A stretch of DNA of 58,479 nucleotides from a virus. Position 1 is the first letter of the stretch, and the number at the start of each line of letters is the position of its first letter. The stretch covers positions 1 through 58,479 of the IMG/VR virus record IMGVR_UViG_3300005829_000002, one strand, 5' to 3'. Below the pieces are notes generated by a model. The model saw only the letters and a list, made by a program, of their open reading frames with translations. It was not told the DNA's origin and made no database searches. The position numbers and the translations under genes were made by a program. This document shows, one piece after another, positions 1 through 58,479 of the stretch.

Positions 1-120
1 CGCCCGATCAGATCACTTTCCTCAATGACGTAAAGAAAACCGGTGGTGAGGCTTATATCGCCTGTCAGGTGGGGAATCAGGTGGAGTTGAAGGAGTGGAA
101 GGTACAATAATTTAAAACTA
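1..120. repeat. Terminal direct repeat, left copy (identical to 58360..58479)
   Basis: I compared both ends base by base. cgcccgatcagatcactttcc...ggtacaataatttaaaacta occurs at both ends. It carries the last 36 codons plus stop (to nt 110) of the VRR-NUC gene. Confidence 0.95.
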
Positions 121-125
121 AACAT

Positions 126-506
126 ATGAAACTACAAGACTATTTGCCATATTATCTAGGCTGCGATTACTGGACAAATAATAGCCAGGGTAACCTGAAT
201 GCAAAAACGCTTCCCGATGTGATTGATATGTGCGACAAGAATAGAGGGGTGCAGCTACATCTTCGCCGCCTGGAAGATATGACGGAGGAAGAGGCGCGTG
301 GTTTTCTGATCCATGCAAAACCTCATGCCGAATATATTACGCATAACGAATATGCGGTGCATTGGCAGTATCAAGGTTCAAGATCCGAAATTTGGTTTCT
401 GTTCGGGCCGCCTGCCGGTTTCCATTACCTCCTTCAGCAACACTTTGATCTCTTTGGCCTTATTGACGCCGGATTGGCTATTGACGCTAAAACATTAAAA
501 TCATAA
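126..506 (+). CDS. hypothetical protein
   Basis: 126-aa ORF, tightly packed in a same-strand array. No motif recognised. Confidence 0.55.
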   Translation: MKLQDYLPYYLGCDYWTNNSQGNLNAKTLPDVIDMCDKNRGVQLHLRRLEDMTEEEARGFLIHAKPHAEYITHNEYAVHWQYQGSRSEIWFLFGPPAGFHYLLQQHFDLFGLIDAGLAIDAKTLKS

Positions 507-508
507 CG

Positions 509-820
509 ATGTGCCTACAACAGAAAACAACATGTAGCGAATGCGGTAAAGATACCGATGGCCTGATGACCTGCACTTTTCCGGATGGCAATGAAATTCT
601 TTTATGCCCGGATTGCTTAAAGGCCGATGGTAGTTTCTGTTTGTGTTGCGGCTACTTTTGTTCGGGCATAGAATCTTTCGATTTTGTTCACCCTGGCTAT
701 TGTGATAATTGTATCGAAGAAATGGAAGATGATGATTGGGATGATGAATACGAGGATAGTGATTACAATTATGAACAAGACTGTGATGAAGATTTTCCGA
801 ATGGATCTTTGGATTATTAA
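509..820 (+). CDS. Cys-rich zinc-ribbon-like protein with a poly-acidic C-terminal tail
   Basis: Four Cys pairs (CSEC, CPDC, CLCC, CDNC), followed by EEMEDDDWDDEYEDSDYNYEQDCDED. Starts 3 nt after the previous stop. Confidence 0.55.
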   Translation: MCLQQKTTCSECGKDTDGLMTCTFPDGNEILLCPDCLKADGSFCLCCGYFCSGIESFDFVHPGYCDNCIEEMEDDDWDDEYEDSDYNYEQDCDEDFPNGSLDY

Positions 821-942
821 ATAAAACCCATGAACCAATTCACCCTCTGCCTATTTATTATCGTCGCTGCGTATGTAACAACATTGACGGTAACCGGGCT
901 GGTACTGGGGTTGTGTTGGGTACTGGATAAAATTATTAAACG

Positions 943-1377
943 ATGATAGAATTAAGGGGAAACTATTGGGCGTTTGAGGTGCCAGCGGATGCATGGGTAC
1001 TTAAGCCGGAAAACTATAGAACTGACTTTGTGATTAACATGGGCTATATAATATACCCTGTAGCTGGCAAAAAGAAATGGTTGTCATTACCGGGAGCGCC
1101 AGGATTAAAGTTGCCAGGTCTTGATTATAACGAAACAAAGAAATCGGCAATAAAACTCCCGCCAGGCATATGGGAGATAGTCTGCACCAGCAAAAGCGCG
1201 ACGGAGGAACAGGCGAGAGAGATTGCCGAGCGCAATGGTGAGGGCTGGATTGATTACGACAAAGACCACTTCCATCATGATATTCCTTATCCCGAAGCGG
1301 TTGACGCATTCAGCTCCCTTCTTACCTCAAAAGGATGCGACTTAAACAAAAATTGGTTGATTTTAAAAAAGCAGTAA
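943..1377 (+). CDS. hypothetical protein
   Basis: 144-aa ORF with protein-like composition. No motif recognised. Confidence 0.5.
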   Translation: MIELRGNYWAFEVPADAWVLKPENYRTDFVINMGYIIYPVAGKKKWLSLPGAPGLKLPGLDYNETKKSAIKLPPGIWEIVCTSKSATEEQAREIAERNGEGWIDYDKDHFHHDIPYPEAVDAFSSLLTSKGCDLNKNWLILKKQ

Positions 1378-1382
1378 ATACT

Positions 1383-1880
1383 ATGCACCCAGTACATTTT
1401 GAAGGATCAACAGAAGTAAGGAAGCCCGAAGATATGACATACGAACAATGTATGTCATTATGGGCGAAAATTGGTTACGCGAATGCAATCATTGCAAAGT
1501 TTATGGGCTTTGATGTTGTTGACGTAGGATATTCTGATAGTGAAGAAGAAACGGAATGGCAAAGGAATCATGATGAATGGATGAACACAGTTGGGTTAAC
1601 GCAGGTTGGCAGGTATATTGTGAATGTCAAAGAAAACATTTGGCATCCGTGGGATGATGTGAAATATCACTCATCATGGGACAGCCTTATGCTGGTATGG
1701 TTTAAAATCCAAACGATAGGCGCAGATATGGGCTATATTTTTAAAAAGTACCACGAAGCATTTCATGCTGGTATAGATCACCAATCCATAGCTAAATGTC
1801 ACTCTGCCGTTTACCAATTCATTCAATGGTACAATAAACAATCAAACACCACCAATGAACATACCACAGGAAACGATTGA
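1383..1880 (+). CDS. hypothetical protein
   Basis: First ATG after the upstream stop (MHPVHFEG...). The longer 1335 start would overlap the upstream gene. Confidence 0.5.
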   Translation: MHPVHFEGSTEVRKPEDMTYEQCMSLWAKIGYANAIIAKFMGFDVVDVGYSDSEEETEWQRNHDEWMNTVGLTQVGRYIVNVKENIWHPWDDVKYHSSWDSLMLVWFKIQTIGADMGYIFKKYHEAFHAGIDHQSIAKCHSAVYQFIQWYNKQSNTTNEHTTGND

Positions 1881-2154
1881 TAAGATTCAGAAAGAAGCAA
1901 GGGATTATGCTCTAAATCTATCCTTTCCCATTATATGGTCATCGGAAAAAGTAGAAGGCGCAAGGAATGATGCTGCTACTGATTATGAAAAGGGTGCTAC
2001 CGAATGGGTGGGTAAGGCGCAGCCGGTTATTGATATCAGCGGGGAGATAATCGGGTTATTAGACCCTACCAGAAAATACGTATTGATTCCGACTGAAACG
2101 ATTACCCGATTGTATAACGCCCTCGCCAAATATAAGGAGGTAACCAATGGATAA
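1855..2154 (+). CDS. hypothetical protein
   Basis: 99-aa ORF in a same-strand array. Confidence 0.45.
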   Translation: MNIPQETIDKIQKEARDYALNLSFPIIWSSEKVEGARNDAATDYEKGATEWVGKAQPVIDISGEIIGLLDPTRKYVLIPTETITRLYNALAKYKEVTNG

Positions 2155-2482
2155 CCAATTACCGGCTGATGTCACCGAGAAAATATTAAGAGCGCGGGAT
2201 GCGTTGGCGCTAAACGATATAGATGAAGCATACCATCAACTATACGGTATAGCGTCACCAAACTACGATAGCTACTTTCCCTGGAAAGAAATGGAAGATC
2301 GGGTTAATTACCCGAAGGTAAATGAACAGCAATATAACGAACGAAGGCAAGTAACCAAATACGCCACCAATCTTCACCAGGCTCGCGCCCTCCTCGAAAA
2401 ATTCATATCCCGCCACGAAGGGGGACTGCTGCCTGACCGGTTTATTTATAACGAAATAAAAACATTTTTGGATGGAAAGTAA
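2147..2482 (+). CDS. hypothetical protein
   Basis: 111-aa ORF with an 8-nt overlap onto the upstream gene. Confidence 0.5.
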   Translation: MDNQLPADVTEKILRARDALALNDIDEAYHQLYGIASPNYDSYFPWKEMEDRVNYPKVNEQQYNERRQVTKYATNLHQARALLEKFISRHEGGLLPDRFIYNEIKTFLDGK

Positions 2483-2783
2483 CACCCAATTTGATGATGA
2501 ATTTCTTGACGGCATAAAGAAAGCTGCGGATGCATTGCATAATAAAATCGCAGACCTACAAGCCAAATGCGATAGGTATGAGGCGGCATTGAAGAAGATT
2601 CAGGAAATCTGCGAACATGATGATTATGGCGAGAAGTCAAATAATTGTCCCTTATGTATAGCCAACGAAGCCCTATCCGGGGAAGGGGAGAAGGAGGAAC
2701 AATGCACATGTAACGCACATCATATAGCCGCTCACGGGAAATGCTATAGATGCCCAGAAAACCAAAAGGAGGATCGACAATGA
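2472..2783 (+). CDS. hypothetical protein (Cys/His-rich C-terminus)
   Basis: 103-aa ORF. Its stop overlaps the next start (ATGA). Confidence 0.45.
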   Translation: MESNTQFDDEFLDGIKKAADALHNKIADLQAKCDRYEAALKKIQEICEHDDYGEKSNNCPLCIANEALSGEGEKEEQCTCNAHHIAAHGKCYRCPENQKEDRQ

Positions 2784-3295
2784 CACATAAACACCTTGTT
2801 GATATTGGTTACCGTTGGCTATTAAAGAACGGTGGCTGTGGCGTAGCGCTGAAGGAACTGAAATCCATCAATAGTGAAATACCAGACGTTATTGGGTTCT
2901 CATCACATTATAGTTACGTACTGGAATGCAAAATAAGTCGTGGCGATTTTCTGAAAGATAAAAAGAAACCGCATCGCGAACAAGGAATGGGAGATTACCG
3001 GTACTTTATATGCCCAACGGGGTTAATTAAATTGGAAGAATTACCGCAAAAGTGGGGATTGATTTATGTATCAATTGAGCATAAGGCGAAGGTAATTAAA
3101 AAGCCAAAATGGGATGAAGACAAATTTGATAAAGATCGGTTTGCGGAACAGCGGTTAATGTATAGTGTCATGCGTAGACTGTTCATTAAAGGATATTACC
3201 CCGCGATTTATGACAAAGATTACCATGCTAACACTGATGTAAATTACCTAATTGCATTGAATAACCCCACTAACCAGTTAAAAGATGGACAATAA
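2780..3295 (+). CDS. PD-(D/E)XK nuclease, MmcB-like
   Basis: Motif PDVIGF...VLECKISRGDFLKDKKK...YRYFICP matches the MmcB-family pattern (D ... E-x-K-x-S-R-x-D-F) as I recall it. An AAAGGAGGA Shine-Dalgarno-like sequence lies upstream of the ATG at 2780. Confidence 0.55.
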   Translation: MTHKHLVDIGYRWLLKNGGCGVALKELKSINSEIPDVIGFSSHYSYVLECKISRGDFLKDKKKPHREQGMGDYRYFICPTGLIKLEELPQKWGLIYVSIEHKAKVIKKPKWDEDKFDKDRFAEQRLMYSVMRRLFIKGYYPAIYDKDYHANTDVNYLIALNNPTNQLKDGQ

Positions 3296-3500
3296 ACAAT
3301 TAGTTGCTGATAAGATAAAAGACAGACTGAAACAACTTGGCATTAGCAGGCAGCAATTTGCCAGCATGATGAAAGTGCAACCGTCTACCGTTACAAAGTG
3401 GTTAAGTGGCAATAACAATTTTCAGATATATACATTATTTGAAATCGAAAAACAGTTGCAATTCAATTTGTTCAATTATACAATAAAAGATGGACAATGA
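3285..3500 (+). CDS. XRE-family helix-turn-helix protein
   Basis: LKQLGISRQQFASMMKVQPSTVTKWLSG is a typical HTH_3 core. Confidence 0.7.
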   Translation: MDNKQLVADKIKDRLKQLGISRQQFASMMKVQPSTVTKWLSGNNNFQIYTLFEIEKQLQFNLFNYTIKDGQ

Positions 3501-3814
3501 GTAAAACAAAAACTGATGCTATCCAAAAAATGGATAATAAGCTCGAAAGGGTGTCTTTAGCTGAGGCCAGGGATATGCTTTATGAGAAATTTCGCACAAA
3601 CATCCGGCTCCTGAGAGCCAAGAAAGGCTGGTCAGGCTGCGAGGCTGGCGAACAAATCGGATTGAAGAACGGCAAGCGAATGATTGATTTGGAATACGGC
3701 CGAGCAACGCCAACTATAGAGGAAATTCTTTTAATATCAAAAGCGTTTGATGTTAAGATGGATGATCTAATACACAACGAAGCGGTAATTATTTTTCAAG
3801 ATCGCAAACAATAA
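3497..3814 (+). CDS. XRE-family helix-turn-helix protein
   Basis: IRLLRAKKGWSGCEAGEQIGLKNGKRMIDLEYGRATPTIEEILLISKAF is HTH_3-like. ATGA overlap with the upstream HTH gene. Confidence 0.6.
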   Translation: MSKTKTDAIQKMDNKLERVSLAEARDMLYEKFRTNIRLLRAKKGWSGCEAGEQIGLKNGKRMIDLEYGRATPTIEEILLISKAFDVKMDDLIHNEAVIIFQDRKQ

Positions 3815-3816
3815 AC

Positions 3817-4368
3817 ATGGAAAATATATACCCGATAGGAGATGATTACCCCCTAACCCCTGAAATGGATCTCATTTTACGCATAGTCTCGCAATGGGGG
3901 AATGCAGTTGAAATGCCCAATATGGAGGACTGGCTGAAGGAATATGCGGTAGCCACAAGAGAAAAGAAATATCTAACAGAAGATATATACCCCGGTTCCT
4001 CATATCAACCTCTATTCGACTTGATGCACCAGGAGCATGGATTGACATTACTGGAATCGGAAATGAATGATATAATCCATGTGGTGAGGGAGATGGAGGG
4101 CCCGATAGGCGCGGTATGGGTTAAGGCGAGTGAGTTCAGAACAACCGTTCCAATTTACAGGCCGTATAGAAAACGAATTATGGAAGATGAAGGAGAATAT
4201 TATTATGGGCAAATATATGTCGCCGAAGACGATGGGCATATTTACCTGAATATTGATAACGAATCCAATTTTGAAATTCAGTCAGATGCAAAGTGGGATA
4301 GTTATGAGATTCTCGATGAAAGCGCGACCCACTGGCGCCCGTTACCGGAACCTCCCAAACAATCATAA
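3817..4368 (+). CDS. hypothetical protein
   Basis: 183-aa ORF. No motif recognised. Confidence 0.5.
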   Translation: MENIYPIGDDYPLTPEMDLILRIVSQWGNAVEMPNMEDWLKEYAVATREKKYLTEDIYPGSSYQPLFDLMHQEHGLTLLESEMNDIIHVVREMEGPIGAVWVKASEFRTTVPIYRPYRKRIMEDEGEYYYGQIYVAEDDGHIYLNIDNESNFEIQSDAKWDSYEILDESATHWRPLPEPPKQS

Positions 4369-4421
4369 CATGCACCCCATCAACTTCCCCGGCGCCGTAG
4401 GTCGGGGTAAAACTAAAGCAT

Positions 4422-4604
4422 ATGAGAAATCTAAATGAAACTGTTGACCTTGGAATAATTAAAGTAGAATTGCCCGCATTCTCAAAAATGACGAATCAGG
4501 AACTGCAATCACAATTCGATAAGGCAATTAAAGACCTGGATACCGAATATGCATTTGCTTTGGTCCAGGAGGTGATTGAAAGGCAAGGTAAGGGTTCCAC
4601 GTGA
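4422..4604 (+). CDS. hypothetical protein
   Basis: 60-aa ORF, helical-looking. Confidence 0.35.
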   Translation: MRNLNETVDLGIIKVELPAFSKMTNQELQSQFDKAIKDLDTEYAFALVQEVIERQGKGST

Positions 4605-4647
4605 CACAATTAATTGAAATTTCAGGAAAGATTGAAAATGAGTAACT

Positions 4648-5208
4648 TTGGATATGGGCGCGCCAAAGGGAAATGAGTTTTGGAAACTGAGATCAAAGCA
4701 TGGTCGGGATAAATTATTTGAGACACCTGAACTACTTTGGGAAGCTGCCTGCGAATATTTTCAATGGTGCGAAGATAATCCATTGATGTCGGCTGAACAA
4801 GCCAGGAGCGCTGGCAAACCAATAAAGGACAAAGACGGAAAAGATGTATTCCCTGATCCAATTATTGAGATTCCGAAGATGAGAGCCTTTACAATTCAGG
4901 GACTTTGCCTATACCTAGATGTTAACACGGTGTATTTCAATCAGTTCGAGAAAGCGGTATGTGATAAAAGCGATGAAATATCAAAAGATTTTTCACAAAT
5001 CTGCTCCCGCATCCGCGATGTAATATACCAGCAGAAGTTCACAGGAGCCGCGGCAGGCTTCTTAAATCACAACATAATAGCCAGGGAGCTCGGCCTTGCA
5101 GACAAGTCAGAATTAGTCGGTAAGGGCGACAGCGACCTATTCAAGGACAAAACCGACGACGACCTAAAAGCAATGCTAAAAGAAATATCATCTAAGCTGG
5201 ATGAGTAA
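4648..5208 (+). CDS. terS: terminase small subunit (gp3-type DNA-packaging protein)
   Basis: N-terminus GAPKGNEFWKLRSKHGRDKLFETPELLWEAACEYFQWC resembles the GP3_package family. Sits directly upstream of, and overlaps, the large terminase gene. Confidence 0.7.
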   Translation: MDMGAPKGNEFWKLRSKHGRDKLFETPELLWEAACEYFQWCEDNPLMSAEQARSAGKPIKDKDGKDVFPDPIIEIPKMRAFTIQGLCLYLDVNTVYFNQFEKAVCDKSDEISKDFSQICSRIRDVIYQQKFTGAAAGFLNHNIIARELGLADKSELVGKGDSDLFKDKTDDDLKAMLKEISSKLDE

Positions 5209-6598
5209 CGAGCGTGATCAAATCATCGCTGCGATAAAGGCGGCCAATGAGCTTTTGTTAAGACAATCCAGAACTGATTTTAAAAGGTATGTCAAGTACC
5301 TTAAAGCTGATTACGACATGCAATGGTTCCATGCATATATCTGTGATCGGCTTAACGCATTTGCCAAGGGCGAGGTAACAAAGCTGATGATACTTATGCC
5401 GCCTCAGCATGGTAAATCCGAACTTGCCACAAGGCTATTCCCTTCCTTCCTACTCGGTATTAACCCGGACTTAAAGATTGCGATTACTAGTTACTCAGAT
5501 AGCATAGTATCGGGATTCAATCGGGCGGTACAACGTAATATCGACAATGAAGCATATGGTAACTTATTCCCGGATACTCAGCTTAATCATAGCAAAATAT
5601 TCAGTACTTCATTCTCAAACTTTACAAGAACAGATCATAAATTTGAAATAATCGGCCATAAGGGTTCTCTAAAATCAGTTGGTCGCGGTGGCTCGCTAAC
5701 CTCAGAGCCTGTTGATATCGGAATTATTGATGATCTATATAAGGACCGTGAAGAAGCCAAATCAATGGTAGTAAGTGAAAGCGCCTGGAACTGGTATGTC
5801 GACGTATTCAGGACCAGGTTGCACAACGATAGCCAGCAGCTTATTATGAATACCAGGTGGGATGAGAATGATCTATGCGGGAGACTGTTGGTTGAGGAGC
5901 CAGGCGAGTGGGAGGTAATAAAGTTCCCTGCAATCAGGACCGAAGATATTAACGATTTTGATATAAGACAACCTGGAGACGCGCTCTGGCCGGGCAAGCA
6001 TAGTCTCGAAAAGATACTGAGTCAAAAGAAACTAAGCCAGGTAAGCTACAATAGCCTTTATCAGCAAGATCCTAAGCCTAACACTGATATATTAATCTTC
6101 AGTAATTGGGTGTCTATTCCGGCATTGCCCAGCACTATAGATGCAGTTACATGGGGTCTTGACTTTGGAAAGACAACCGGGACCAATGCCCTTGTCAAGT
6201 CGGGCCTGGTCAATGATAATGTATACTTCAAAGAGTGCCTTTATGCTCCTGGCGTGCCCATGTCTGAGATCAAAAATATACTAGTTTCCAATGGATATAA
6301 AGAAGGACAAATTGTTTATTGCGACCATATGCCTGGTAAGATTGCGGAGCTGCGAACACTCGGGGTATCAGCATTCCCCGCATTAAAAGGCGATGGCAGT
6401 ATTGATGCCGGGATAACCAAGCTGAAAGAATATACTTGTCACTATACTTCCGATTCCGTCAACCTCAAGATGGAGCTTAATAACTACCAATGGGTATGTT
6501 ATGGTAAGATCATCACCAACGTTCCGGTGGACGAGTTCAATCACTTACTTGACGCATGCCGGTACGCTGTATACAGTCGTTATTTCCGCGGAAGATAA
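5201..6598 (+). CDS. terL: terminase large subunit
   Basis: Walker A-like MPPQHGKSE and Walker B-like IGIIDDLYKD. Has a C-terminal nuclease-like half. 465 aa, in the expected position. Confidence 0.85.
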   Translation: MSNERDQIIAAIKAANELLLRQSRTDFKRYVKYLKADYDMQWFHAYICDRLNAFAKGEVTKLMILMPPQHGKSELATRLFPSFLLGINPDLKIAITSYSDSIVSGFNRAVQRNIDNEAYGNLFPDTQLNHSKIFSTSFSNFTRTDHKFEIIGHKGSLKSVGRGGSLTSEPVDIGIIDDLYKDREEAKSMVVSESAWNWYVDVFRTRLHNDSQQLIMNTRWDENDLCGRLLVEEPGEWEVIKFPAIRTEDINDFDIRQPGDALWPGKHSLEKILSQKKLSQVSYNSLYQQDPKPNTDILIFSNWVSIPALPSTIDAVTWGLDFGKTTGTNALVKSGLVNDNVYFKECLYAPGVPMSEIKNILVSNGYKEGQIVYCDHMPGKIAELRTLGVSAFPALKGDGSIDAGITKLKEYTCHYTSDSVNLKMELNNYQWVCYGKIITNVPVDEFNHLLDACRYAVYSRYFRGR

Positions 6599-6655
6599 CT
6601 TGCCTTTAACACTTCTGTATCGTAACTTTCGAGTTGACCAAACGACTTATGTTAA

Positions 6656-6835
6656 ATGAAAAAGATCGTAGCACTAGCAATATTTATTATCTTCATAACC
6701 TCTTGTAAAAAAGAAAGTTATTCATGTTACGTATGTACTCATCCATCGTATAGCACAAAGGAAATTTGCAATACTACTCAAGGTGAGGTTGATCGGTGGA
6801 TGCAAACTTCTGGTTATACATGCACAAGGAAATAA
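6656..6835 (+). CDS. small Cys-rich lipoprotein (59 aa, below the ORF-track cutoff)
   Basis: My translation: MKKIVALAIFIIFITSCKKESYSCYVCTHPSYSTKEICNTTQGEVDRWMQTSGYTCTRK. It has a signal peptide, an ITSC lipobox and five further Cys residues. Confidence 0.5.
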   Translation: MKKIVALAIFIIFITSCKKESYSCYVCTHPSYSTKEICNTTQGEVDRWMQTSGYTCTRK

Positions 6836-6875
6836 TTTTCATTTTAAATTGAAAGTTCAGAAATAATAGTAACTT

Positions 6876-6926
6876 AGCTACCCCGACGTACACAAGGGTT
6901 AGCTGAGTACGTTGGCTTTGGCTAAC
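6876..6926 (+). promoter_or_regulatory. Three copies of an AGCTAAC-type element able to form mutually exclusive hairpins
   Basis: AGCTACCC (6876-6883) can pair with GGGTTAGCT (6896-6904). Alternatively, GTTAGC (6898-6903) can pair with GCTAAC (6921-6926). Confidence 0.35.
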
Positions 6927-6932
6927 GAAATA

Positions 6933-6973
6933 GGGCGTGAAAGTCTAACCACTTTGGCGCCCTTATTTATTTT
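6933..6973 (+). terminator. intrinsic terminator upstream of the glycosyltransferase operon
   Basis: GGGCG-tg-AAAGT ctaacc ACTTT-gg-CGCCC, followed by TTATTTATTTT. Confidence 0.6.
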
Positions 6974-7093
6974 ATGCGAAACAAAGTAGCGAAAAGATTG
7001 CGCAAGGAAGCGAATGCCGAAACGGTAGGCCAATCTAAAAAGGTAACCAGGAAGCTATATCAGCAAAAGAAACGGGAATATAAGGCGAAATGA
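6974..7093 (+). CDS. possible 39-aa highly basic leader peptide
   Basis: MRNKVAKRLRKEANAETVGQSKKVTRKLYQQKKREYKAK. Its stop overlaps the ATG of the first glycosyltransferase gene (ATGA). It may be non-coding. Confidence 0.25.
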   Translation: MRNKVAKRLRKEANAETVGQSKKVTRKLYQQKKREYKAK

Positions 7094-7794
7094 CCGACAT
7101 CATTATCCCCCTCAACAATCGCTCCACTCAAAAGAATATTGAGTTAAAGTACTGCCTGCGTAGTGTCGAGAAACACCTATCCGGTGTAGGAAACATTTTC
7201 ATCATCGGCCATTGTCCTGACTGGGTTCAAAACGTTATACACATTCCGGCAGAAGAAGATCCGCGCAACCGCTTCAGGGATCGCAATATCATGAACAAGA
7301 TGGTGATTGCCTGCAAGGATGAACGCGTGAGTGACGACTTCCTGATGGTGCACGATGACCATTTTCTGTTGGCTGACTATGAGGCTGAATCGTTCCCTTA
7401 TTATCAATGCGGTGACTTGGTACCCAATGAAGGGCAATACGCCGTAACGAAAAGGAATACAATATCCCTGTTGGCCCTGGAAGAACCGCTAAAGAACTAT
7501 GACTGCCATTGCCCGATCTTGTTTAACAAAGAACGATTCCTGCGGTCGGCCGCCTTGGCCGATTGGTCGAAGTGGTACGGCTACTGTCTGAAGACTTTGT
7601 ACTGCATCATGAATGGGATCGAGGGTGAGCGCATGGAAGATATCAAAATCCGCATGCCATTAAAGACCGATGAAATTAATTCGATGATTACCGACCGATC
7701 ATGGTTCAGTATTGGTGATCGGTGCTGGACTGAAGGCGGGATGAAAGAAGTATTGCAAAGGTTATATCCAAATAAATCACGCTATGAGCGATAA
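7090..7794 (+). CDS. putative glycosyl/hexose-phosphate transferase (Stealth CR2-like)
   Basis: IELKYCLRSVEKH...IFIIGHCPDWV...FLMVHDDHFLL resembles the Stealth-family CR2 block (ELRYSLRS ... NDD). Recalled pattern only. Confidence 0.45.
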   Translation: MTDIIIPLNNRSTQKNIELKYCLRSVEKHLSGVGNIFIIGHCPDWVQNVIHIPAEEDPRNRFRDRNIMNKMVIACKDERVSDDFLMVHDDHFLLADYEAESFPYYQCGDLVPNEGQYAVTKRNTISLLALEEPLKNYDCHCPILFNKERFLRSAALADWSKWYGYCLKTLYCIMNGIEGERMEDIKIRMPLKTDEINSMITDRSWFSIGDRCWTEGGMKEVLQRLYPNKSRYER

Positions 7795-8029
7795 AAGGAA
7801 GATGCCAAACATACACACATCGAAAGATGTAACGATGCCTGTAAGTAAAAACGATGAGCCAGGATTGCCGGTGAAGATACCGCTGTCAATAGTTAGGTGG
7901 GTAGCTTACTCAACCGCCTTTTGGGTTTTACTAACGCCATTCCTTTTTCCAAAAATATGGCAACATATATGCGGGGGATTGATATTAGGGTGGTTCGCCA
8001 GTCAATTAAATGCGTTAATTAAAAAGTAA
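7784..8029 (+). CDS. small membrane protein (2 predicted TM segments)
   Basis: Hydrophobic stretches VAYSTAFWVLLTPFLF and ICGGLILGWFASQL. It is the only membrane protein in the operon. Confidence 0.45.
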   Translation: MSDKRKMPNIHTSKDVTMPVSKNDEPGLPVKIPLSIVRWVAYSTAFWVLLTPFLFPKIWQHICGGLILGWFASQLNALIKK

Positions 8030-8033
8030 CCCA

Positions 8034-8690
8034 ATGACCATTTGTTACTCATTCGCAAGTAGATCAAGGCCGCAAAGGTTCTTCGACACGCTCGACAACA
8101 TCATTGCCATGAGCGCCAGCAATGATTATTTCATTGTGGCGAAACTTGATGATGATGACATGACGATGAACGACTCGCTTATCAAAGAGCGGTTGTTAAG
8201 CTATCCGATGGTGATCGTGAAATGGGGGATGAGCACGAGTAAGATCTATGCTATTAACCGGGACCTGGATAATCTGCCGCCTTGGGATATTATGGTTTGC
8301 GCGAGCGACGATATGAGGTTTCGTACCATTGGCTTCGACAACATCATCAGGCAGTATATGCCCGCTGATCTCGACGGCTACGTGCACCTTATGGATGATT
8401 ATGCTAAGGATCGCGTTTGCACGGTTGACATAAAGGGAAGAAAGTACTTCGAAAGGCGCGGGAGAAAGATATACGTCGGGGATTATTTTTCCATGTGGTG
8501 CGATGATGAAGAAACGGAAGTAGCAAAGATTCTTGGTGTATACATATTAGTTCCGGATATCCACCTCGAACACCTACACTACACAAACGAACGCAAGGCC
8601 GTGAAAGATGAGCTCTACTGGCGCAATGATACGTATAACAAGGACAAAGTAATTTTTGAACAGCGTAAAGCGAGAGGGTTTGACTTATGA
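8034..8690 (+). CDS. GT-A-like glycosyltransferase (DxD)
   Basis: N-terminal beta-strand ICYSFASRSRP, then AKLDDDD and CASDDMRF acidic motifs. Confidence 0.45.
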   Translation: MTICYSFASRSRPQRFFDTLDNIIAMSASNDYFIVAKLDDDDMTMNDSLIKERLLSYPMVIVKWGMSTSKIYAINRDLDNLPPWDIMVCASDDMRFRTIGFDNIIRQYMPADLDGYVHLMDDYAKDRVCTVDIKGRKYFERRGRKIYVGDYFSMWCDDEETEVAKILGVYILVPDIHLEHLHYTNERKAVKDELYWRNDTYNKDKVIFEQRKARGFDL

Positions 8691-9253
8691 TAAAAGACGC
8701 ATTAACCATACTCATTCCAACATTGCCAGCCAGAAAGCATTTTCTGGAAAGATTAGAGGCCACTCTTGTATATCAAATCCTTGATAATAACGCATGCGTG
8801 CGACTTCATACAGACGATGATACATCGATCGACATAGGCACGAAGCGCAATAAGATGATGGCTGAAGTCTCTAGTGAATATATGGCCTTCTTTGACGATG
8901 ACGACATGCCGGGGCCGAATTATATCAAACACCTGATGGATGGGATATCCAAAGGCGTTGACTGTTGTTCGCTTACCGGCATTATTACCACCGATGGACG
9001 GAACCCGAAGAAGTTTATTCATTCGATTGAGTATAAGGAAATGTTTGAACGGGATAGCATTTATTATCGTCCTGTGATGCATATCAATTGTTTGAAGACA
9101 GAGCACGCCCGCAAAGTCGCATTCCCCGAGTGGCGTTTCAGCGAGGATTCGAAGTGGGCAATGGATCTGATGAACCTGGGTGTGTTAAATACCGAACACC
9201 GAATCGATGAGGTGATCTATAACTATTTATTTGTGAGCGATAAAAATTATTAA
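8687..9253 (+). CDS. family-2 glycosyltransferase
   Basis: LTILIPTLPARKHFL ... GTKRNKMMAEVSSEYMAFFDDDDMPGPNYI is the classic GT2 layout. ATGA overlap upstream. Confidence 0.7.
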   Translation: MIKDALTILIPTLPARKHFLERLEATLVYQILDNNACVRLHTDDDTSIDIGTKRNKMMAEVSSEYMAFFDDDDMPGPNYIKHLMDGISKGVDCCSLTGIITTDGRNPKKFIHSIEYKEMFERDSIYYRPVMHINCLKTEHARKVAFPEWRFSEDSKWAMDLMNLGVLNTEHRIDEVIYNYLFVSDKNY

Positions 9254-9254
9254 C

Positions 9255-9524
9255 ATGTTGCCTGTAACATTTGAACAGCAGAATAAGATATACACTAAGC
9301 CTGAAGGCTGGACCGATGAACAGTGTAGCGATTTGTCAGTTTGGCAAGGGCAAACGCCAATTGATGATCATGGCAACATGTCGCCTTCTATTATCTCTTG
9401 CTGGAAGCTATCTAAGGAAGATATTGAGGAAATTAAGCGTACAGGGGTTATATGGCTGTGCATTAGTAGCGATGGCATGCCGCCAGTTTCATTGTTCACC
9501 GAAAATCCGTTTACCAATGGCTAA
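9255..9524 (+). CDS. hypothetical protein
   Basis: 89-aa ORF. Its end overlaps the next start by 8 nt. Confidence 0.4.
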   Translation: MLPVTFEQQNKIYTKPEGWTDEQCSDLSVWQGQTPIDDHGNMSPSIISCWKLSKEDIEEIKRTGVIWLCISSDGMPPVSLFTENPFTNG

Positions 9525-10368
9525 TGCGATTTCATATTCGTTATTTGGTTACAATCAAATGCATGAACAGTGCGCGGATTTCAGATCCTACCTCCGTGGT
9601 CTGCACCTTAACATTCGTATAGCTGAGTTGCTTTACCCTGGGTGGGATGTTCGGGTAATGGTAGATCAGTCAGTAGTGCAAAGCCCTTACTTTCAATACT
9701 TCTGTAATCTTAATAATGAGGGGAAGATATTATTATGCAACATGAGCACATGGGACTTATGCCGAATGATGCTATACCGCCTGTACCCCTTGTTCTTTGA
9801 TGAAGGCGATAAACCAATGTACGACCGCATTATTTGCCGAGACACCGACAGTCTACTGTCTTACCGGGAACGTCAAGCTGTTGCATATTGGGAACGCGGT
9901 CCAAAGATGGCTCACGCTATAACTGATTCGATTTCTCATTCAGTAACCTTAATGGGCGGCATGATCGGCTTCAAGTCCGGGCCATTCCGCAACCGCATGA
10001 ATGCACTGTCATTGGATACCTTATTTGCTACGGCCGAAGGTATCGACTTCACAAAGAAGGGTGCCGACCAAGACTTTCTGAACCGGTACGTGCTCCCAAA
10101 AGTTGCCGATAGCATTACTGAGCATTTCGTTCTGGGACATCCTCAGACCTTCAGAGGCGATTGCCACAATTTCATACATGATATTGACCTAAAAGAAATC
10201 GGGGTGCCTGATGAGCTTAAGGAGACGAACGGATACGGGTTTCACATCGGGGCGAGCGGCATGCAAACAGACGCAGTTGTAAAATTCTTAACCAAATATG
10301 GGAAAGACAATGAATACTGGGAGGAATTGGAGAAACAATATCCGGAGACTTTTTACTGGGTCATGTAA
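9517..10368 (+). CDS. putative nucleotide-sugar glycosyltransferase (DxD)
   Basis: Starts MANAISYSLFGY. Has a candidate ICRDTDS DxD motif. The 9271 N-terminal extension looks like junk. Confidence 0.4.
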   Translation: MANAISYSLFGYNQMHEQCADFRSYLRGLHLNIRIAELLYPGWDVRVMVDQSVVQSPYFQYFCNLNNEGKILLCNMSTWDLCRMMLYRLYPLFFDEGDKPMYDRIICRDTDSLLSYRERQAVAYWERGPKMAHAITDSISHSVTLMGGMIGFKSGPFRNRMNALSLDTLFATAEGIDFTKKGADQDFLNRYVLPKVADSITEHFVLGHPQTFRGDCHNFIHDIDLKEIGVPDELKETNGYGFHIGASGMQTDAVVKFLTKYGKDNEYWEELEKQYPETFYWVM

Positions 10369-10378
10369 ATTATAAATC

Positions 10379-10723
10379 ATGGGAGTAGACAGAAGCGACT
10401 ATATGATCTATGGGTACAAGCTGCCTAAAGATTATTTCGTATCTAAGGGCATTGAGATATTTGAGGGTAATAAGTATCTGCCGTACATAGAAGGCTGGAA
10501 GGGCGAAAACTATTCAATAGTCGACGACCAGATGTGCGGTAAGTATTGTGTATTCGGCTACTCAATTGCCTATGCAAGCAGCAACGGCTTTGACTTTATC
10601 GAACTGCCGGGAGAATGGCCGGTCAATAGCGAACAGGTTAAGGCAAAGTTTAAGGATGTATTTGGATTTGCCGATGAATCATTAGGGGAACCCAAGTTAT
10701 TATTATTCACTCACTATTGGTAA
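10379..10723 (+). CDS. hypothetical protein
   Basis: 114-aa ORF inside the operon. Confidence 0.5.
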   Translation: MGVDRSDYMIYGYKLPKDYFVSKGIEIFEGNKYLPYIEGWKGENYSIVDDQMCGKYCVFGYSIAYASSNGFDFIELPGEWPVNSEQVKAKFKDVFGFADESLGEPKLLLFTHYW

Positions 10724-10728
10724 ATAAC

Positions 10729-11373
10729 ATGACCGACTTCATCTTTCTTTCCGTCGCCTTTGGCGAGCGATATATAGAGCAGCAAACGAGGCTGCATAGT
10801 TCATTGCAGGCAATTCATCCAGAGGCCAGACATTTGGCATGGACCGATAGATACCCGCCTTACGCAAAGCCCCATAAAGAAAGCCTTTATGGCTTCAAGG
10901 TTCATGCTATTAATGAAGCTATAAGACACGGCTATAAAAAGATCATCTGGCTTGATACGGCATGCATCCTTCAGCAGCCGGTTGATTACTGGTTCGACCT
11001 TGTAAAAGATTATGGGGTATTGGCGGCAAGGGACGACAATAAGCTGACGAACTGCTTCGCTACAAATAAGCTGATGTGGTATAGCCTGGTCGGCATACCC
11101 GAGTATATGCATCTTGTCGGTGGTAGTGCATATATATTTGATTTTGATTTGCCATTATGTGAGAAGATATTTAAGAACTGGGAAGGCGCGGAACGGGGTA
11201 TGGCGTTCGGTAGCCAACAGGAGCAAGCAAGTGGCAAGATAAACGGTCACCGCCACGATGAAAGCTGCATGGCCATGGCGCTGTACCTGAACGATAGCGA
11301 GCCGGTGCCATATGATGTGATGAAGTATAACCAGGGGGAAGGATCGATCATTATTAAAAAGCACTTCAAATGA
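10729..11373 (+). CDS. putative nucleotide-diphospho-sugar transferase
   Basis: FIFLSVAFGERYIEQ ... LYGFKVHAI ... KIIWLDTACIL is a GT8/GT-A-like layout. ATG at 10729 (the track start at 10717 is TTG). Confidence 0.4.
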   Translation: MTDFIFLSVAFGERYIEQQTRLHSSLQAIHPEARHLAWTDRYPPYAKPHKESLYGFKVHAINEAIRHGYKKIIWLDTACILQQPVDYWFDLVKDYGVLAARDDNKLTNCFATNKLMWYSLVGIPEYMHLVGGSAYIFDFDLPLCEKIFKNWEGAERGMAFGSQQEQASGKINGHRHDESCMAMALYLNDSEPVPYDVMKYNQGEGSIIIKKHFK

Positions 11374-11942
11374 ACATCCAAACAATACACGAACACAGCA
11401 TTGACCTCGATCTGCTTACCGGTGGTGTCTGCATTGATGCGGGTTGCCGGGGCTTTCAGTTCAGTGAGGCGATGAGAGATTTGGGGTGTAAGGTGATTGC
11501 TTTCGACCTGGAAGACATGAAGGCGCCGGAGGGCATTTGTTTTTATAAATCCGCTATTACAACAAGGAACGGGCTTGTTCATTATGTTGATACAAAGGAT
11601 CAGCAGGCAAAACATTTAGCTGATCTGGGTATAGCGGTTGATGCGGTTTGTTTAAATAATGTCTATGAAATGAATGGACTTTATTCTGTTGATGTTTTAA
11701 AATTAGACATCGAGGGATCAGAATACGAAGTCCTTTCCGACCCCAACTTTCAGCCCATCCCAAAACAAATAAGCGTAGAGTTCCATATGCACGCGCACCT
11801 GCAACTGCACGACCAGTACTACGACAAATGCATGGAGAACCTGTTGAAGTGGTACGAACCGGTGCAACATGAGTTGACGCAGGCGCATGGGGCGGGATGG
11901 AATTACTGGAATTCGTTATTTATTCGAAAAGATTTGTTATGA
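11370..11942 (+). CDS. FkbM-family SAM-dependent methyltransferase
   Basis: CIDAGCRGFQFS (motif I) and VDVLKLDIEGSEYEVL, the hallmark of Methyltransf_21. Confidence 0.8.
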   Translation: MNIQTIHEHSIDLDLLTGGVCIDAGCRGFQFSEAMRDLGCKVIAFDLEDMKAPEGICFYKSAITTRNGLVHYVDTKDQQAKHLADLGIAVDAVCLNNVYEMNGLYSVDVLKLDIEGSEYEVLSDPNFQPIPKQISVEFHMHAHLQLHDQYYDKCMENLLKWYEPVQHELTQAHGAGWNYWNSLFIRKDLL

Positions 11943-12166
11943 TAGCATTGTTTACATATTTCAGAAGCGACCCAGATACTAAAATAAAAGTATTTCCTCA
12001 TTTATGGGCTGCCCGGGTGGTTGTATTACAAGTATATCGCCCAAAAAGAATATTATTTTTTAGAATATGGAAATGCGTTGATTCTATTGGAATAGATTGG
12101 CCGCCATGCAGAAGCGATTTAGATAAAGAAGTTTCAACGTTATTCATAAAAAATAGTCAATCATGA
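11939..12166 (+). CDS. hypothetical small protein
   Basis: ATGA overlaps at both ends suggest translational coupling. No motif recognised. Confidence 0.3.
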   Translation: MIALFTYFRSDPDTKIKVFPHLWAARVVVLQVYRPKRILFFRIWKCVDSIGIDWPPCRSDLDKEVSTLFIKNSQS

Positions 12167-12906
12167 ATAAAGTTTGCATATTGTCAGTGGACAACAACCC
12201 TGACTACTATTCTCTCCTTCCCCTCGTTTGCCATAGCTGGCGAAAGATTGGGTATGAAACAATTGTAATCGCAGTTGATGTTCCTGAACCGGTATACGAA
12301 ACGCTTCACCTTCATTGCAGAGGCTTCTTTCTGCCGACAAAACCTATCGAAGGCGTAAAGAACTCCACCATTGCGCAGCTGTTACGACTATTCGCATATG
12401 AGCATTTCCAGCCTGATGATATCCTAATCACCGGCGACGCCGACATGATCATCGCATCCGACATCTTCACCCACGACGTAAGCCAGGGGCAAATAGTTTC
12501 ATACGGTTACGACCTCACGGGCCGGTCAGAGCTGCCGATCTGTTACGTGAAGGCTACAGCGGCCAAATGGCGCGAATTGATGGGCGAGTTCACCATACCC
12601 AAGAAAGCCTACTCCGAACGGTGGGAAGATTACTGGTCGGTGGATCAGCAGTTGTTAACCCAGCGCGCGCGCGCATACGGCATGGGTAAGATAACGTTTG
12701 TTGACCGGGGCAACCAGAACAAGCACGGGTTGCCTACGGGCAGATGGGACAGACACGATTTTTTGCACGTACCGGATTCGATAATTGATGTGCATGTGCC
12801 CCGGAATAACTGGGAAGCGCAGGCAGAAGTAGCCGAAAGGCTTTGGCCAGGCGAAGATCATTCTTTCATCACTAAATTCAGGGAGGCGTTATGTCAGGAG
12901 AAATAA
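12163..12906 (+). CDS. putative glycosyltransferase (DxD)
   Basis: KVCILSVDNNPDYY ... ILITGDADMI. Weak GT-A-like signature. Confidence 0.35.
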   Translation: MNKVCILSVDNNPDYYSLLPLVCHSWRKIGYETIVIAVDVPEPVYETLHLHCRGFFLPTKPIEGVKNSTIAQLLRLFAYEHFQPDDILITGDADMIIASDIFTHDVSQGQIVSYGYDLTGRSELPICYVKATAAKWRELMGEFTIPKKAYSERWEDYWSVDQQLLTQRARAYGMGKITFVDRGNQNKHGLPTGRWDRHDFLHVPDSIIDVHVPRNNWEAQAEVAERLWPGEDHSFITKFREALCQEK

Positions 12907-13469
12907 ATGATCCATACGGAATTGAATTTAAGCGTGTTAATCTGAAAGACGAATGTCTATTTCTGGAAAATATAAACAACTGGTGTAATCATCGCCCATT
13001 GCTTTTATTGGCGCTACATCTTACCGCCGGAGACGTTTGCGAGTTCGGTGCCGGTGACGGAAGCACGCCATATCTACGCGAGTATTGCAGGGTTAACGAC
13101 CGACATTTTCAATCATGGGAAAACAATATTGAATGGTCGAATAAATGCGCTGTGGGATTTGTTGATAACTGGGATACGGCCGACATATGGCACCCATGCG
13201 GACTGGCGTTTATTGACCACGCACCAGGTGAACACCGTAAGGTTGCAGTCGAGCGCATGATGGACAGGGCGCAAATTATATGCGTGCATGATACCGAGAT
13301 TGGCGGCGCTGGTGACTATGGATTCGAGCCGGTATTCGCTAGGTTTAAGTTTCGCCTAAACTACAACCGTACCGGCGGCGGGGCGGGCGCAACCCTGGTG
13401 AGCAATTCTATTGATGTAAACTGGTTCCGGGGGTTATCTTTGGGGCCTTATACTTTTGATAATGATTAA
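12891..13469 (+). CDS. class I SAM-dependent methyltransferase-like
   Basis: VCEFGAGDGSTPYL (motif I), AFIDHAP, ICVHDTE. Confidence 0.5.
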   Translation: MSGEINDPYGIEFKRVNLKDECLFLENINNWCNHRPLLLLALHLTAGDVCEFGAGDGSTPYLREYCRVNDRHFQSWENNIEWSNKCAVGFVDNWDTADIWHPCGLAFIDHAPGEHRKVAVERMMDRAQIICVHDTEIGGAGDYGFEPVFARFKFRLNYNRTGGGAGATLVSNSIDVNWFRGLSLGPYTFDND

Positions 13470-13490
13470 AGTGCTTCAAATCAAACTACC

Positions 13491-14111
13491 ATGATCAACC
13501 TCAATCATTGTAACGAATGGCAGCACAGGTGCCCGGAAACAGGCCTTGTCTTTCCCTGGTATACCAAATCCTTTCTCGATGTGCTGGCCACCTGGGAGCT
13601 ATCTGATAAGAAGGTATGCGAGTACGGCGGTGGCGCTTCAACTGTTTGGTGGAATAAAAAAGCAAAGCACGTATTCACCGTAGAAAGCAGTGAAGCATAT
13701 TTCGATGCACTTATTAAGCACATCGGCCACGAGTCCTTAATGATGGTCACGGCCGATAAAGACAAGTACATTAATTGGGCTTATGGGCCGCATGGCGGAC
13801 CTTTTGATATAATTATCATCGACGGGGAACCCATCTCCTGGCGTGACGATTGCGTAAAGCCCGCCCTTGATTGCCTAAAGCCCGGCGGCCGCTTAATATT
13901 TGACAATTGGCTACAACCATCGGTTGAGTGGATGCCGAGCGAGGAAACGCAGCGGACATTATCACAATACCCGGTTCAGGTGTACGCGCAAGAGGGTCAC
14001 CCGGATTGGAAAACGGCGGTATTTACGAAAGTAAATGAAATTGCAGACATTAAAATAACAGAAGTATCCCTGCTTCAAAATGGACAATATGGAATCGGAT
14101 ATTCTTATTAA
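13491..14111 (+). CDS. class I SAM-dependent methyltransferase
   Basis: VCEYGGGASTVWW, FDIIIIDGE, LKPGGRLIFDNW. Confidence 0.6.
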   Translation: MINLNHCNEWQHRCPETGLVFPWYTKSFLDVLATWELSDKKVCEYGGGASTVWWNKKAKHVFTVESSEAYFDALIKHIGHESLMMVTADKDKYINWAYGPHGGPFDIIIIDGEPISWRDDCVKPALDCLKPGGRLIFDNWLQPSVEWMPSEETQRTLSQYPVQVYAQEGHPDWKTAVFTKVNEIADIKITEVSLLQNGQYGIGYSY

Positions 14112-14712
14112 CATTTTAATTCGCACCAGCTACCGCCCGGCCCAATTCGCCCGGTGCCTGGGATCGGTAAAGGGGCAGACGTATAAAAATGTACGGGTAA
14201 TTGTAGGGCTTGATGACATAGGGGCATTGCATTATATCCCGAAAGACATTGAGTCATGGAACGTTTCAAACGAAAGCGATTGCCCGTATTTTTACGACCA
14301 ATACTGCAACACCTTAAAATTGAAAGCTGCAATTGGCTGGTTCTTCTTCCTTGACGACGACGACACACTGGCCAGCCCAACCGTCCTGCAGCAACTTTCT
14401 GAACACCTCACCGGCCCTCACGAGGCCATCATCTGCCAGATGCTGCGTAATGGCGTACCGAAACCGGCCGACAACTACATGCGAAATAAAGTAATATGGG
14501 AAGGCAAGATCGGGTTGCCATGCCTGGTGCTGCACTCAAAACACAAGGCACTATCAGGCCTGGATGGCCAGAAAGCCGGGGATTACCGGTACATCAAAGA
14601 AGTAACCGACCAGGTAAACACCAAATTCATCACCCTGCCATTGGTCAATGCCGGTACCCGTAGTCACGGCAAAATGGAGGCAACTAGCCATATTTCAAAT
14701 ATTTCAGAATAA
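14080..14712 (+). CDS. family-2 glycosyltransferase
   Basis: INILIRTSYRPAQFARCLGSVKGQTYKNVRVIVGLDD ... FFFLDDDDTL. Confidence 0.7.
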   Translation: MDNMESDILINILIRTSYRPAQFARCLGSVKGQTYKNVRVIVGLDDIGALHYIPKDIESWNVSNESDCPYFYDQYCNTLKLKAAIGWFFFLDDDDTLASPTVLQQLSEHLTGPHEAIICQMLRNGVPKPADNYMRNKVIWEGKIGLPCLVLHSKHKALSGLDGQKAGDYRYIKEVTDQVNTKFITLPLVNAGTRSHGKMEATSHISNISE

Positions 14713-14740
14713 ATTGAAAATATATTTCTAATTTCGTACT

Positions 14741-14938
14741 ATGCAGGAAATTAGGTGCAGTAGTCCTAAGTGCAACAAAGTGGTTGGAAAACTTGAGTTC
14801 GGCAAAGCCGAGTTCAAGTGTAAGTACTGCAGCACCTACACGACTGCAGAGATATTGCCGACACAGGCGGCACCTGAACAAGACATACAACAAGCGACCC
14901 AGTGGCCCGAACGGGCAAGAGCATTTGTAGGGAGATAG
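14741..14938 (+). CDS. Com-like zinc-ribbon protein
   Basis: MQEIRCSSPKCNKVVGKLEFGKAEFKCKYCST parallels Mu Com (MKSIRCKNCNKLLFKA...IEIRCPRCK). Confidence 0.55.
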   Translation: MQEIRCSSPKCNKVVGKLEFGKAEFKCKYCSTYTTAEILPTQAAPEQDIQQATQWPERARAFVGR

Positions 14939-14980
14939 GTAGAGGTTAACGCTTAATCCAAAAATACTAGCGCCCCAAGA

Positions 14981-15022
14981 GGGCCAGCATTCAGCAATGG
15001 ATGACTGGCCCTTTTTCTTTTT
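14981..15022 (+). terminator. intrinsic terminator closing the glycosyltransferase/Com operon
   Basis: GGGCCAG (14981-87), 17-nt loop, CTGGCCC (15005-11), then TTTTTCTTTTT. Confidence 0.7.
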
Positions 15023-16603
15023 ATGGAGGTACAACGACTATTATCAGCAGGAAAGGATTTGATCAAAGGCGACTTTAATGGTGCCTTAAAGTCGTTGTCA
15101 CCTTACTCGCAAGACCTAATACCTTCGTCCTATCGGCCATCGATCGGCGGCCTTGACAATATCCTATTCGAAGCCAACGGCAAATCAATATTCCACTTTC
15201 AATACTCCGGCCATAACAGCTCGCAAAAGGCATACGAGAAGTGCCCGCCGGTAAACGCCATCATCAACAAAAAAGCTCAGGCATATATCAACGGGAAAAC
15301 CTGGGTGCTAAATAAGCAAGGCAAGGCAAAAGGTAAAGAATCCACGAGCGCTGAAGCAAAGAAGCTACAGGCCCTATTCAAAAAGCCTAATCCATTACAA
15401 TCATGGAAACAATTTGAAGCGCAGGGTTATATCTACCAGCAATTGTTCGGGTATACGATTGTATTGCCTATTAAGCCGGTAGGGTTTAAAGAGAATATTG
15501 ACGCATCCGCGCTATGGAATATTCCCCCTTCCATGGTGGATATAGAAGAAACAAACAAGCTTTTTTATCAGACCGACACAAAGGGCATCCTGAAACAGAT
15601 CGTGCTTAATTACAAGGGCACGAGAACCATACTGAACGTTGAGGATATATATATTCTTAAGGATTTCACGCCTTCTTTCTGCAGCCTCATTATTCCTGAC
15701 AGTCGTATACGTGCGCTTGAACTTCCTATCAATAATATAGTTGGAGCATACGAAAGCCGTAATGTGCTGATCAATTATCGGGGCGCGCTTGGTATCCTTT
15801 CGCAAGATCCGGGCAGCGGCGCTTATGGTGCTATTCCAATGACGCCAGGTCAAAAGGAGGAACTACAACAAGAGTTTCGCCGATATGGTTTATCAAATCA
15901 CCAATGGCAGTTTATCATAACATCCGCTTCCCTGAAATGGCAGCAGATGGGTATATCTACTAAAGACCTTATGCTGTTTGAGGAAATAGAGGCCGATACG
16001 ATGGCTATCTGCGATTCTTACGGTTATCCATATCAGTTAATGAGTTCGGCAAAGGGGACAACTTTCAGCAATCTCAATGAAGGAAAGAAGTTGCTGTACC
16101 AAGATGCGACTATGCCGGAAGCAGAGAGCATGTATGAGCAATGGAATCAAATGTTCAATACAGAGGCATACGGAATAGTAATAGATAAAGATTATAGCCA
16201 CGTAGCGGTATTGCAGGAAGATAAGGCACAAGCTGCGCAGGCCCGACTGACACTTAATGAAGCGCTGACAATAGAATTTCAGAATGGGTTAATAACGCTT
16301 GATGATTGGCTGGAAAAGTTGGGTGAAGACCCTTTGCCAAATGGTCAAGGCCAGGTACGCGCTACCGATCCGAAATCATCAAATGTTCCACTCGCGGTAA
16401 TGATTGGCGTTGGTGGCGTGCAAGGTTTGATTGCCGTCATAACCGCACAAGGGATGAGTGAAGAAGCGAGACAGGCTACTCTTGAAGTAGTGTTTGGATT
16501 GGCGCCTGGCGATGCGCAAAGAATGTCAATAAGTTCACAACAAACTAATACCAATGAAACCGGACAACAACAGCAAGGGCAACAAGGACAAGCAGCGGCC
16601 TAA
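15023..16603 (+). CDS. portal protein
   Basis: 526 aa, first gene of the head module ahead of protease and capsid. Gln/Gly-rich C-tail. The true start may be further downstream, because 15023 abuts the terminator T-tract. Confidence 0.7.
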   Translation: MEVQRLLSAGKDLIKGDFNGALKSLSPYSQDLIPSSYRPSIGGLDNILFEANGKSIFHFQYSGHNSSQKAYEKCPPVNAIINKKAQAYINGKTWVLNKQGKAKGKESTSAEAKKLQALFKKPNPLQSWKQFEAQGYIYQQLFGYTIVLPIKPVGFKENIDASALWNIPPSMVDIEETNKLFYQTDTKGILKQIVLNYKGTRTILNVEDIYILKDFTPSFCSLIIPDSRIRALELPINNIVGAYESRNVLINYRGALGILSQDPGSGAYGAIPMTPGQKEELQQEFRRYGLSNHQWQFIITSASLKWQQMGISTKDLMLFEEIEADTMAICDSYGYPYQLMSSAKGTTFSNLNEGKKLLYQDATMPEAESMYEQWNQMFNTEAYGIVIDKDYSHVAVLQEDKAQAAQARLTLNEALTIEFQNGLITLDDWLEKLGEDPLPNGQGQVRATDPKSSNVPLAVMIGVGGVQGLIAVITAQGMSEEARQATLEVVFGLAPGDAQRMSISSQQTNTNETGQQQQGQQGQAAA

Positions 16604-16678
16604 AGTGCCAAAAAAGGTACTTGAAAAAAAACTGCTTGAAAAAGAAAAGCAAGTTGCTGATAAAAAAATAATCAAGAA

Positions 16679-17530
16679 ATGAAAAGCATCATACCACATA
16701 ACCTAACTGGTAAATCATTATATGACTATCTGGTCAAGAATGAAGGGCTGATATTTCACACTAAGAAGAGCACGCTGAAGAAAGCTGATGAAATATTCTC
16801 CATGCCTATGTATGTGGATGACAAAGGCAATCTTGTTTCAAAGGCAGAAGTTGTACAACAACAGATTGACCCTAATAAGCTAAAAGTAGCTCTTGTAATT
16901 AATACCACAAATTGGTATGATAGTCATGGCGATGTGCATATACCGGGTATTTGGAAGAAAACCTTATCAGATAATAAAGCAATTGGATTTTATCTTCTCG
17001 ATAATCATGGCCGTGATTTCGAGGATGTAATTACCGAAGGATGCAAAGGATATACTAAAAAAATGCCCTGGAGTGATCTAGGTATTGATGTGCAGGGTAT
17101 AACAGAGGCATTGATATTCGATGGCATAATCGATAAAGATCGAAATGAATATATGTTCGATCAATACCGAAAAGGATACGTGAAGAAGCACAGCGTGGGC
17201 ATGCGTTACATGAAAATGCTCACCTGCATCAATGACGACAATTACCCGGTTCAAAAAGAAAACTGGGATAAATATATCCAGGCTGTAGCTAACCGTGATG
17301 AAGCTGAAGCGGATGGTTATTTCTGGGCAATATTGGAAGCTCAAATAATTGAGGGTAGCGCAGTACTATTTGCGAGCAATCCCATTACTCCAACTATGGA
17401 GGCGACACTAATTCAAGGCAAAACTGATTCAGAAGAAGACACTAACTATCAGCCGCCATCGGGCACTGAGAAAAAGCCGTCATCATTCGATCTGGATCTT
17501 GCGATAAAACAAGTAAAAATTATTGTTTAA
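16679..17530 (+). CDS. prohead protease (HK97/S78-like)
   Basis: NTTNWYDSHGDVHIPGIWKKTL resembles the S78 N-terminal motif. Lies between portal and capsid. Confidence 0.65.
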   Translation: MKSIIPHNLTGKSLYDYLVKNEGLIFHTKKSTLKKADEIFSMPMYVDDKGNLVSKAEVVQQQIDPNKLKVALVINTTNWYDSHGDVHIPGIWKKTLSDNKAIGFYLLDNHGRDFEDVITEGCKGYTKKMPWSDLGIDVQGITEALIFDGIIDKDRNEYMFDQYRKGYVKKHSVGMRYMKMLTCINDDNYPVQKENWDKYIQAVANRDEAEADGYFWAILEAQIIEGSAVLFASNPITPTMEATLIQGKTDSEEDTNYQPPSGTEKKPSSFDLDLAIKQVKIIV

Positions 17531-17548
17531 CTCAAAACAGAGTTCACA

Positions 17549-18811
17549 ATGTTAACAGAACAACAATTTACCGAGCTAACCGCTAAGGTTGGCAACGAGG
17601 CGGCGACTAAAATAAAAGAACAGTTTGCGGCTTCGGAAAAAAGCATCAACGACAAGATCGATGATGTAAAAAAAGGCCTGATGACCTCGAAAGATTTCGA
17701 CACTTTCAAGGCCGAAGAACTTGCAAAAGTTACCGAAAAACTTACGAGCGTTGAAAGTATTCTTAAAGAACAGGGTACGGTCATCAATGCGCTGAAAGAA
17801 ACAGGTAATCCTGCAAAGCCTAAAACGCTGGCAGATGTGCTGGCTGATAAAGAAGTGCTGGCTGAAATCAAAGCCGTTCAGAAATCAGGCCAGGGTAATG
17901 TCGAAATACCATTGGATGGCATTACGCTAAAGACAGCCGGAAGTACATCTATTGGTAATAGTATTCAGCCGATGACGCCGCCGCCTAACAGCCCCTATCT
18001 GCCCGCTGCTGCTCCTTTGGATGCCAGCAATTTCTTCGGCATCATGTACAATCCGAATTTCATTATCAACTATGTTAACAGAGGAAGCACCAACTTCAGC
18101 ATGTTACCATGGGTGAACGAAACATCGGTCGAAGGTGCAGCCGCTGCAGTGCAGGAAGGTGCGCAGAAGCCCCTGTGGAATACCCGGTTTAAAGTTGAGA
18201 TGTCAACCGCAAAGAAGATTGCGGCCATGTCTACCATCACTGAGGAATTCGATCAGGATCTGCCCGGCTTCACGACCATCGTTCAGCGATTGCTTACAGA
18301 AGAAGTAGCGCGCAAATGGGATGATGCAATTTATACGGCAGTAATCGCAGTTGCCAAGCTATACAATATCACCGGGCTGAATGGCAAGGTTGATGATGCA
18401 AACTTATATGATGCCCTTCGTGCGGCCATTGCGCAAATCGGCAAATACAATTTCAATGCAAATTTCATCGGCGTAAATCCTGTTACCGGCGCATTGATTG
18501 AAATGCAGAAATCAGCCACCGATCGCCTTTACCTGGTGCCTCCTTTCATTCAGAGGCTTCAGAGCATGATGCGTGAAGGGAATAAGGTGGCAGAAGGCTA
18601 TGCGCTGGTAGGTGATATCAACCAGTATAATGTCGATACCTACAAGAACATGGTTCTGAAAGTTGGTTACAATAGCGATGATTTCCGTCGTAACCAGTTC
18701 AGCGTAATCGCCGAGGTTCGTTACCACGACTATATCAGCGATAACCGCAAGGATGCATTGCTGTACGATCAACTGGATCGCATTGTATCACTTATCGATT
18801 CTGGTTCATAA
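17549..18811 (+). CDS. major capsid protein (HK97 fold)
   Basis: 420 aa with an N-terminal coiled-coil delta-like domain (MLTEQQFTELTAKVGNEAATKIKEQ). Follows the protease. Confidence 0.8.
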   Translation: MLTEQQFTELTAKVGNEAATKIKEQFAASEKSINDKIDDVKKGLMTSKDFDTFKAEELAKVTEKLTSVESILKEQGTVINALKETGNPAKPKTLADVLADKEVLAEIKAVQKSGQGNVEIPLDGITLKTAGSTSIGNSIQPMTPPPNSPYLPAAAPLDASNFFGIMYNPNFIINYVNRGSTNFSMLPWVNETSVEGAAAAVQEGAQKPLWNTRFKVEMSTAKKIAAMSTITEEFDQDLPGFTTIVQRLLTEEVARKWDDAIYTAVIAVAKLYNITGLNGKVDDANLYDALRAAIAQIGKYNFNANFIGVNPVTGALIEMQKSATDRLYLVPPFIQRLQSMMREGNKVAEGYALVGDINQYNVDTYKNMVLKVGYNSDDFRRNQFSVIAEVRYHDYISDNRKDALLYDQLDRIVSLIDSGS

Positions 18812-19635
18812 TGCTAATTGACCGCACATATTTCGTTGGAGAATTGAATATACCCAACACTTCACAGGCTGCCATTGGTAGCCTGACTGATCTTTTTATT
18901 GAGAAATATGAAGATCAGTTCTTGCGTGAGGTGTTGGGATATACTCTTTCAAAAGCATTAAAGGCCGGGCTGCAAATTATTCCAGTTGCTCAGAAATGGA
19001 CTGATCTTATAGAAGGAGTAGAGTATACTAACTTATCAGGAAAAACAAAATATTGGAAAGGATTAGTATCTCAGCCACCAACTGTATTGAATGCCCTAGA
19101 TGCCCTCAATACAATATCAATTAAAGTGGGAGCGGGAGGAACTTACGATCCGATAACCGGAAGTAATAGCACAACTATTCCTGCTGCATTGATAGGTAAG
19201 GATTTCATTTTGGAGCAAAGAGGTGTAGGGCAGTTATTGACTTCAGAGTATAGTATAGTTGGCAACATACTGACGCTCACAAGCGGGCAGTTTTCGGTCA
19301 ATGATATCTATATCTACAAGTCGGTAACACTTGCAATTAACACCAGCACTGGAACTAACAAAAGCAGTCCCATTGCCAACTACGTTTATTATTGGTTTAT
19401 GCGAAATAATTATACGCAGACATCGACAATGAGCGAAGTTAAAGCAACCAACGAAAATGCGGCTATTGCTAATCCATCATTGAAAATGGTTCGCGCATGG
19501 AACGAAATATCACAATCGATTTGCGAATTAGTTGATTATCTAGATGCAAAGAAAGATGATTACACGCAGTGGGCAGATCAAGACGTTTGGTGCATGCGTA
19601 AAAAATTCAGGCCGATCAATGAGTTTAATATCTGA
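18811..19635 (+). CDS. virion structural/head-tail protein (unassigned)
   Basis: Called from position. ATGA-type junction with the capsid gene. Confidence 0.45.
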   Translation: MLIDRTYFVGELNIPNTSQAAIGSLTDLFIEKYEDQFLREVLGYTLSKALKAGLQIIPVAQKWTDLIEGVEYTNLSGKTKYWKGLVSQPPTVLNALDALNTISIKVGAGGTYDPITGSNSTTIPAALIGKDFILEQRGVGQLLTSEYSIVGNILTLTSGQFSVNDIYIYKSVTLAINTSTGTNKSSPIANYVYYWFMRNNYTQTSTMSEVKATNENAAIANPSLKMVRAWNEISQSICELVDYLDAKKDDYTQWADQDVWCMRKKFRPINEFNI

Positions 19636-19637
19636 CT

Positions 19638-20159
19638 ATGGATGAAACTATATATATAGTAGAGGAAATGGAAGCCATAGTTGCTAAGGTCAATACAGCA
19701 TTGACCGCCGCAAACTTCGGCACCACGCCTGTATACTATATGTATGGTCATCCTAAGGAGATAGCAATAAGATTGCAGGAGCTTTCGAATAGCCCCAGCG
19801 AGGGCAGCAAAAAGTTCCCACTGATTATTCTATTCACAGATATAACAATTGACCGGTCATTAGTTGGTTTCTATGGGTCGACATCACTGAGGATGCTTAT
19901 AGCAAATTTCACTTTGGCCGAGTACACCTCCAACCAAAGGACTGATATAAACTTCAAGCCTATTCTTCATCCTATCAAAAAGGAATTGATAAACCAAATT
20001 GACAGGCATATTCGATTCACTTATGATGATGACTTGACTTATAAAGAAACTGATATGTACTATTACGGTAGCCAGATCAATGACAAAAATATTTTCAATG
20101 ATAGGATCGATGCAATTGAACTAAGAGATATTAAGCTGAACATCAAAAACAAATGTTAA
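19638..20159 (+). CDS. virion structural/head-tail protein (unassigned)
   Basis: Position only. Confidence 0.45.
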   Translation: MDETIYIVEEMEAIVAKVNTALTAANFGTTPVYYMYGHPKEIAIRLQELSNSPSEGSKKFPLIILFTDITIDRSLVGFYGSTSLRMLIANFTLAEYTSNQRTDINFKPILHPIKKELINQIDRHIRFTYDDDLTYKETDMYYYGSQINDKNIFNDRIDAIELRDIKLNIKNKC

Positions 20160-20176
20160 CTTTTTAATTCATAACA

Positions 20177-21133
20177 ATGGCAACACTTAATAAACCATTA
20201 TGCGCTACTAACTATGGTAACACAGGCGTGGGTGATTGTTTTTTGGAACCCGACAAATTCATTGGTTCCATACAGGTGCCATCAAATTTTCAGATCGCGC
20301 AAAGCGATGTAGCGGGATTATTGGCTTTCCTGGAAACAAAGATCCATGCAGCTATCGGTACACGTATTTTCCCTGGTCCGAAGCTGATAAGCCTTACCGA
20401 TAATTCAGAAGACAGTACAATCAATACCACTGATTACGGAGATAAGATTTTCGTAAAAGATGGTTTTTATGATTGGACTTTCCGTTATCAGAAAGGCGGC
20501 GTACAGCTTCACCAGGAGCTGGCAAAGAACCAGGGGGCAAACAAGTTCTTTTTGTTCTTCGACAAGAACAATAAACTGTATGCGTACAAGTCCGGCGGTG
20601 TCCTTAAGGGTATACCAGTTGATCAGTACCGCGTACCACCATGGAGATTGAATACCGGTTCCGAAGCTGCGCTGTACAACCAGCGGTTTATCATCGACCC
20701 TATTTATTTAAACCAGGGCAATCTCGGCTTTTTGGAGATCGAGGATTTCAACCTCCTTGACCTGGCCGGGCTGCAGGACGTTGAGCTTACCATTCTCGAT
20801 CAGGCAGCCAATGTGGCAACAGTTCAGGTGCGTAGCAAGATCAGTGACGTGAACCTGTATGACGCTTATAAAACGAACCTATTGCAAACCACAGCATGGA
20901 GGTTCTTTAAATCGAGCGGAGTGCTGAACAGCGTAACTGGCGTGGCCGATAATGCCGCTGATGAAGCGTTCGACGTAACGGTTAATGCGCTTGCATATGC
21001 ACAGGAATATGATGGAGCAGAAACAACAATCAAGTTGGCAATCCCTTCTGTTTTAAAAGCTGCTCCAATATCAATGTCAGGCTTCGAAGATAAAGATGGC
21101 GTATCCTTCTTTATAGAATCCGCATCCAGTTAA
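20177..21133 (+). CDS. putative major tail protein
   Basis: 318 aa, last large gene before the chaperone-sized ORFs and the tape measure. Position only. Confidence 0.4.
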   Translation: MATLNKPLCATNYGNTGVGDCFLEPDKFIGSIQVPSNFQIAQSDVAGLLAFLETKIHAAIGTRIFPGPKLISLTDNSEDSTINTTDYGDKIFVKDGFYDWTFRYQKGGVQLHQELAKNQGANKFFLFFDKNNKLYAYKSGGVLKGIPVDQYRVPPWRLNTGSEAALYNQRFIIDPIYLNQGNLGFLEIEDFNLLDLAGLQDVELTILDQAANVATVQVRSKISDVNLYDAYKTNLLQTTAWRFFKSSGVLNSVTGVADNAADEAFDVTVNALAYAQEYDGAETTIKLAIPSVLKAAPISMSGFEDKDGVSFFIESASS

Positions 21134-21324
21134 TGACCGTCATAATCGATAATACCGGCTTCAGTGTTGAACATTGGAGCCGGTTTAACGAGGCAGATTT
21201 CATTAAGCAGGCGATGAAAGAAATGTTTTTTAAACAATATTCTAATGAAATAAGGCGAGAACTTTTAAAGCAAGCGTATCAAATTATTCAGAATGACGCT
21301 ACACGAATTACAACGACGATTTAA
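21133..21324 (+). CDS. hypothetical protein
   Basis: 63-aa ORF in the tail module. Confidence 0.35.
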   Translation: MTVIIDNTGFSVEHWSRFNEADFIKQAMKEMFFKQYSNEIRRELLKQAYQIIQNDATRITTTI

Positions 21325-21730
21325 AGGCTTTGAACTAATTAATGAAGTTCAGGAGGCGGTTATTGAAACATCCAACGATATCATTACCCTGAATCAGGGA
21401 CAGATGTCGTTAGGTGTTCGTTCAGATAATACTGAAATCACGCCAACCTATTCGGATTTAACGATTTCAATTAAGGAGGAAAAAGGCCAGGAATCAAGAT
21501 GGGTTACACTCAGGGATACCGGCTCGTTCTGGTCCGATATGTTTGTTGATGTTGGCAATAGTTCGTATGAAGTTGGTTCGGCTGATACTAAAACCGCTAA
21601 ACTAGAAAAGAAATACGGCAAAAAGATTTTTGGATTAACTAAGGATAGCAAAAGTGAAGAATATATACCTCTGCATTTATTGCCAAAAGTTCAAGATAGT
21701 ATAACTAAAAAACTTGGTTTCAAATTCTGA
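21293..21730 (+). CDS. hypothetical protein (tail assembly chaperone position)
   Basis: 145 aa, upstream of the tape measure. Confidence 0.4.
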   Translation: MTLHELQRRFKGFELINEVQEAVIETSNDIITLNQGQMSLGVRSDNTEITPTYSDLTISIKEEKGQESRWVTLRDTGSFWSDMFVDVGNSSYEVGSADTKTAKLEKKYGKKIFGLTKDSKSEEYIPLHLLPKVQDSITKKLGFKF

Positions 21731-21734
21731 TAAC

Positions 21735-21944
21735 ATGAGTGGTTGCCCAGGTTGTTTAATAAGTGAGCGAGAACGTCAGGAATTAATTGATCAAAAAGAG
21801 AATGAAGCGAAACAACATGCTATCGCGGATCAAAAAATATATATCCTCTATAATTTACCGGACGGAAAGGTCTCCTACATGTCAGCAGATGCCGCCCGCA
21901 CAGCAGGTATTACCCCCATCAAATATATATCGTTCGTGCAGTAA
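21735..21944 (+). CDS. hypothetical protein
   Basis: ATG at 21735 (MSGCPGCLISERE...). The track start at 21714 is TTG. Confidence 0.35.
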   Translation: MSGCPGCLISERERQELIDQKENEAKQHAIADQKIYILYNLPDGKVSYMSADAARTAGITPIKYISFVQ

Positions 21945-21951
21945 GCTTTAT

Positions 21952-22527
21952 ATGCCCGCCTTTCTAGATGCGTTATGCGATGATGATTTAAATTCATTAC
22001 TAATAAACGGCAAGGCTTTACAAGACCAATTAACGCAAGCCTGGCTCATTATCCTTTCTGAATTCTATGAACTACGTGGAGATGGAATTGATGGCAATGA
22101 ACAGTGGTCATTAAGCCGGGATATTCAGAAGTTAAATAATCACTTAAATATATTGGATTCATGCGTGAAGTTTCTTTTAGAACAATATAGTGAATCTATT
22201 GCCGATAGTGTACGAAAGTTAGGGTATTCATTTAGGCCCTCCTCCTTTGAGCCGGTAGATTATATCGATCAACTCAATGACGTTGTAAATAAAAGCAAAA
22301 CAAAGTATATCCAGCTAAAGCAATTGATCAAGCAGCTTGAAAGAAAGATGACGGAAGCGGGCCAGGAAAAGCCAAAGCGAGAAACCTTTGAACGCAACCT
22401 GTTACACTTTGAAGAAATGCAAGGGGCTTCTTATAACATGGATGAATTAACGGTGAGCAAATACGTTATGCTTGAAAAAAAGTATGAACAAAAGATTGAA
22501 CAATTAAAAATGCTGCATGCCAAATAG
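21952..22527 (+). CDS. hypothetical protein (tail assembly chaperone position)
   Basis: ATG at 21952 (MPAFLDALCDDD...). Immediately precedes and overlaps the tape measure gene. Confidence 0.45.
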   Translation: MPAFLDALCDDDLNSLLINGKALQDQLTQAWLIILSEFYELRGDGIDGNEQWSLSRDIQKLNNHLNILDSCVKFLLEQYSESIADSVRKLGYSFRPSSFEPVDYIDQLNDVVNKSKTKYIQLKQLIKQLERKMTEAGQEKPKRETFERNLLHFEEMQGASYNMDELTVSKYVMLEKKYEQKIEQLKMLHAK

Positions 22528-25500
22528 TGACCGCATAGAAACGCTTATATCACCGGAAGCGCTCAAGCAATTTGAGCAGTTAAAGGCGTCTACAGATGCT
22601 AATACCGCCAGCTTTGAAAAGCTAATTGCAAAATCTGTCGAGTTGAATAAGGCAGTTGGTAATGCTTCTACCTTCAAAGAGATAAATAAGGCAACCGTTG
22701 AAATGACGGATAATGAAAAAGCATTGGCGAAGCAGATAGATGAACTGGCAAAAGCAAATGCGAAGCTGCAGACATTATATAGCGATGAAGCAAAGAAAAT
22801 TGCGGAGATTAAAGTGCAGCAACAGGAGCAAAATAAAGTCCTTAAAGACCAGGCAAAAGAGGCATTAGGACTGGTTGGCGCTTATGATAAATTAACCAAA
22901 GAATATAACGATGCCGCTAAGGCTGCCAAAGATCTGGCTGCGCAATTTGGCGCGCAAAGCAAACAGGCAAAAGAAGCCAGTGCCCGAGCGCTTGAATTGG
23001 ACGCACGTCTAAAGGCAGCAGACGCGAACGTAGGCCGGTTCAATAAGAATGTAGGTAATTATAGCGGGGCCCTGAATACCTTAAAAAGCGCATTACAGGA
23101 CGTATCGAAGAAGATAGATGATAATACCAAATCGGGACAACAGAACGAGGCGGTGATGCAAGCCCTACAAAAAGAACAGGGATTATTACAATCTCTTATA
23201 GATACTCAATCTAAAGGTTTCGCAAACGCAACCGGTGAGATCAGGAATAACCAACAGGCTATATTGCTTTTATCGCAGGTATACGGCGAAGACAGTGCAG
23301 TTGTAACAGAGCTAACCGCTAAGACAGCTCACCTTGCCGATACCGTGAGCGATATGAAGGCGACAATAAAAGCTCAGGCAAGTGACACCCATGTATTTGA
23401 TGGGCTTATAGGAGCGGCTCAGGGCCTGGTAGGCGTTTATTCGGTTGCACAAGGAGCCGCTGCATTATTTGGCGATGAGAATCAGGAGCTACAAAAAACA
23501 TTTGTCAAACTTCAGGCAGTAATGTCGGTATTGCAGGGATTACAGGCGATACAAAATGCATTACAAAAAGAAAGCGCTGCAAGGCAGCTTATTAATTTAG
23601 GGCTTCAAAGAGTGGCAAATGTGCAGACCACTTTGCAAACTGCCCTTGAATCAAAAAATATCGTTGTAAGATATGCGGCCATTGTAGCGCAGAAGGCGCT
23701 AAATGTAGCCATGTCGGCAGCAGGGGGACCTATACTTGCAATAATAGGACTAGTTGCACTTATGGTCATTTCGTTAAAATCATTTGGTGCAGAAGCGGAT
23801 AATGCCGCACGATCAATAGAGCGATTAAGTTTCCAATTTGAGGCAAATTCCAAATTGCTTGAGGACGATGTGGATGCCACAAAACAAGTTACAGATAAGG
23901 CTATCGCTGAAATGGAATACAGAAATGAATCAGAATCGGCAATTAGGGTTCGTATGTTCCAGGGAATGCAGGAGGAGTTAGCTAAAAGAAAAGCATTCAA
24001 TGAAAAAAATTCTTATCTATACGATGAGGCAGACAAGACAATCCGAGCATTCATAAAAAAAGGAGGTGCACGAGTTGATTTGCAAGGTAATATTTTAAAG
24101 GAAGGCAAAAAATTAACGGATGAAGAAAATGCAACTTTAGATAATGCCATTAAAATAAGGGATCAATATAATGAAAGCCAGCAAAAACAATTTGATCTTG
24201 AAAGAAGTATTGATATCACAAGGCTTAGGTTTTTAAAACAAACAAATGATGATATTGCAAAGGTAGATCAGAACAACATAGAGGTTCAAAAAATTAATCT
24301 TCAAACAAGATTACAGCTTCAACAATCAATTGCCGGCAATGAGCGCAAAACGCAATCAGAGCGTATTGCTGCGCTGCAGGAATCGGCCAGAATTCAAAGG
24401 CAATTAATAAACGCTGATGCTGATAGTAAACGATTGACACCAGGATTAACTTCTTCTCAAATTAATATCATTGAAACTCAGCGTAATTCCTCATTAATTC
24501 AGGCGCGCCGGGAATCAAACAAAGCAATCGAGGATCTTAACCGATCATATGCAGAGCGCGAACGTAAAGCCAGGTTTGACATTATTAAAACAGAAATTGA
24601 AGATCAAATCAAAGCTGATGATCTTATTGTTCAAAACGAAAAAAACGGTTTTGATAAGCGTCTTAATGCGCTATATGACGGTTATACAAAACGCCGCGAT
24701 ATCGTTATCGCTCAACACGATCTTGATATAAAGAATGATACGCTGACTGCTGAAGAAAGAATCGCTATTGAAAAGAAATATGCTAGTGATATCAATGGGC
24801 TTACTATCGAATATGGGTTGCAGCAGCAACAACTTTATCAGCAAAATCAGGATGCGGTAAATGCAATTATCGAGAACGGGCAGCAGGGAAGGCTGGACAG
24901 AATATCAACAGAACAGGCTAATGAGCTTACCGAATTAGATAAACAATTCCGGGCCGGGAAGATCAGCGTGGAAGAATATGGCAGGGAACGGGCGAATATA
25001 GAACAGAGGTATGCGATAATCTCTTTAAAGCAAGAGGTAGATAACGCGACTGCAAAAGTGCTTGCTACTAAAGAAGGAACGGCCGAACGTTTTGCAGCAG
25101 AGAAAGAATTGGCAGAAAAAACTCTGGCGCTTAACGACGAAGTAACTAAAAAGCAAATTGAGGCGCAGCAGAAGTTATCGGACTTGAAAAAACAGTTGGT
25201 ATCTGAATCTTTTGATGCTATTTCTTCTATTCAAAATGCTCAATTCGATAAAGAATCACAGTCTATTCAGAGACAGATTGATCAAATTGATATACAAAAG
25301 CAAAAGGATATTGATGCGGCAAATGCATCAATTGAGACCGCCGATCAAAAGGCGAATGCTGTTGCTAAAATTGAGGCTAAGGCGCAGCAAAAAAAAGAGG
25401 ATTTAGAGAGAAGGCAGCGACAAATTGAATTAGAAAGGGCAAAGTTTGAAAAGGCCGCAAATATTGCGCAGATAATTGCATCCACCGCGGCGGCGGTTAT

Positions 25501-25990
25501 TGAGGCATTAAAAACATACAAGGGTACTCCGCAGGCTTTTGCCATTGCGGCAACTATAGGCGCAATTGGTGCAATTAATTTGGCAAAGGCGATAGCAACT
25601 CCTTTACCAAAGTTCGAGCACGGTACGGATGATGCACCTGGTGGGTTGGCATTGGTGTCCGAAAGGCGTCGGGAGTTAGTTATAACACCAGATGGCAAGA
25701 TGATGCAAACACCTTCGGTTCCAACTGTGATGAATATTCCAAAGCATTCTATCGTACTACCGGATGCGCGCGCGGCACTTGAAAGCGGGCTTGCTGTTAA
25801 CCGGCAAGGTCGGCTGGTTCAGCATGGGGATATTGATATAAAAGAAGTGGGAAGAAAGATAGACACATTGACAAAAGTAATGCGTAATAAACCTGTTCTA
25901 AACATGAGTGCAACGGAATCCGGATTTACAGCAATATGGAACTATGGGGCTAACTGGGTTTCATACGCAGAAGATCAAACAAGATTTTAA
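22517..25990 (+). CDS. tail tape measure protein
   Basis: 1157 aa, dominated by coiled-coil Q/A/K/E repeats, with a hydrophobic segment (GGPILAIIGLVALMVISL). Confidence 0.85.
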   Translation: MPNSDRIETLISPEALKQFEQLKASTDANTASFEKLIAKSVELNKAVGNASTFKEINKATVEMTDNEKALAKQIDELAKANAKLQTLYSDEAKKIAEIKVQQQEQNKVLKDQAKEALGLVGAYDKLTKEYNDAAKAAKDLAAQFGAQSKQAKEASARALELDARLKAADANVGRFNKNVGNYSGALNTLKSALQDVSKKIDDNTKSGQQNEAVMQALQKEQGLLQSLIDTQSKGFANATGEIRNNQQAILLLSQVYGEDSAVVTELTAKTAHLADTVSDMKATIKAQASDTHVFDGLIGAAQGLVGVYSVAQGAAALFGDENQELQKTFVKLQAVMSVLQGLQAIQNALQKESAARQLINLGLQRVANVQTTLQTALESKNIVVRYAAIVAQKALNVAMSAAGGPILAIIGLVALMVISLKSFGAEADNAARSIERLSFQFEANSKLLEDDVDATKQVTDKAIAEMEYRNESESAIRVRMFQGMQEELAKRKAFNEKNSYLYDEADKTIRAFIKKGGARVDLQGNILKEGKKLTDEENATLDNAIKIRDQYNESQQKQFDLERSIDITRLRFLKQTNDDIAKVDQNNIEVQKINLQTRLQLQQSIAGNERKTQSERIAALQESARIQRQLINADADSKRLTPGLTSSQINIIETQRNSSLIQARRESNKAIEDLNRSYAERERKARFDIIKTEIEDQIKADDLIVQNEKNGFDKRLNALYDGYTKRRDIVIAQHDLDIKNDTLTAEERIAIEKKYASDINGLTIEYGLQQQQLYQQNQDAVNAIIENGQQGRLDRISTEQANELTELDKQFRAGKISVEEYGRERANIEQRYAIISLKQEVDNATAKVLATKEGTAERFAAEKELAEKTLALNDEVTKKQIEAQQKLSDLKKQLVSESFDAISSIQNAQFDKESQSIQRQIDQIDIQKQKDIDAANASIETADQKANAVAKIEAKAQQKKEDLERRQRQIELERAKFEKAANIAQIIASTAAAVIEALKTYKGTPQAFAIAATIGAIGAINLAKAIATPLPKFEHGTDDAPGGLALVSERRRELVITPDGKMMQTPSVPTVMNIPKHSIVLPDARAALESGLAVNRQGRLVQHGDIDIKEVGRKIDTLTKVMRNKPVLNMSATESGFTAIWNYGANWVSYAEDQTRF

Positions 25991-25992
25991 AG

Positions 25993-28044
25993 ATGCAAGG
26001 AAAAGATTTCATATATTTTCTTTTTGATGAAAACAATAACAGCTATTACCAATATGGTGATACCGTATTACTTTCTGCATCCCTGAAGCCATTGGAATTT
26101 ACACCCGATGGATGGAAGAAAATTCAAATCCAGAACCAAAGAAACCAAACATACTTTGCGATTGATCGAAGTTTTACGGTGCCATTAGAATATGTGAAAG
26201 ATGGAGCTCAAATTCTAAAACACATATATTATAATTTTGGCGTAGAGGCAAAGGTATACATGTCCGTTTGTGAACAACGATTATTTTTAGACGCAACAAA
26301 TTACGGGTTCTACTACACGCTTCTTTATCGTGGTGAAATTGATCTTGCAAACTTCAAACATGATAGCACTAAAGTAACGGTTAATATCATGGAAGGTGGT
26401 ATGGTTAAACTGATCAAGGCATATGAGAATACTAAATATGAAATACCAGTAGACGTTGACGATGCCATTGATATTTTAATGGATGGTGTTGAGCTTAAAA
26501 AAGGCGGCACATATAGTGTTATAGAAGGACAATTATCAGGATCTGGGTTAGTTACGCATTCTGTCCCCATATTGTTTTTAAACGAGGAAGGCGTAGAGGT
26601 TGGAGTATTATTCGACAGTCAATCATTTGGAGATACAGACCCGAGAATTATAAGGAATGAATCTGGAACCCCTATCACATTTACGCTTGTTGGGTCAATA
26701 AAATTTAAAGTTGAGTATGCGGCTGACAAGTATCAATTATTAATTAGAAAAAAGAAGGCTGACAATTCTTTTTTAACATTATTCGATTCAGGGCAAATAA
26801 GCGTTTCTTTAAATACGGTTTACGAAATACCATTTTCTTTAACCATAACACTTGATAATAACGAACAATTATTTTTTAACGGAAAGGACTTGGCGAATGT
26901 TTCTCCATCAAATTTGCCAAACCTTCGTTTGACTTATTTTGAAACTGATATTTCTGTAAAGTTTGATTTCAGATATAGATCCACCACAATCAAAGCCCTT
27001 CGCCCGCTCTATGTTTTCCAACAATTAATTTCCAAGATGTCTGATGGGGCATTTGTGCCTCAGTCAACATACCTGGATACAATTAAAGATGTGCCAATTA
27101 CATGCGGAGATGCAATACGAGGAATAACCGGCGCAAAGATTAAAACCAGTCTACGCGACTTCTTTACCTCATATAATAGTGATTTTGGAATAGGTATGGG
27201 CATGATCGGTGCAACCCTACGCCTGGAAGAAAAAGCATATTTGGTTCAGTACGCAGACTTCATTGACCTGGGGGAGGTAAGTAAAATGAAGGTTTCACCG
27301 GCTACCGACTTGTTGATAAACAATATTAAGATTGGTACACCAAATCAAAATTACGATGATGTAAACGGGAAACAGGAGTTCAATACAACTCATGAATATT
27401 CGGCACCCATTACCCGCATTGCAAAAGACCTGAATCTTATAAGTGTTTATCGAAAAGATTGCTACGGCATTGAGTTTACCCGGTTAAACCTTGATGGGAA
27501 AACGACCACTGATAACGATAGTGATAATGACGTGTTCATGATCCACATTGAGGATACACAACAGGGAGACGGGTTTTATCACCTGGATCGTAATTTAAAT
27601 ACCGGAGCTACTGGATTACTTACTCCTTCAACGGTATTCAATTTGTATCTAACACCTGCGCGAGCGCTCAGACGCAACGGCAATTATATCCGATCCTTAT
27701 TTTACAAACTCGAACATAAGTACCTGAAATTCCAAACGACAGATAAAAACGATGCGGTTGTATCCGGCGGCATTACCGAAAGAGACGATATTGAAATTGC
27801 TTCTCTTGATCCTGCATTATTTAGTTGCAACTATTTGGAATTTGAAACTAAAGTGCCACTTAATTACCTGGAATTATTAAACGCTAATCCATTGAAAGCA
27901 TTCAAGGGCACGTGGGCAGGATTCTCGTTCATAGGAATTCCCGATAAAGTTTCCGTACAGCCTGGTGATAATGGCTCACAGACGTTTAAGTTATTAGCAA
28001 GCCCTGATACACCATTACTTCCTTTAATTACAATCGATGGGTAA
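25993..28044 (+). CDS. distal tail / tail tip protein
   Basis: 683 aa, directly after the tape measure. Confidence 0.5.
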   Translation: MQGKDFIYFLFDENNNSYYQYGDTVLLSASLKPLEFTPDGWKKIQIQNQRNQTYFAIDRSFTVPLEYVKDGAQILKHIYYNFGVEAKVYMSVCEQRLFLDATNYGFYYTLLYRGEIDLANFKHDSTKVTVNIMEGGMVKLIKAYENTKYEIPVDVDDAIDILMDGVELKKGGTYSVIEGQLSGSGLVTHSVPILFLNEEGVEVGVLFDSQSFGDTDPRIIRNESGTPITFTLVGSIKFKVEYAADKYQLLIRKKKADNSFLTLFDSGQISVSLNTVYEIPFSLTITLDNNEQLFFNGKDLANVSPSNLPNLRLTYFETDISVKFDFRYRSTTIKALRPLYVFQQLISKMSDGAFVPQSTYLDTIKDVPITCGDAIRGITGAKIKTSLRDFFTSYNSDFGIGMGMIGATLRLEEKAYLVQYADFIDLGEVSKMKVSPATDLLINNIKIGTPNQNYDDVNGKQEFNTTHEYSAPITRIAKDLNLISVYRKDCYGIEFTRLNLDGKTTTDNDSDNDVFMIHIEDTQQGDGFYHLDRNLNTGATGLLTPSTVFNLYLTPARALRRNGNYIRSLFYKLEHKYLKFQTTDKNDAVVSGGITERDDIEIASLDPALFSCNYLEFETKVPLNYLELLNANPLKAFKGTWAGFSFIGIPDKVSVQPGDNGSQTFKLLASPDTPLLPLITIDG

Positions 28045-28981
28045 CCAGATATACATACCATTTCTCAACCCTGTTAGATTCGTTGAACTTGACCCGGTTG
28101 AGTTGCCGCAATATCTTACAAAACACTTTGATGATTATTGGGCAAGTGAGCAATTGCAGTCTTATGAAACCGTTGTAAATTTCAAACAGAAGTATCAAAC
28201 CAGCGATACGATATATCTTCAGTTCGAAAGCAACTTTGCATCCATTCAGATGTCGGTTATCGACTGCGAACAAACGGCCTTACTCACGCAGGCGGCAACG
28301 CAAGTACGCGCTAATTTGTATATGCCCGGATATTATGTTTATGAAATCACATTAAGCCTTGCGACATTCACTTCAGTTGATATCATATGGTTAAAATTAA
28401 GCCTTGGGCTTGGTAGTAAGTTCATGATCAGCGAACCAATACAACTTGCTGAAACATGGCCAGGAACAATTTTATTTCAATATAACAATTCAAAGTACCA
28501 TGGTGATGTGATCTTCGAAACGGGAATTGTCTTTGGGCTTCGAAGTGAGGCAGTTATTCGGCGCCTCGATCCGGCCAATGAACGCACTGCCTATCGAGAT
28601 CAGAAATTAAATCCATCAACATTAAAGGTTCGACCATTCCGTGCTTGGGAGTTGGGTATTGGTCATCATGAAGGTGTCCCGGATTGGATAATTGATAAAC
28701 AGAATTGGATATGGAGTTGTGATAATGTATTGTGTGATGGTAAATCATTTGCAGTTTTGGAGGATAGTAAGTTTGAGGATAAAGAGATTAATCCCCAATA
28801 TCCTTTTCGTCATTGGACTTTAAGCATTCAGGAAGGCATTAACCGGGCGAGCAAAATAGTTGGAGTTGATGTGAATCCTAATAAAAAACTGCTTATTGTC
28901 TACCAAATAGATGGGACCGTATTTGGAGATTTAAGCTTGCAGGCTGGAAGTAATTTAGTACCTATAACATCAAGTGAATAA
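28037..28981 (+). CDS. tail tip/baseplate protein
   Basis: Position only. Confidence 0.45.
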   Translation: MGNQIYIPFLNPVRFVELDPVELPQYLTKHFDDYWASEQLQSYETVVNFKQKYQTSDTIYLQFESNFASIQMSVIDCEQTALLTQAATQVRANLYMPGYYVYEITLSLATFTSVDIIWLKLSLGLGSKFMISEPIQLAETWPGTILFQYNNSKYHGDVIFETGIVFGLRSEAVIRRLDPANERTAYRDQKLNPSTLKVRPFRAWELGIGHHEGVPDWIIDKQNWIWSCDNVLCDGKSFAVLEDSKFEDKEINPQYPFRHWTLSIQEGINRASKIVGVDVNPNKKLLIVYQIDGTVFGDLSLQAGSNLVPITSSE

Positions 28982-28990
28982 TATAAATAT

Positions 28991-30382
28991 ATGGGACAAA
29001 TACGTCTTGGCATCGGCCAGGTGAACATAACAAATTACCTTATTGCGGTTGCAAGAAAGACAACAACGCCTTTGGTTATAGAAGCCCAGGAATCATATGC
29101 CCCTGTTCATCCGGCAACAAGAAATGTGGTGGTGCCCGCAGCGGGAGATATAGATCCAGTAATTTATTACGTTGATTTTTATGAATCTTCAAATGGGATA
29201 TCATTAGATTTACTTCTTTCCCAATTTGTTTACGATCTAAAGAACCAGATCGTAATATCCGAACGCAGATTTTATGTTGGCGGCGGCGGTCAGTCATATG
29301 ATCCACCCGCAGATCAGGATACATTAACCGATGCATATCTGGATGGCAAAACAATTTCTGGTGTGTTTAAAACTGGATATGGCTACCTGCGCCCAAACAC
29401 TGAGCCTATAGTTGAATGGATACCGGTTACAGGAGGCGGCATCCAGTTGCAGAATAATTTAACATTCAGTCAGGACGAAGTTTATTCTATAGAAATAAGT
29501 TACCTGGCGCAGCAAAACACTACTTCTGGTGGTGGGCTTTATAACGGCGTTGAGCTTATTGATACAAATACAACTCTCACATCGACACATAGAAATAAAC
29601 GCCTTAGATGTGAATCTGCAGCGAGTAATAAGCTAGTAGTGATTTTGGAATCTGTAGCGACAGTTGTTGCGGGGACGTTCTATCATATGACAAGCAATGG
29701 TGGCGCCCAAAATCAAACCCGCGTTTTACCTGCTGGCTCGGAAACCATTTTATACAACGGAGAAAACTACACAGAAATATCTTTTGGCAAAGGAGAGTTC
29801 TTGCGCATTGTTAAAATTGGTACTATATGGGAAGCTGAATTGGTGCATCATAATATCCTACAAATCGGTGAACGTTTTGCAGGAACATGGAAAGATCATC
29901 CATCGACGAAACCTGAAAACGGAACCTTATACGATGGCGATGAGTGGCCGCGCATGTGGTGGTGGTTAAAGAATAAATTGCCCTCTACTCACTATATAGT
30001 TGATGACAATGTGATAAACGGGGGATATACTCATCCTGCAACTTACGAAGGCTTATTCGTTTTGCATTCTACACTAAAAAAATTCAGGGTGCCTAATACG
30101 CAGGGATGGGGAGAACGAGGATTGGCAAATTTTACGATATATGGTACAGATAGCGCCAACAGGGCATACGATTACCCAGGCGGCACACAGATAGGGCAAG
30201 TGGGTGAGTTTACGGACTTTGTAACGCTTCCAAAAGGGAATAGTTACACCGGCGGCCCTAACCAGTCGAGGATTGGTAATGGAGCTAATACGCCCCAGAA
30301 CTTTACCTATCAACAAACATTTAATTCGGGAAAGGAAAATATTATGAAAAACAATGGAGTAATTTATTTACGTAGATTCTAA
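28991..30382 (+). CDS. tail fibre-like protein
   Basis: Called from position. The C-terminal FRVPNTQGWGERGL...GGTQIGQVGEF is reminiscent of tail-collar domains. Confidence 0.4.
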   Translation: MGQIRLGIGQVNITNYLIAVARKTTTPLVIEAQESYAPVHPATRNVVVPAAGDIDPVIYYVDFYESSNGISLDLLLSQFVYDLKNQIVISERRFYVGGGGQSYDPPADQDTLTDAYLDGKTISGVFKTGYGYLRPNTEPIVEWIPVTGGGIQLQNNLTFSQDEVYSIEISYLAQQNTTSGGGLYNGVELIDTNTTLTSTHRNKRLRCESAASNKLVVILESVATVVAGTFYHMTSNGGAQNQTRVLPAGSETILYNGENYTEISFGKGEFLRIVKIGTIWEAELVHHNILQIGERFAGTWKDHPSTKPENGTLYDGDEWPRMWWWLKNKLPSTHYIVDDNVINGGYTHPATYEGLFVLHSTLKKFRVPNTQGWGERGLANFTIYGTDSANRAYDYPGGTQIGQVGEFTDFVTLPKGNSYTGGPNQSRIGNGANTPQNFTYQQTFNSGKENIMKNNGVIYLRRF

Positions 30383-30420
30383 AGTTTCTGAACTAATTGA
30401 AAATAGTATAATTTTATATC

Positions 30421-33400
30421 ATGAAAACTCCAAATTTATTGGAGCCAAAACAGCGAAAGGCTTTCCGGGATAAATACCTGGCAGCTGTTTTTGCGGTGGG
30501 GGCTCTTTTTATCAGTTCACTTGCGGGTGCGCAACTTGATAGCGCAAAGTATTCGCCAATAAACGGATATGGTTTTAAATATAAAAGACATGTGCAGGAT
30601 AGTTTGGCAATTATGCCTCTTTCTAATTCCCCACATATTCCTTATAGAAAAGGTGGATACCGGTACAACATAACAGACACTTGTCTTGAGTTATGGACGG
30701 GCACCCAATGGATTCCAGATAATAGAGCAACCCAATTAACTGATAGCACATTTCTCGTTGGCCATGATACGATTACTATTCGCGGTACAGGCGGCACCAA
30801 TATCGCAAATGCTGCCCTTACAGCGAACGGCGACTATACGCAAAACTGGAACCATTTTCAGTGGTATATAGATTCTATAAGTGGAATTACATGGAAGATA
30901 AATGAACCATCTACGTATAATGCCCTTAACCGATTTCGATATATTAAAAATATTTCTAACAATATAGGTAACGCGTTACAGGAAGGATGGACATTAGAGG
31001 ATCAAGGAGGATTCGATAGTCTATCCTATAACGTTCTATCGAATTACCTGGGTACTAGTCTTGTTCATCAAGGGGGCAATACTCTATCGCAAATTGAATT
31101 AAATGGCGGCTTTACCACTCCCGAAATAAATATTCAAACATTCGGATCTGGCTCTAACAGTTTAATTAAAGTTGATAAAAAAATAACGCTAAATCCGACC
31201 GACAGCTTACGATTAAAGGCTATTCCGGCAGCTACAGCTGATAGTGTATTGGGAGTACGGGCATATGCATCTGGCCTCAATACTGTGGTTAAATTTCCAG
31301 TGCCAAGTGGTACCTCCGGCGTTACCACGATGGCCGCAATCGGCAGTACGCCTAACGCTAATGCGGCAACTATATCAGGGAGTACGCTAACATTACAGCC
31401 AACCAATGGACAATATGGAGGGATTATCAATACTGATACACAAACGATAGCGGGGAGTAAATTTCTTATCGCTAAACATAATACGATAATGGGCTTTGCC
31501 CCACGCCTTCAAACTCAACTTGCACCAACTGAAGATATATCAACAGAGTTCAGTAATGGGCGCTATATGGGCTTTGGGTTTGCTGGTGTAACAAATTCAG
31601 GTAAGTACTTCATGATCTATGCTGACGCGATAAATCATGTCGGTGATAGTTCTAAAATCAAAATGAGTAAATCGAGTGACCAGGGAAAGACCTGGGATAC
31701 GACAGTTATAATTAGTGGACCAGGTGGCGGTAACCATTGGGTTAGTATGGGTGCAGGTGGAGTTACCGGAAGCGGTAGAATAATAGCAGCATACTTCGAC
31801 TTCGACAAAACAACAATCGGCGCTTCTGATAATGTGACCACCGCAATTAAAATAAAATATAGCGATGATGAGGGCACTACATGGAGTAGTCCTTTCACTA
31901 TTTCGCTGGGATCAACTATAAACAACCAATTGCCATATGGCCCTATGATCAGGATCGGCGGCGATTCTCTGCTGATAAGCTGGTATGGGATAACAGCAGG
32001 AGGCAATGAAGTATATGTTATAAAGTCGGGTGATGACGGTGCAACCTGGGGTAGTAATATTTTAGTCTCTAACGATTATGCTACACAGCGCGATGAAAGT
32101 TCGTTCACGTATATTGGTGGTAGTACTATCATAGGGTTGCTTCGCGGAGAAACTACGACATATAAACAAGTAAAGTCTACCGATAATGGCAATACGTGGA
32201 CCGATCAAGGAAATGTTTCCTTTGGCACAAGTGGTACACCGCCATGGACCAGATCTTATATAGATGTAAATGGTCAGAGGGTAATGGTGTGTTACTTCAA
32301 AAATGGTGGGCTTTACTCTATCTCCGGATACGCCTCTGACATCATTAGCGGCCCGTCTGGCTGGAAAAGCAGTACATTGCAGCAACTTATATCGACTGTA
32401 GCGGGTAACAATTATATTAATATAGTCCATCCGGACAATAGCCCTTATGGCTTCGGGTATTATTACAGAGAAACAGTTGCATTAACTTCTACGGCGATTG
32501 ATTTTATAAAAGTTCCGAAAGACAACTTTATCCCACTTCCAAAAGTATTTACATCGACTATAGGAATAGGAGGTACACCAACATCGGGCGTTGATCTCCA
32601 CATCAATAAGACTACCGACGCATATATATATTTGACAGGCGGTAATGCAAACTTTGTGATGGGCGCTAACGCGGCGCCGGGTACCGGAGATTATGCAGCT
32701 TTTGTTCGCAATGTTTCGAGTGGAGGAAATCTTGATATATCAAACGATAGTAAAAAGATTAGGTTATCAACCAGCATTTCCGGTGGGTACCGAAGTGATT
32801 TTCAGATTGCTTCTAGTGGTTATATTGGTATAGGCAATAACGTTGGAACACCTGCTACTAGGCTTGATATTGCGGGCGCAAACGCAAAGGCAGGATCGCC
32901 GGAAGACATATTCCAATTAAGGTCGTCTGACGCTAGTAATTATCTGGGCTTGAATTTTTCGATTGGGAATAATTCCTCTTCTGGAAGTAGATACTTAGGA
33001 CTACAAGGATTTGAGGGTGCTGGTTTTAAAACACTTGCATTAAATCCATTCGGAGGATTTGTTGGAATAAACAATACTGCACCTGACGCTTATTTGGCTA
33101 TCAAAGGCGCCCAGGCAAAGGCCGGAAGTGAAGAAACTATTGCAACATTCAATTCGAGTGATGCCAGCCAACCATTATCGTTATGGGTTAATATCGGCAA
33201 CAATGCTACTTCCGGTAGTCGTGGTATAGGACTTCAAGCTATAGAATCCGGATCGGGTTACAAAAACATGTGGCTAAATCCTGACGGCGCGAATGTTCTT
33301 ATAGGCACACGAACAAATAACACATACAAGCTACAGGTCAATGGTGCCATAAGCACCGTTACCGATAGCGCGGCAAGCCCTGTGAATATGGCATGGATAG

Positions 33401-33792
33401 ATACCGATGGTAAGATCAGAAAGGCGGCGGTGCCTGGCGGTGGAGCAACTTTAGCATCCGGAACGTATACGCCTACTTTAACCAATGAATCAAACATCAC
33501 AGCATCTACGGCTTATCAATGTCAGTATATGAGAGTGGGTAATACCGTTACTGTGAGTGGCAAAATCAACATTGACTATACCGCAACCGGCAGCGCAACG
33601 CTAGGCATTTCCCTCCCAATTGCTTCTGATATCGCCAATGACAATGAGGTTGCAGGAACAATGAATGCCGAGGTTAATAATGGTGGAGTAATCAGAGGTG
33701 ATGCAACAAACAACAGGGCGCAGTTTTACATTAATACCGGTTCAAGCGCCGGGTACGATTACTTTTTCACGTTTACATACCAGATACTATAA
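30421..33792 (+). CDS. BNR/Asp-box (sialidase-like beta-propeller) tail protein with an N-terminal signal-like helix
   Basis: Four S-x-D-x-G-x-T-W boxes: SSDQGKTW 31672-95, SDDEGTTW 31861-84, SGDDGATW 32026-49, STDNGNTW 32176-99. N-terminus KYLAAVFAVGALFISSLAGAQ. Internal repeats of about 76 aa. Confidence 0.7.
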   Translation: MKTPNLLEPKQRKAFRDKYLAAVFAVGALFISSLAGAQLDSAKYSPINGYGFKYKRHVQDSLAIMPLSNSPHIPYRKGGYRYNITDTCLELWTGTQWIPDNRATQLTDSTFLVGHDTITIRGTGGTNIANAALTANGDYTQNWNHFQWYIDSISGITWKINEPSTYNALNRFRYIKNISNNIGNALQEGWTLEDQGGFDSLSYNVLSNYLGTSLVHQGGNTLSQIELNGGFTTPEINIQTFGSGSNSLIKVDKKITLNPTDSLRLKAIPAATADSVLGVRAYASGLNTVVKFPVPSGTSGVTTMAAIGSTPNANAATISGSTLTLQPTNGQYGGIINTDTQTIAGSKFLIAKHNTIMGFAPRLQTQLAPTEDISTEFSNGRYMGFGFAGVTNSGKYFMIYADAINHVGDSSKIKMSKSSDQGKTWDTTVIISGPGGGNHWVSMGAGGVTGSGRIIAAYFDFDKTTIGASDNVTTAIKIKYSDDEGTTWSSPFTISLGSTINNQLPYGPMIRIGGDSLLISWYGITAGGNEVYVIKSGDDGATWGSNILVSNDYATQRDESSFTYIGGSTIIGLLRGETTTYKQVKSTDNGNTWTDQGNVSFGTSGTPPWTRSYIDVNGQRVMVCYFKNGGLYSISGYASDIISGPSGWKSSTLQQLISTVAGNNYINIVHPDNSPYGFGYYYRETVALTSTAIDFIKVPKDNFIPLPKVFTSTIGIGGTPTSGVDLHINKTTDAYIYLTGGNANFVMGANAAPGTGDYAAFVRNVSSGGNLDISNDSKKIRLSTSISGGYRSDFQIASSGYIGIGNNVGTPATRLDIAGANAKAGSPEDIFQLRSSDASNYLGLNFSIGNNSSSGSRYLGLQGFEGAGFKTLALNPFGGFVGINNTAPDAYLAIKGAQAKAGSEETIATFNSSDASQPLSLWVNIGNNATSGSRGIGLQAIESGSGYKNMWLNPDGANVLIGTRTNNTYKLQVNGAISTVTDSAASPVNMAWIDTDGKIRKAAVPGGGATLASGTYTPTLTNESNITASTAYQCQYMRVGNTVTVSGKINIDYTATGSATLGISLPIASDIANDNEVAGTMNAEVNNGGVIRGDATNNRAQFYINTGSSAGYDYFFTFTYQIL

Positions 33793-33848
33793 ACCATTCA
33801 CCTCATCCTATACATTATTTAACCCGACCCGAATAAATTCGGTATAAA

Positions 33849-34079
33849 ATGCGAAGTAAAGCAATGGAGCATAATAATCATGGCCCTGTTTTCGGAACAA
33901 TAGCATCGATAATATTATTCTTTATATCACACTTTACGCTCAGTGATGGTGCTGCATTAGCAGCCATATTCGCGGGGGCAACAACAGGTGGATATAACAT
34001 TTATAAATTCTATAAAGACAATAAAAATAATAATCATGACAGAGTTTCTCAGAAAAATAACAAGCAAAGACATACGTAA
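33849..34079 (+). CDS. holin-like small membrane protein
   Basis: Two hydrophobic segments and a charged C-tail. Sits at the head of the lysis region. Confidence 0.4.
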   Translation: MRSKAMEHNNHGPVFGTIASIILFFISHFTLSDGAALAAIFAGATTGGYNIYKFYKDNKNNNHDRVSQKNNKQRHT

Positions 34080-34278
34080 TGTTCTTGCTGTGATAATCGT
34101 AGTAGGCAGCTACGTGTTATTTTATTTCCTCGTTATAAAAGCGGTGCCACCCGAAAATAAGGATCTGCTAAATATCGTAGCAGGTATGTTATTCGGTGGC
34201 CCTCTCGCAGCAGTTGCTGGGTATTATTTCGGTAGTTCAAAATCAGAAGGCGATAAAGCAAAAAAGGATAACGAATGA
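34036..34278 (+). CDS. holin-like small membrane protein
   Basis: ATG at 34036 (MTEFLRKI...). Two TM segments and a KSEGDKAKKDNE tail. Confidence 0.45.
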   Translation: MTEFLRKITSKDIRNVLAVIIVVGSYVLFYFLVIKAVPPENKDLLNIVAGMLFGGPLAAVAGYYFGSSKSEGDKAKKDNE

Positions 34279-34907
34279 ACAAACTTGCAATAGCAGCTCT
34301 GTGCCTGGCGGTTATAGTCCTTCTATGGTTCATTCTCCACGAACCGAAACAGACAGATAGTCATAAGGACGATTATGCCCGGGTGATCGGTGAGCGGGAT
34401 AGTTTCAAGGTTCACGAGGTGGCAGGACTGCGAAAGATCGACAGCCTTGAATCCGCTGGCAGGTCGAAGGATAGTGCTATATCCGCATTACGTACTGAAC
34501 AAACGATTACCCGTAAAGCGCTGGATAAATATTCGGCTACCGCTTTCCGGCTTGCTGGCGAGGTTAAGGAGCTCCGCAAAGGTGACACAAGTGAGTTCGC
34601 CGGTAAATGCGATAGCCTGGCCGAACAGGCGCAGAACTTTGCATATCTGTATCAGCAGTATAAAGATTACAGCGATAGCCTAAGCGTTCAGGTAGAACAA
34701 CAGAAGGCCGACTATGCGACTGCATTAAATGAGCAGAAGAAACTATACACCGAATTAAAGACTAAATACGACGGCCTCATGCAGGCGTACACTGATCTAT
34801 TCAAAGATTACACGAGCGCAAAAAAGACTGTAAAACGTGAACGATTAAAAACAAAGATCGCGGCATTGCTGGCATTGATTGCCGTGGGAGCTGCGGTGTT
34901 GAAATAA
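34275..34907 (+). CDS. membrane-anchored coiled-coil protein (spanin-like candidate)
   Basis: N-terminal hydrophobic segment LAIAALCLAVIVLLWFIL, a long helical middle, and a C-terminal TM KIAALLALIAVGAAVLK. Confidence 0.35.
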   Translation: MNKLAIAALCLAVIVLLWFILHEPKQTDSHKDDYARVIGERDSFKVHEVAGLRKIDSLESAGRSKDSAISALRTEQTITRKALDKYSATAFRLAGEVKELRKGDTSEFAGKCDSLAEQAQNFAYLYQQYKDYSDSLSVQVEQQKADYATALNEQKKLYTELKTKYDGLMQAYTDLFKDYTSAKKTVKRERLKTKIAALLALIAVGAAVLK

Positions 34908-34949
34908 ATACTTAAAACCTGCCGTGTAGAGGTTAACGGTGTATTCGAT

Positions 34950-35450
34950 ATGAAAGTATTAACGCAAGGACACAAGTTCGAATTGAACCAATTTGAGCCA
35001 ATTCCAGATTTAAAACCACTAAAAGGGCTGGCGCTCGAATCGTATAAAGTTTCTCAATTGATTGAGAAAATTGATCCATCGGGAGCGCAAACCGCAGCAG
35101 TAATTGCTTCATCCGCATTAACGGATAAACTACTTGAACTGGAATATGGCAACCAAACCATTCAATTCATTGAAAAGAAGACTGTAACACAGATGCGGCT
35201 TGATGGTCAAATGCCGCCAGATCAATTGTTAGCACCTGACAAGTTGGATGAATTATTTACGATTAACAACGGCACTACTAATGAAGAAGTGCTGGAAATG
35301 CTCATTGATCGAATGAAGTATCTGCAAGCAAAATTTCCCTGCAAAGAAAATGCATGCTGCATTACCCATTTGGAAGAAGGGTTAATGTGGCTGGAAAAGA
35401 GAACCAGAGATCGTGTTAAGCGTGGCGTAGAGGGCAAGCATACTGCGTAA
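34950..35450 (+). CDS. hypothetical protein
   Basis: 166-aa ORF. Confidence 0.5.
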   Translation: MKVLTQGHKFELNQFEPIPDLKPLKGLALESYKVSQLIEKIDPSGAQTAAVIASSALTDKLLELEYGNQTIQFIEKKTVTQMRLDGQMPPDQLLAPDKLDELFTINNGTTNEEVLEMLIDRMKYLQAKFPCKENACCITHLEEGLMWLEKRTRDRVKRGVEGKHTA

Positions 35451-35486
35451 ATAAAAAAAGCCCAATGTTTGCAGCATTGAGCTTAT

Positions 35487-35747
35487 ATGATGACCACACA
35501 ACCCGATTCAAAATTAACCAAAATAAATTATATGTCAAATCAAAAATCAGAATTACGTAACCCGATCTTCTGGTGTCTAATCGCAATAGTAGTAGGCGGC
35601 GGCCTTGCAATTTGGGGCGCAATAAAAGGTGATTGTGGTGGCGGTCCCGGTTGCTGGCATGGTAGTGGGTTCTTAAAAATTGCTGGATGGATTTTAATAG
35701 GTGCCGGTATCGGAGGCTTCTTTTCATTGGGTAATCGCAGATCATGA
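35487..35747 (+). CDS. small membrane protein
   Basis: Gly-rich TM segments (FWCLIAIVVGGGLAIWGAI, IAGWILIGAGIGGFF). Confidence 0.45.
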   Translation: MMTTQPDSKLTKINYMSNQKSELRNPIFWCLIAIVVGGGLAIWGAIKGDCGGGPGCWHGSGFLKIAGWILIGAGIGGFFSLGNRRS

Positions 35748-36142
35748 TCACCTTCCTGATCAATCAGGCAGCGCTGGCCGGTTTCAATCTGATCAATTCA
35801 CGCATAGATGCCTACCGGATATTGAAGAACAAAAACATTGCCCACGGAATAAACTTTGGGGTATATGCCGTATTATGCGCATTGCTATGCTGGTTTGCAC
35901 GCTGGAACCTTGGGGTAATTACCCTATTCTGCGTTTCGGCCTTCTGCAACCGGCAACTTTCGTTCGACATCCCATTGAACCTTAGAAGGGGCCTGAAGTG
36001 GGATTATGTGTCACTGGCCAAACCGCCTGCAGCATGGCTCGACCGGCAGGAAATCAGGCTCTTTGGGTATAATGGTCGGGCGCCGATCGTAATGTATGCC
36101 GTCATTTGGGTGGTATGTTTAATAATTAAAATTTTGGTATGA
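35744..36142 (+). CDS. membrane protein
   Basis: Several hydrophobic segments. ATGA overlap upstream. Confidence 0.5.
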   Translation: MITFLINQAALAGFNLINSRIDAYRILKNKNIAHGINFGVYAVLCALLCWFARWNLGVITLFCVSAFCNRQLSFDIPLNLRRGLKWDYVSLAKPPAAWLDRQEIRLFGYNGRAPIVMYAVIWVVCLIIKILV

Positions 36143-36342
36143 TCATAACAAATAATTATTTGTCAAATGGTAATTATTGCGCTTTTGCTTCAGAGGGAGA
36201 AGAAGATTATTACAGGCCATGGCCAGACGAAAGAGGCGTAATACCGCGCGATTTAACTTTGGGATATGCGGACTTTGTTGATTTCGGAAGACTGCATGTT
36301 TATCCAATTGCTTTATTTAAAGACAAGATTAAAGAGTTATGA
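36139..36342 (+). CDS. hypothetical protein
   Basis: 67-aa ORF with overlapping junctions on both sides. Confidence 0.4.
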   Translation: MIITNNYLSNGNYCAFASEGEEDYYRPWPDERGVIPRDLTLGYADFVDFGRLHVYPIALFKDKIKEL

Positions 36343-36920
36343 TCAATCGCGATAATTTTTTCTTTTCAATACGCCAATCCCTTTTTAAAGGCGGACTAAA
36401 GCAACTCCAGGTCGAAGGCATAAATGCTATTCTGGATAAATGGGAAGCCCAACAATTAACCGATTCGCGTTGGCTGGCGTACATGCTCGCTACCGCATAC
36501 CACGAGACGGCGAAGACCATGCAGCCGATAGAGGAGTACGGAAAGGGCAAGGGCTATAAGTATGGAAAGAAGATTAAGCGTTCGGGAATTCCATACACCT
36601 TGCCCGATCATCTATACTATGGGCGTGGTTACGTTCAATTAACATGGTTTGAAAACTACGAAACCATGGGCCGCCTATTGGGTATTGATCTTCTCAATAA
36701 TCCTGAACTGGCACTTCATCCGAATATTGCCGCTGAGATTATGTTCGAGGGCATGACCAAAGGCAATAGCCATTTCGGTGACTTCACCGGCAAGTCACTG
36801 GAGAATTATTTCAACGACAAAAAAGAAGATTGGGTAAATGCGCGGCGCATTATTAATGGAACTGATTGCGCAGATATCATTGCCGGCTATGGTAAGAAAT
36901 TCTTAACTGCAATTCAATAA
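36339..36920 (+). CDS. endolysin, glycoside hydrolase family 19-like
   Basis: ATAYHETAKTMQPIEEYG ... YYGRGYVQLTWFENYE matches the GH19 catalytic blocks. Confidence 0.8.
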   Translation: MINRDNFFFSIRQSLFKGGLKQLQVEGINAILDKWEAQQLTDSRWLAYMLATAYHETAKTMQPIEEYGKGKGYKYGKKIKRSGIPYTLPDHLYYGRGYVQLTWFENYETMGRLLGIDLLNNPELALHPNIAAEIMFEGMTKGNSHFGDFTGKSLENYFNDKKEDWVNARRIINGTDCADIIAGYGKKFLTAIQ

Positions 36921-36926
36921 CTATAT

Positions 36927-39197
36927 ATGCAAACAATCTCTAACGGCCTTTGGTCATCCCTATCCACCTGGGGTGGCAAACTCCCAACGGCGACAGATAA
37001 AGTGCAGATCATGCACGACATTAATTTGGATATCGATGCAAAGGTAGCCGGTGTTATGATCATGGATGGCTGCGAACTGTGCATTGATGCGGCCAACAAT
37101 ATCACCCTGGAAAGTACGAGTAACATTGTTGTCATGGGCAGATTTTGCATGGAAGAAAAAATCCCGTTCATTTATACAGTTCGTTTTACCGACATCAATG
37201 AGAATAAATTCGTTGGTGGCGGGATGGATGTGCTGGATAGCGACATTGGATTGTGGGCTATGGGCAACGGGCAACTCGACCTTCAGGGAATTGTACAACC
37301 AACTTTTGAAAAGGGCGTCGTGAATCCCGACACCCTTTCCAGCTTTGCTTCATCGGCAATCCGCAATATCCGCATTGAAGGAACGGCTACCGGGAAATCT
37401 CACATATTCATTATGTCCTCAATGCCCCAAAATTTAAGGTATGTACAGTTTCGGTACATGGGCCCTCGCAAAGACCTGAACGGTGATGGAGCGAAAGAAC
37501 TGGTAACCGGCCGGTATGCCCTACACTTTCACCATTGCGATGATGGAAGCCGGGGATCGATCGTAGAAGGATGTATTGCCCGGGACTGCGACAATCATTG
37601 CTTCGTACCTCATACCAGCCATGGTATTACAATGCGGAGCAATATCGCCTATAATGTAACGGAAACGCCGTTTTGGTATGACTATGGACAGCGCACCAAT
37701 GATATTCACTGGGAAAACAACCTGGTGGCCCTGATTAAATATGTCGAACGTGCCCAGGATCAGGATAGCGATATGGCGCCCACCTTCGGAGCTGGCGGGT
37801 TCGTGCTGGGCTTCGGGGATAGTAATATCTGCCGGGGGAATGTGGTGATTGGAACGAGCGGGGATTTTCGAATTGCCGCCGCATACTTCTGGCCTGAGAT
37901 ACGTAACGATGCAAACAATACGCTACAACTGGAAAGCCAATGGCAATTTGAAAACAACACGGCTATCAATTGTCCGGCCTGTGAAGGCTCTTGGCAGAAT
38001 AATAATTTCCACCATGTGAACCTTAATACGACCGCCATAAATTGTGAAGTACCTGTTTACCATGGCGCATATACGAACGACTACAATCGTAAAGGCGGCT
38101 ATTATAAAGGCGGCTACGTGAACATAAAAGCAGCATCCGCAACTACAAACCGCATACGATTCGAGGGCGTGACGTTTGATGCGGACGGCGGTGATTATTG
38201 CGTGGTTATTAACGAAGGCCCAGCGACCGGCGCGGCACCAATCCTATTCCTTAATTGTAAATTCATCAACTTTACTAAAAAGGCGATATTAAACCAGAAC
38301 CCCGGCGAGGGCATTAAAACGGTTGATGTAGTTGATTGCGGAATTGATTATACGAAAGTGCAGGTAAGCAGTACAGCAAAGACCGGTGAGTGGATTCGTG
38401 TGCAGTTGGGAGATAAGGCCTGGAAGGTAACAAAGTCGGGCAGTAATGCCATTGCTAAATTCGCCCCTTCCTTATGGGGCACCGGAACCGGCCTTAAAGC
38501 CGAATACTTCACGCCCGATTTCAAGACATTATTACTGTCGCGGATCGAACCAAACGTGAACCTGTTTGATCTCACGCATCCCAGCCCGCATTATAAAGTG
38601 CCAGCTACATTTGCGGCCAGGTGGACCGGTAAGATACAGCCGCAGTACAGTACAACATATAAATTCATTTGTAAGGCAGGCGGCGGAGTACGGCTGTGGG
38701 TGAACGGCGCATTACTTATTGACGCTTGGGCAGAGCGCTATCCGAGTGATATAACAAGCAAAGGCATTCTGCTCGATGCCGATAAGCTCTATGATATAAA
38801 ATTGGAGTTCTTTAACAACGACGATCGTTCTGGCTGCACGCTGGAATGGACGGGAAACTTCTTAACACGCGAATTCATTCCGATGAGCCAACTGTACCCG
38901 GGTGATGTTACGCCACCACCGCCCGTTAATCAGCCGCCGACAGCCGATGCGGGGCCTGATCAGACTATAATTGTAGAGACGTCAACCACGCTGAACGGCA
39001 CCGGCATGGATCCGGAAGGCAAAGCAGTTGCGTTCAAGTGGGAGCAGATAAGTGGAATAGCAGCGGTTATTATCAATCCAACACTTGCGGTTACGAGGGT
39101 GAGCGGATTGAGGGTAGGCGAATATATCTTCCGGTTAACCGTGATCGATGATAAGGGAGCGAGCTCGATGGATGATATGAAGGTTACGGTAACCTGA
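36927..39197 (+). CDS. beta-helix / PA14 / PKD-like domain protein (candidate polysaccharide depolymerase or adhesin)
   Basis: N-terminal G8-like WSSLSTWGGKLP. PA14 (GLKAEYFTPDF ... LEWTG, about 38490-38870). PPPPVNQPP linker, then an Ig/PKD-like TADAGPDQTI... (about 38930-39194). Confidence 0.65.
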   Translation: MQTISNGLWSSLSTWGGKLPTATDKVQIMHDINLDIDAKVAGVMIMDGCELCIDAANNITLESTSNIVVMGRFCMEEKIPFIYTVRFTDINENKFVGGGMDVLDSDIGLWAMGNGQLDLQGIVQPTFEKGVVNPDTLSSFASSAIRNIRIEGTATGKSHIFIMSSMPQNLRYVQFRYMGPRKDLNGDGAKELVTGRYALHFHHCDDGSRGSIVEGCIARDCDNHCFVPHTSHGITMRSNIAYNVTETPFWYDYGQRTNDIHWENNLVALIKYVERAQDQDSDMAPTFGAGGFVLGFGDSNICRGNVVIGTSGDFRIAAAYFWPEIRNDANNTLQLESQWQFENNTAINCPACEGSWQNNNFHHVNLNTTAINCEVPVYHGAYTNDYNRKGGYYKGGYVNIKAASATTNRIRFEGVTFDADGGDYCVVINEGPATGAAPILFLNCKFINFTKKAILNQNPGEGIKTVDVVDCGIDYTKVQVSSTAKTGEWIRVQLGDKAWKVTKSGSNAIAKFAPSLWGTGTGLKAEYFTPDFKTLLLSRIEPNVNLFDLTHPSPHYKVPATFAARWTGKIQPQYSTTYKFICKAGGGVRLWVNGALLIDAWAERYPSDITSKGILLDADKLYDIKLEFFNNDDRSGCTLEWTGNFLTREFIPMSQLYPGDVTPPPPVNQPPTADAGPDQTIIVETSTTLNGTGMDPEGKAVAFKWEQISGIAAVIINPTLAVTRVSGLRVGEYIFRLTVIDDKGASSMDDMKVTVT

Positions 39198-39213
39198 AAG
39201 CATTATATATAGT

Positions 39214-39417
39214 ATGAGAAGAAACTTTTGCCAGGCATGTTCCTTTGCGCGTTACGGGGTTAAAACACGCATTCCAATTGAGCATACATGCGATGGAACC
39301 AATATTCCGGTAAGCCCCAAACATCCATATGTCCCAACTAGGGAAGAATTGGATAAATATCTTGCCCGGCTTAAGGAATTGATGGAGGAGGAGGAGGTTA
39401 AGGTGACGGTGGGGTAG
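39214..39417 (+). CDS. hypothetical protein
   Basis: 67-aa ORF. Converges on and overlaps the minus-strand ORF by 20 nt. Confidence 0.3.
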   Translation: MRRNFCQACSFARYGVKTRIPIEHTCDGTNIPVSPKHPYVPTREELDKYLARLKELMEEEEVKVTVG

Positions 39418-39586
39418 GTTCGATCTTAACAATTTCAAGTCCTTCGTGGTAAAACCAATGTTTTTTCAATCCATAAACAAGAACGGCAACTAATGGGCGA
39501 GCGTCGTCAATCCAACGACGCGTTACCTTGTATTCCTCATCGTTAAAAATAAACCGATCACCTTTCTTTAATTGTTCAATAGTCAT
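39398..39586 (-). CDS. hypothetical protein
   Basis: Internal ATG (MTIEQLKKGDRFIFNDEEYKV...), protein-like. Confidence 0.4.
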   Translation of the reverse strand: MTIEQLKKGDRFIFNDEEYKVTRRWIDDARPLVAVLVYGLKKHWFYHEGLEIVKIEPTPPSP

Positions 39587-39622
39587 AAACACTTTTTTAA
39601 ACCCAACTGGGTATGAGGGAGG

Positions 39623-39647
39623 CCCCGGCAAGTTGTCGGGGTTTTTT
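39623..39647 (+). terminator. intrinsic terminator at the end of the rightward late operon
   Basis: CCCCG gcaagttgt CGGGG followed by TTTTTT. Confidence 0.55.
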
Positions 39648-39687
39648 ATGCCTTTACGGGAACCCGTAAGATATTGCTATTCCATAT

Positions 39688-40074
39688 TTGTACCTTGCTC
39701 TCATGAAAGAAACTACATCAACCATCAATTGTTCCTGCGATCCTAAAAAGGTGCAGGAATTGAAAGACACATATGTCTTCGAACGTCAGAACGTTGTTCA
39801 ATTACCGGCATGGTCTAAGGCCAGAAAAATAAGATTACAGAACGGTCATCCCCCTGACGTAAGCATTGACGCCTGTATAGTCGAAGCAATCCTTACGCTT
39901 TGGGAAAAAGGAATAGAGACGACCGGTTGTTGTTGCGGGCACAAGCTTATGCGTGCATGGGTGAGCGTTGATCCTGGTGACTATATAGCAATGCACGAAC
40001 TTGGTTATGAACAAGCGCCAATAACTATCTCAGAAGAAGGTTATGCGATGAACGTATATACATTTTATTTATAA
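39688..40074 (+). CDS. hypothetical protein (GCCCGH motif)
   Basis: 128-aa ORF. Family not recognised. Confidence 0.5.
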   Translation: MYLALMKETTSTINCSCDPKKVQELKDTYVFERQNVVQLPAWSKARKIRLQNGHPPDVSIDACIVEAILTLWEKGIETTGCCCGHKLMRAWVSVDPGDYIAMHELGYEQAPITISEEGYAMNVYTFYL

Positions 40075-40108
40075 TTTTCCCAGCCTTACTTGAATTAGTG
40101 GTTAAGGC

Positions 40109-40139
40109 AGCCCCTGCGAAAGTGGGGGCTTTATTGTTT
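40109..40139. terminator. terminator between convergent genes
   Basis: AGCCCC tgcgaaagtg GGGGCT followed by TTATTGTTT. Confidence 0.55.
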
Positions 40140-40452
40140 AAAATGGTAGTTCGGGTTGCAATTGTTGCTGCCGGTATTCCTCCCATGTTTCATACTCACG
40201 TTTACAGACCCTTTTTAATTCCAGGTAATTGCTTAATGTTTTATGTTTGATAACCCCTATTGAGCTATCATAACAAAATGAATTGAAATCATAATCAGCA
40301 TGATGTAACGAATTGTAGTTAGCAAGTTCTTTTTTTACTTTGCCCCACCATTTATCATACCTGTTCTGTACCTGGCAGGGCAAGCAAATGCCGTTCACGA
40401 AATCATCGTGAAATAGTTTATCGAAATCATAGCGGCATTGCTTGCACAACAT
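40138..40452 (-). CDS. hypothetical Cys-rich protein
   Basis: MLCKQCRYDF...GICLPCQ. Confidence 0.5.
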   Translation of the reverse strand: MLCKQCRYDFDKLFHDDFVNGICLPCQVQNRYDKWWGKVKKELANYNSLHHADYDFNSFCYDSSIGVIKHKTLSNYLELKRVCKREYETWEEYRQQQLQPELPF

Positions 40453-40457
40453 ATTTT

Positions 40458-40489
40458 CTAGCCGTTACCGTCGCGGGGTGCGGTTTTAG
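40458..40489 (-). repeat. intercistronic repeat R1
   Basis: Plus-strand CTAGCCGTTACCGTCGCGGGGTGCGGTTTTAG. Here it overlaps the last codons of the upstream gene. Confidence 0.7.
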
Positions 40490-40874
40490 TGTTAAATAAT
40501 TCTATCTCATCATCATCCGCAATGCCATAAGTAAAATCTCCTTCACCAAAGGGCTCGCAATGGCATGAGGTTCCACCACAACCGGTATTCGGGCAATTGT
40601 GCCGATCTTTCTTTTTTACTTTTTTATTATACTCAATACCGTATCTGTAGCACTTTTCCCAGTCGGTGTTTTCTACACAAAAAGGCATTAGCTCGTGTTC
40701 GACATATACAGTAAATTCGCGGGATACATCGGCCCAGCTTTCGGCTTCTATTATTTCTGAAACTTCTTTTGAGCATGCAAAAAACACCTCACATCCGTTA
40801 TTGCGCGAATAGAACCACCGGACAACTTCAGCATTGCCCTGAAAGGCCTTTGGGTAAAAACATTGCTTACTCAT
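40458..40874 (-). CDS. hypothetical protein
   Basis: 138-aa ORF. Confidence 0.5.
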   Translation of the reverse strand: MSKQCFYPKAFQGNAEVVRWFYSRNNGCEVFFACSKEVSEIIEAESWADVSREFTVYVEHELMPFCVENTDWEKCYRYGIEYNKKVKKKDRHNCPNTGCGGTSCHCEPFGEGDFTYGIADDDEIELFNTKTAPRDGNG

Positions 40875-40906
40875 CTTTCCCCGTTCCGTCGCGGGATGCG
40901 GTTTAG
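40875..40906 (-). repeat. intercistronic repeat R2
   Basis: CTTTCCCCGTTCCGTCGCGGGATGCGGTTTAG. Abuts the start codon at 40874. Confidence 0.7.
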
Positions 40907-41097
40907 TTGTTAATCGATATTGTTATAATGGCCTCTGCTGCCAGCCTGCGAATTAATTGTTTTGAAAGTAGATCAGGGCAATAAAACATTGACCATAATT
41001 TCATAAGATACGTCTTGCCATAACGCAGGCCATATATTGCTATTACAGTATGCGAATCTCCTTTACCCCAATCAATTCCGTAAATAGGATCGTTCAT
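40903..41097 (-). CDS. hypothetical protein
   Basis: 64-aa ORF. Confidence 0.4.
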   Translation of the reverse strand: MNDPIYGIDWGKGDSHTVIAIYGLRYGKTYLMKLWSMFYCPDLLSKQLIRRLAAEAIITISINN

Positions 41098-41132
41098 CTT
41101 TCAGCCGGTCACCGTACCCGGATCGGTTTTAG
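41098..41132 (-). repeat. intercistronic repeat R3
   Basis: CTTTCAGCCGGTCACCGTACCCGGATCGGTTTTAG. Abuts the start codon at 41097. Confidence 0.65.
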
Positions 41133-41401
41133 TCACATATTTTATCAAAGTATCCTTTGTATAACTTATTAATAAGGTGCTTAAAATGCTCCTTACTAAC
41201 TTCACCTTTATCAGCACCTACACCTGGCCAGTGTCGCAAAACCATGTTTCTTGTTATATAATAGTCAATTGTGACACCCGGATTTTTATTTGATCCGATT
41301 GCCTCTATCTTATACATCTTTGAAGGTGTAACAAATGCCAATAGCCTATTGCCTGTATTATAATATCTAGGGTATTCTTTTAATTCTAAAGGCGCTTTCA
41401 T
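41129..41401 (-). CDS. hypothetical protein
   Basis: 90-aa ORF. Confidence 0.45.
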   Translation of the reverse strand: MKAPLELKEYPRYYNTGNRLLAFVTPSKMYKIEAIGSNKNPGVTIDYYITRNMVLRHWPGVGADKGEVSKEHFKHLINKLYKGYFDKICD

Positions 41402-41434
41402 AATCCCCGGCTATCGTTACCGGTCCCGTTTTAA
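41402..41434 (-). repeat. intercistronic repeat R4 (divergent copy)
   Basis: AATCCCCGGCTATCGTTACCGGTCCCGTTTTAAT. Abuts the start codon at 41401. Confidence 0.5.
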
Positions 41435-41659
41435 TTATTTATAAACTATCCCCGTCCCATCATAAAACTGGCACACCATCCGGCCGGTGCTGTCCATAAC
41501 CGATACCAGACCCGTTGCTCGTTCTTTCACAACAGACCGGCATCGTTGGGGTGCGCTCAGCCTGATAATTTCGCGCTGTAGCCGTCTGCGCTCCCTGATG
41601 GATGTGTTGATGTAGAGGAGGCAGAGTGCGATGATAAGGATGGAGAATATGAGTTTCAT
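41435..41659 (-). CDS. small membrane/secreted protein
   Basis: N-terminal MKLIFSILIIALCLLYI. Confidence 0.4.
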   Translation of the reverse strand: MKLIFSILIIALCLLYINTSIRERRRLQREIIRLSAPQRCRSVVKERATGLVSVMDSTGRMVCQFYDGTGIVYK

Positions 41660-41693
41660 TGTGGTGGTTTTGTGTCCGAAGGTGGTGAGTTAA

Positions 41694-41879
41694 TTAGGCG
41701 GCGATTGAGGTTAAATATTCCAATCGGGATTTAAGGTGCGAAATCTGTAACTCGTGGTCTTTAATAACTGCTTGATATTCTTTTTTTACCCAGTTCTCGC
41801 AGGTTGAATTTATTTGAGCAATGCAATACCGTATACCTGCTTCTAAGTTATTTATTTGTTGAGTAATTTGGTATTTCAT
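41694..41879 (-). CDS. hypothetical protein
   Basis: 61-aa helical ORF. Confidence 0.4.
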   Translation of the reverse strand: MKYQITQQINNLEAGIRYCIAQINSTCENWVKKEYQAVIKDHELQISHLKSRLEYLTSIAA

Positions 41880-41932
41880 CTTCTTTCTTTTTACCCGCCG
41901 GCTTCATTGCCTTTGGTAGAGTGAAGGTACAA

Positions 41933-41950
41933 GGTTGTTTTGAAACAACC
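41933..41950. promoter_or_regulatory. perfect 8-2-8 palindrome GGTTGTTT-TG-AAACAACC (operator candidate)
   Basis: Read directly from the sequence. A near-copy lies at 43236..43253. Confidence 0.5.
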
Positions 41951-41953
41951 AAA

Positions 41954-42142
41954 TTATTTTGATAGTTTATTTTTGTCAACGATCAATATTCTATAACGAC
42001 CTGATTTCGAATGAGAAACAACACCCGGTAATTTATGATCGTTCTCGATTGCCTTGTTTACTGCCTGGATTGTAATGCCGCGCAGGTCTGCGTATTCGCG
42101 TGTACTCATTGCTGTTGTTTCAGTTTTCTTTTGCTTCTTCAT
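41954..42142 (-). CDS. helix-turn-helix protein (excisionase-like candidate)
   Basis: MKKQKKTETTAMSTREYADLRGITIQAVNKAIENDHKLPG... from an internal ATG. Confidence 0.45.
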   Translation of the reverse strand: MKKQKKTETTAMSTREYADLRGITIQAVNKAIENDHKLPGVVSHSKSGRYRILIVDKNKLSK

Positions 42143-42446
42143 TTGTATCAATGTTTTTATCTTCAAATTCCATGTATGCCCTGTACCAGCGCCAGGCGCG
42201 GTCGAGCATAGTTTCCCAAACTTCATTTTGTTTTGCTAAGATTTCCTGAGTGAATAAATGATGTATTGAAAGTGTCCACTCCTCAATAACACCATCCCCA
42301 TTACGGTATTGATAGTGCCGGTAAAGAGCGCCTACCCGTTCATGACCCTCGATGCAGCGAATGATAGCCATCGGTTCCAGGAGGTGAATAACCCACAATC
42401 CCGAATCTTCGCGCATTGGGTTTTCTGCTAAGAGAAATTTATCCAT
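42120..42446 (-). CDS. hypothetical protein
   Basis: 108-aa ORF. Confidence 0.5.
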   Translation of the reverse strand: MDKFLLAENPMREDSGLWVIHLLEPMAIIRCIEGHERVGALYRHYQYRNGDGVIEEWTLSIHHLFTQEILAKQNEVWETMLDRAWRWYRAYMEFEDKNIDTNEEAKEN

Positions 42447-42660
42447 AATTATTTATTCAACATTTGAACCTAAATAAAATCTGCATTTATAAATTGGCAA
42501 ATTTAAATTCAGCGTCGGTTTTCTTCCAGTTTTGCCAGCCCACCATGTAATACTGAATTGGTGAGTTATAAGAATATGGATTCGCCCAAATAATAAAAGT
42601 GGCTTAAATCTTTCTTTCCAGCCGGAGATTGTATACATAATATTTTATTTATAAAGGATG

Positions 42661-42681
42661 TAAAAAGAGGGCCCAAGGCCC
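42661..42681 (-). terminator. short terminator after the 161-aa gene
   Basis: Minus strand: GGGCC ttg GGCCC followed by TCTTTTT, 6 nt after the stop. Confidence 0.45.
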
Positions 42682-42686
42682 GGTGA

Positions 42687-43172
42687 TTATAATTTTTCTA
42701 ATGCATATTCGATTATATTCTCATCGACATATCCACTATAATTGGCAATCAGTTCCAATTCTTCTTTATTGCAATCCGAGAGATAACGGGTATACGTAGT
42801 ATCGTATTTTCCATCGATGTTTATCCGACCAACTCCGGTTAATTCTTCTTCGTAGGTTAAGCCTACTTTGTTACCTCCGCAATCAGCATAGCACAATTCA
42901 CCAAGATCGAGTCCAATTTTAGAAAAGAAAGCAACCTTGTCGTCATCGCCTTCCAATGCCAACTCGAGCGCCTTTTGTAGATTAGGGCGGCCATCAATTT
43001 TTTTGCCTACTTCATAAGCTTTTTCTCTGGTCAGAAAAAGGTCGCCAGTATATTTGCTTATTCTTTCTTCACCCAAAAAAGAAAGGTAACCGGCATTGTG
43101 AAAGTGACCGCCACGGCCAATGTGAAATGCTACAATTGTTGTTTCTGCGAAGGTGTTATTTGTAGTTGTCAT
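42687..43172 (-). CDS. hypothetical protein (stand-alone unit next to the attP-like region)
   Basis: 161-aa ORF with an operator-like palindrome upstream and a hairpin plus T-run downstream. Confidence 0.55.
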   Translation of the reverse strand: MTTTNNTFAETTIVAFHIGRGGHFHNAGYLSFLGEERISKYTGDLFLTREKAYEVGKKIDGRPNLQKALELALEGDDDKVAFFSKIGLDLGELCYADCGGNKVGLTYEEELTGVGRINIDGKYDTTYTRYLSDCNKEELELIANYSGYVDENIIEYALEKL

Positions 43173-43235
43173 TTTCTGATCGCCATTTTTCAGGTTGCGG
43201 TTCCTGTTTTTGTTATTGATGAATCAAAGATATGT

Positions 43236-43253
43236 GGTTTATTTGAAACAACC
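43236..43253. promoter_or_regulatory. imperfect copy of the palindrome: GGTTTATT-TG-AAACAACC
   Basis: 18/20 identity with GGTTGTTTTGAAACAACCAA at 41933. Lies 64-81 nt upstream of the 43172 start. Confidence 0.45.
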
Positions 43254-43343
43254 AAGTTTTTATCAAGTTTACTTATGTTCTTGACCTCAATCAACTCAAC
43301 TACCGCCAACCAGGTTAGCCGCCTTAATATGGGATAATTGCCG

Positions 43344-43361
43344 TATTGTATTAGTAATATA
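43344..43361 (+). repeat. direct repeat TATTGTATTAGTAATATA (arm-site candidate)
   Basis: 17/18 identical to 43572..43589. Confidence 0.6.
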
Positions 43362-43456
43362 GTAGCAGAAAAATAAATAATATCATAAGTAATTGATATT
43401 CATAATGGTGCCAATAGTTTTTCGGCTCTGGTCGGGACCTCGAAGGTAGTTTTATG

Positions 43457-43480
43457 AAACCCGCTGTCATGGCGGGTTTT
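43457..43480 (+). other. orphan terminator-like hairpin inside the attP-like region
   Basis: AAACCCGC tgtcatg GCGGGTTT followed by TCGCTTT. No + strand gene lies upstream. Confidence 0.5.
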
Positions 43481-43562
43481 CGCTTTAATGTAGGTCTGGC
43501 GCGCCTTCCGCAAGAACCAACCGGAACCGACCGGCACCAACGGGCGCATTTAAATGGTCTTT

Positions 43563-43589
43563 TTGTAGTAGTATTGTAGTAGTAATATA
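43563..43589 (+). repeat. tandem TTGTAGTAGTA x2 overlapping the second arm-site candidate TATTGTAGTAGTAATATA
   Basis: Read directly from the sequence. Ends 9 nt before the integrase ATG. Confidence 0.6.
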
Positions 43590-43597
43590 ACTGCTGT

Positions 43598-44737
43598 ATG
43601 AAGTACTCGGTCAAACTTATTCTTTATACCCATCAGGCGAACGCCAAAGGGCAATATCCGATTTATATTCGAATTACAATAGATCGTAAGCAATCCTACA
43701 TATCGACCGGCCACTTCATTGATAAGCGATTCTGGGATGAAAGGTCTGAACAGGTTAAGACCGGGCACCTCATGGCCGATATAATCAATCCGGACATTAC
43801 TTCCCGCAAGCAATCTATTATAAAGGTCATAGTTGATCACCAGGTCAAGGGCCTGCGGATCACCCCGTCGGCACTAAAGGCAATGGTTTCCACCGGTGGG
43901 GATTTGCACAATCTGTTCGAATTCGTAGAAGCATTTTCGAAAGAAGTACAGCACAAAAGGGAGCCGGGCACCCTGGAGAATTACCGCAAACATATGCTGG
44001 TGCTGGAGCTTTTCCACGGATCTCGGTCCCTGACCTTCGAGGAAATAACGCATACCTACCTGGTGAAGTTCGAGGATCATCTCCGTAATAAGGTCGAGGG
44101 TGGCCGCGATGCCCTGGGCGGTAATTATATACATGCTATATGGAAGACCCTGAAGACCTTTTTTAACGCAGCAAAAAAGCGGGGCATAATTACTTGTTAC
44201 CCTTTTGAAACCTACGAGAATCCGACGTATACGGCTCCACGAAAGGATTACCTGACGTTAAAAGAATTGGATGAACTTGAAAAGAAAATTAAAACCGCCA
44301 ATGATCTGAATAAACAAACTATAATATACTTTCTGCTGGGTTGCTATAGCGGTCTGCGCTTATCCGACTGGTTTCAATTCGAGATTAATAAACATGTGCG
44401 AGATGGCCGGTTGTTTCTTCGAGCGAAAAAGAACGGCGAATGGGTGACCATGCCGGTGGTCGGGCGGCTGGCTGCACACCTGGAACAGGTAAAGGATTGC
44501 AAGCTCACCAGGGTAGAGCAGGAGCTTAACAGAGCGCTAAAGATATTAGTACCTGGTAAACGAATTACCACACATTGCGCCCGGCATAGCTTCGCAATTA
44601 CCATGTGCGCAGAGCAGGGCATCAGCGCTGAGACATGCAGCGAATTATTGGGAATAACGTTGAAAACATGCGTGGAAAATTATTATAAAGTCACAAACCG
44701 CAAGATTGATAAAGAATGTTTGGGAGCGTGGGAATAA
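43598..44737 (+). CDS. int: tyrosine recombinase / integrase
   Basis: N-terminal arm-binding-like KYSVKLILYTHQANAKGQYPIYIRITIDRK. C-terminal HCARHSFAIT (H-x-x-R) and a VENYYKV Tyr region. Confidence 0.85.
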   Translation: MKYSVKLILYTHQANAKGQYPIYIRITIDRKQSYISTGHFIDKRFWDERSEQVKTGHLMADIINPDITSRKQSIIKVIVDHQVKGLRITPSALKAMVSTGGDLHNLFEFVEAFSKEVQHKREPGTLENYRKHMLVLELFHGSRSLTFEEITHTYLVKFEDHLRNKVEGGRDALGGNYIHAIWKTLKTFFNAAKKRGIITCYPFETYENPTYTAPRKDYLTLKELDELEKKIKTANDLNKQTIIYFLLGCYSGLRLSDWFQFEINKHVRDGRLFLRAKKNGEWVTMPVVGRLAAHLEQVKDCKLTRVEQELNRALKILVPGKRITTHCARHSFAITMCAEQGISAETCSELLGITLKTCVENYYKVTNRKIDKECLGAWE

Positions 44738-44773
44738 AAAAAGCCGGCTACCCATTAACGAGTAAGCCGGGCT
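44736..44773 (-). terminator. terminator of the 344-aa gene, overlapping the int stop
   Basis: Minus strand: AGCCCGGCT ... AGCCGGCT followed by TTTTTTT. Confidence 0.55.
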
Positions 44774-44786
44774 ATGGTAGAACTTA

Positions 44787-45821
44787 TCAAGAAACTACCA
44801 ATATTTCTCTTAATAAAGATTCCTTTTCTTCCGGCGCAAGATCGCAACTGTAATCATTTACAGCTTTCAATGCCTCATTAAATGGCATTGCCTTTAAAAA
44901 AAGCGCTTGATAATTTGGCGGGAAGTTTTTCCAATGCAATATTCTGAACTGATTATCACACGTAGCAAACTGCATAAGATAATCAAGTGTACGGGTGCAA
45001 AATTCTTTAATGAATTTTTTGATAAAGTCTTTTATTGTATCATCCCAATTGCGTGGCTCAATATTAATTAGGCAGCGTCCCAACTGCTGTATTTGCGATT
45101 TATTGATATTTTTATTATGCATAGGCAGCGCAAATAGATACCTATAATTACCGCGTTGATTTTTAATGGTGGTTAACAATGTATCGAAAATATCATCTTC
45201 TAATATAAATTGGCTACGCATTATTAAATCATGGGGTGCATTGTTTTCGCCAGCCCCATATTGCACCCAGTATTGCCCAATACCAAAAATACATGAATTG
45301 GTATTATGCTTAGGCTCCTTCGCATATGACATTATTTTTTCTCTTCCCCAATCATATGGCATTCTGAACGCCATAATAAAACTTATATCACCGTTGCTTT
45401 CATCGTATAAAATCCGCAGTAAATCACATACCTGTTTTTTAGAATTGTAATAGTTAACTGCAAGGTGTGTACGCAAATTGCCATCGCCTCTGTTGCAATA
45501 CCATCCACCCTGCTCTTGCTTTACGCCATAAAACATGTTAAGTACTTCACTAATAAACTTGTATTGATTCTTTGCTTTACTATCATACCAACCCCCGCTA
45601 TCCGCTTCGGATTGTTTAATGGAAGCGTAGGTATTCCGGATAGTATTTAATAACGATAACACATTTTTGTAGCCCTTGTTTTCTTTTTCTAATTCAGAAA
45701 TTCGCTCCTGCTGAGAATGGACGGCATTTTCCAGTGATTCAATGTGAGATTCAAGCAATTGTACTTTTTCTGAAATAGCCTGGGAGGCAACCTCGTTGAG
45801 GTCAATGTTTAATAATTCCAT
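44787..45821 (-). CDS. 344-aa protein: N-terminal coiled coil plus an unknown globular domain (moron)
   Basis: ATG at 45821 (MELLNIDLNEVASQ...). The N-terminal extension in the track overlaps a terminator and so is unlikely. Confidence 0.6.
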   Translation of the reverse strand: MELLNIDLNEVASQAISEKVQLLESHIESLENAVHSQQERISELEKENKGYKNVLSLLNTIRNTYASIKQSEADSGGWYDSKAKNQYKFISEVLNMFYGVKQEQGGWYCNRGDGNLRTHLAVNYYNSKKQVCDLLRILYDESNGDISFIMAFRMPYDWGREKIMSYAKEPKHNTNSCIFGIGQYWVQYGAGENNAPHDLIMRSQFILEDDIFDTLLTTIKNQRGNYRYLFALPMHNKNINKSQIQQLGRCLINIEPRNWDDTIKDFIKKFIKEFCTRTLDYLMQFATCDNQFRILHWKNFPPNYQALFLKAMPFNEALKAVNDYSCDLAPEEKESLLREILVVS

Positions 45822-45869
45822 GTTTGATAAGTTTTTGATGAACTGGAAAGATAATATATTTTTTAATAT

Positions 45870-45907
45870 AAAAAAAGCCGGTTCGCTCCAGAGGGAGGCG
45901 CCCCGGC
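45870..45907 (-). terminator. terminator of the lipoprotein gene
   Basis: GCCGG (45877-81) / CCGGC (45903-07) with an inner CGCTCC/GGAGGCG stem. T7 on the minus strand. Confidence 0.55.
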
Positions 45908-45923
45908 GTAGCCGACAGAACAA

Positions 45924-46136
45924 TTATCTTATAGTATCTATTCGATTTTCTATACACCTCCAAAAGACTACCGGCCCCATATTGGTGTTATAACTTACCC
46001 ACTCACCTTTCACGCAACTAAACCGTAACGTATACGCTGGAGCGGGCGGTTGAACCGGTGGCGCTGGCTTATCTACGTTCTTTTTGCACGCTGCAATAAA
46101 AGAGATAACCAATAGTGTAGTACCTAATTTTTTCAT
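45924..46136 (-). CDS. small lipoprotein
   Basis: MKKLGTTLLVISFIAACKKN: signal peptide plus lipobox. Pro-rich linker. Confidence 0.55.
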   Translation of the reverse strand: MKKLGTTLLVISFIAACKKNVDKPAPPVQPPAPAYTLRFSCVKGEWVSYNTNMGPVVFWRCIENRIDTIR

Positions 46137-46383
46137 TATCTTATTTTAACGATTAAACAATATTGTTAGTAAACATTACCCTTAGACTAATTGGGTATAT
46201 TTATAAGCTAAATTGTTTTTTGTCATTTAATACAATTTTAATTTTTTGATATAAATCAAATTATGTAAATTCAACATCCCGTCCTTACGATTGCAAAAAT
46301 GGTTCTGAATAGCACTAACCATATTCCTTAACGCCTAACAGTAACTGCCATGATTCCAATCATAAAAATTGGAGCGGTATGCG

Positions 46384-46845
46384 CTATTTGTGCACACCGT
46401 CTTTCCTGCCCATTTGAATTGTACTTAACCTCTCCGCAAGTTGTAATGCTAATTTGTCCGCTGCTTCGGAAAGCGAACCTACTGGGTTTTTCTCAAGCCT
46501 ATCGAGAGCCCCCATTATTGTTTCGTTCCCCGCAGATTGACCCGTTAGTATTGAAATCGTATACCCCTGAAGCTCTATTAAACTAGCCAGGATTTCATCT
46601 AACTTATTTTTTGATGTATTGTCTGTTGTTTTTTGTTGCTCCGCTTTTACCTCCAGAAAATATGCCGGGAATTGTTTCGTGAACTTCCCAATATAAGCAG
46701 GCGATACTGGCTTAATCTTCTTATTATTAATAAATGAGCTTAAGTAACTACGGTTTATTTCAACCTTTGCGGCGATTTCCGTAAGATCAATTCCTTCCCT
46801 CCTCTGAATCTCTTGAATAATATTTTTCAGTTCCCGGTTATTCAT
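46384..46845 (-). CDS. CI-like repressor (HTH)
   Basis: GIDLTEIAAKVEINRSYLSSFINNKK HTH. Divergent from the cro-like gene. Confidence 0.6.
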   Translation of the reverse strand: MNNRELKNIIQEIQRREGIDLTEIAAKVEINRSYLSSFINNKKIKPVSPAYIGKFTKQFPAYFLEVKAEQQKTTDNTSKNKLDEILASLIELQGYTISILTGQSAGNETIMGALDRLEKNPVGSLSEAADKLALQLAERLSTIQMGRKDGVHK

Positions 46846-46920
46846 TAGAAATTATTCAATGTTGGTTTTCGTTTGTTGAATATTTATTAAATCTGTTAGG
46901 TATTGTTGTTTTGTGTTGTT

Positions 46921-46958
46921 ATTCGTTGTATGTTTGTTATGTCAACAACACAACGAAT
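46921..46958. promoter_or_regulatory. 9-bp inverted repeat ATTCGTTGT / ACAACGAAT (operator candidate)
   Basis: 46921-29 and 46950-58, with a 20-nt spacer covering the rightward -7 box. Confidence 0.45.
46929..46936 (+). promoter_or_regulatory. Bacteroidota-type -7 box TATGTTTG (rightward)
   Basis: Matches TAnnTTTG, 28 nt upstream of the ATG at 46964. Confidence 0.4.
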
Positions 46959-46963
46959 ATACA

Positions 46964-47188
46964 ATGAAACTTTCAAACATAGCATTAGAGCGGATATCAG
47001 ACAGGAAGGTGCTTTTGCAGATAGCTCTTTCGCTTGATTTTTCTGAACAATGGATGCGGCGAGTAATCGAAAATAACAAGGACAATGGCCCATTGACCAC
47101 AGCTTTGGCATTGCGGGTTATTCGCGAAGAAACTGGACTTACTGACGAGCAGATACTGGAAGAAGAAAAACAGACAGCAGCAAAATAG
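46964..47188 (+). CDS. cro-like early regulator candidate
   Basis: ATG at 46964 (MKLSNIALERISDRKVLLQIALSL...). First rightward gene. Confidence 0.45.
   Translation: MKLSNIALERISDRKVLLQIALSLDFSEQWMRRVIENNKDNGPLTTALALRVIREETGLTDEQILEEEKQTAAK
46974..46981 (-). promoter_or_regulatory. identical TATGTTTG box on the minus strand (leftward)
   Basis: Plus-strand CAAACATA. It would fire toward the repressor gene. Confidence 0.3.
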
Positions 47189-47356
47189 TCGCACAAAAAA
47201 CGAAATGTTACGCACCGGTGCAAGCCCGTCCAATCCTTTTAACAACCCTTTAAATATCGTACCCATGTTAGAATTAATAATTGTAATCGCAGTAACAACC
47301 GCCGTTTCAGTGACAGTAGGCGAGATCTGGTATAGAAAACAAGTAAAGAAAATAGA

Positions 47357-47575
47357 ATGTACAAATACGTATACATCCACGATTTGATCAAGACCTCCGA
47401 AGCGGCTATAACGACGCCGATAAACAGGTACGGGATAAGTGTATATGTCGAAGGTGATCCGGATGGCGTTGGCCTTGATATTTACATCGATCCCGCCGAC
47501 GCAAAAGGAATTGAGTTATTCCGTGAGTTCGCAAAACAAATGGCTGAGCATTATAAATCGCTGAGCAATGGATAG
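47357..47575 (+). CDS. hypothetical protein
   Basis: 72-aa ORF. Confidence 0.4.
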   Translation: MYKYVYIHDLIKTSEAAITTPINRYGISVYVEGDPDGVGLDIYIDPADAKGIELFREFAKQMAEHYKSLSNG

Positions 47576-47813
47576 CGAGATAAAACGCGAGTTCGACAAG
47601 CTGCACAAAGAGATAAAGGCCCTTGCAGGTCATCAAAAAAGTACCTGGGTGAGCGCGTCATGGCTGATGGAGATCACTGGATGGTCTAAAAGAAAATTGC
47701 AGTCGGCACGCGAACAGGGCATCGTAGAGCATAAGAAAAGTAATGGCGGCGGCATGTTGTACAAACTAGAATCATTACCCGAAATATTCATAAAACAAAA
47801 ACAAGCATCATGA
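47568..47813 (+). CDS. hypothetical DNA-binding-like protein
   Basis: WVSASWLMEITGWSKRKLQSAREQGIVEHKK looks HTH-like. Confidence 0.4.
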   Translation: MDSEIKREFDKLHKEIKALAGHQKSTWVSASWLMEITGWSKRKLQSAREQGIVEHKKSNGGGMLYKLESLPEIFIKQKQAS

Positions 47814-47886
47814 AAAAGTTCTACCCTCAGACCATCGGCATACTATTCGTAGCCGCTATTTATTTAATCAATTATATCTGTCAGTA

Positions 47887-48282
47887 ATGAGTACTACACA
47901 ATTTATATCGGCTGCATTATACGCCTATGACGATTCGCATATTAATGATTGCGGCAAAAGAATTGGTGTAATTCGTATTGTCGATACGCCAGAACCACCT
48001 GCCGATAAATGGATTGCGGAGGTATACCCATATGGCGAAGGATCGGGCAGGTTCCCGGAACATTCCGAAGCTGTTGCGTATGCGAAGTTATTCGCAGCAG
48101 CACCCGATATGTTAAAGGCTATTGAGCTTGCAATTAATATTAAAGACCTGTGGATGCCGGTAAATGATGTTTCAGTTCAGCATGAAGGTGAAGCCCAGGC
48201 GCTACAATCAATGCATGATACATTGAAAGCCGCTTACCTAAAAGCCACCGGCGAACTGGATGTCAAACAAATAAAAACCTAA
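47887..48282 (+). CDS. hypothetical protein
   Basis: 131-aa ORF. Confidence 0.5.
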   Translation: MSTTQFISAALYAYDDSHINDCGKRIGVIRIVDTPEPPADKWIAEVYPYGEGSGRFPEHSEAVAYAKLFAAAPDMLKAIELAINIKDLWMPVNDVSVQHEGEAQALQSMHDTLKAAYLKATGELDVKQIKT

Positions 48283-48285
48283 CCC

Positions 48286-48489
48286 ATGCTCACCAATTTC
48301 ACCTCCCACGATCCCGCCGAACGCATAGAGGCTCACAACGCCTGGAAGGCATATAAGCAGCATACAACAGGAAGCATGCAAGCTATAGAGGACAAGGCGA
48401 TAGCGGCGTATCACCAGGTATACGAGCTGACAGGGTGCGAGAAAAGGGCGGCTGAAGTATTTTTTTCATTCTTTAATAAAAAGTCATGA
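48286..48489 (+). CDS. hypothetical protein
   Basis: 67-aa ORF. Confidence 0.45.
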   Translation: MLTNFTSHDPAERIEAHNAWKAYKQHTTGSMQAIEDKAIAAYHQVYELTGCEKRAAEVFFSFFNKKS

Positions 48490-48722
48490 CAGCGCAGGAA
48501 GCAAGAAATTCGGCAGATAACATTAATACGACACATAACGATTCCCAATACGAGACCATTATTAAAATGGTCAAACAGGCAGCCCTAAAAGGAGAGTATA
48601 GCGTATGGATCTATAATGCTTCAATTAAGGATTCGGTAAGGGCCTTATTGATCAAAGATGGCTACAAAGTAGGGCCAACCCAATCTGATCGTGGAGAAAC
48701 ATTAACCAAAATAACCTGGTAA
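48486..48722 (+). CDS. hypothetical protein
   Basis: 78-aa ORF with an ATGA overlap. Confidence 0.5.
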   Translation: MTAQEARNSADNINTTHNDSQYETIIKMVKQAALKGEYSVWIYNASIKDSVRALLIKDGYKVGPTQSDRGETLTKITW

Positions 48723-49006
48723 TGACACCCCAAAAACAGATCTACGCCTTCCGCATCCCGGACAATTTGTTTCTGCCGCATAAGGTGATCAGTCCCTTCT
48801 ATGCGAAGGTGATCTACACTATCGAAAAAGGTGATATTAATATCGAAGAAGTTGGGCTATCGCTTAAATGCCTGAAGTATATAAACGACAAGGGGGCATT
48901 AGCAATCAAGATCGAAAATGAGCTGAATGACAAAGTGAAGCATGCTATCAACCTGCGCAATATCAACAAGACTATAGCGAGCGCATTAGCGCCGCATGTA
49001 ACATAA
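48722..49006 (+). CDS. hypothetical protein
   Basis: 94-aa ORF. Confidence 0.5.
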   Translation: MTPQKQIYAFRIPDNLFLPHKVISPFYAKVIYTIEKGDINIEEVGLSLKCLKYINDKGALAIKIENELNDKVKHAINLRNINKTIASALAPHVT

Positions 49007-49069
49007 TTATGGAAGGATGGTGGCCGCAGTTTGCCGGAGTCTGCGGGATATAAATCAGAACCGGTTGAC

Positions 49070-49142
49070 GGGGCGCATGTTGACAAGGTGTCTGCCGTTA
49101 TTAAAGTAACGGAATGGCTCGGTTCGATTCCGGCGCGCTCCA
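49070..49142 (+). ncRNA. tRNA-like element (non-canonical cloverleaf)
   Basis: A 7-bp acceptor stem, GGGGCGC (49070-76) / GCGCTCC (49135-41), has G3:U70 and an A discriminator. T-loop TTCGATT. Anticodon stem CCGTT/AACGG with an 8-nt loop ATTAAAGT. D and T stems are weak. Confidence 0.25.
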
Positions 49143-49146
49143 CGAA

Positions 49147-49215
49147 TGCAGTTCAAATCTGCTCGCTCATCGAGGTTTTGGTAAGGAAAAGTTGGTTCAA
49201 ATCCAACACCCAGCA
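49147..49215 (+). other. two further T-arm-like hairpins
   Basis: GCAG-TTCAAAT-CTGC (49148-62) and GTTGG-TTCAAAT-CCAAC (49191-207). No matching 5' acceptor strand found. Confidence 0.4.
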
Positions 49216-49431
49216 ATGGGTACCTGATGGTTCAGGGGATGCGTTGCCGGACGTAAACCGGCCCCTTCGGGAAAATAAGCTCTTTTAATATACTAATACC
49301 AAAAGGAATAGGAGCGACCCTACGCTGGATGAACTTAACGGAGTAATTACCCGGCCGATGCATCGGTTTCATTAGTTCGGTGGAAAAAGTTGACAGCCGG
49401 GAAAGACCGGCACTTTAAAAATCCCCAACTC

Positions 49432-49614
49432 ATGGAACAAATTGACATTATTACTGTAGCGTTTCTTTTTTTAGGATTACTGGCGATTGCATTAGGAGTT
49501 ATATTCTTCATTGCATTCGCAAAAAGCGACGACATGCCGGACCTGACCGACGATATGCCAGGTCACTACGAGGACTACGAATTATCTAAATGCCCTTATG
49601 TTGAAATGATATGA
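49432..49614 (+). CDS. small single-TM protein
   Basis: MEQIDIITVAFLFLGLLAIALGVIFFIAFAKSDD... Confidence 0.4.
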   Translation: MEQIDIITVAFLFLGLLAIALGVIFFIAFAKSDDMPDLTDDMPGHYEDYELSKCPYVEMI

Positions 49615-49715
49615 CACAAGAAAAAATATACGGCGCTGTTATAGTCATGTTGTTGATAATCGCGGTTATCTGTTTTGGTTACGTATGGATAAAAAAAGAC
49701 AAGCATGATGACTAA
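49611..49715 (+). CDS. 34-aa single-TM micro-ORF
   Basis: MTQEKIYGAVIVMLLIIAVICFGYVWIKKDKHDD. ATGA overlap upstream. Confidence 0.35.
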   Translation: MTQEKIYGAVIVMLLIIAVICFGYVWIKKDKHDD

Positions 49716-49800
49716 GGAATTTATACAACATTTAATTGTTATCGCCGGTTTGCTGATACTCGGTTACTACCTGATCATATGGCGACCAAAACGGAATTGA
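49705..49800 (+). CDS. 31-aa single-TM micro-ORF
   Basis: MMTKEFIQHLIVIAGLLILGYYLIIWRPKRN. Overlaps the previous micro-ORF by 11 nt. Confidence 0.35.
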   Translation: MMTKEFIQHLIVIAGLLILGYYLIIWRPKRN

Positions 49801-50039
49801 TATGATCATTATACTTACCGCCCTTATGAATTACTTTATTATTCAAAGTAAATTCAACGACAGTGAACGAGCATATAACCGATTACGTAACAGAGATTGA
49901 CGACTTAGCAAGTCAACCAACGTATAAGCTGGTAGGGTTTATTATTACGATTTTATTAGGATCAGCATTGATATGGATAATTGATAAGATAAAGCTCTTT
50001 GACGGATGCAGATGATATTAATGCTTTAAAAAGCAAATT

Positions 50040-50294
50040 ATGATTACAATTCACAAATATCAATTCGAACTGGCTAGCGAATTTGAAATCGAGATGCCGG
50101 ATAAGGCTAGGGTTATTGATGTTCAGATGCAAAATGATATATGGACAATGTGGGCAATGGTGAATACTGAATGGCCTTTGATTAAACGAAAGTTCAAAGC
50201 ATATTGGACAGGCGAGGAGTTGAATGGTTTGGATTTATTCCGAACTCATATTGCTACAGTGCAGGATATATATGTCTGGCACATTTTCGAATAA
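50040..50294 (+). CDS. hypothetical protein
   Basis: 84-aa ORF. Confidence 0.55.
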   Translation: MITIHKYQFELASEFEIEMPDKARVIDVQMQNDIWTMWAMVNTEWPLIKRKFKAYWTGEELNGLDLFRTHIATVQDIYVWHIFE

Positions 50295-50310
50295 CGATTC
50301 AAATTAGTTT

Positions 50311-50655
50311 ATGACGGAAGAATCATATCAACAAGGCAGAAAGTTTATGCAATCGTGCAATCATGTACGTGGCCTTATTACAAAAGCCAAAGGTGAAGTT
50401 GCCAGGTGGACGAAGATTGAAGATAGCCACCGAAAGGAAATGAGGCCAGGTCAAGCAGATGGCGCGAATAAATGTTTACAAAGGGCGATGGCACGGCTTG
50501 AAGAATTACGGATCAAGTTTGATAATATGAAGTTTCCAGATAGCAATATAGTTGTTGTGAAAAAGGCAAATGTACAATGTGAGGGATGCGGACAGCCTAT
50601 AGCGATAGGAAATACTTATTGCGGCGAATGCTTGTGTGAGGATGATAGCGAGTAA
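50311..50655 (+). CDS. hypothetical protein with a C-terminal zinc ribbon
   Basis: CEGCGQPIAIGNTYCGECLC. Confidence 0.5.
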   Translation: MTEESYQQGRKFMQSCNHVRGLITKAKGEVARWTKIEDSHRKEMRPGQADGANKCLQRAMARLEELRIKFDNMKFPDSNIVVVKKANVQCEGCGQPIAIGNTYCGECLCEDDSE

Positions 50656-50688
50656 TTAGTAAACCAGCCCACAGGAGGGGCTTTAAAT

Positions 50689-50823
50689 ATGATAGATCCG
50701 AATACACCACAGGCACCAGCTAATCAGGAAGCAGCCAACGAGCAAGCCACTAACGAACAGGAAAGCGCAAGCCAGGATGCGGCAACAGGAGCAGACGGAG
50801 CTGAAGAAGTGACAGAAGGATAA
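50689..50823 (+). CDS. possible 44-aa acidic, low-complexity peptide
   Basis: MIDPNTPQAPANQEAANEQATNEQESASQDAATGADGAEEVTEG. Followed by a strong terminator. Confidence 0.25.
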   Translation: MIDPNTPQAPANQEAANEQATNEQESASQDAATGADGAEEVTEG

Positions 50824-50830
50824 GGATAAG

Positions 50831-50857
50831 GCCCCGGTGAGTGCCGGGGCTTCTTTT
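50831..50857 (+). terminator. intrinsic terminator
   Basis: GCCCCGG tgagtg CCGGGGC followed by TTCTTTT. Confidence 0.65.
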
Positions 50858-50891
50858 AAAACTACAATCACTACATAAACAGAGTAAAGTT

Positions 50892-51716
50892 ATGAGTATT
50901 TCAGAGATTGAAAAAATGATCCCGCAAAATGCGGTCGCCGAAAAGCTCAACCATGCTGTTGCTGCAGTTCTTGGAGCCGATGGGTTTTCGGGATTTCAAA
51001 AGGCGTATCTTATAGCAACTGCAGCCGGGGAATTAAAGAAACTATTGACCGCAGAATACATGAAGCCTATCATGGATTTGCAGGGCAATAAACTCGGGTT
51101 TAAAACCGACAAGGATACGGGCCAGGGCGGCGCCAAAGGCCCCGGCTATCCGGAAGAAGTTGTAAAGAACTGTCTTATTGAGGCGGTATTGACAGGCGTA
51201 CAGCCATTCGGTAATCAGTTCAATATTATTGCCGGTAATATGTACATCACTAAAGAGGGCTTTGGTTATCTGCTGGCCAACTACTCCGGGCTTTCGTACG
51301 AGATCATTCCAGCATTGCCCCGTATCAATGCCGACAAAAGCAGCGCCGCAATCGTGATGAAAATTAAATGGACGCTGAACAGCATTGAGAAAGAGCGTGA
51401 ATTGGAAATACCGGTGAAGATGAATTCATTCATGGGTACAGATGCGGTGATTGGTAAGGCAACCAGAAAGGCACGCGCCTGGTTATATAGTACTATTACC
51501 GGCTCTGAAATTCCCGAAGGAGATGCCGTTGATACGGATGCCGAAGTAATTGGCACGAAGTTCAACGAAGCTGTGACAATCGATGAACTTCAAACCATGT
51601 TCGACTTCAAAAAGAGCGTATTGACGAAAGAAGAATGTGACAACGCGCAGCGAGTTATTGACAATAAGGAAGTGGCATCATATCAAAAACTCTTTAAACT
51701 TCTCAACTCAAAATGA
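50892..51716 (+). CDS. single-strand annealing protein candidate (RecT/Red-beta-like)
   Basis: Paired with and overlapping a YqaJ-like exonuclease gene. The sequence itself is only weakly reminiscent of RecT. Confidence 0.45.
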   Translation: MSISEIEKMIPQNAVAEKLNHAVAAVLGADGFSGFQKAYLIATAAGELKKLLTAEYMKPIMDLQGNKLGFKTDKDTGQGGAKGPGYPEEVVKNCLIEAVLTGVQPFGNQFNIIAGNMYITKEGFGYLLANYSGLSYEIIPALPRINADKSSAAIVMKIKWTLNSIEKERELEIPVKMNSFMGTDAVIGKATRKARAWLYSTITGSEIPEGDAVDTDAEVIGTKFNEAVTIDELQTMFDFKKSVLTKEECDNAQRVIDNKEVASYQKLFKLLNSK

Positions 51717-52522
51717 TAAACAATACTGCCCGCATTGCCAATTTCACAAGCAGCGAAATTGTCGCGCTCACGAAAAAGGATAAAAAAGGAACAGGCTTCG
51801 GCGCTCCAGCTCTGACTTATATACAGGAAACCAACATGGAAAGGTTGCTGGGCCGGTCGTTAACAACCGAAATAGATGCCCGGCCGACCTCATGGGGAAA
51901 GCTACTCGAACCTCGGGTGTTCGATATACTGGGCCTGGAATATTCCTTAAGCAGCAAGGAAACAATTGTACATCCCACTATTCCAATATGGGCCGGTTCG
52001 CCTGATGGCAGCAAGGTAAATACCACGGCCGATTTTAAGGCGCCGTTGACATTGAAATCGTTCATTCAATTGGTGCAACCGTTGTATGAAGGCTTAACCG
52101 GCATGGAGGCAATGAACCGGGTTCGTGAAGATCATAAGGACGGCGAAAAATTCTACTGGCAAATCGTCTCTAATGCGATCTTGCAGGGCAACGACCTCGG
52201 AGAGCTTATTGTTTACTTGCCTTATTTCTCCGAACTGGAAGAAATCAGGATGATGGCCAGGCATCACGAACAGGCTGGTAAGTTCAAGTGGGTTGATTGG
52301 GCAAGCGATGACGAACTGCCGTACCTGATCGATGGAGGCTATTACAAGAACCTGAACACTATCCGGTTCGAAATTCCGAAGGCAGATAAGAAGTTCCTGA
52401 CCGATTGCGTGACGAAGGCTGGGGAAATGCTGCTGAAAGAGCCGGGCCGGGTTTTAATGGCCACCCACGACAAGGCAACCGGTGCTACCATTGTTGAAGA
52501 TGCAAATGCGTTAATTGTTTAA
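51713..52522 (+). CDS. YqaJ/lambda-Exo-like PD-(D/E)XK exonuclease
   Basis: FTSSEIVAL, WGKLLEPRV, AGSPDG, ADFKAP and YWQIVSNAIL blocks, in YqaJ order. Confidence 0.6.
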   Translation: MINNTARIANFTSSEIVALTKKDKKGTGFGAPALTYIQETNMERLLGRSLTTEIDARPTSWGKLLEPRVFDILGLEYSLSSKETIVHPTIPIWAGSPDGSKVNTTADFKAPLTLKSFIQLVQPLYEGLTGMEAMNRVREDHKDGEKFYWQIVSNAILQGNDLGELIVYLPYFSELEEIRMMARHHEQAGKFKWVDWASDDELPYLIDGGYYKNLNTIRFEIPKADKKFLTDCVTKAGEMLLKEPGRVLMATHDKATGATIVEDANALIV

Positions 52523-52540
52523 CCCATCAAAAAAAGTAAA

Positions 52541-52795
52541 ATGAAAATAGAATCATATAAAAGAGCCGAGGAATTATTGCCTTTAATCGACGCGGTAAAA
52601 GATAATATTAAAAGGTGGGAATCAGTAAGCCATTTTTATAGTTCATCAGAAATAAAATGCGGCTTTAATTCAGGAACAGGGAATTATTCATATGTAAGAC
52701 CTAAGCACATCCCCTTCGAGGTAGCAAAAGCTCTTTCCCTTGCCGGTTATAAAAAAGAACTCGAACAATTAGAAAATGAATTTAATTCTTTATAA
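52541..52795 (+). CDS. hypothetical protein
   Basis: 84-aa ORF. Confidence 0.45.
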   Translation: MKIESYKRAEELLPLIDAVKDNIKRWESVSHFYSSSEIKCGFNSGTGNYSYVRPKHIPFEVAKALSLAGYKKELEQLENEFNSL

Positions 52796-52798
52796 GCC

Positions 52799-54211
52799 AT
52801 GAAAATTAAAGAAATTAAGTTAAGCAATTTTGCAAAATATAATGAGGTTAATGTATCATTTGATGAAAATGTGACCTACCTCATAGGGTCTAATGGGGCT
52901 GGTAAAAGCACTTTGGGCATAACCGCAATATGGTTTATGTTTCAAGGAATCGCCGAAAAAGCATCAGGCGGCAACAATCCATTGATCGGTGAACGCTTTC
53001 GTTTCATCGGCCCTAAATCCGCAACGGCCAAAGGTGAAATGATCCTGCATGATGAAAAGACCGGGCTTGATATTAAGGTCATCCGTAAGCTCACGAAATC
53101 CGGCAGCAATCTATCATTTGAGGCTCCGGAAGGTTATGAACTAGGTCAACAATGGCTCACGGACCTATTTAATATTTTCCTTATTGCTCCGAAGAAATTC
53201 TGTGAGTTATCAGCAAAGGACCAGGCAACGGCCCTCGGCATCGACACAAAAAAATTTGACGATGAAATGGCAACGCTAAAAGAACAGTTCACCGAAATCA
53301 ATGCTGTGTACCGTTCATATGGCGAAATCCCGGAAGTAGAGAAAGTTGAGAAAGTTGATGTAAGCGCATTGCAAGCGCAGAAGGAGGCCGTCAGGGTGAA
53401 GCTGAATGATCAATATTTAGCTAACAAAAAAGTGAATGAGGATTTAATTTTAGCTTATAATAAAGAAGATGAAAAGGCGCAGGAAGAATATGAGGAAGCG
53501 AAGCGGGATATGGAAAAAAAGAATAATAGAATTGATAAAAGCAAAAATCTATTAGACTTATTAATTGCAGAGGGTTACGAAGGCAAAGAAGTTTCCACCT
53601 GGATAGACTCGCTGCCTTACATAAGAATGGTATCAAAGCGTGAGGTTTCTAAACCTGCATGTATACCAGAACTCCCCGATGACAGCGAACTCAAAGCCAT
53701 TGATCAACAAATCATTGATGCCAACAAGACCAACCAGGATGCGCTTCTTTATGAACAATACATGCAGAAGAAAGAACAGAAGTCTGCTAAAGAATCTGAA
53801 CTGAAGGTTAACAAAGACAAGCAAACAGCCAAAGAATCTGAACGCCTGGAATACATTAAGTCATTTAAATTCCCATTCTCGAACCTTTCAGTAGGCGAAG
53901 ATGGCGAATTGCTTCTCAATGGCAAGCCGATAAAGGCCGAGTATTTTTCAACTGGGGAATTACTCAAGATTATACCGGTTCTTATTGCAACTACTCAGCC
54001 CGAATTGAAATATGTATTCCTGCAGGACTTCAATCTTATGGACGAAGATAAACAGAAGGAGATCGAAGAATACCTGACTGGTAAAGGGTTCCAGCTTGTT
54101 GTTGAGATGGTAGGCAAAACGAAGGTGGCTGATAAGAATTGCATCCTGCTCCGCGATAACGTGGTGGTTGAGAATTATGAGGAAGTGGCTGGAGAGGCTA
54201 TCAGTATTTAA
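52799..54211 (+). CDS. SMC/SbcC/RecF-like AAA ATPase
   Basis: IKEIKLSNFAKY...LIGSNGAGKSTL Walker A. A central coiled coil. VFLQDFNLMDE Walker B. Confidence 0.7.
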   Translation: MKIKEIKLSNFAKYNEVNVSFDENVTYLIGSNGAGKSTLGITAIWFMFQGIAEKASGGNNPLIGERFRFIGPKSATAKGEMILHDEKTGLDIKVIRKLTKSGSNLSFEAPEGYELGQQWLTDLFNIFLIAPKKFCELSAKDQATALGIDTKKFDDEMATLKEQFTEINAVYRSYGEIPEVEKVEKVDVSALQAQKEAVRVKLNDQYLANKKVNEDLILAYNKEDEKAQEEYEEAKRDMEKKNNRIDKSKNLLDLLIAEGYEGKEVSTWIDSLPYIRMVSKREVSKPACIPELPDDSELKAIDQQIIDANKTNQDALLYEQYMQKKEQKSAKESELKVNKDKQTAKESERLEYIKSFKFPFSNLSVGEDGELLLNGKPIKAEYFSTGELLKIIPVLIATTQPELKYVFLQDFNLMDEDKQKEIEEYLTGKGFQLVVEMVGKTKVADKNCILLRDNVVVENYEEVAGEAISI

Positions 54212-54236
54212 TTCCTTCAAAACTAAAATTAAAAAC

Positions 54237-54797
54237 ATGTCTAAAAAGACCCTGCCCCCGATTCACCTTGCATGCAGCGATGATGAATTAAGACCGGCCC
54301 TAAACCTGGTTGAGATTATTGACGGAATAGCAACAGCAACCAATGGGGATATTATTGCCCGCATGAACCTGGGTGCATATTCCAAGCTTGATGAAACGAC
54401 TATTAAATTGCTGAATGGAAAACTTATTCATCGTGATGTTTGGGAAAGCTGTATTGATGCGGATATCCTTACGATTGATGGGGATAGTATTCATATGGAT
54501 AAGGGCGGCATTAAAGCAACTTTCGATATTGCCACGGCTTTGAAATTTCCAGATCATCATAAAATCATTCAAGCTGTTGCCAATAGCTTATTTGATGATA
54601 AGTCATATGTTTGTTTCAACCCGAAATTTATTGCCATTGCCGCAAAGTTGTTTCCATCCGAAAGCCTGATCTGCCGGTTCTATGAAAATAACGATATGAT
54701 GGTGTTCTTCCCATCCGGTGATGCAAAAGGATTCATGGGAATAATGCCAATGAAGATTACGGCAGAAGAAGCTACTATGGATTTTTCATTAACATGA
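54237..54797 (+). CDS. hypothetical protein
   Basis: ATG at 54237 (MSKKTLPPIHL...). Family not recognised. Confidence 0.5.
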   Translation: MSKKTLPPIHLACSDDELRPALNLVEIIDGIATATNGDIIARMNLGAYSKLDETTIKLLNGKLIHRDVWESCIDADILTIDGDSIHMDKGGIKATFDIATALKFPDHHKIIQAVANSLFDDKSYVCFNPKFIAIAAKLFPSESLICRFYENNDMMVFFPSGDAKGFMGIMPMKITAEEATMDFSLT

Positions 54798-54834
54798 TCT
54801 GGAAATAATTTGTAGTGACCCAACCCCGCGTTAT

Positions 54835-55266
54835 ATGTTAGATACAAGAGTGAAAGAAATCCTGCAAGAGTGCGAAAGTAGAATCAAAAAGGTTACAAAT
54901 GATGATTCTATTTCTATTATGATATTTTCAAAAAGGAAACAACCGAAGTTATCTTTCGATGATATAATTGAATTTGTATGCAAAGTTACCGGGGAAAGCA
55001 AGTTGGATGTAATGAAAGTAAGTCGCAAAAGAGAATTGGTAACTAACCGGCAATTGATAATTTATTTTTCATACAATTATTGTAGATTAAGTAAGTCTGA
55101 AATAGGTAGAAGATTAGACCAAGATCATACTACAATTATGGCTGCTTTAAAAAAAGTAAATAATTTTTTGAAGAATGGCGATGAAATTATTTGCACATAT
55201 GTAACTGAAGTAAACAATATTATTTATTCTTTAACCATAAACCATGACCGACCGCCAACAACTTGA
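54835..55266 (+). CDS. DnaA domain IV-like DNA-binding protein (stand-alone)
   Basis: SRKRELVTNRQLIIYFSYNYCRLSKSEIGRRLDQDHTTIMAALKKV parallels the DnaA C-terminal HTH (R..RQ.A.Y...S...IG....DHTTV.HA). Confidence 0.6.
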   Translation: MLDTRVKEILQECESRIKKVTNDDSISIMIFSKRKQPKLSFDDIIEFVCKVTGESKLDVMKVSRKRELVTNRQLIIYFSYNYCRLSKSEIGRRLDQDHTTIMAALKKVNNFLKNGDEIICTYVTEVNNIIYSLTINHDRPPTT

Positions 55267-55474
55267 GCGACTTATGGCAATGGTAGAACAAGCCAGGGAA
55301 GCGCAGAGAGCCCATTACGAAATAAAAAGGAAGGGCAATGGCGATCAGATAAAGAAGGCGCTATCAGAGCTTCGAATGAAGTGGGATGCTGTTGATAATT
55401 TATTTAAGGCTTTGCGGGAACAGGGGTATGTACCGACGAAACACGCTGAGGCCGATCAATCCAAAATGTTTTAA
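55244..55474 (+). CDS. hypothetical helical protein
   Basis: 76-aa ORF. Confidence 0.4.
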   Translation: MTDRQQLERLMAMVEQAREAQRAHYEIKRKGNGDQIKKALSELRMKWDAVDNLFKALREQGYVPTKHAEADQSKMF

Positions 55475-55524
55475 CCGTTTTTAATCCGTGCCTCAACCAG
55501 TACTCCAACCTTAAAAAACTGACT

Positions 55525-55938
55525 GTGGCGAATAAAACTTATAGAGAAAAATTACTTGATCCGCGCTGGCAACGACGTAGGTTAGAAATATTTAATCGTG
55601 ATAATTTCACCTGTCAGAAATGTGGGGATAATAATAATACACTCAGTGTTCATCACCGCTGGTATGCGTTCGGCAAAGAGCCATGGGAATATCCGGATGA
55701 TATTTTAGTAACACTATGCGATAGTTGCCACAAGGAAGAAGAAAAGGCAAAAGACAACCAACGATTCATAAGGAATGCATTTCTGATTTGCGGTTATTAT
55801 AATACCGAGCTGAACCAATTAGCAGATGATATAATTTATAGCATTGGCGAACTGGGTAAGGAAGGTTTTAATACGCTTATTAAAGAGATAGCAGAAAAGG
55901 AAAGATCAAGGGAAAGAACAAAACCTGAAAAAGCGTAG
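55525..55938 (+). CDS. HNH endonuclease-like protein
   Basis: CQKCGDNNNTLSVHHRWY ... LCDSCHKEEE. GTG start. Confidence 0.55.
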   Translation: MANKTYREKLLDPRWQRRRLEIFNRDNFTCQKCGDNNNTLSVHHRWYAFGKEPWEYPDDILVTLCDSCHKEEEKAKDNQRFIRNAFLICGYYNTELNQLADDIIYSIGELGKEGFNTLIKEIAEKERSRERTKPEKA

Positions 55939-55940
55939 CA

Positions 55941-56726
55941 ATGGCACGACCAACCAGGCAAGGGATTGACTATTTCCCTTATGATGTAGATCTCGACCAG
56001 GATGATAAATTAGGAATGATTATAGGGGAGTTTCAAATTAAAGGCGAAATACTATTTACAAAACTTTGTGCTTGGATTTATAAGACGAACGGATATTATA
56101 CTGAATGGAATGAAGAAGTACAACTGAGGTTCCTGAGACGTTACGATTATTGTGGCTTCTCAGTGAGTTTCACAAATGAGGTTGTACCGAGGTTAATCAA
56201 GTGGGGTTTATTTGATAAAACCGTGTTTGATTCGTTTCACATTCTAACCTCAGCACGTATCCAACAAACATGGCAAGAGGCAACACGCAAGCGCAAAGAC
56301 TGTGTAATTGATATAAGATATCGCGTTTCTATAGTTATTGACGCCGGTAAGACGGAAGAAACTAATGAAAAGACGGAAGAAACTCCACAAAGTAAACTAA
56401 AGGAGAGTAAACTAAAAGAAAGTAAAGTAGAGCCGCCACCTGAAAAAAGCGATTACGGTGAAGTAAGTCAATGCTACGATATCGAAAAGGAACTCATTAA
56501 CAACCAAATTTATTTTCAAAAAATTTGCATGGCAGCGCAAAAAGACGAAGAGACCGGGCGCCGGGTTTTGAAAAAATATCACTTAAGCATGATTGAAAAT
56601 GACAGATACCCTCGATCAAAAAGGTCGCTTTGTGCTGGGTTTGAAAAATGGTTGATGGACGAAAAATCTCATCGCAATGTTAAACAAGGAACTAAACAAA
56701 TTGGCCGCGACTTTATCCCCGACTGA
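55941..56726 (+). CDS. DUF4373 (Lin1244/Lin1753-like) replication initiation protein
   Basis: GIDYFPYDVDLDQDDKLGMIIGEFQIKGEILFTKL is typical of the family N-terminus. Confidence 0.65.
   Translation: MARPTRQGIDYFPYDVDLDQDDKLGMIIGEFQIKGEILFTKLCAWIYKTNGYYTEWNEEVQLRFLRRYDYCGFSVSFTNEVVPRLIKWGLFDKTVFDSFHILTSARIQQTWQEATRKRKDCVIDIRYRVSIVIDAGKTEETNEKTEETPQSKLKESKLKESKVEPPPEKSDYGEVSQCYDIEKELINNQIYFQKICMAAQKDEETGRRVLKKYHLSMIENDRYPRSKRSLCAGFEKWLMDEKSHRNVKQGTKQIGRDFIPD
56349..56432 (+). repeat. iteron-like direct repeats inside the DUF4373 gene
   Basis: AAGACGGAAGAAACT x2 (56349-63, 56370-84). AGTAAACTAAAGGAG / AGTAAACTAAAAGAA / AGTAAAGTAGAG in tandem (56391-432). Confidence 0.6.
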
Positions 56727-57594
56727 CCCAATCCACTTGGACCCTTACTTACTAACTCCCGGTGAAGAAGAAAGGGCGGTGGAAATTGCTGTTGAGCAGG
56801 CTAAAAAGTTCATGGCTTGGAAGATGCGAAAAGTTTTGAAAACCGAAGACGAGATTTGCCATAAAATATCGCTCATTGACTGGAATAAAAAGGTGAACCG
56901 GGATGAGATTTTAGCAAAAGCGAATGCGTTGAAGAATCAGGAAGTATGGCATAGGGCCCAAAGAGAGGCTGATAAGATGCGCGAAGCTGACCAACTGAGG
57001 GAATTGGCTGCATATTGGACATATGGCCGCATTTATCAGCTGATGAAGTATAACAGCCTGCATATGTTCGGAAAGGAACTCGATGAAACGCCAGGTAACC
57101 TACCCGCCATAAAGGCCCTTTGTTTTTTTTTAAGCCGCGATGACAGATTCGCTACTGACCTTGGATTTGATCGATTAAAGGGGTTATTAATTCGCGGTCC
57201 TTCGGATACCGGAAAAACGCATCTCGTCCGCTGTGTTGAAGACAATGGGCTAAATCCAATCAACTCGCTCTCTATGCTTGATATTACCGAAAAAATAAAA
57301 GCGGATGGTAAATATCAAATCGAAAACAAAGGCCAAAAAATTATATATCTCGATGATGTTGGAACTGAAGAAGCGATGATAAAATTTTACGGTACAACCA
57401 ATCTATGGTTCAAAGTCTTTATCGAAACGGTATATCATAGAACTAAATGCTTTAATCACCTAATCATTTCTACTAATTTGAATTTTAGCGAAATCGGTGA
57501 GCAATATGGATTTCGAGTTGAAAGCCGAATGCGTGAGATGTTCAATGTTATAGACATGAAAGGTGGTGGATATAGAAATAAAAAATCACAATGA
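56677..57594 (+). CDS. DnaC-like AAA ATPase (helicase loader candidate)
   Basis: LLIRGPSDTGKTHL Walker A and IIYLDDVG Walker B. Follows the initiator gene. Confidence 0.6.
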   Translation: MLNKELNKLAATLSPTDPIHLDPYLLTPGEEERAVEIAVEQAKKFMAWKMRKVLKTEDEICHKISLIDWNKKVNRDEILAKANALKNQEVWHRAQREADKMREADQLRELAAYWTYGRIYQLMKYNSLHMFGKELDETPGNLPAIKALCFFLSRDDRFATDLGFDRLKGLLIRGPSDTGKTHLVRCVEDNGLNPINSLSMLDITEKIKADGKYQIENKGQKIIYLDDVGTEEAMIKFYGTTNLWFKVFIETVYHRTKCFNHLIISTNLNFSEIGEQYGFRVESRMREMFNVIDMKGGGYRNKKSQ

Positions 57595-57938
57595 AAAAAC
57601 TCATCCTCCTCATTTTCTTCTCCGGCTCCCTGGATTCGTTCAGCCAGGTATATTGCGATACCGCTGGCTTAGAATTAAAATATTTAAAAGCAACTAGGGT
57701 ATCTGATGGACCGATGTTTATTAATTCGGGTACTGTCATTTGGTTAAAACCTATAGCTATCCCCGACACCCTCCGCGCGACCCTTATCGTTTATCACGAC
57801 AGCGACAATTCGATCGTTCACACGATGCCGGGGTTTGTCGTGCGGGAGTTCGTAAAAGATGATGTTTACCTGGATGACAGGAAAAGATTGATTAAGGCAC
57901 CGATGGAGGTGCTAACGTATAAATTGAAAAATCATTAA
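57591..57938 (+). CDS. secreted protein (signal peptide)
   Basis: MKKLILLIFFSGSLDSFSQV. Confidence 0.5.
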   Translation: MKKLILLIFFSGSLDSFSQVYCDTAGLELKYLKATRVSDGPMFINSGTVIWLKPIAIPDTLRATLIVYHDSDNSIVHTMPGFVVREFVKDDVYLDDRKRLIKAPMEVLTYKLKNH

Positions 57939-57942
57939 ATCT

Positions 57943-58155
57943 ATGGCAAAGAAAAAAGAAGTAGGTAAGAGACAGCCTGAATTGCAGGAGATAATTGATA
58001 AGCTGGATATTTATAGAAAACAATTGTCAGAAAATAAAAAGATCGGTAGCATGAAATTTCAGCACATGCAAGCAGCTCTACATTGGGCGAAGCAAATTAT
58101 CAGAGATTGTTATGAGGCACCAAGGGAAAAAAATGCTGTGGCATGGATGAAGTAA
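57943..58155 (+). CDS. hypothetical protein
   Basis: 70-aa ORF. Confidence 0.45.
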   Translation: MAKKKEVGKRQPELQEIIDKLDIYRKQLSENKKIGSMKFQHMQAALHWAKQIIRDCYEAPREKNAVAWMK

Positions 58156-58469
58156 AACATATTCCCCTCACCAAAGCGCACATCCGCGCCTCAGCCATTA
58201 AGGAACTGACCTGGAAGGGATACGATGTTTGGATTAACAACAATATCGCAGTACGCAGAAGGGCATTCATAGGGCGGCTCGGTGTCAGCGACATAATTGG
58301 AATCACGAAAGATGGCAGGTGGGTTGTGGCAGAGGTCAAGACGCTCAACGATCGCCTTTCGCCCGATCAGATCACTTTCCTCAATGACGTAAAGAAAACC
58401 GGTGGTGAGGCTTATATCGCCTGTCAGGTGGGGAATCAGGTGGAGTTGAAGGAGTGGAAGGTACAATAA
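58143..58469 (+). CDS. VRR-NUC domain nuclease
   Basis: GVSDIIGITKDGRWVVAEVKT...LSPDQITFLNDVKKTGGEAYIA (D ... E-x-K and the Q-helix typical of VRR-NUC). Confidence 0.7.
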   Translation: MDEVKHIPLTKAHIRASAIKELTWKGYDVWINNNIAVRRRAFIGRLGVSDIIGITKDGRWVVAEVKTLNDRLSPDQITFLNDVKKTGGEAYIACQVGNQVELKEWKVQ

Positions 58470-58479
58470 TTTAAAACTA
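58360..58479. repeat. Terminal direct repeat, right copy (identical to 1..120)
   Basis: Base-by-base comparison. Confidence 0.95.

Follow-up and report, generated by a model that had tools for sequence, protein, structure and literature searches.

What does a dense block of transferase genes do between the terminase and portal genes of a phage, and on what would its product be built? The window, that is, the whole stretch of DNA analysed here (58,479 nucleotides), is a 58 kb genome that is circular and complete by assembly (120-nt terminal direct repeat at the window ends). The host is an uncultured member of the Bacteroidota, and the phage is temperate, as its genome encodes an integrase. 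The cassette (7090-14938) forms a packed plus-strand array that accounts for 13.4% of the window and sits between terL and the portal gene, with a terS gene in its flank that matches GP3_package (Pfam). All ORFs from c01 to c15 lie on the plus strand, and neighbours either overlap by 4-32 nt or are 1-28 nt apart, the sole exception being the 46-nt overlap of c10 and c09. The first-pass annotation had reported this array, its position among the head and packaging genes and its share of about 13% of the genome; positions, single strand and tight packing were all reproduced, and Pfam confirmed the flanking genes:

5201-6598, plus strand: large terminase (TerL), left flank; Pfam Terminase_6N 31.9 bits, above cut-off, and Terminase_3C
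15023-16603, plus strand: portal protein, right flank; Pfam Phage_portal 70.8 bits

The cassette is a real multi-enzyme glycan-building system, and the ORFs called within it are as follows:

c01, 7090-7794, plus strand: minimal Stealth-family sugar-1-phosphate (hexose-1-phosphate) transferase
c02, 7784-8029, plus strand: 81-aa protein whose two moderately hydrophobic segments may form a membrane hairpin
c03, 8034-8690, plus strand: probable GT-A type glycosyltransferase; phrog_14945 'glycosyltransferase', E 1.1e-6
c04, 8687-9253, plus strand: GT2; Pfam Glycos_transf_2 26.2 bits (cut-off 23.3); phrog_14775, E 8e-38
c05, 9255-9524, plus strand: 89-aa protein; phrog_25433 (unknown function), E 2e-8
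c06, 9517-10368, plus strand: predicted GT-A fold, GT8/GT24-like retaining type; DxD at D109 and D111
c07, 10379-10723, plus strand: 114-aa protein, variably present
c08, 10729-11373, plus strand: signature protein of the core module; possibly, and weakly, GT8-like
c09, 11370-11942, plus strand: FkbM-family SAM methyltransferase; Pfam Methyltransf_21 32.6 bits (cut-off 22.7)
c10, 11897-12166, plus strand: mechanical ORF
c11, 12163-12906, plus strand: predicted GT-A fold, GT8-like retaining glycosyltransferase; DxD at D92 and D94
c12, 12891-13469, plus strand: class-I SAM methyltransferase-like, paralogue of c13
c13, 13491-14111, plus strand: class-I SAM methyltransferase-like (Methyltransf_24-like)
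c14, 14080-14712, plus strand: GT2-like with a DDDD motif; Pfam Glycos_transf_2 20.7 bits (below the cut-off of 23.3)
c15, 14741-14938, plus strand: 65-aa Zn-ribbon (CxxC...CxxC), always the final gene before the portal

About seven ORFs had been credited with glycosyltransferase signatures; about six are credible transferases, and c08 is weak. The Stealth-CR2-like assignment of c01 is upheld at the family level: its own Stealth_CR2 match (E 1.8e-7) is under the gathering score, but 115 of 116 family members match this domain, and their profile matches the GlcNAc-1-phosphotransferase catalytic domain (E 2.9e-14) and CpsY (E 2.4e-7). This family numbers 3,229 representative clusters, includes fusions to glycosyltransferase domains (P0283, P0365) and is retained in distant relatives (L016, L019, L020). 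Two clear GT2 enzymes had been proposed; c04 exceeds the Pfam cut-off, whereas c14 falls below it and is better called GT2-like, with an hhalign score of 38% against c04 and weak or faint PF00535 marks in its L021 and L022 orthologues. For c03, Pfam and PDB-sequence searches returned no match; its family has invariant residues (S91-D92-D93, H180/H182) and occurs as c03-c03 tandems and once as a c03-c04 fusion.

Structure prediction indicates that c06 and c11 are GT-A glycosyltransferases, bearing out the proposed fold. The AlphaFold2 model of c06 (pLDDT 80.5, pTM 0.84) matched the UGGT catalytic domain, glycogenin and K4CP in the PDB by Foldseek (best E 5e-5, TM ~0.4), and that of c11 (pLDDT 92, pTM 0.90) matched LgtC, GT8, GlyE, Skp1 AgtA and glycogenin (E 1.5e-7, TM 0.5-0.57), as well as giant-virus and cyanophage glycosyltransferases in BFVD. 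Both aspartates of each DxD motif are invariant (62 sequences for c06, 68 for c11). Pfam and PHROG searches with c08 gave no match; Glyco_transf_8 was matched by 1 of 14 family members (E 0.009) and the best PDB match of the family profile was Skp1 alpha-galactosyltransferase (E 0.37), so c08 is possibly a GT8-like glycosyltransferase. Its homologues occur at 18 IMG/VR loci and 65 metagenome loci, and a search of cultured phages found none.

The three proposed SAM methyltransferases stand as methyltransferase-type proteins, with c09 assigned to FkbM by Pfam (TIGR01444 at 35.3 bits is slightly under its cut-off of 37.7) and c12 and c13 being methyltransferase-like paralogues (hhalign 92.8%, E 4e-7, 123 columns). 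An E51-x-G53-x-G55-x-G57 motif is invariant in c12, some members of whose family weakly match Methyltransf_23, _17 and _24; the c13 matches to Methyltransf_24 (E 0.002) and Methyltransf_23 (E 0.006) are both under the gathering score.

The remaining ORFs are more varied. Homologues of c02 lie beside c01 at 19 loci; this small hydrophobic protein, whose Kyte-Doolittle hydropathy averaged over 19 residues stays under 1.6, had been overlooked earlier. The enzyme assignments were mostly upheld. A homologue of c05 lies upstream of the terminase in L021, so c05 is not cassette-specific, and c07, without a match in Pfam or PHROG family searches, has homologues only in L014, L028 and L044. Counted earlier among fifteen ORFs, c10 is probably spurious: a homologue is absent from all ~110 related loci fetched, c09 and c11 adjoin in L012 and L013, and the ~220 nt c09-c11 spacer is peculiar to this genome. 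Conservation of c15 extends to 18 loci, among them L019 with its different set of enzymes between c01 and c15, and the role of c15 is possibly regulatory. Its paired CxxC motifs agree with the Zn-ribbon proposed earlier, but the Com-like label is unsupported, as zf-Com was not matched in Pfam at E<=1; tblastn against 50,697 phage records gave no match, and cultured phages had none.

The cassette was found in every relative that spans terL to portal (L003, L004, L005, L008, L012, L013, L014, L018, L021, L022, L043 and L048) and was retained in L003, L004, L005 and L008, where terL is swapped for a version of 36% identity. Because of this constancy and the large c06 and c11 families (464 clusters, every one 'hypothetical', and 143 clusters, respectively, on contigs of ~55-65 kb), the module appears to be under selection. 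The search for the cassette in other phages suggested by the first-pass annotation recovered a core module (c03-c04-c06-c11-c08-c09-c12) that is syntenic in other phage lineages at 25-45% identity, and by these homologies the enzyme module recurs in what appear to be hundreds of environmental phages. In most lineages with enough flank, it adjoins one of several unrelated terminases: it follows a GpA-type TerL (L034, L059, L062), precedes a 402-aa T4-type TerL (L037, L040, L064, L065) or lies between a preceding sigma-70-r4 gene and a following terS (JGI 3300078620). In all three of these other lineages, the core module is co-oriented with the packaging genes.

Our preferred reading, held tentatively and at slightly less than an even chance, is that virion proteins receive a methylated oligosaccharide made by the cassette. 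The assembly line would be soluble (cytoplasmic or membrane-peripheral) and cotranscribed with the head and packaging genes. GT-A enzymes would extend the chain sugar by sugar from host nucleotide sugars, with c04 and c14 acting as inverting GT2-type enzymes, c06 and c11 as retaining GT8-type enzymes, c08 possibly also retaining, and c03 another GT-A enzyme. The mini-Stealth enzyme c01 would transfer a sugar-1-phosphate to create a phosphodiester link, and c09, c12 and c13 would O-methylate sugars. The analysis itself shows enzyme families and folds, the conservation of the module and its position; we infer the order of reactions, donor sugars, timing of expression and, most of all, the acceptor, for which the best candidates are the major capsid and tail-tube subunits:

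17549-18811, plus strand: major capsid protein (phrog_10 major head protein), tip ...IDSGS
20177-21133, plus strand: putative major tail protein (by gene position only), tip ...ESASS

The G/S tip of the capsid C-terminus is retained in relatives down to 36% identity, and the putative tail protein, which had no match in a family search and is encoded after connector-size genes and before chaperone and tape-measure genes, has Ser as its last residue in all relatives, even at 28% identity. These Ser/Gly tips count for the two candidates, as only 6 of 60 window proteins end in this way, but they are short and that share is still 10%. Portal and capsid proteins of module-bearing phages have no detectable mutual similarity, which weakens the virion-protein reading; any acceptor shared across lineages could then only be a very short tag, or else something that all of them have in common, for instance a host lipid carrier or DNA.

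Remodelling of the host envelope is the main rival, which we consider less likely than the virion-protein reading. Pfam searches of the cassette ORFs at E<=1 found no polytopic transporter, phosphoglycosyl-transferase or sugar-nucleotide-synthesis family, in agreement with the first-pass annotation, which had taken the missing genes as an argument against classic O-antigen seroconversion. That argument goes only so far, since the missing Wzx, Wzy and initiating transferase are compatible with action on host lipid-linked intermediates. A temperate lifestyle, the small hydrophobic c02 and the c01-type cassette of distant relative L020, on the strand opposite to the portal gene, also count against the virion-protein reading, whereas no cassette enzyme has a hydrophobic segment of transmembrane grade. 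The cassette is, moreover, insulated in moron-like fashion by terminator-like hairpins, and its edges hold the following:

6656-6835, plus strand: small lipoprotein-like ORF (signal peptide and Cys), N-terminus MKKIVALAIFIIFITSC
6883-6973, plus strand: pair of conserved hairpins at the 5' edge (hairpin 1 ~6883-6916, hairpin 2 ~6928-6968)
6974-7093, plus strand: 39-aa strongly basic ORF, MRNKVAKRLRKEANAETVGQSKKVTRKLYQQKKREYKAK, whose stop overlaps the c01 ATG (ATGA)
14978-15022, plus strand: terminator-like hairpin and T-tract abutting the portal ATG (-29.5 kcal/mol, z -4.2)

Bracketing terminators had been proposed, and both edges do have a terminator-like hairpin followed by a T-tract, conserved in relatives. 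At the 5' edge, hairpin 2 is the terminator-like one (~6928-6973; -20.9 kcal/mol, z -3.0; T-tract reaching into the ATG), and the two-hairpin element, for which an Rfam search gave no family, has 22 pairs, 7 with compensatory changes (RNAalifold, 9 relatives). The 3' hairpin and T-tract are kept in 10 relatives with differing inner-stem sequences. The 39-aa ORF, missed earlier, is conserved at 62-73% identity in L008, L014, L026 and L030. The lipoprotein-like ORF varies among relatives (homologues in L021 and L022 only, absent from L013) and is probably a separate moron outside the glycan machinery.

Glycosylation of DNA is unlikely. At E<=0.001, a family scan of 20 non-cassette ORFs (small and unmatched ORFs being outside the assignments) found no thymidylate-synthase homologue, TET/JBP, DNA methyltransferase, DNA polymerase or sugar-nucleotide enzyme; the genome thus appears, as proposed earlier, to have no recognisable route to a hydroxylated or hypermodified base.

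To our knowledge, some mycobacteriophages and giant viruses are so far the sole cases in which a methylated sugar coat on a virus particle has been shown. By hhalign, c04 is in one family with LittleE gp15 (99.9%) and with the N-terminal domain of Che8 gp108 (99.7%), and tblastn with c04 matched 63 actinophage records at 30-35% identity. Against the virion-protein reading, no homologue was found of Che8 gp110 or Corndog gp38, the glycosyltransferases that capsid glycosylation in mycobacteriophages reportedly requires. The virions of Che8, Corndog and Myrna are described as glycosylated (PMC12363180, citing Freeman et al. 2023), and the modification is placed at the C-terminal ends of the subunits that form the capsid and tail tube (PMC12363180 and PMC12619734, both citing Freeman et al. 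2023). The first-pass annotation was aware of no such cassette in a Bacteroidota-type siphophage, and no cultured phage has this one, but the claim to novelty is narrower than that: multi-glycosyltransferase cassettes with methyltransferases in head operons are already known in actinobacteriophages (Corndog gp35-38, LittleE gp15-21). Corndog encodes methyltransferase gp35 and glycosyltransferases gp36-38 directly upstream of the major head gene, LittleE has four glycosyltransferases between capsid and connector genes, and in Che8, gp108-110 are encoded at the end of the genome, beside cos and terminase. These blocks occupy positions comparable to that of the cassette, in or beside head and packaging genes, and together with the c04 family they lend new support to the idea of a virion glycan.

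A 120-nt exact direct repeat forms the two ends of the record (1-120 and 58360-58479), so the window is a complete, circularly assembled genome of ~58,359 bp. The phage is temperate and of siphovirus type, and encodes a tape-measure gene and a GH19 endolysin in addition to the packaging, head and integration genes listed below; no tRNA genes were found in the window. Its portal protein is merely 34% identical to the nearest cultured portals, which belong to Polaribacter phages, and within the GTDB genome collection every contig with a member of the portal family is binned with a Bacteroidota MAG, in one case from Chitinophagaceae. Residues 454-476 of the portal protein form a strongly hydrophobic stretch (Kyte-Doolittle mean 2.15), and its C-terminal 25 residues form a Q/N/T/G-rich variable tail (…SSQQTNTNETGQQQQGQQGQAAA) that differs in length and sequence between relatives. 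Two large tail proteins carry a CEMIP-like beta-helix with PA14 and PKD domains (36927-39197) and a BNR/sialidase-like domain (30421-33792), suggesting that the phage may bind or degrade host surface polysaccharide.

Genes of the packaging, head and integration functions and of the cassette (c01-c15, all on the same strand; enzyme assignments are predictions)
4648-5208, terS (GP3_package)
5201-6598, terL
7090-7794, c01, mini-Stealth phosphosugar transferase
7784-8029, c02, small protein
8034-8690, c03, candidate glycosyltransferase
8687-9253, c04, glycosyltransferase
9255-9524, c05, small protein
9517-10368, c06, glycosyltransferase
10379-10723, c07, small protein
10729-11373, c08, candidate glycosyltransferase
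11370-11942, c09, methyltransferase
11897-12166, c10, ORF that is probably not a gene
12163-12906, c11, glycosyltransferase
12891-13469, c12, methyltransferase-like protein
13491-14111, c13, methyltransferase-like protein
14080-14712, c14, GT2-like glycosyltransferase
14741-14938, c15, Zn-ribbon protein
15023-16603, portal protein
17549-18811, major capsid protein, HK97-type
43598-44737, integrase

The ORF list bears out the tightly packed, same-strand array between terL and the portal gene that the first-pass annotation had described, and this array makes up 13.4% of the genome. The enzyme tally in that annotation was close to ours, which comprises one phosphosugar transferase, four well-supported glycosyltransferases (GTs), two weaker GTs and three methyltransferase (MT)-type proteins. 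Direct scans of the cassette against Pfam, NCBIfam and PHROG were weak because its proteins are very divergent; only c04 (Glycos_transf_2) and c09 (Methyltransf_21) passed curated Pfam cut-offs, and a PDB sequence search with all 15 proteins joined as a single query gave no match. Among the cassette families, hhalign linked only c12 with c13 and, weakly, c04 with c14. Considered together with the loci described below, the cassette is a set of transferases for glycosyl, phosphoglycosyl and methyl groups that is conserved, evolves under purifying selection and is linked to packaging and head genes across lineages.

The family of c01 comprises 3,229 representative clusters in an exhaustive HMMER search, mostly stand-alone proteins of ~235 aa. 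c01 itself matches Pfam Stealth_CR2 at E 1.8e-7 with 31.7 bits, below the gathering score of 39.4, and 115 of 116 family members match the same domain (best E 1e-12). A profile of the 116 members matches the catalytic core of GlcNAc-1-phosphotransferase (GNPTAB; E 2.9e-14) and also CpsY, the mycobacterial exopolysaccharide phosphotransferase. The GNPTAB alignment spans positions 14-160 and thus extends past CR2; D89 and D90 are nearly invariant in the family, and the C-terminal YPxKSKYE, which resembles CR4, aligns with FPLPSQFE of GNPTAB in a segment below significance, with Stealth_CR4 matched by only 6 of the 116 members. On the strength of the GNPTAB and CpsY profile matches and the near-universal CR2 match, c01 is predicted to be a minimal Stealth sugar-1-phosphate transferase. 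Two metagenomic proteins fuse c01 to GT domains (P0283 and P0365), as c01+GT2+GT (708 aa) and GT11+GT+c01 (784 aa). Full-length homologues of c01 at ~24% identity are found in Cluster K and other actinophages (Fionnbharth and 41 other records), where they are annotated 'hypothetical protein' and could be re-annotated as putative Stealth-like phosphosugar transferases; in Mycobacterium phage Fionnbharth (L023) the homologue is gp6 (1273-1959), just upstream of terS. Adjacent to c01, c02 is a small protein with two moderately hydrophobic stretches and may anchor the enzymes to the membrane. An unannotated, very basic 39-aa ORF (MRNKVAKRLRKEANAETVGQSKKVTRKLYQQKKREYKAK; 6974-7093) precedes c01 and its stop overlaps the c01 start (ATGA); it is kept at 62-73% identity in four of the phage contigs compared with the window (L008, L014, L026 and L030) and missing from three others (L013, L021 and L022).

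Evidence for the glycosyltransferases ranges from family matches to fold. c04 exceeds the Pfam Glycos_transf_2 cut-off (26.2 against 23.3 bits) and c14, a GT2-like protein, falls just below it (20.7 bits), with an hhalign probability of 38% between the two. AlphaFold2 models built from homologue alignments (n=62 for c06, n=68 for c11) predict a GT-A fold for both proteins, nearest the retaining enzymes of GT8 and GT24. The c11 model (pLDDT 92) matches LgtC as top Foldseek hit, followed by GT8 enzymes, glycogenin, GlyE and AgtA (E 1.5e-7, probability 1.0, TM 0.5-0.57), and the c06 model (pLDDT 80.5) matches UGGT and glycogenin (E 5e-5, TM ~0.4). The DxD aspartates are invariant in each (D92 and D94 in c11, D109 and D111 in c06). 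Neither protein has a Pfam GT8 sequence match, so the likeness is one of fold and any CAZy family membership is putative. Structural neighbours of c11 in BFVD are mostly giant-virus GTs. The remaining candidates are c03 and c08. c03 matches a PHROG annotated as glycosyltransferase and has invariant SDD and HxH motifs; among the seven multi-domain metagenomic proteins returned by a joined c01+c03+c06 query (P0001-P0007) are c03-c03 tandem fusions of ~455 aa and one c03-c04 fusion. Only 1 of 14 members of the c08 family matches Glyco_transf_8, weakly (E 0.009), and the best PDB match of the family profile is AgtA, also weak (E 0.37). PDB profile searches with the c03, c08 and c12 families gave nothing significant, and hhalign found no link from c03 or c08 to clear GTs.

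Several of these fold matches (glycogenin, Skp1 AgtA, GlyE and UGGT) are enzymes that glycosylate cytoplasmic or soluble proteins, and the cassette might accordingly be imagined to act on a host cytoplasmic protein or a non-structural phage protein, or to make a free or lipid-linked methylated oligosaccharide with a decoy, signalling or storage role. We judge such an acceptor improbable: the matches reflect the general GT8/GT24 fold, the top match of c11, LgtC, acts on lipooligosaccharide, nothing in the neighbourhood points to an acceptor of this kind, and the consistent linkage to packaging and structural genes would stay unexplained.

The three methyltransferases are predicted to be of sugar or small-molecule type, not DNA MTs. 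c09 scores above the cut-off for PF05050 (Methyltransf_21; 32.6 against 22.7 bits) and just below that for TIGR01444 (35.3 against 37.7), and is a predicted member of the FkbM family. c12 and c13, candidate class I SAM methyltransferases, are paralogues (hhalign 92.8%), with an invariant E-x-G-x-G-x-G motif of the GxGxG SAM-binding type in c12, a match of c13 to Methyltransf_24 below the gathering score (E 0.002), and sub-threshold Methyltransf_23 matches in both. Acting together, the cassette enzymes would use nucleotide sugars of the host to make a methylated oligosaccharide in which a phosphodiester is probably present. Of the remaining ORFs, c05 and c07 encode small proteins. c10 is probably not a gene, as judged from the absence of homologues in any fetched locus; it is the non-conserved mechanical ORF that alone covers a ~220-nt spacer between c09 and c11 (11943-12162), a spacer unique to the window genome, and c09 and c11 abut in two related contigs (L012 and L013). 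c15 is a conserved Zn-ribbon protein (CxxC...CxxC). Its earlier description as Com-like is not supported: at Pfam E<=1 it matches only zf-AN1 (E 0.2), and the CxxC...CxxC pattern is all that it has in common with Mu Com.

DNA was also weighed as the acceptor. Phage GT-A and GT-B enzymes are reported to put mono- to trisaccharides on 5hmC, sometimes beside terminase or structural genes, and known DNA-sugar pathways need a hydroxylated base, made via a thymidylate-synthase homologue or a C5-methyltransferase plus a TET-type dioxygenase (bioRxiv 10.1101/2023.12.21.572611). Sugar hypermodification, in which the oligosaccharide would be built on a modified phage base shortly before packaging and would protect the DNA from host nucleases, would explain why the cassette adjoins the terminase in several lineages, and DNA is an acceptor that all module-bearing lineages have in common. 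This precedent notwithstanding, DNA glycosylation by the cassette is very unlikely, and the first-pass annotation likewise argued against known DNA hypermodification pathways. The base-making enzymes that such pathways require were not found: thymidylate-synthase homologue, C5-methyltransferase and TET-type dioxygenase were all missing from the cassette (Pfam E<=1), from 20 further ORFs (E<=0.001) and from PDB searches of three unassigned ORFs, with some ORFs matching nothing. The phage has no DNA polymerase or nucleotide-metabolism genes, and the MTs are of FkbM and Methyltransf_24 type. We know of no precedent for a Stealth phosphotransferase in DNA modification.

Cassette proteins appear to be soluble. 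None has a transmembrane segment, no 19-residue window exceeds a Kyte-Doolittle mean of 1.6, and no polytopic Wzx/Wzy/GtrA-type family is matched at Pfam E<=1, as the first-pass annotation had observed; the same Pfam and hydrophobicity scans found no flippase, polymerase or O-acetylase in the cassette. This bears on the main rival to a virion acceptor, namely remodelling of the host envelope. Here the enzymes would work at the inner membrane face on intermediates that the host itself links to undecaprenyl, whether for LPS O-antigen, capsule, EPS or the general protein O-glycan of Bacteroidota, and the host initiating transferase, flippase and ligase would do the rest. With its surface glycan altered, a lysogen would resist superinfection or, late in infection, progeny would no longer stick to debris. 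The missing flippase, polymerase and O-acetylase count against this scheme, as does the number of transferases, seven or more and far above known seroconversion modules. On the other side, c02, small and hydrophobic, is conserved beside c01, characterised Stealth enzymes act on glycans (capsule, exopolysaccharide phosphotransfer) and the c01 profile matches one of them, CpsY. Loci for O-antigen and capsule typically encode GT2, GT8 and FkbM enzymes, and the weak best NCBIfam matches of c04 are PglI, TuaG and HpsE. The beta-helix, PA14, PKD and BNR domains of the tail suggest a glycan receptor, and the phage is temperate, with an integrase. Weighing these points with those from transcription and synteny below, we consider envelope remodelling rather unlikely.

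The hairpins that bracket the cassette inform its expression. Both terminator-like structures proposed in the first-pass annotation (6933-6973 and 14981-15022) fold well (z -3.0 and -4.2) and are kept in relatives. At the 5' edge lies a conserved two-hairpin non-coding element (6883-6973) with compensatory changes in 7 of 22 predicted pairs across 9 relatives; its second hairpin is intrinsic-terminator-like, with a T-tract that runs directly into an ATG, and the portal gene is preceded by the same order of hairpin, T-tract and ATG (14978-15025). Rfam families matched neither the window nor this conserved upstream element, at which termination or antitermination of the late operon could be regulated. 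Because no space is left between the downstream T-tract and the portal ATG, the portal gene would be reached only by read-through across the cassette, and on this gene arrangement the late transcript would include the cassette. No promoter-like element was found in the interval from the upstream terminator to c01. The Bacteroidota promoter pattern (-33/-7; TTTG...TAnnTTTG), searched for as a test for moron-like expression of the cassette, has two matches in the window, no more than chance and neither near the cassette, and a sigma-70 promoter scan gave background level. The predicted placement of the cassette in a late transcript, with no promoter-like element at c01, argues against an envelope function, whereas insulation on both sides by conserved terminator-like hairpins and an adjoining lipoprotein moron argue for one. 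The latter is a small lipoprotein-like ORF (6656-6835; lipobox ...ITSC) between terL and the upstream terminator, found in only some relatives (L021 and L022), and it looks like a separate moron, for example a putative superinfection-exclusion lipoprotein.

A portal-based scan of IMG/VR recovered 17 relatives, and the cassette lies between terL and the portal gene in every one that spans the interval. Presence of c05, c07, c08, c09 and c13 varies among relatives, and at a capsid-protein identity of 77-95% the cassette proteins show 45-80%. The c06 family comprises 464 clusters (90% level) and the c11 family 143, on contigs of up to ~55-65 kb and all annotated 'hypothetical', and the phage group is common in metagenomes. 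Four relatives (L003, L004, L005 and L008) have portal and capsid proteins 81-84% and 94-95% identical to those of the window, yet their TerL is only 36% identical and the cassette is retained, a swap of the terminase module directly beside the conserved cassette. HNH/NUMOD4 homing-endonuclease genes sit at differing points in or at the edge of the cassette (L021 6408-6962, L022 10722-11294 and L043 2494-3102), so this region appears to be a hotspot for mobile endonucleases. One of these contigs, L022 (125.7 kb), was considered as an integrated prophage; its length is roughly double that of the genome, which makes a concatemeric assembly probable, and the contig was left out as host evidence.

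Further out, the slot is kept and its contents change. Two contigs with portals 55-66% identical keep c01, together with c02 in L016 and c15 in L019, and otherwise have different enzymes at this place, such as a GT11 fucosyltransferase-like fusion. L020, whose portal is 43% identical, has an MT and a homologue of c01 just upstream of the portal gene on the opposite strand. A syntenic core, c03-c04-c06-c11-c08-c09-x-c12, recurs at 25-45% identity in lineages without detectable portal or capsid similarity to the window, and most core-module loci with enough flank are beside packaging or structural genes and co-oriented with them.

Surroundings of the core module in other lineages
L034, L059, L062: after a lambda GpA-type TerL
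L037, L040, L064, L065: before a 402-aa T4-type TerL
JGI 3300078620: after a sigma-70-region-4 gene and before terS
L043: Stealth gene at the far end
L039, L075: adjoins a UDP-glucose dehydrogenase gene

Gene order suggests that the cassette is followed by a tail sheath gene in the GpA-type lineage. The proteins that follow the cassette in L059 and L062 (13742-20600; ~504, 136, 138 and 630 aa) resemble, again by order, the sheath, tube, chaperone and tape measure of a myovirus; if so, the same enzyme module serves contractile-tailed phages too. Movement of the module between phages with unrelated structural proteins is easily explained by an acceptor that belongs to the host, as under envelope remodelling, and the opposite-strand arrangement in L020 also agrees with that reading. 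The judgeable loci, in turn, lie mostly by terminase or structural genes, and none of the contigs examined carries the core module in a recognisable bacterial polysaccharide locus. No acceptor protein common to the cassette-bearing lineages emerged, the fetched flanks sharing only cassette genes and weak terL similarity. Against 50,697 cultured-phage records, megablast with the cassette gave no match and tblastn with c03, c08, c11, c14 and c15 (E<=1 for c15) gave none; c01 and c04 have homologues there only in actinobacteriophages, and c06 has only distant matches in jumbo phages.

Virion proteins are the favoured acceptor, a preference held with somewhat less than even confidence and owed to the link with mycobacteriophage systems by position and homology, the recurrence of the module beside terminase and structural genes, the predicted read-through to the portal gene and the Ser/Gly tips of two virion proteins. 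The tips in question, ...IDSGS of the capsid protein and ...ESASS of the putative tail-tube protein, are conserved Ser/Gly ends kept at 28-44% identity, and only 6 of 60 window proteins end in this way; as a hint to the acceptor they are weak and serve mainly as a testable prediction. A more specific version, possible but more doubtful than a virion acceptor as such, is that the core of ~7 enzymes with lineage-specific additions such as the mini-Stealth forms a mobile virion glycosylation kit common to unrelated environmental phages (with Bacteroidota hosts in at least the window lineage), which would build a phosphodiester-containing methylated oligosaccharide at the C-termini of capsid and tail-tube proteins, on their short Ser/Gly tips.

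To our knowledge, a few mycobacteriophages are the only phages with demonstrated glycosylation of the particle, and in them it shields virions from antibodies. With a kit of the kind just described, virion glycosylation would for the first time extend beyond actinobacteriophages and giant viruses, and soil, freshwater and compost would commonly contain glycan-coated phage particles. Should the virion carry the glycan, particle glycosylation would be a widespread trait of environmental phages with far richer enzymology (about ten enzymes, a phosphosugar link and three methylations), the coat would affect adsorption, survival and dealings with mucus, grazers and immune systems, and the compact, soluble, operon-encoded enzymes would offer a toolkit for protein glycoengineering. 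If the target is instead the host envelope, the cassette would represent a new type of lysogenic-conversion module, and one of unusual size. In both cases, the mini-Stealth c01, c03, c06, c08 and c11 families, 'hypothetical' in hundreds to thousands of metagenomic clusters, gain a testable functional context. The cassette is a solid, testable lead rather than a surprise, and its key claim, the acceptor, is putative and falls a little short of an even bet.

Known systems resemble the cassette in different respects. Seroconversion modules of the gtrABC type (P22, SfX and others) have one to three genes with polytopic GtrA/GtrC, usually beside the integrase or att site; they share with the window the presence of GT genes on a temperate phage in a terminator-insulated block, whereas the window has ~10 predicted soluble enzymes and no polytopic protein, within the packaging and head block. 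DNA sugar hypermodification clusters (MT/5mYOX/GT or ThyS/GT; Pyle et al., Lee et al.) likewise contain GT-A enzymes, sometimes several per cluster and sometimes near the terminase, but the base-making 5mYOX, ThyS and C5-methyltransferase were not detected in the window genome. Among Stealth enzymes (GNPTAB, the meningococcal capsule polymerases CsaB/CsxA and CpsY of M. tuberculosis), c01 aligns by profile to the GNPTAB catalytic core and CpsY; compared with these characterised proteins it is minimal (~235 aa), phage-encoded and putative by sequence. In chlorovirus PBCV-1, the major capsid protein receives a methylated oligosaccharide in the cytoplasm from virus-encoded soluble GT-A GTs and sugar O-MTs (A064R, A075L, A111/114R and others), and enzymes of the host ER or Golgi take no part. 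PBCV-1 is a eukaryotic giant virus with N-linked glycans, its genes are scattered and do not form one operon, and the likeness to the window is one of predicted enzyme types and of the c11 fold to giant-virus GTs.

The closest parallels are the mycobacteriophages Che8, Corndog and LittleE, siphophages of temperate or lytic habit in which, as in the window, soluble GTs are encoded in blocks within the head and packaging region or directly next to it. Che8 gp108-110 are three annotated GTs at the genome end beside cos, Corndog gp35-38 comprise an MT and three GTs immediately upstream of the major head gene, and the gp15-21 block of LittleE places four GTs and a kinase between capsid and connector genes. 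LittleE gp15 and the Che8 gp108 N-terminal domain are homologues of c04 and of one family with it, at 30-34% identity and with hhalign probabilities of 99.9% and 99.7%; homologues of Che8 gp110 and Corndog gp38 were not found in the window. PMC12363180, citing Freeman et al. 2023, reports virion glycosylation for Che8, Corndog and Myrna and describes Che8 gp110 and Corndog gp38 as essential, and PMC12619734, citing the same work, places the glycans at the C-termini of capsid and tail-tube subunits. Only one or two enzyme families are common to these systems and the cassette. MTs occur in both the Corndog block and the window. Hosts differ (Bacteroidota for the window lineage, Actinomycetota for theirs), as does size (~10 enzymes against 3-5), and the window adds a Stealth phosphotransferase and three MTs. 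The relationship is best described as one shared enzyme family plus strong positional analogy, not membership of the same system. The novelty argument of the first-pass annotation, which knew of no multi-GT, multi-MT cassette like this in a Bacteroidota-type siphophage, is weakened: GT/MT blocks that lie in the structural region and glycosylate virions are known from actinobacteriophages, and the Bacteroidota lineage, the size and the composition are new. New, too, is the ~7-gene core module, a mobile unit that is absent from all cultured phages and common to several unrelated environmental phage lineages, and in the Bacteroidota-infecting lineage of the window it is part of a ~10-enzyme cassette with a mini-Stealth and three MTs.
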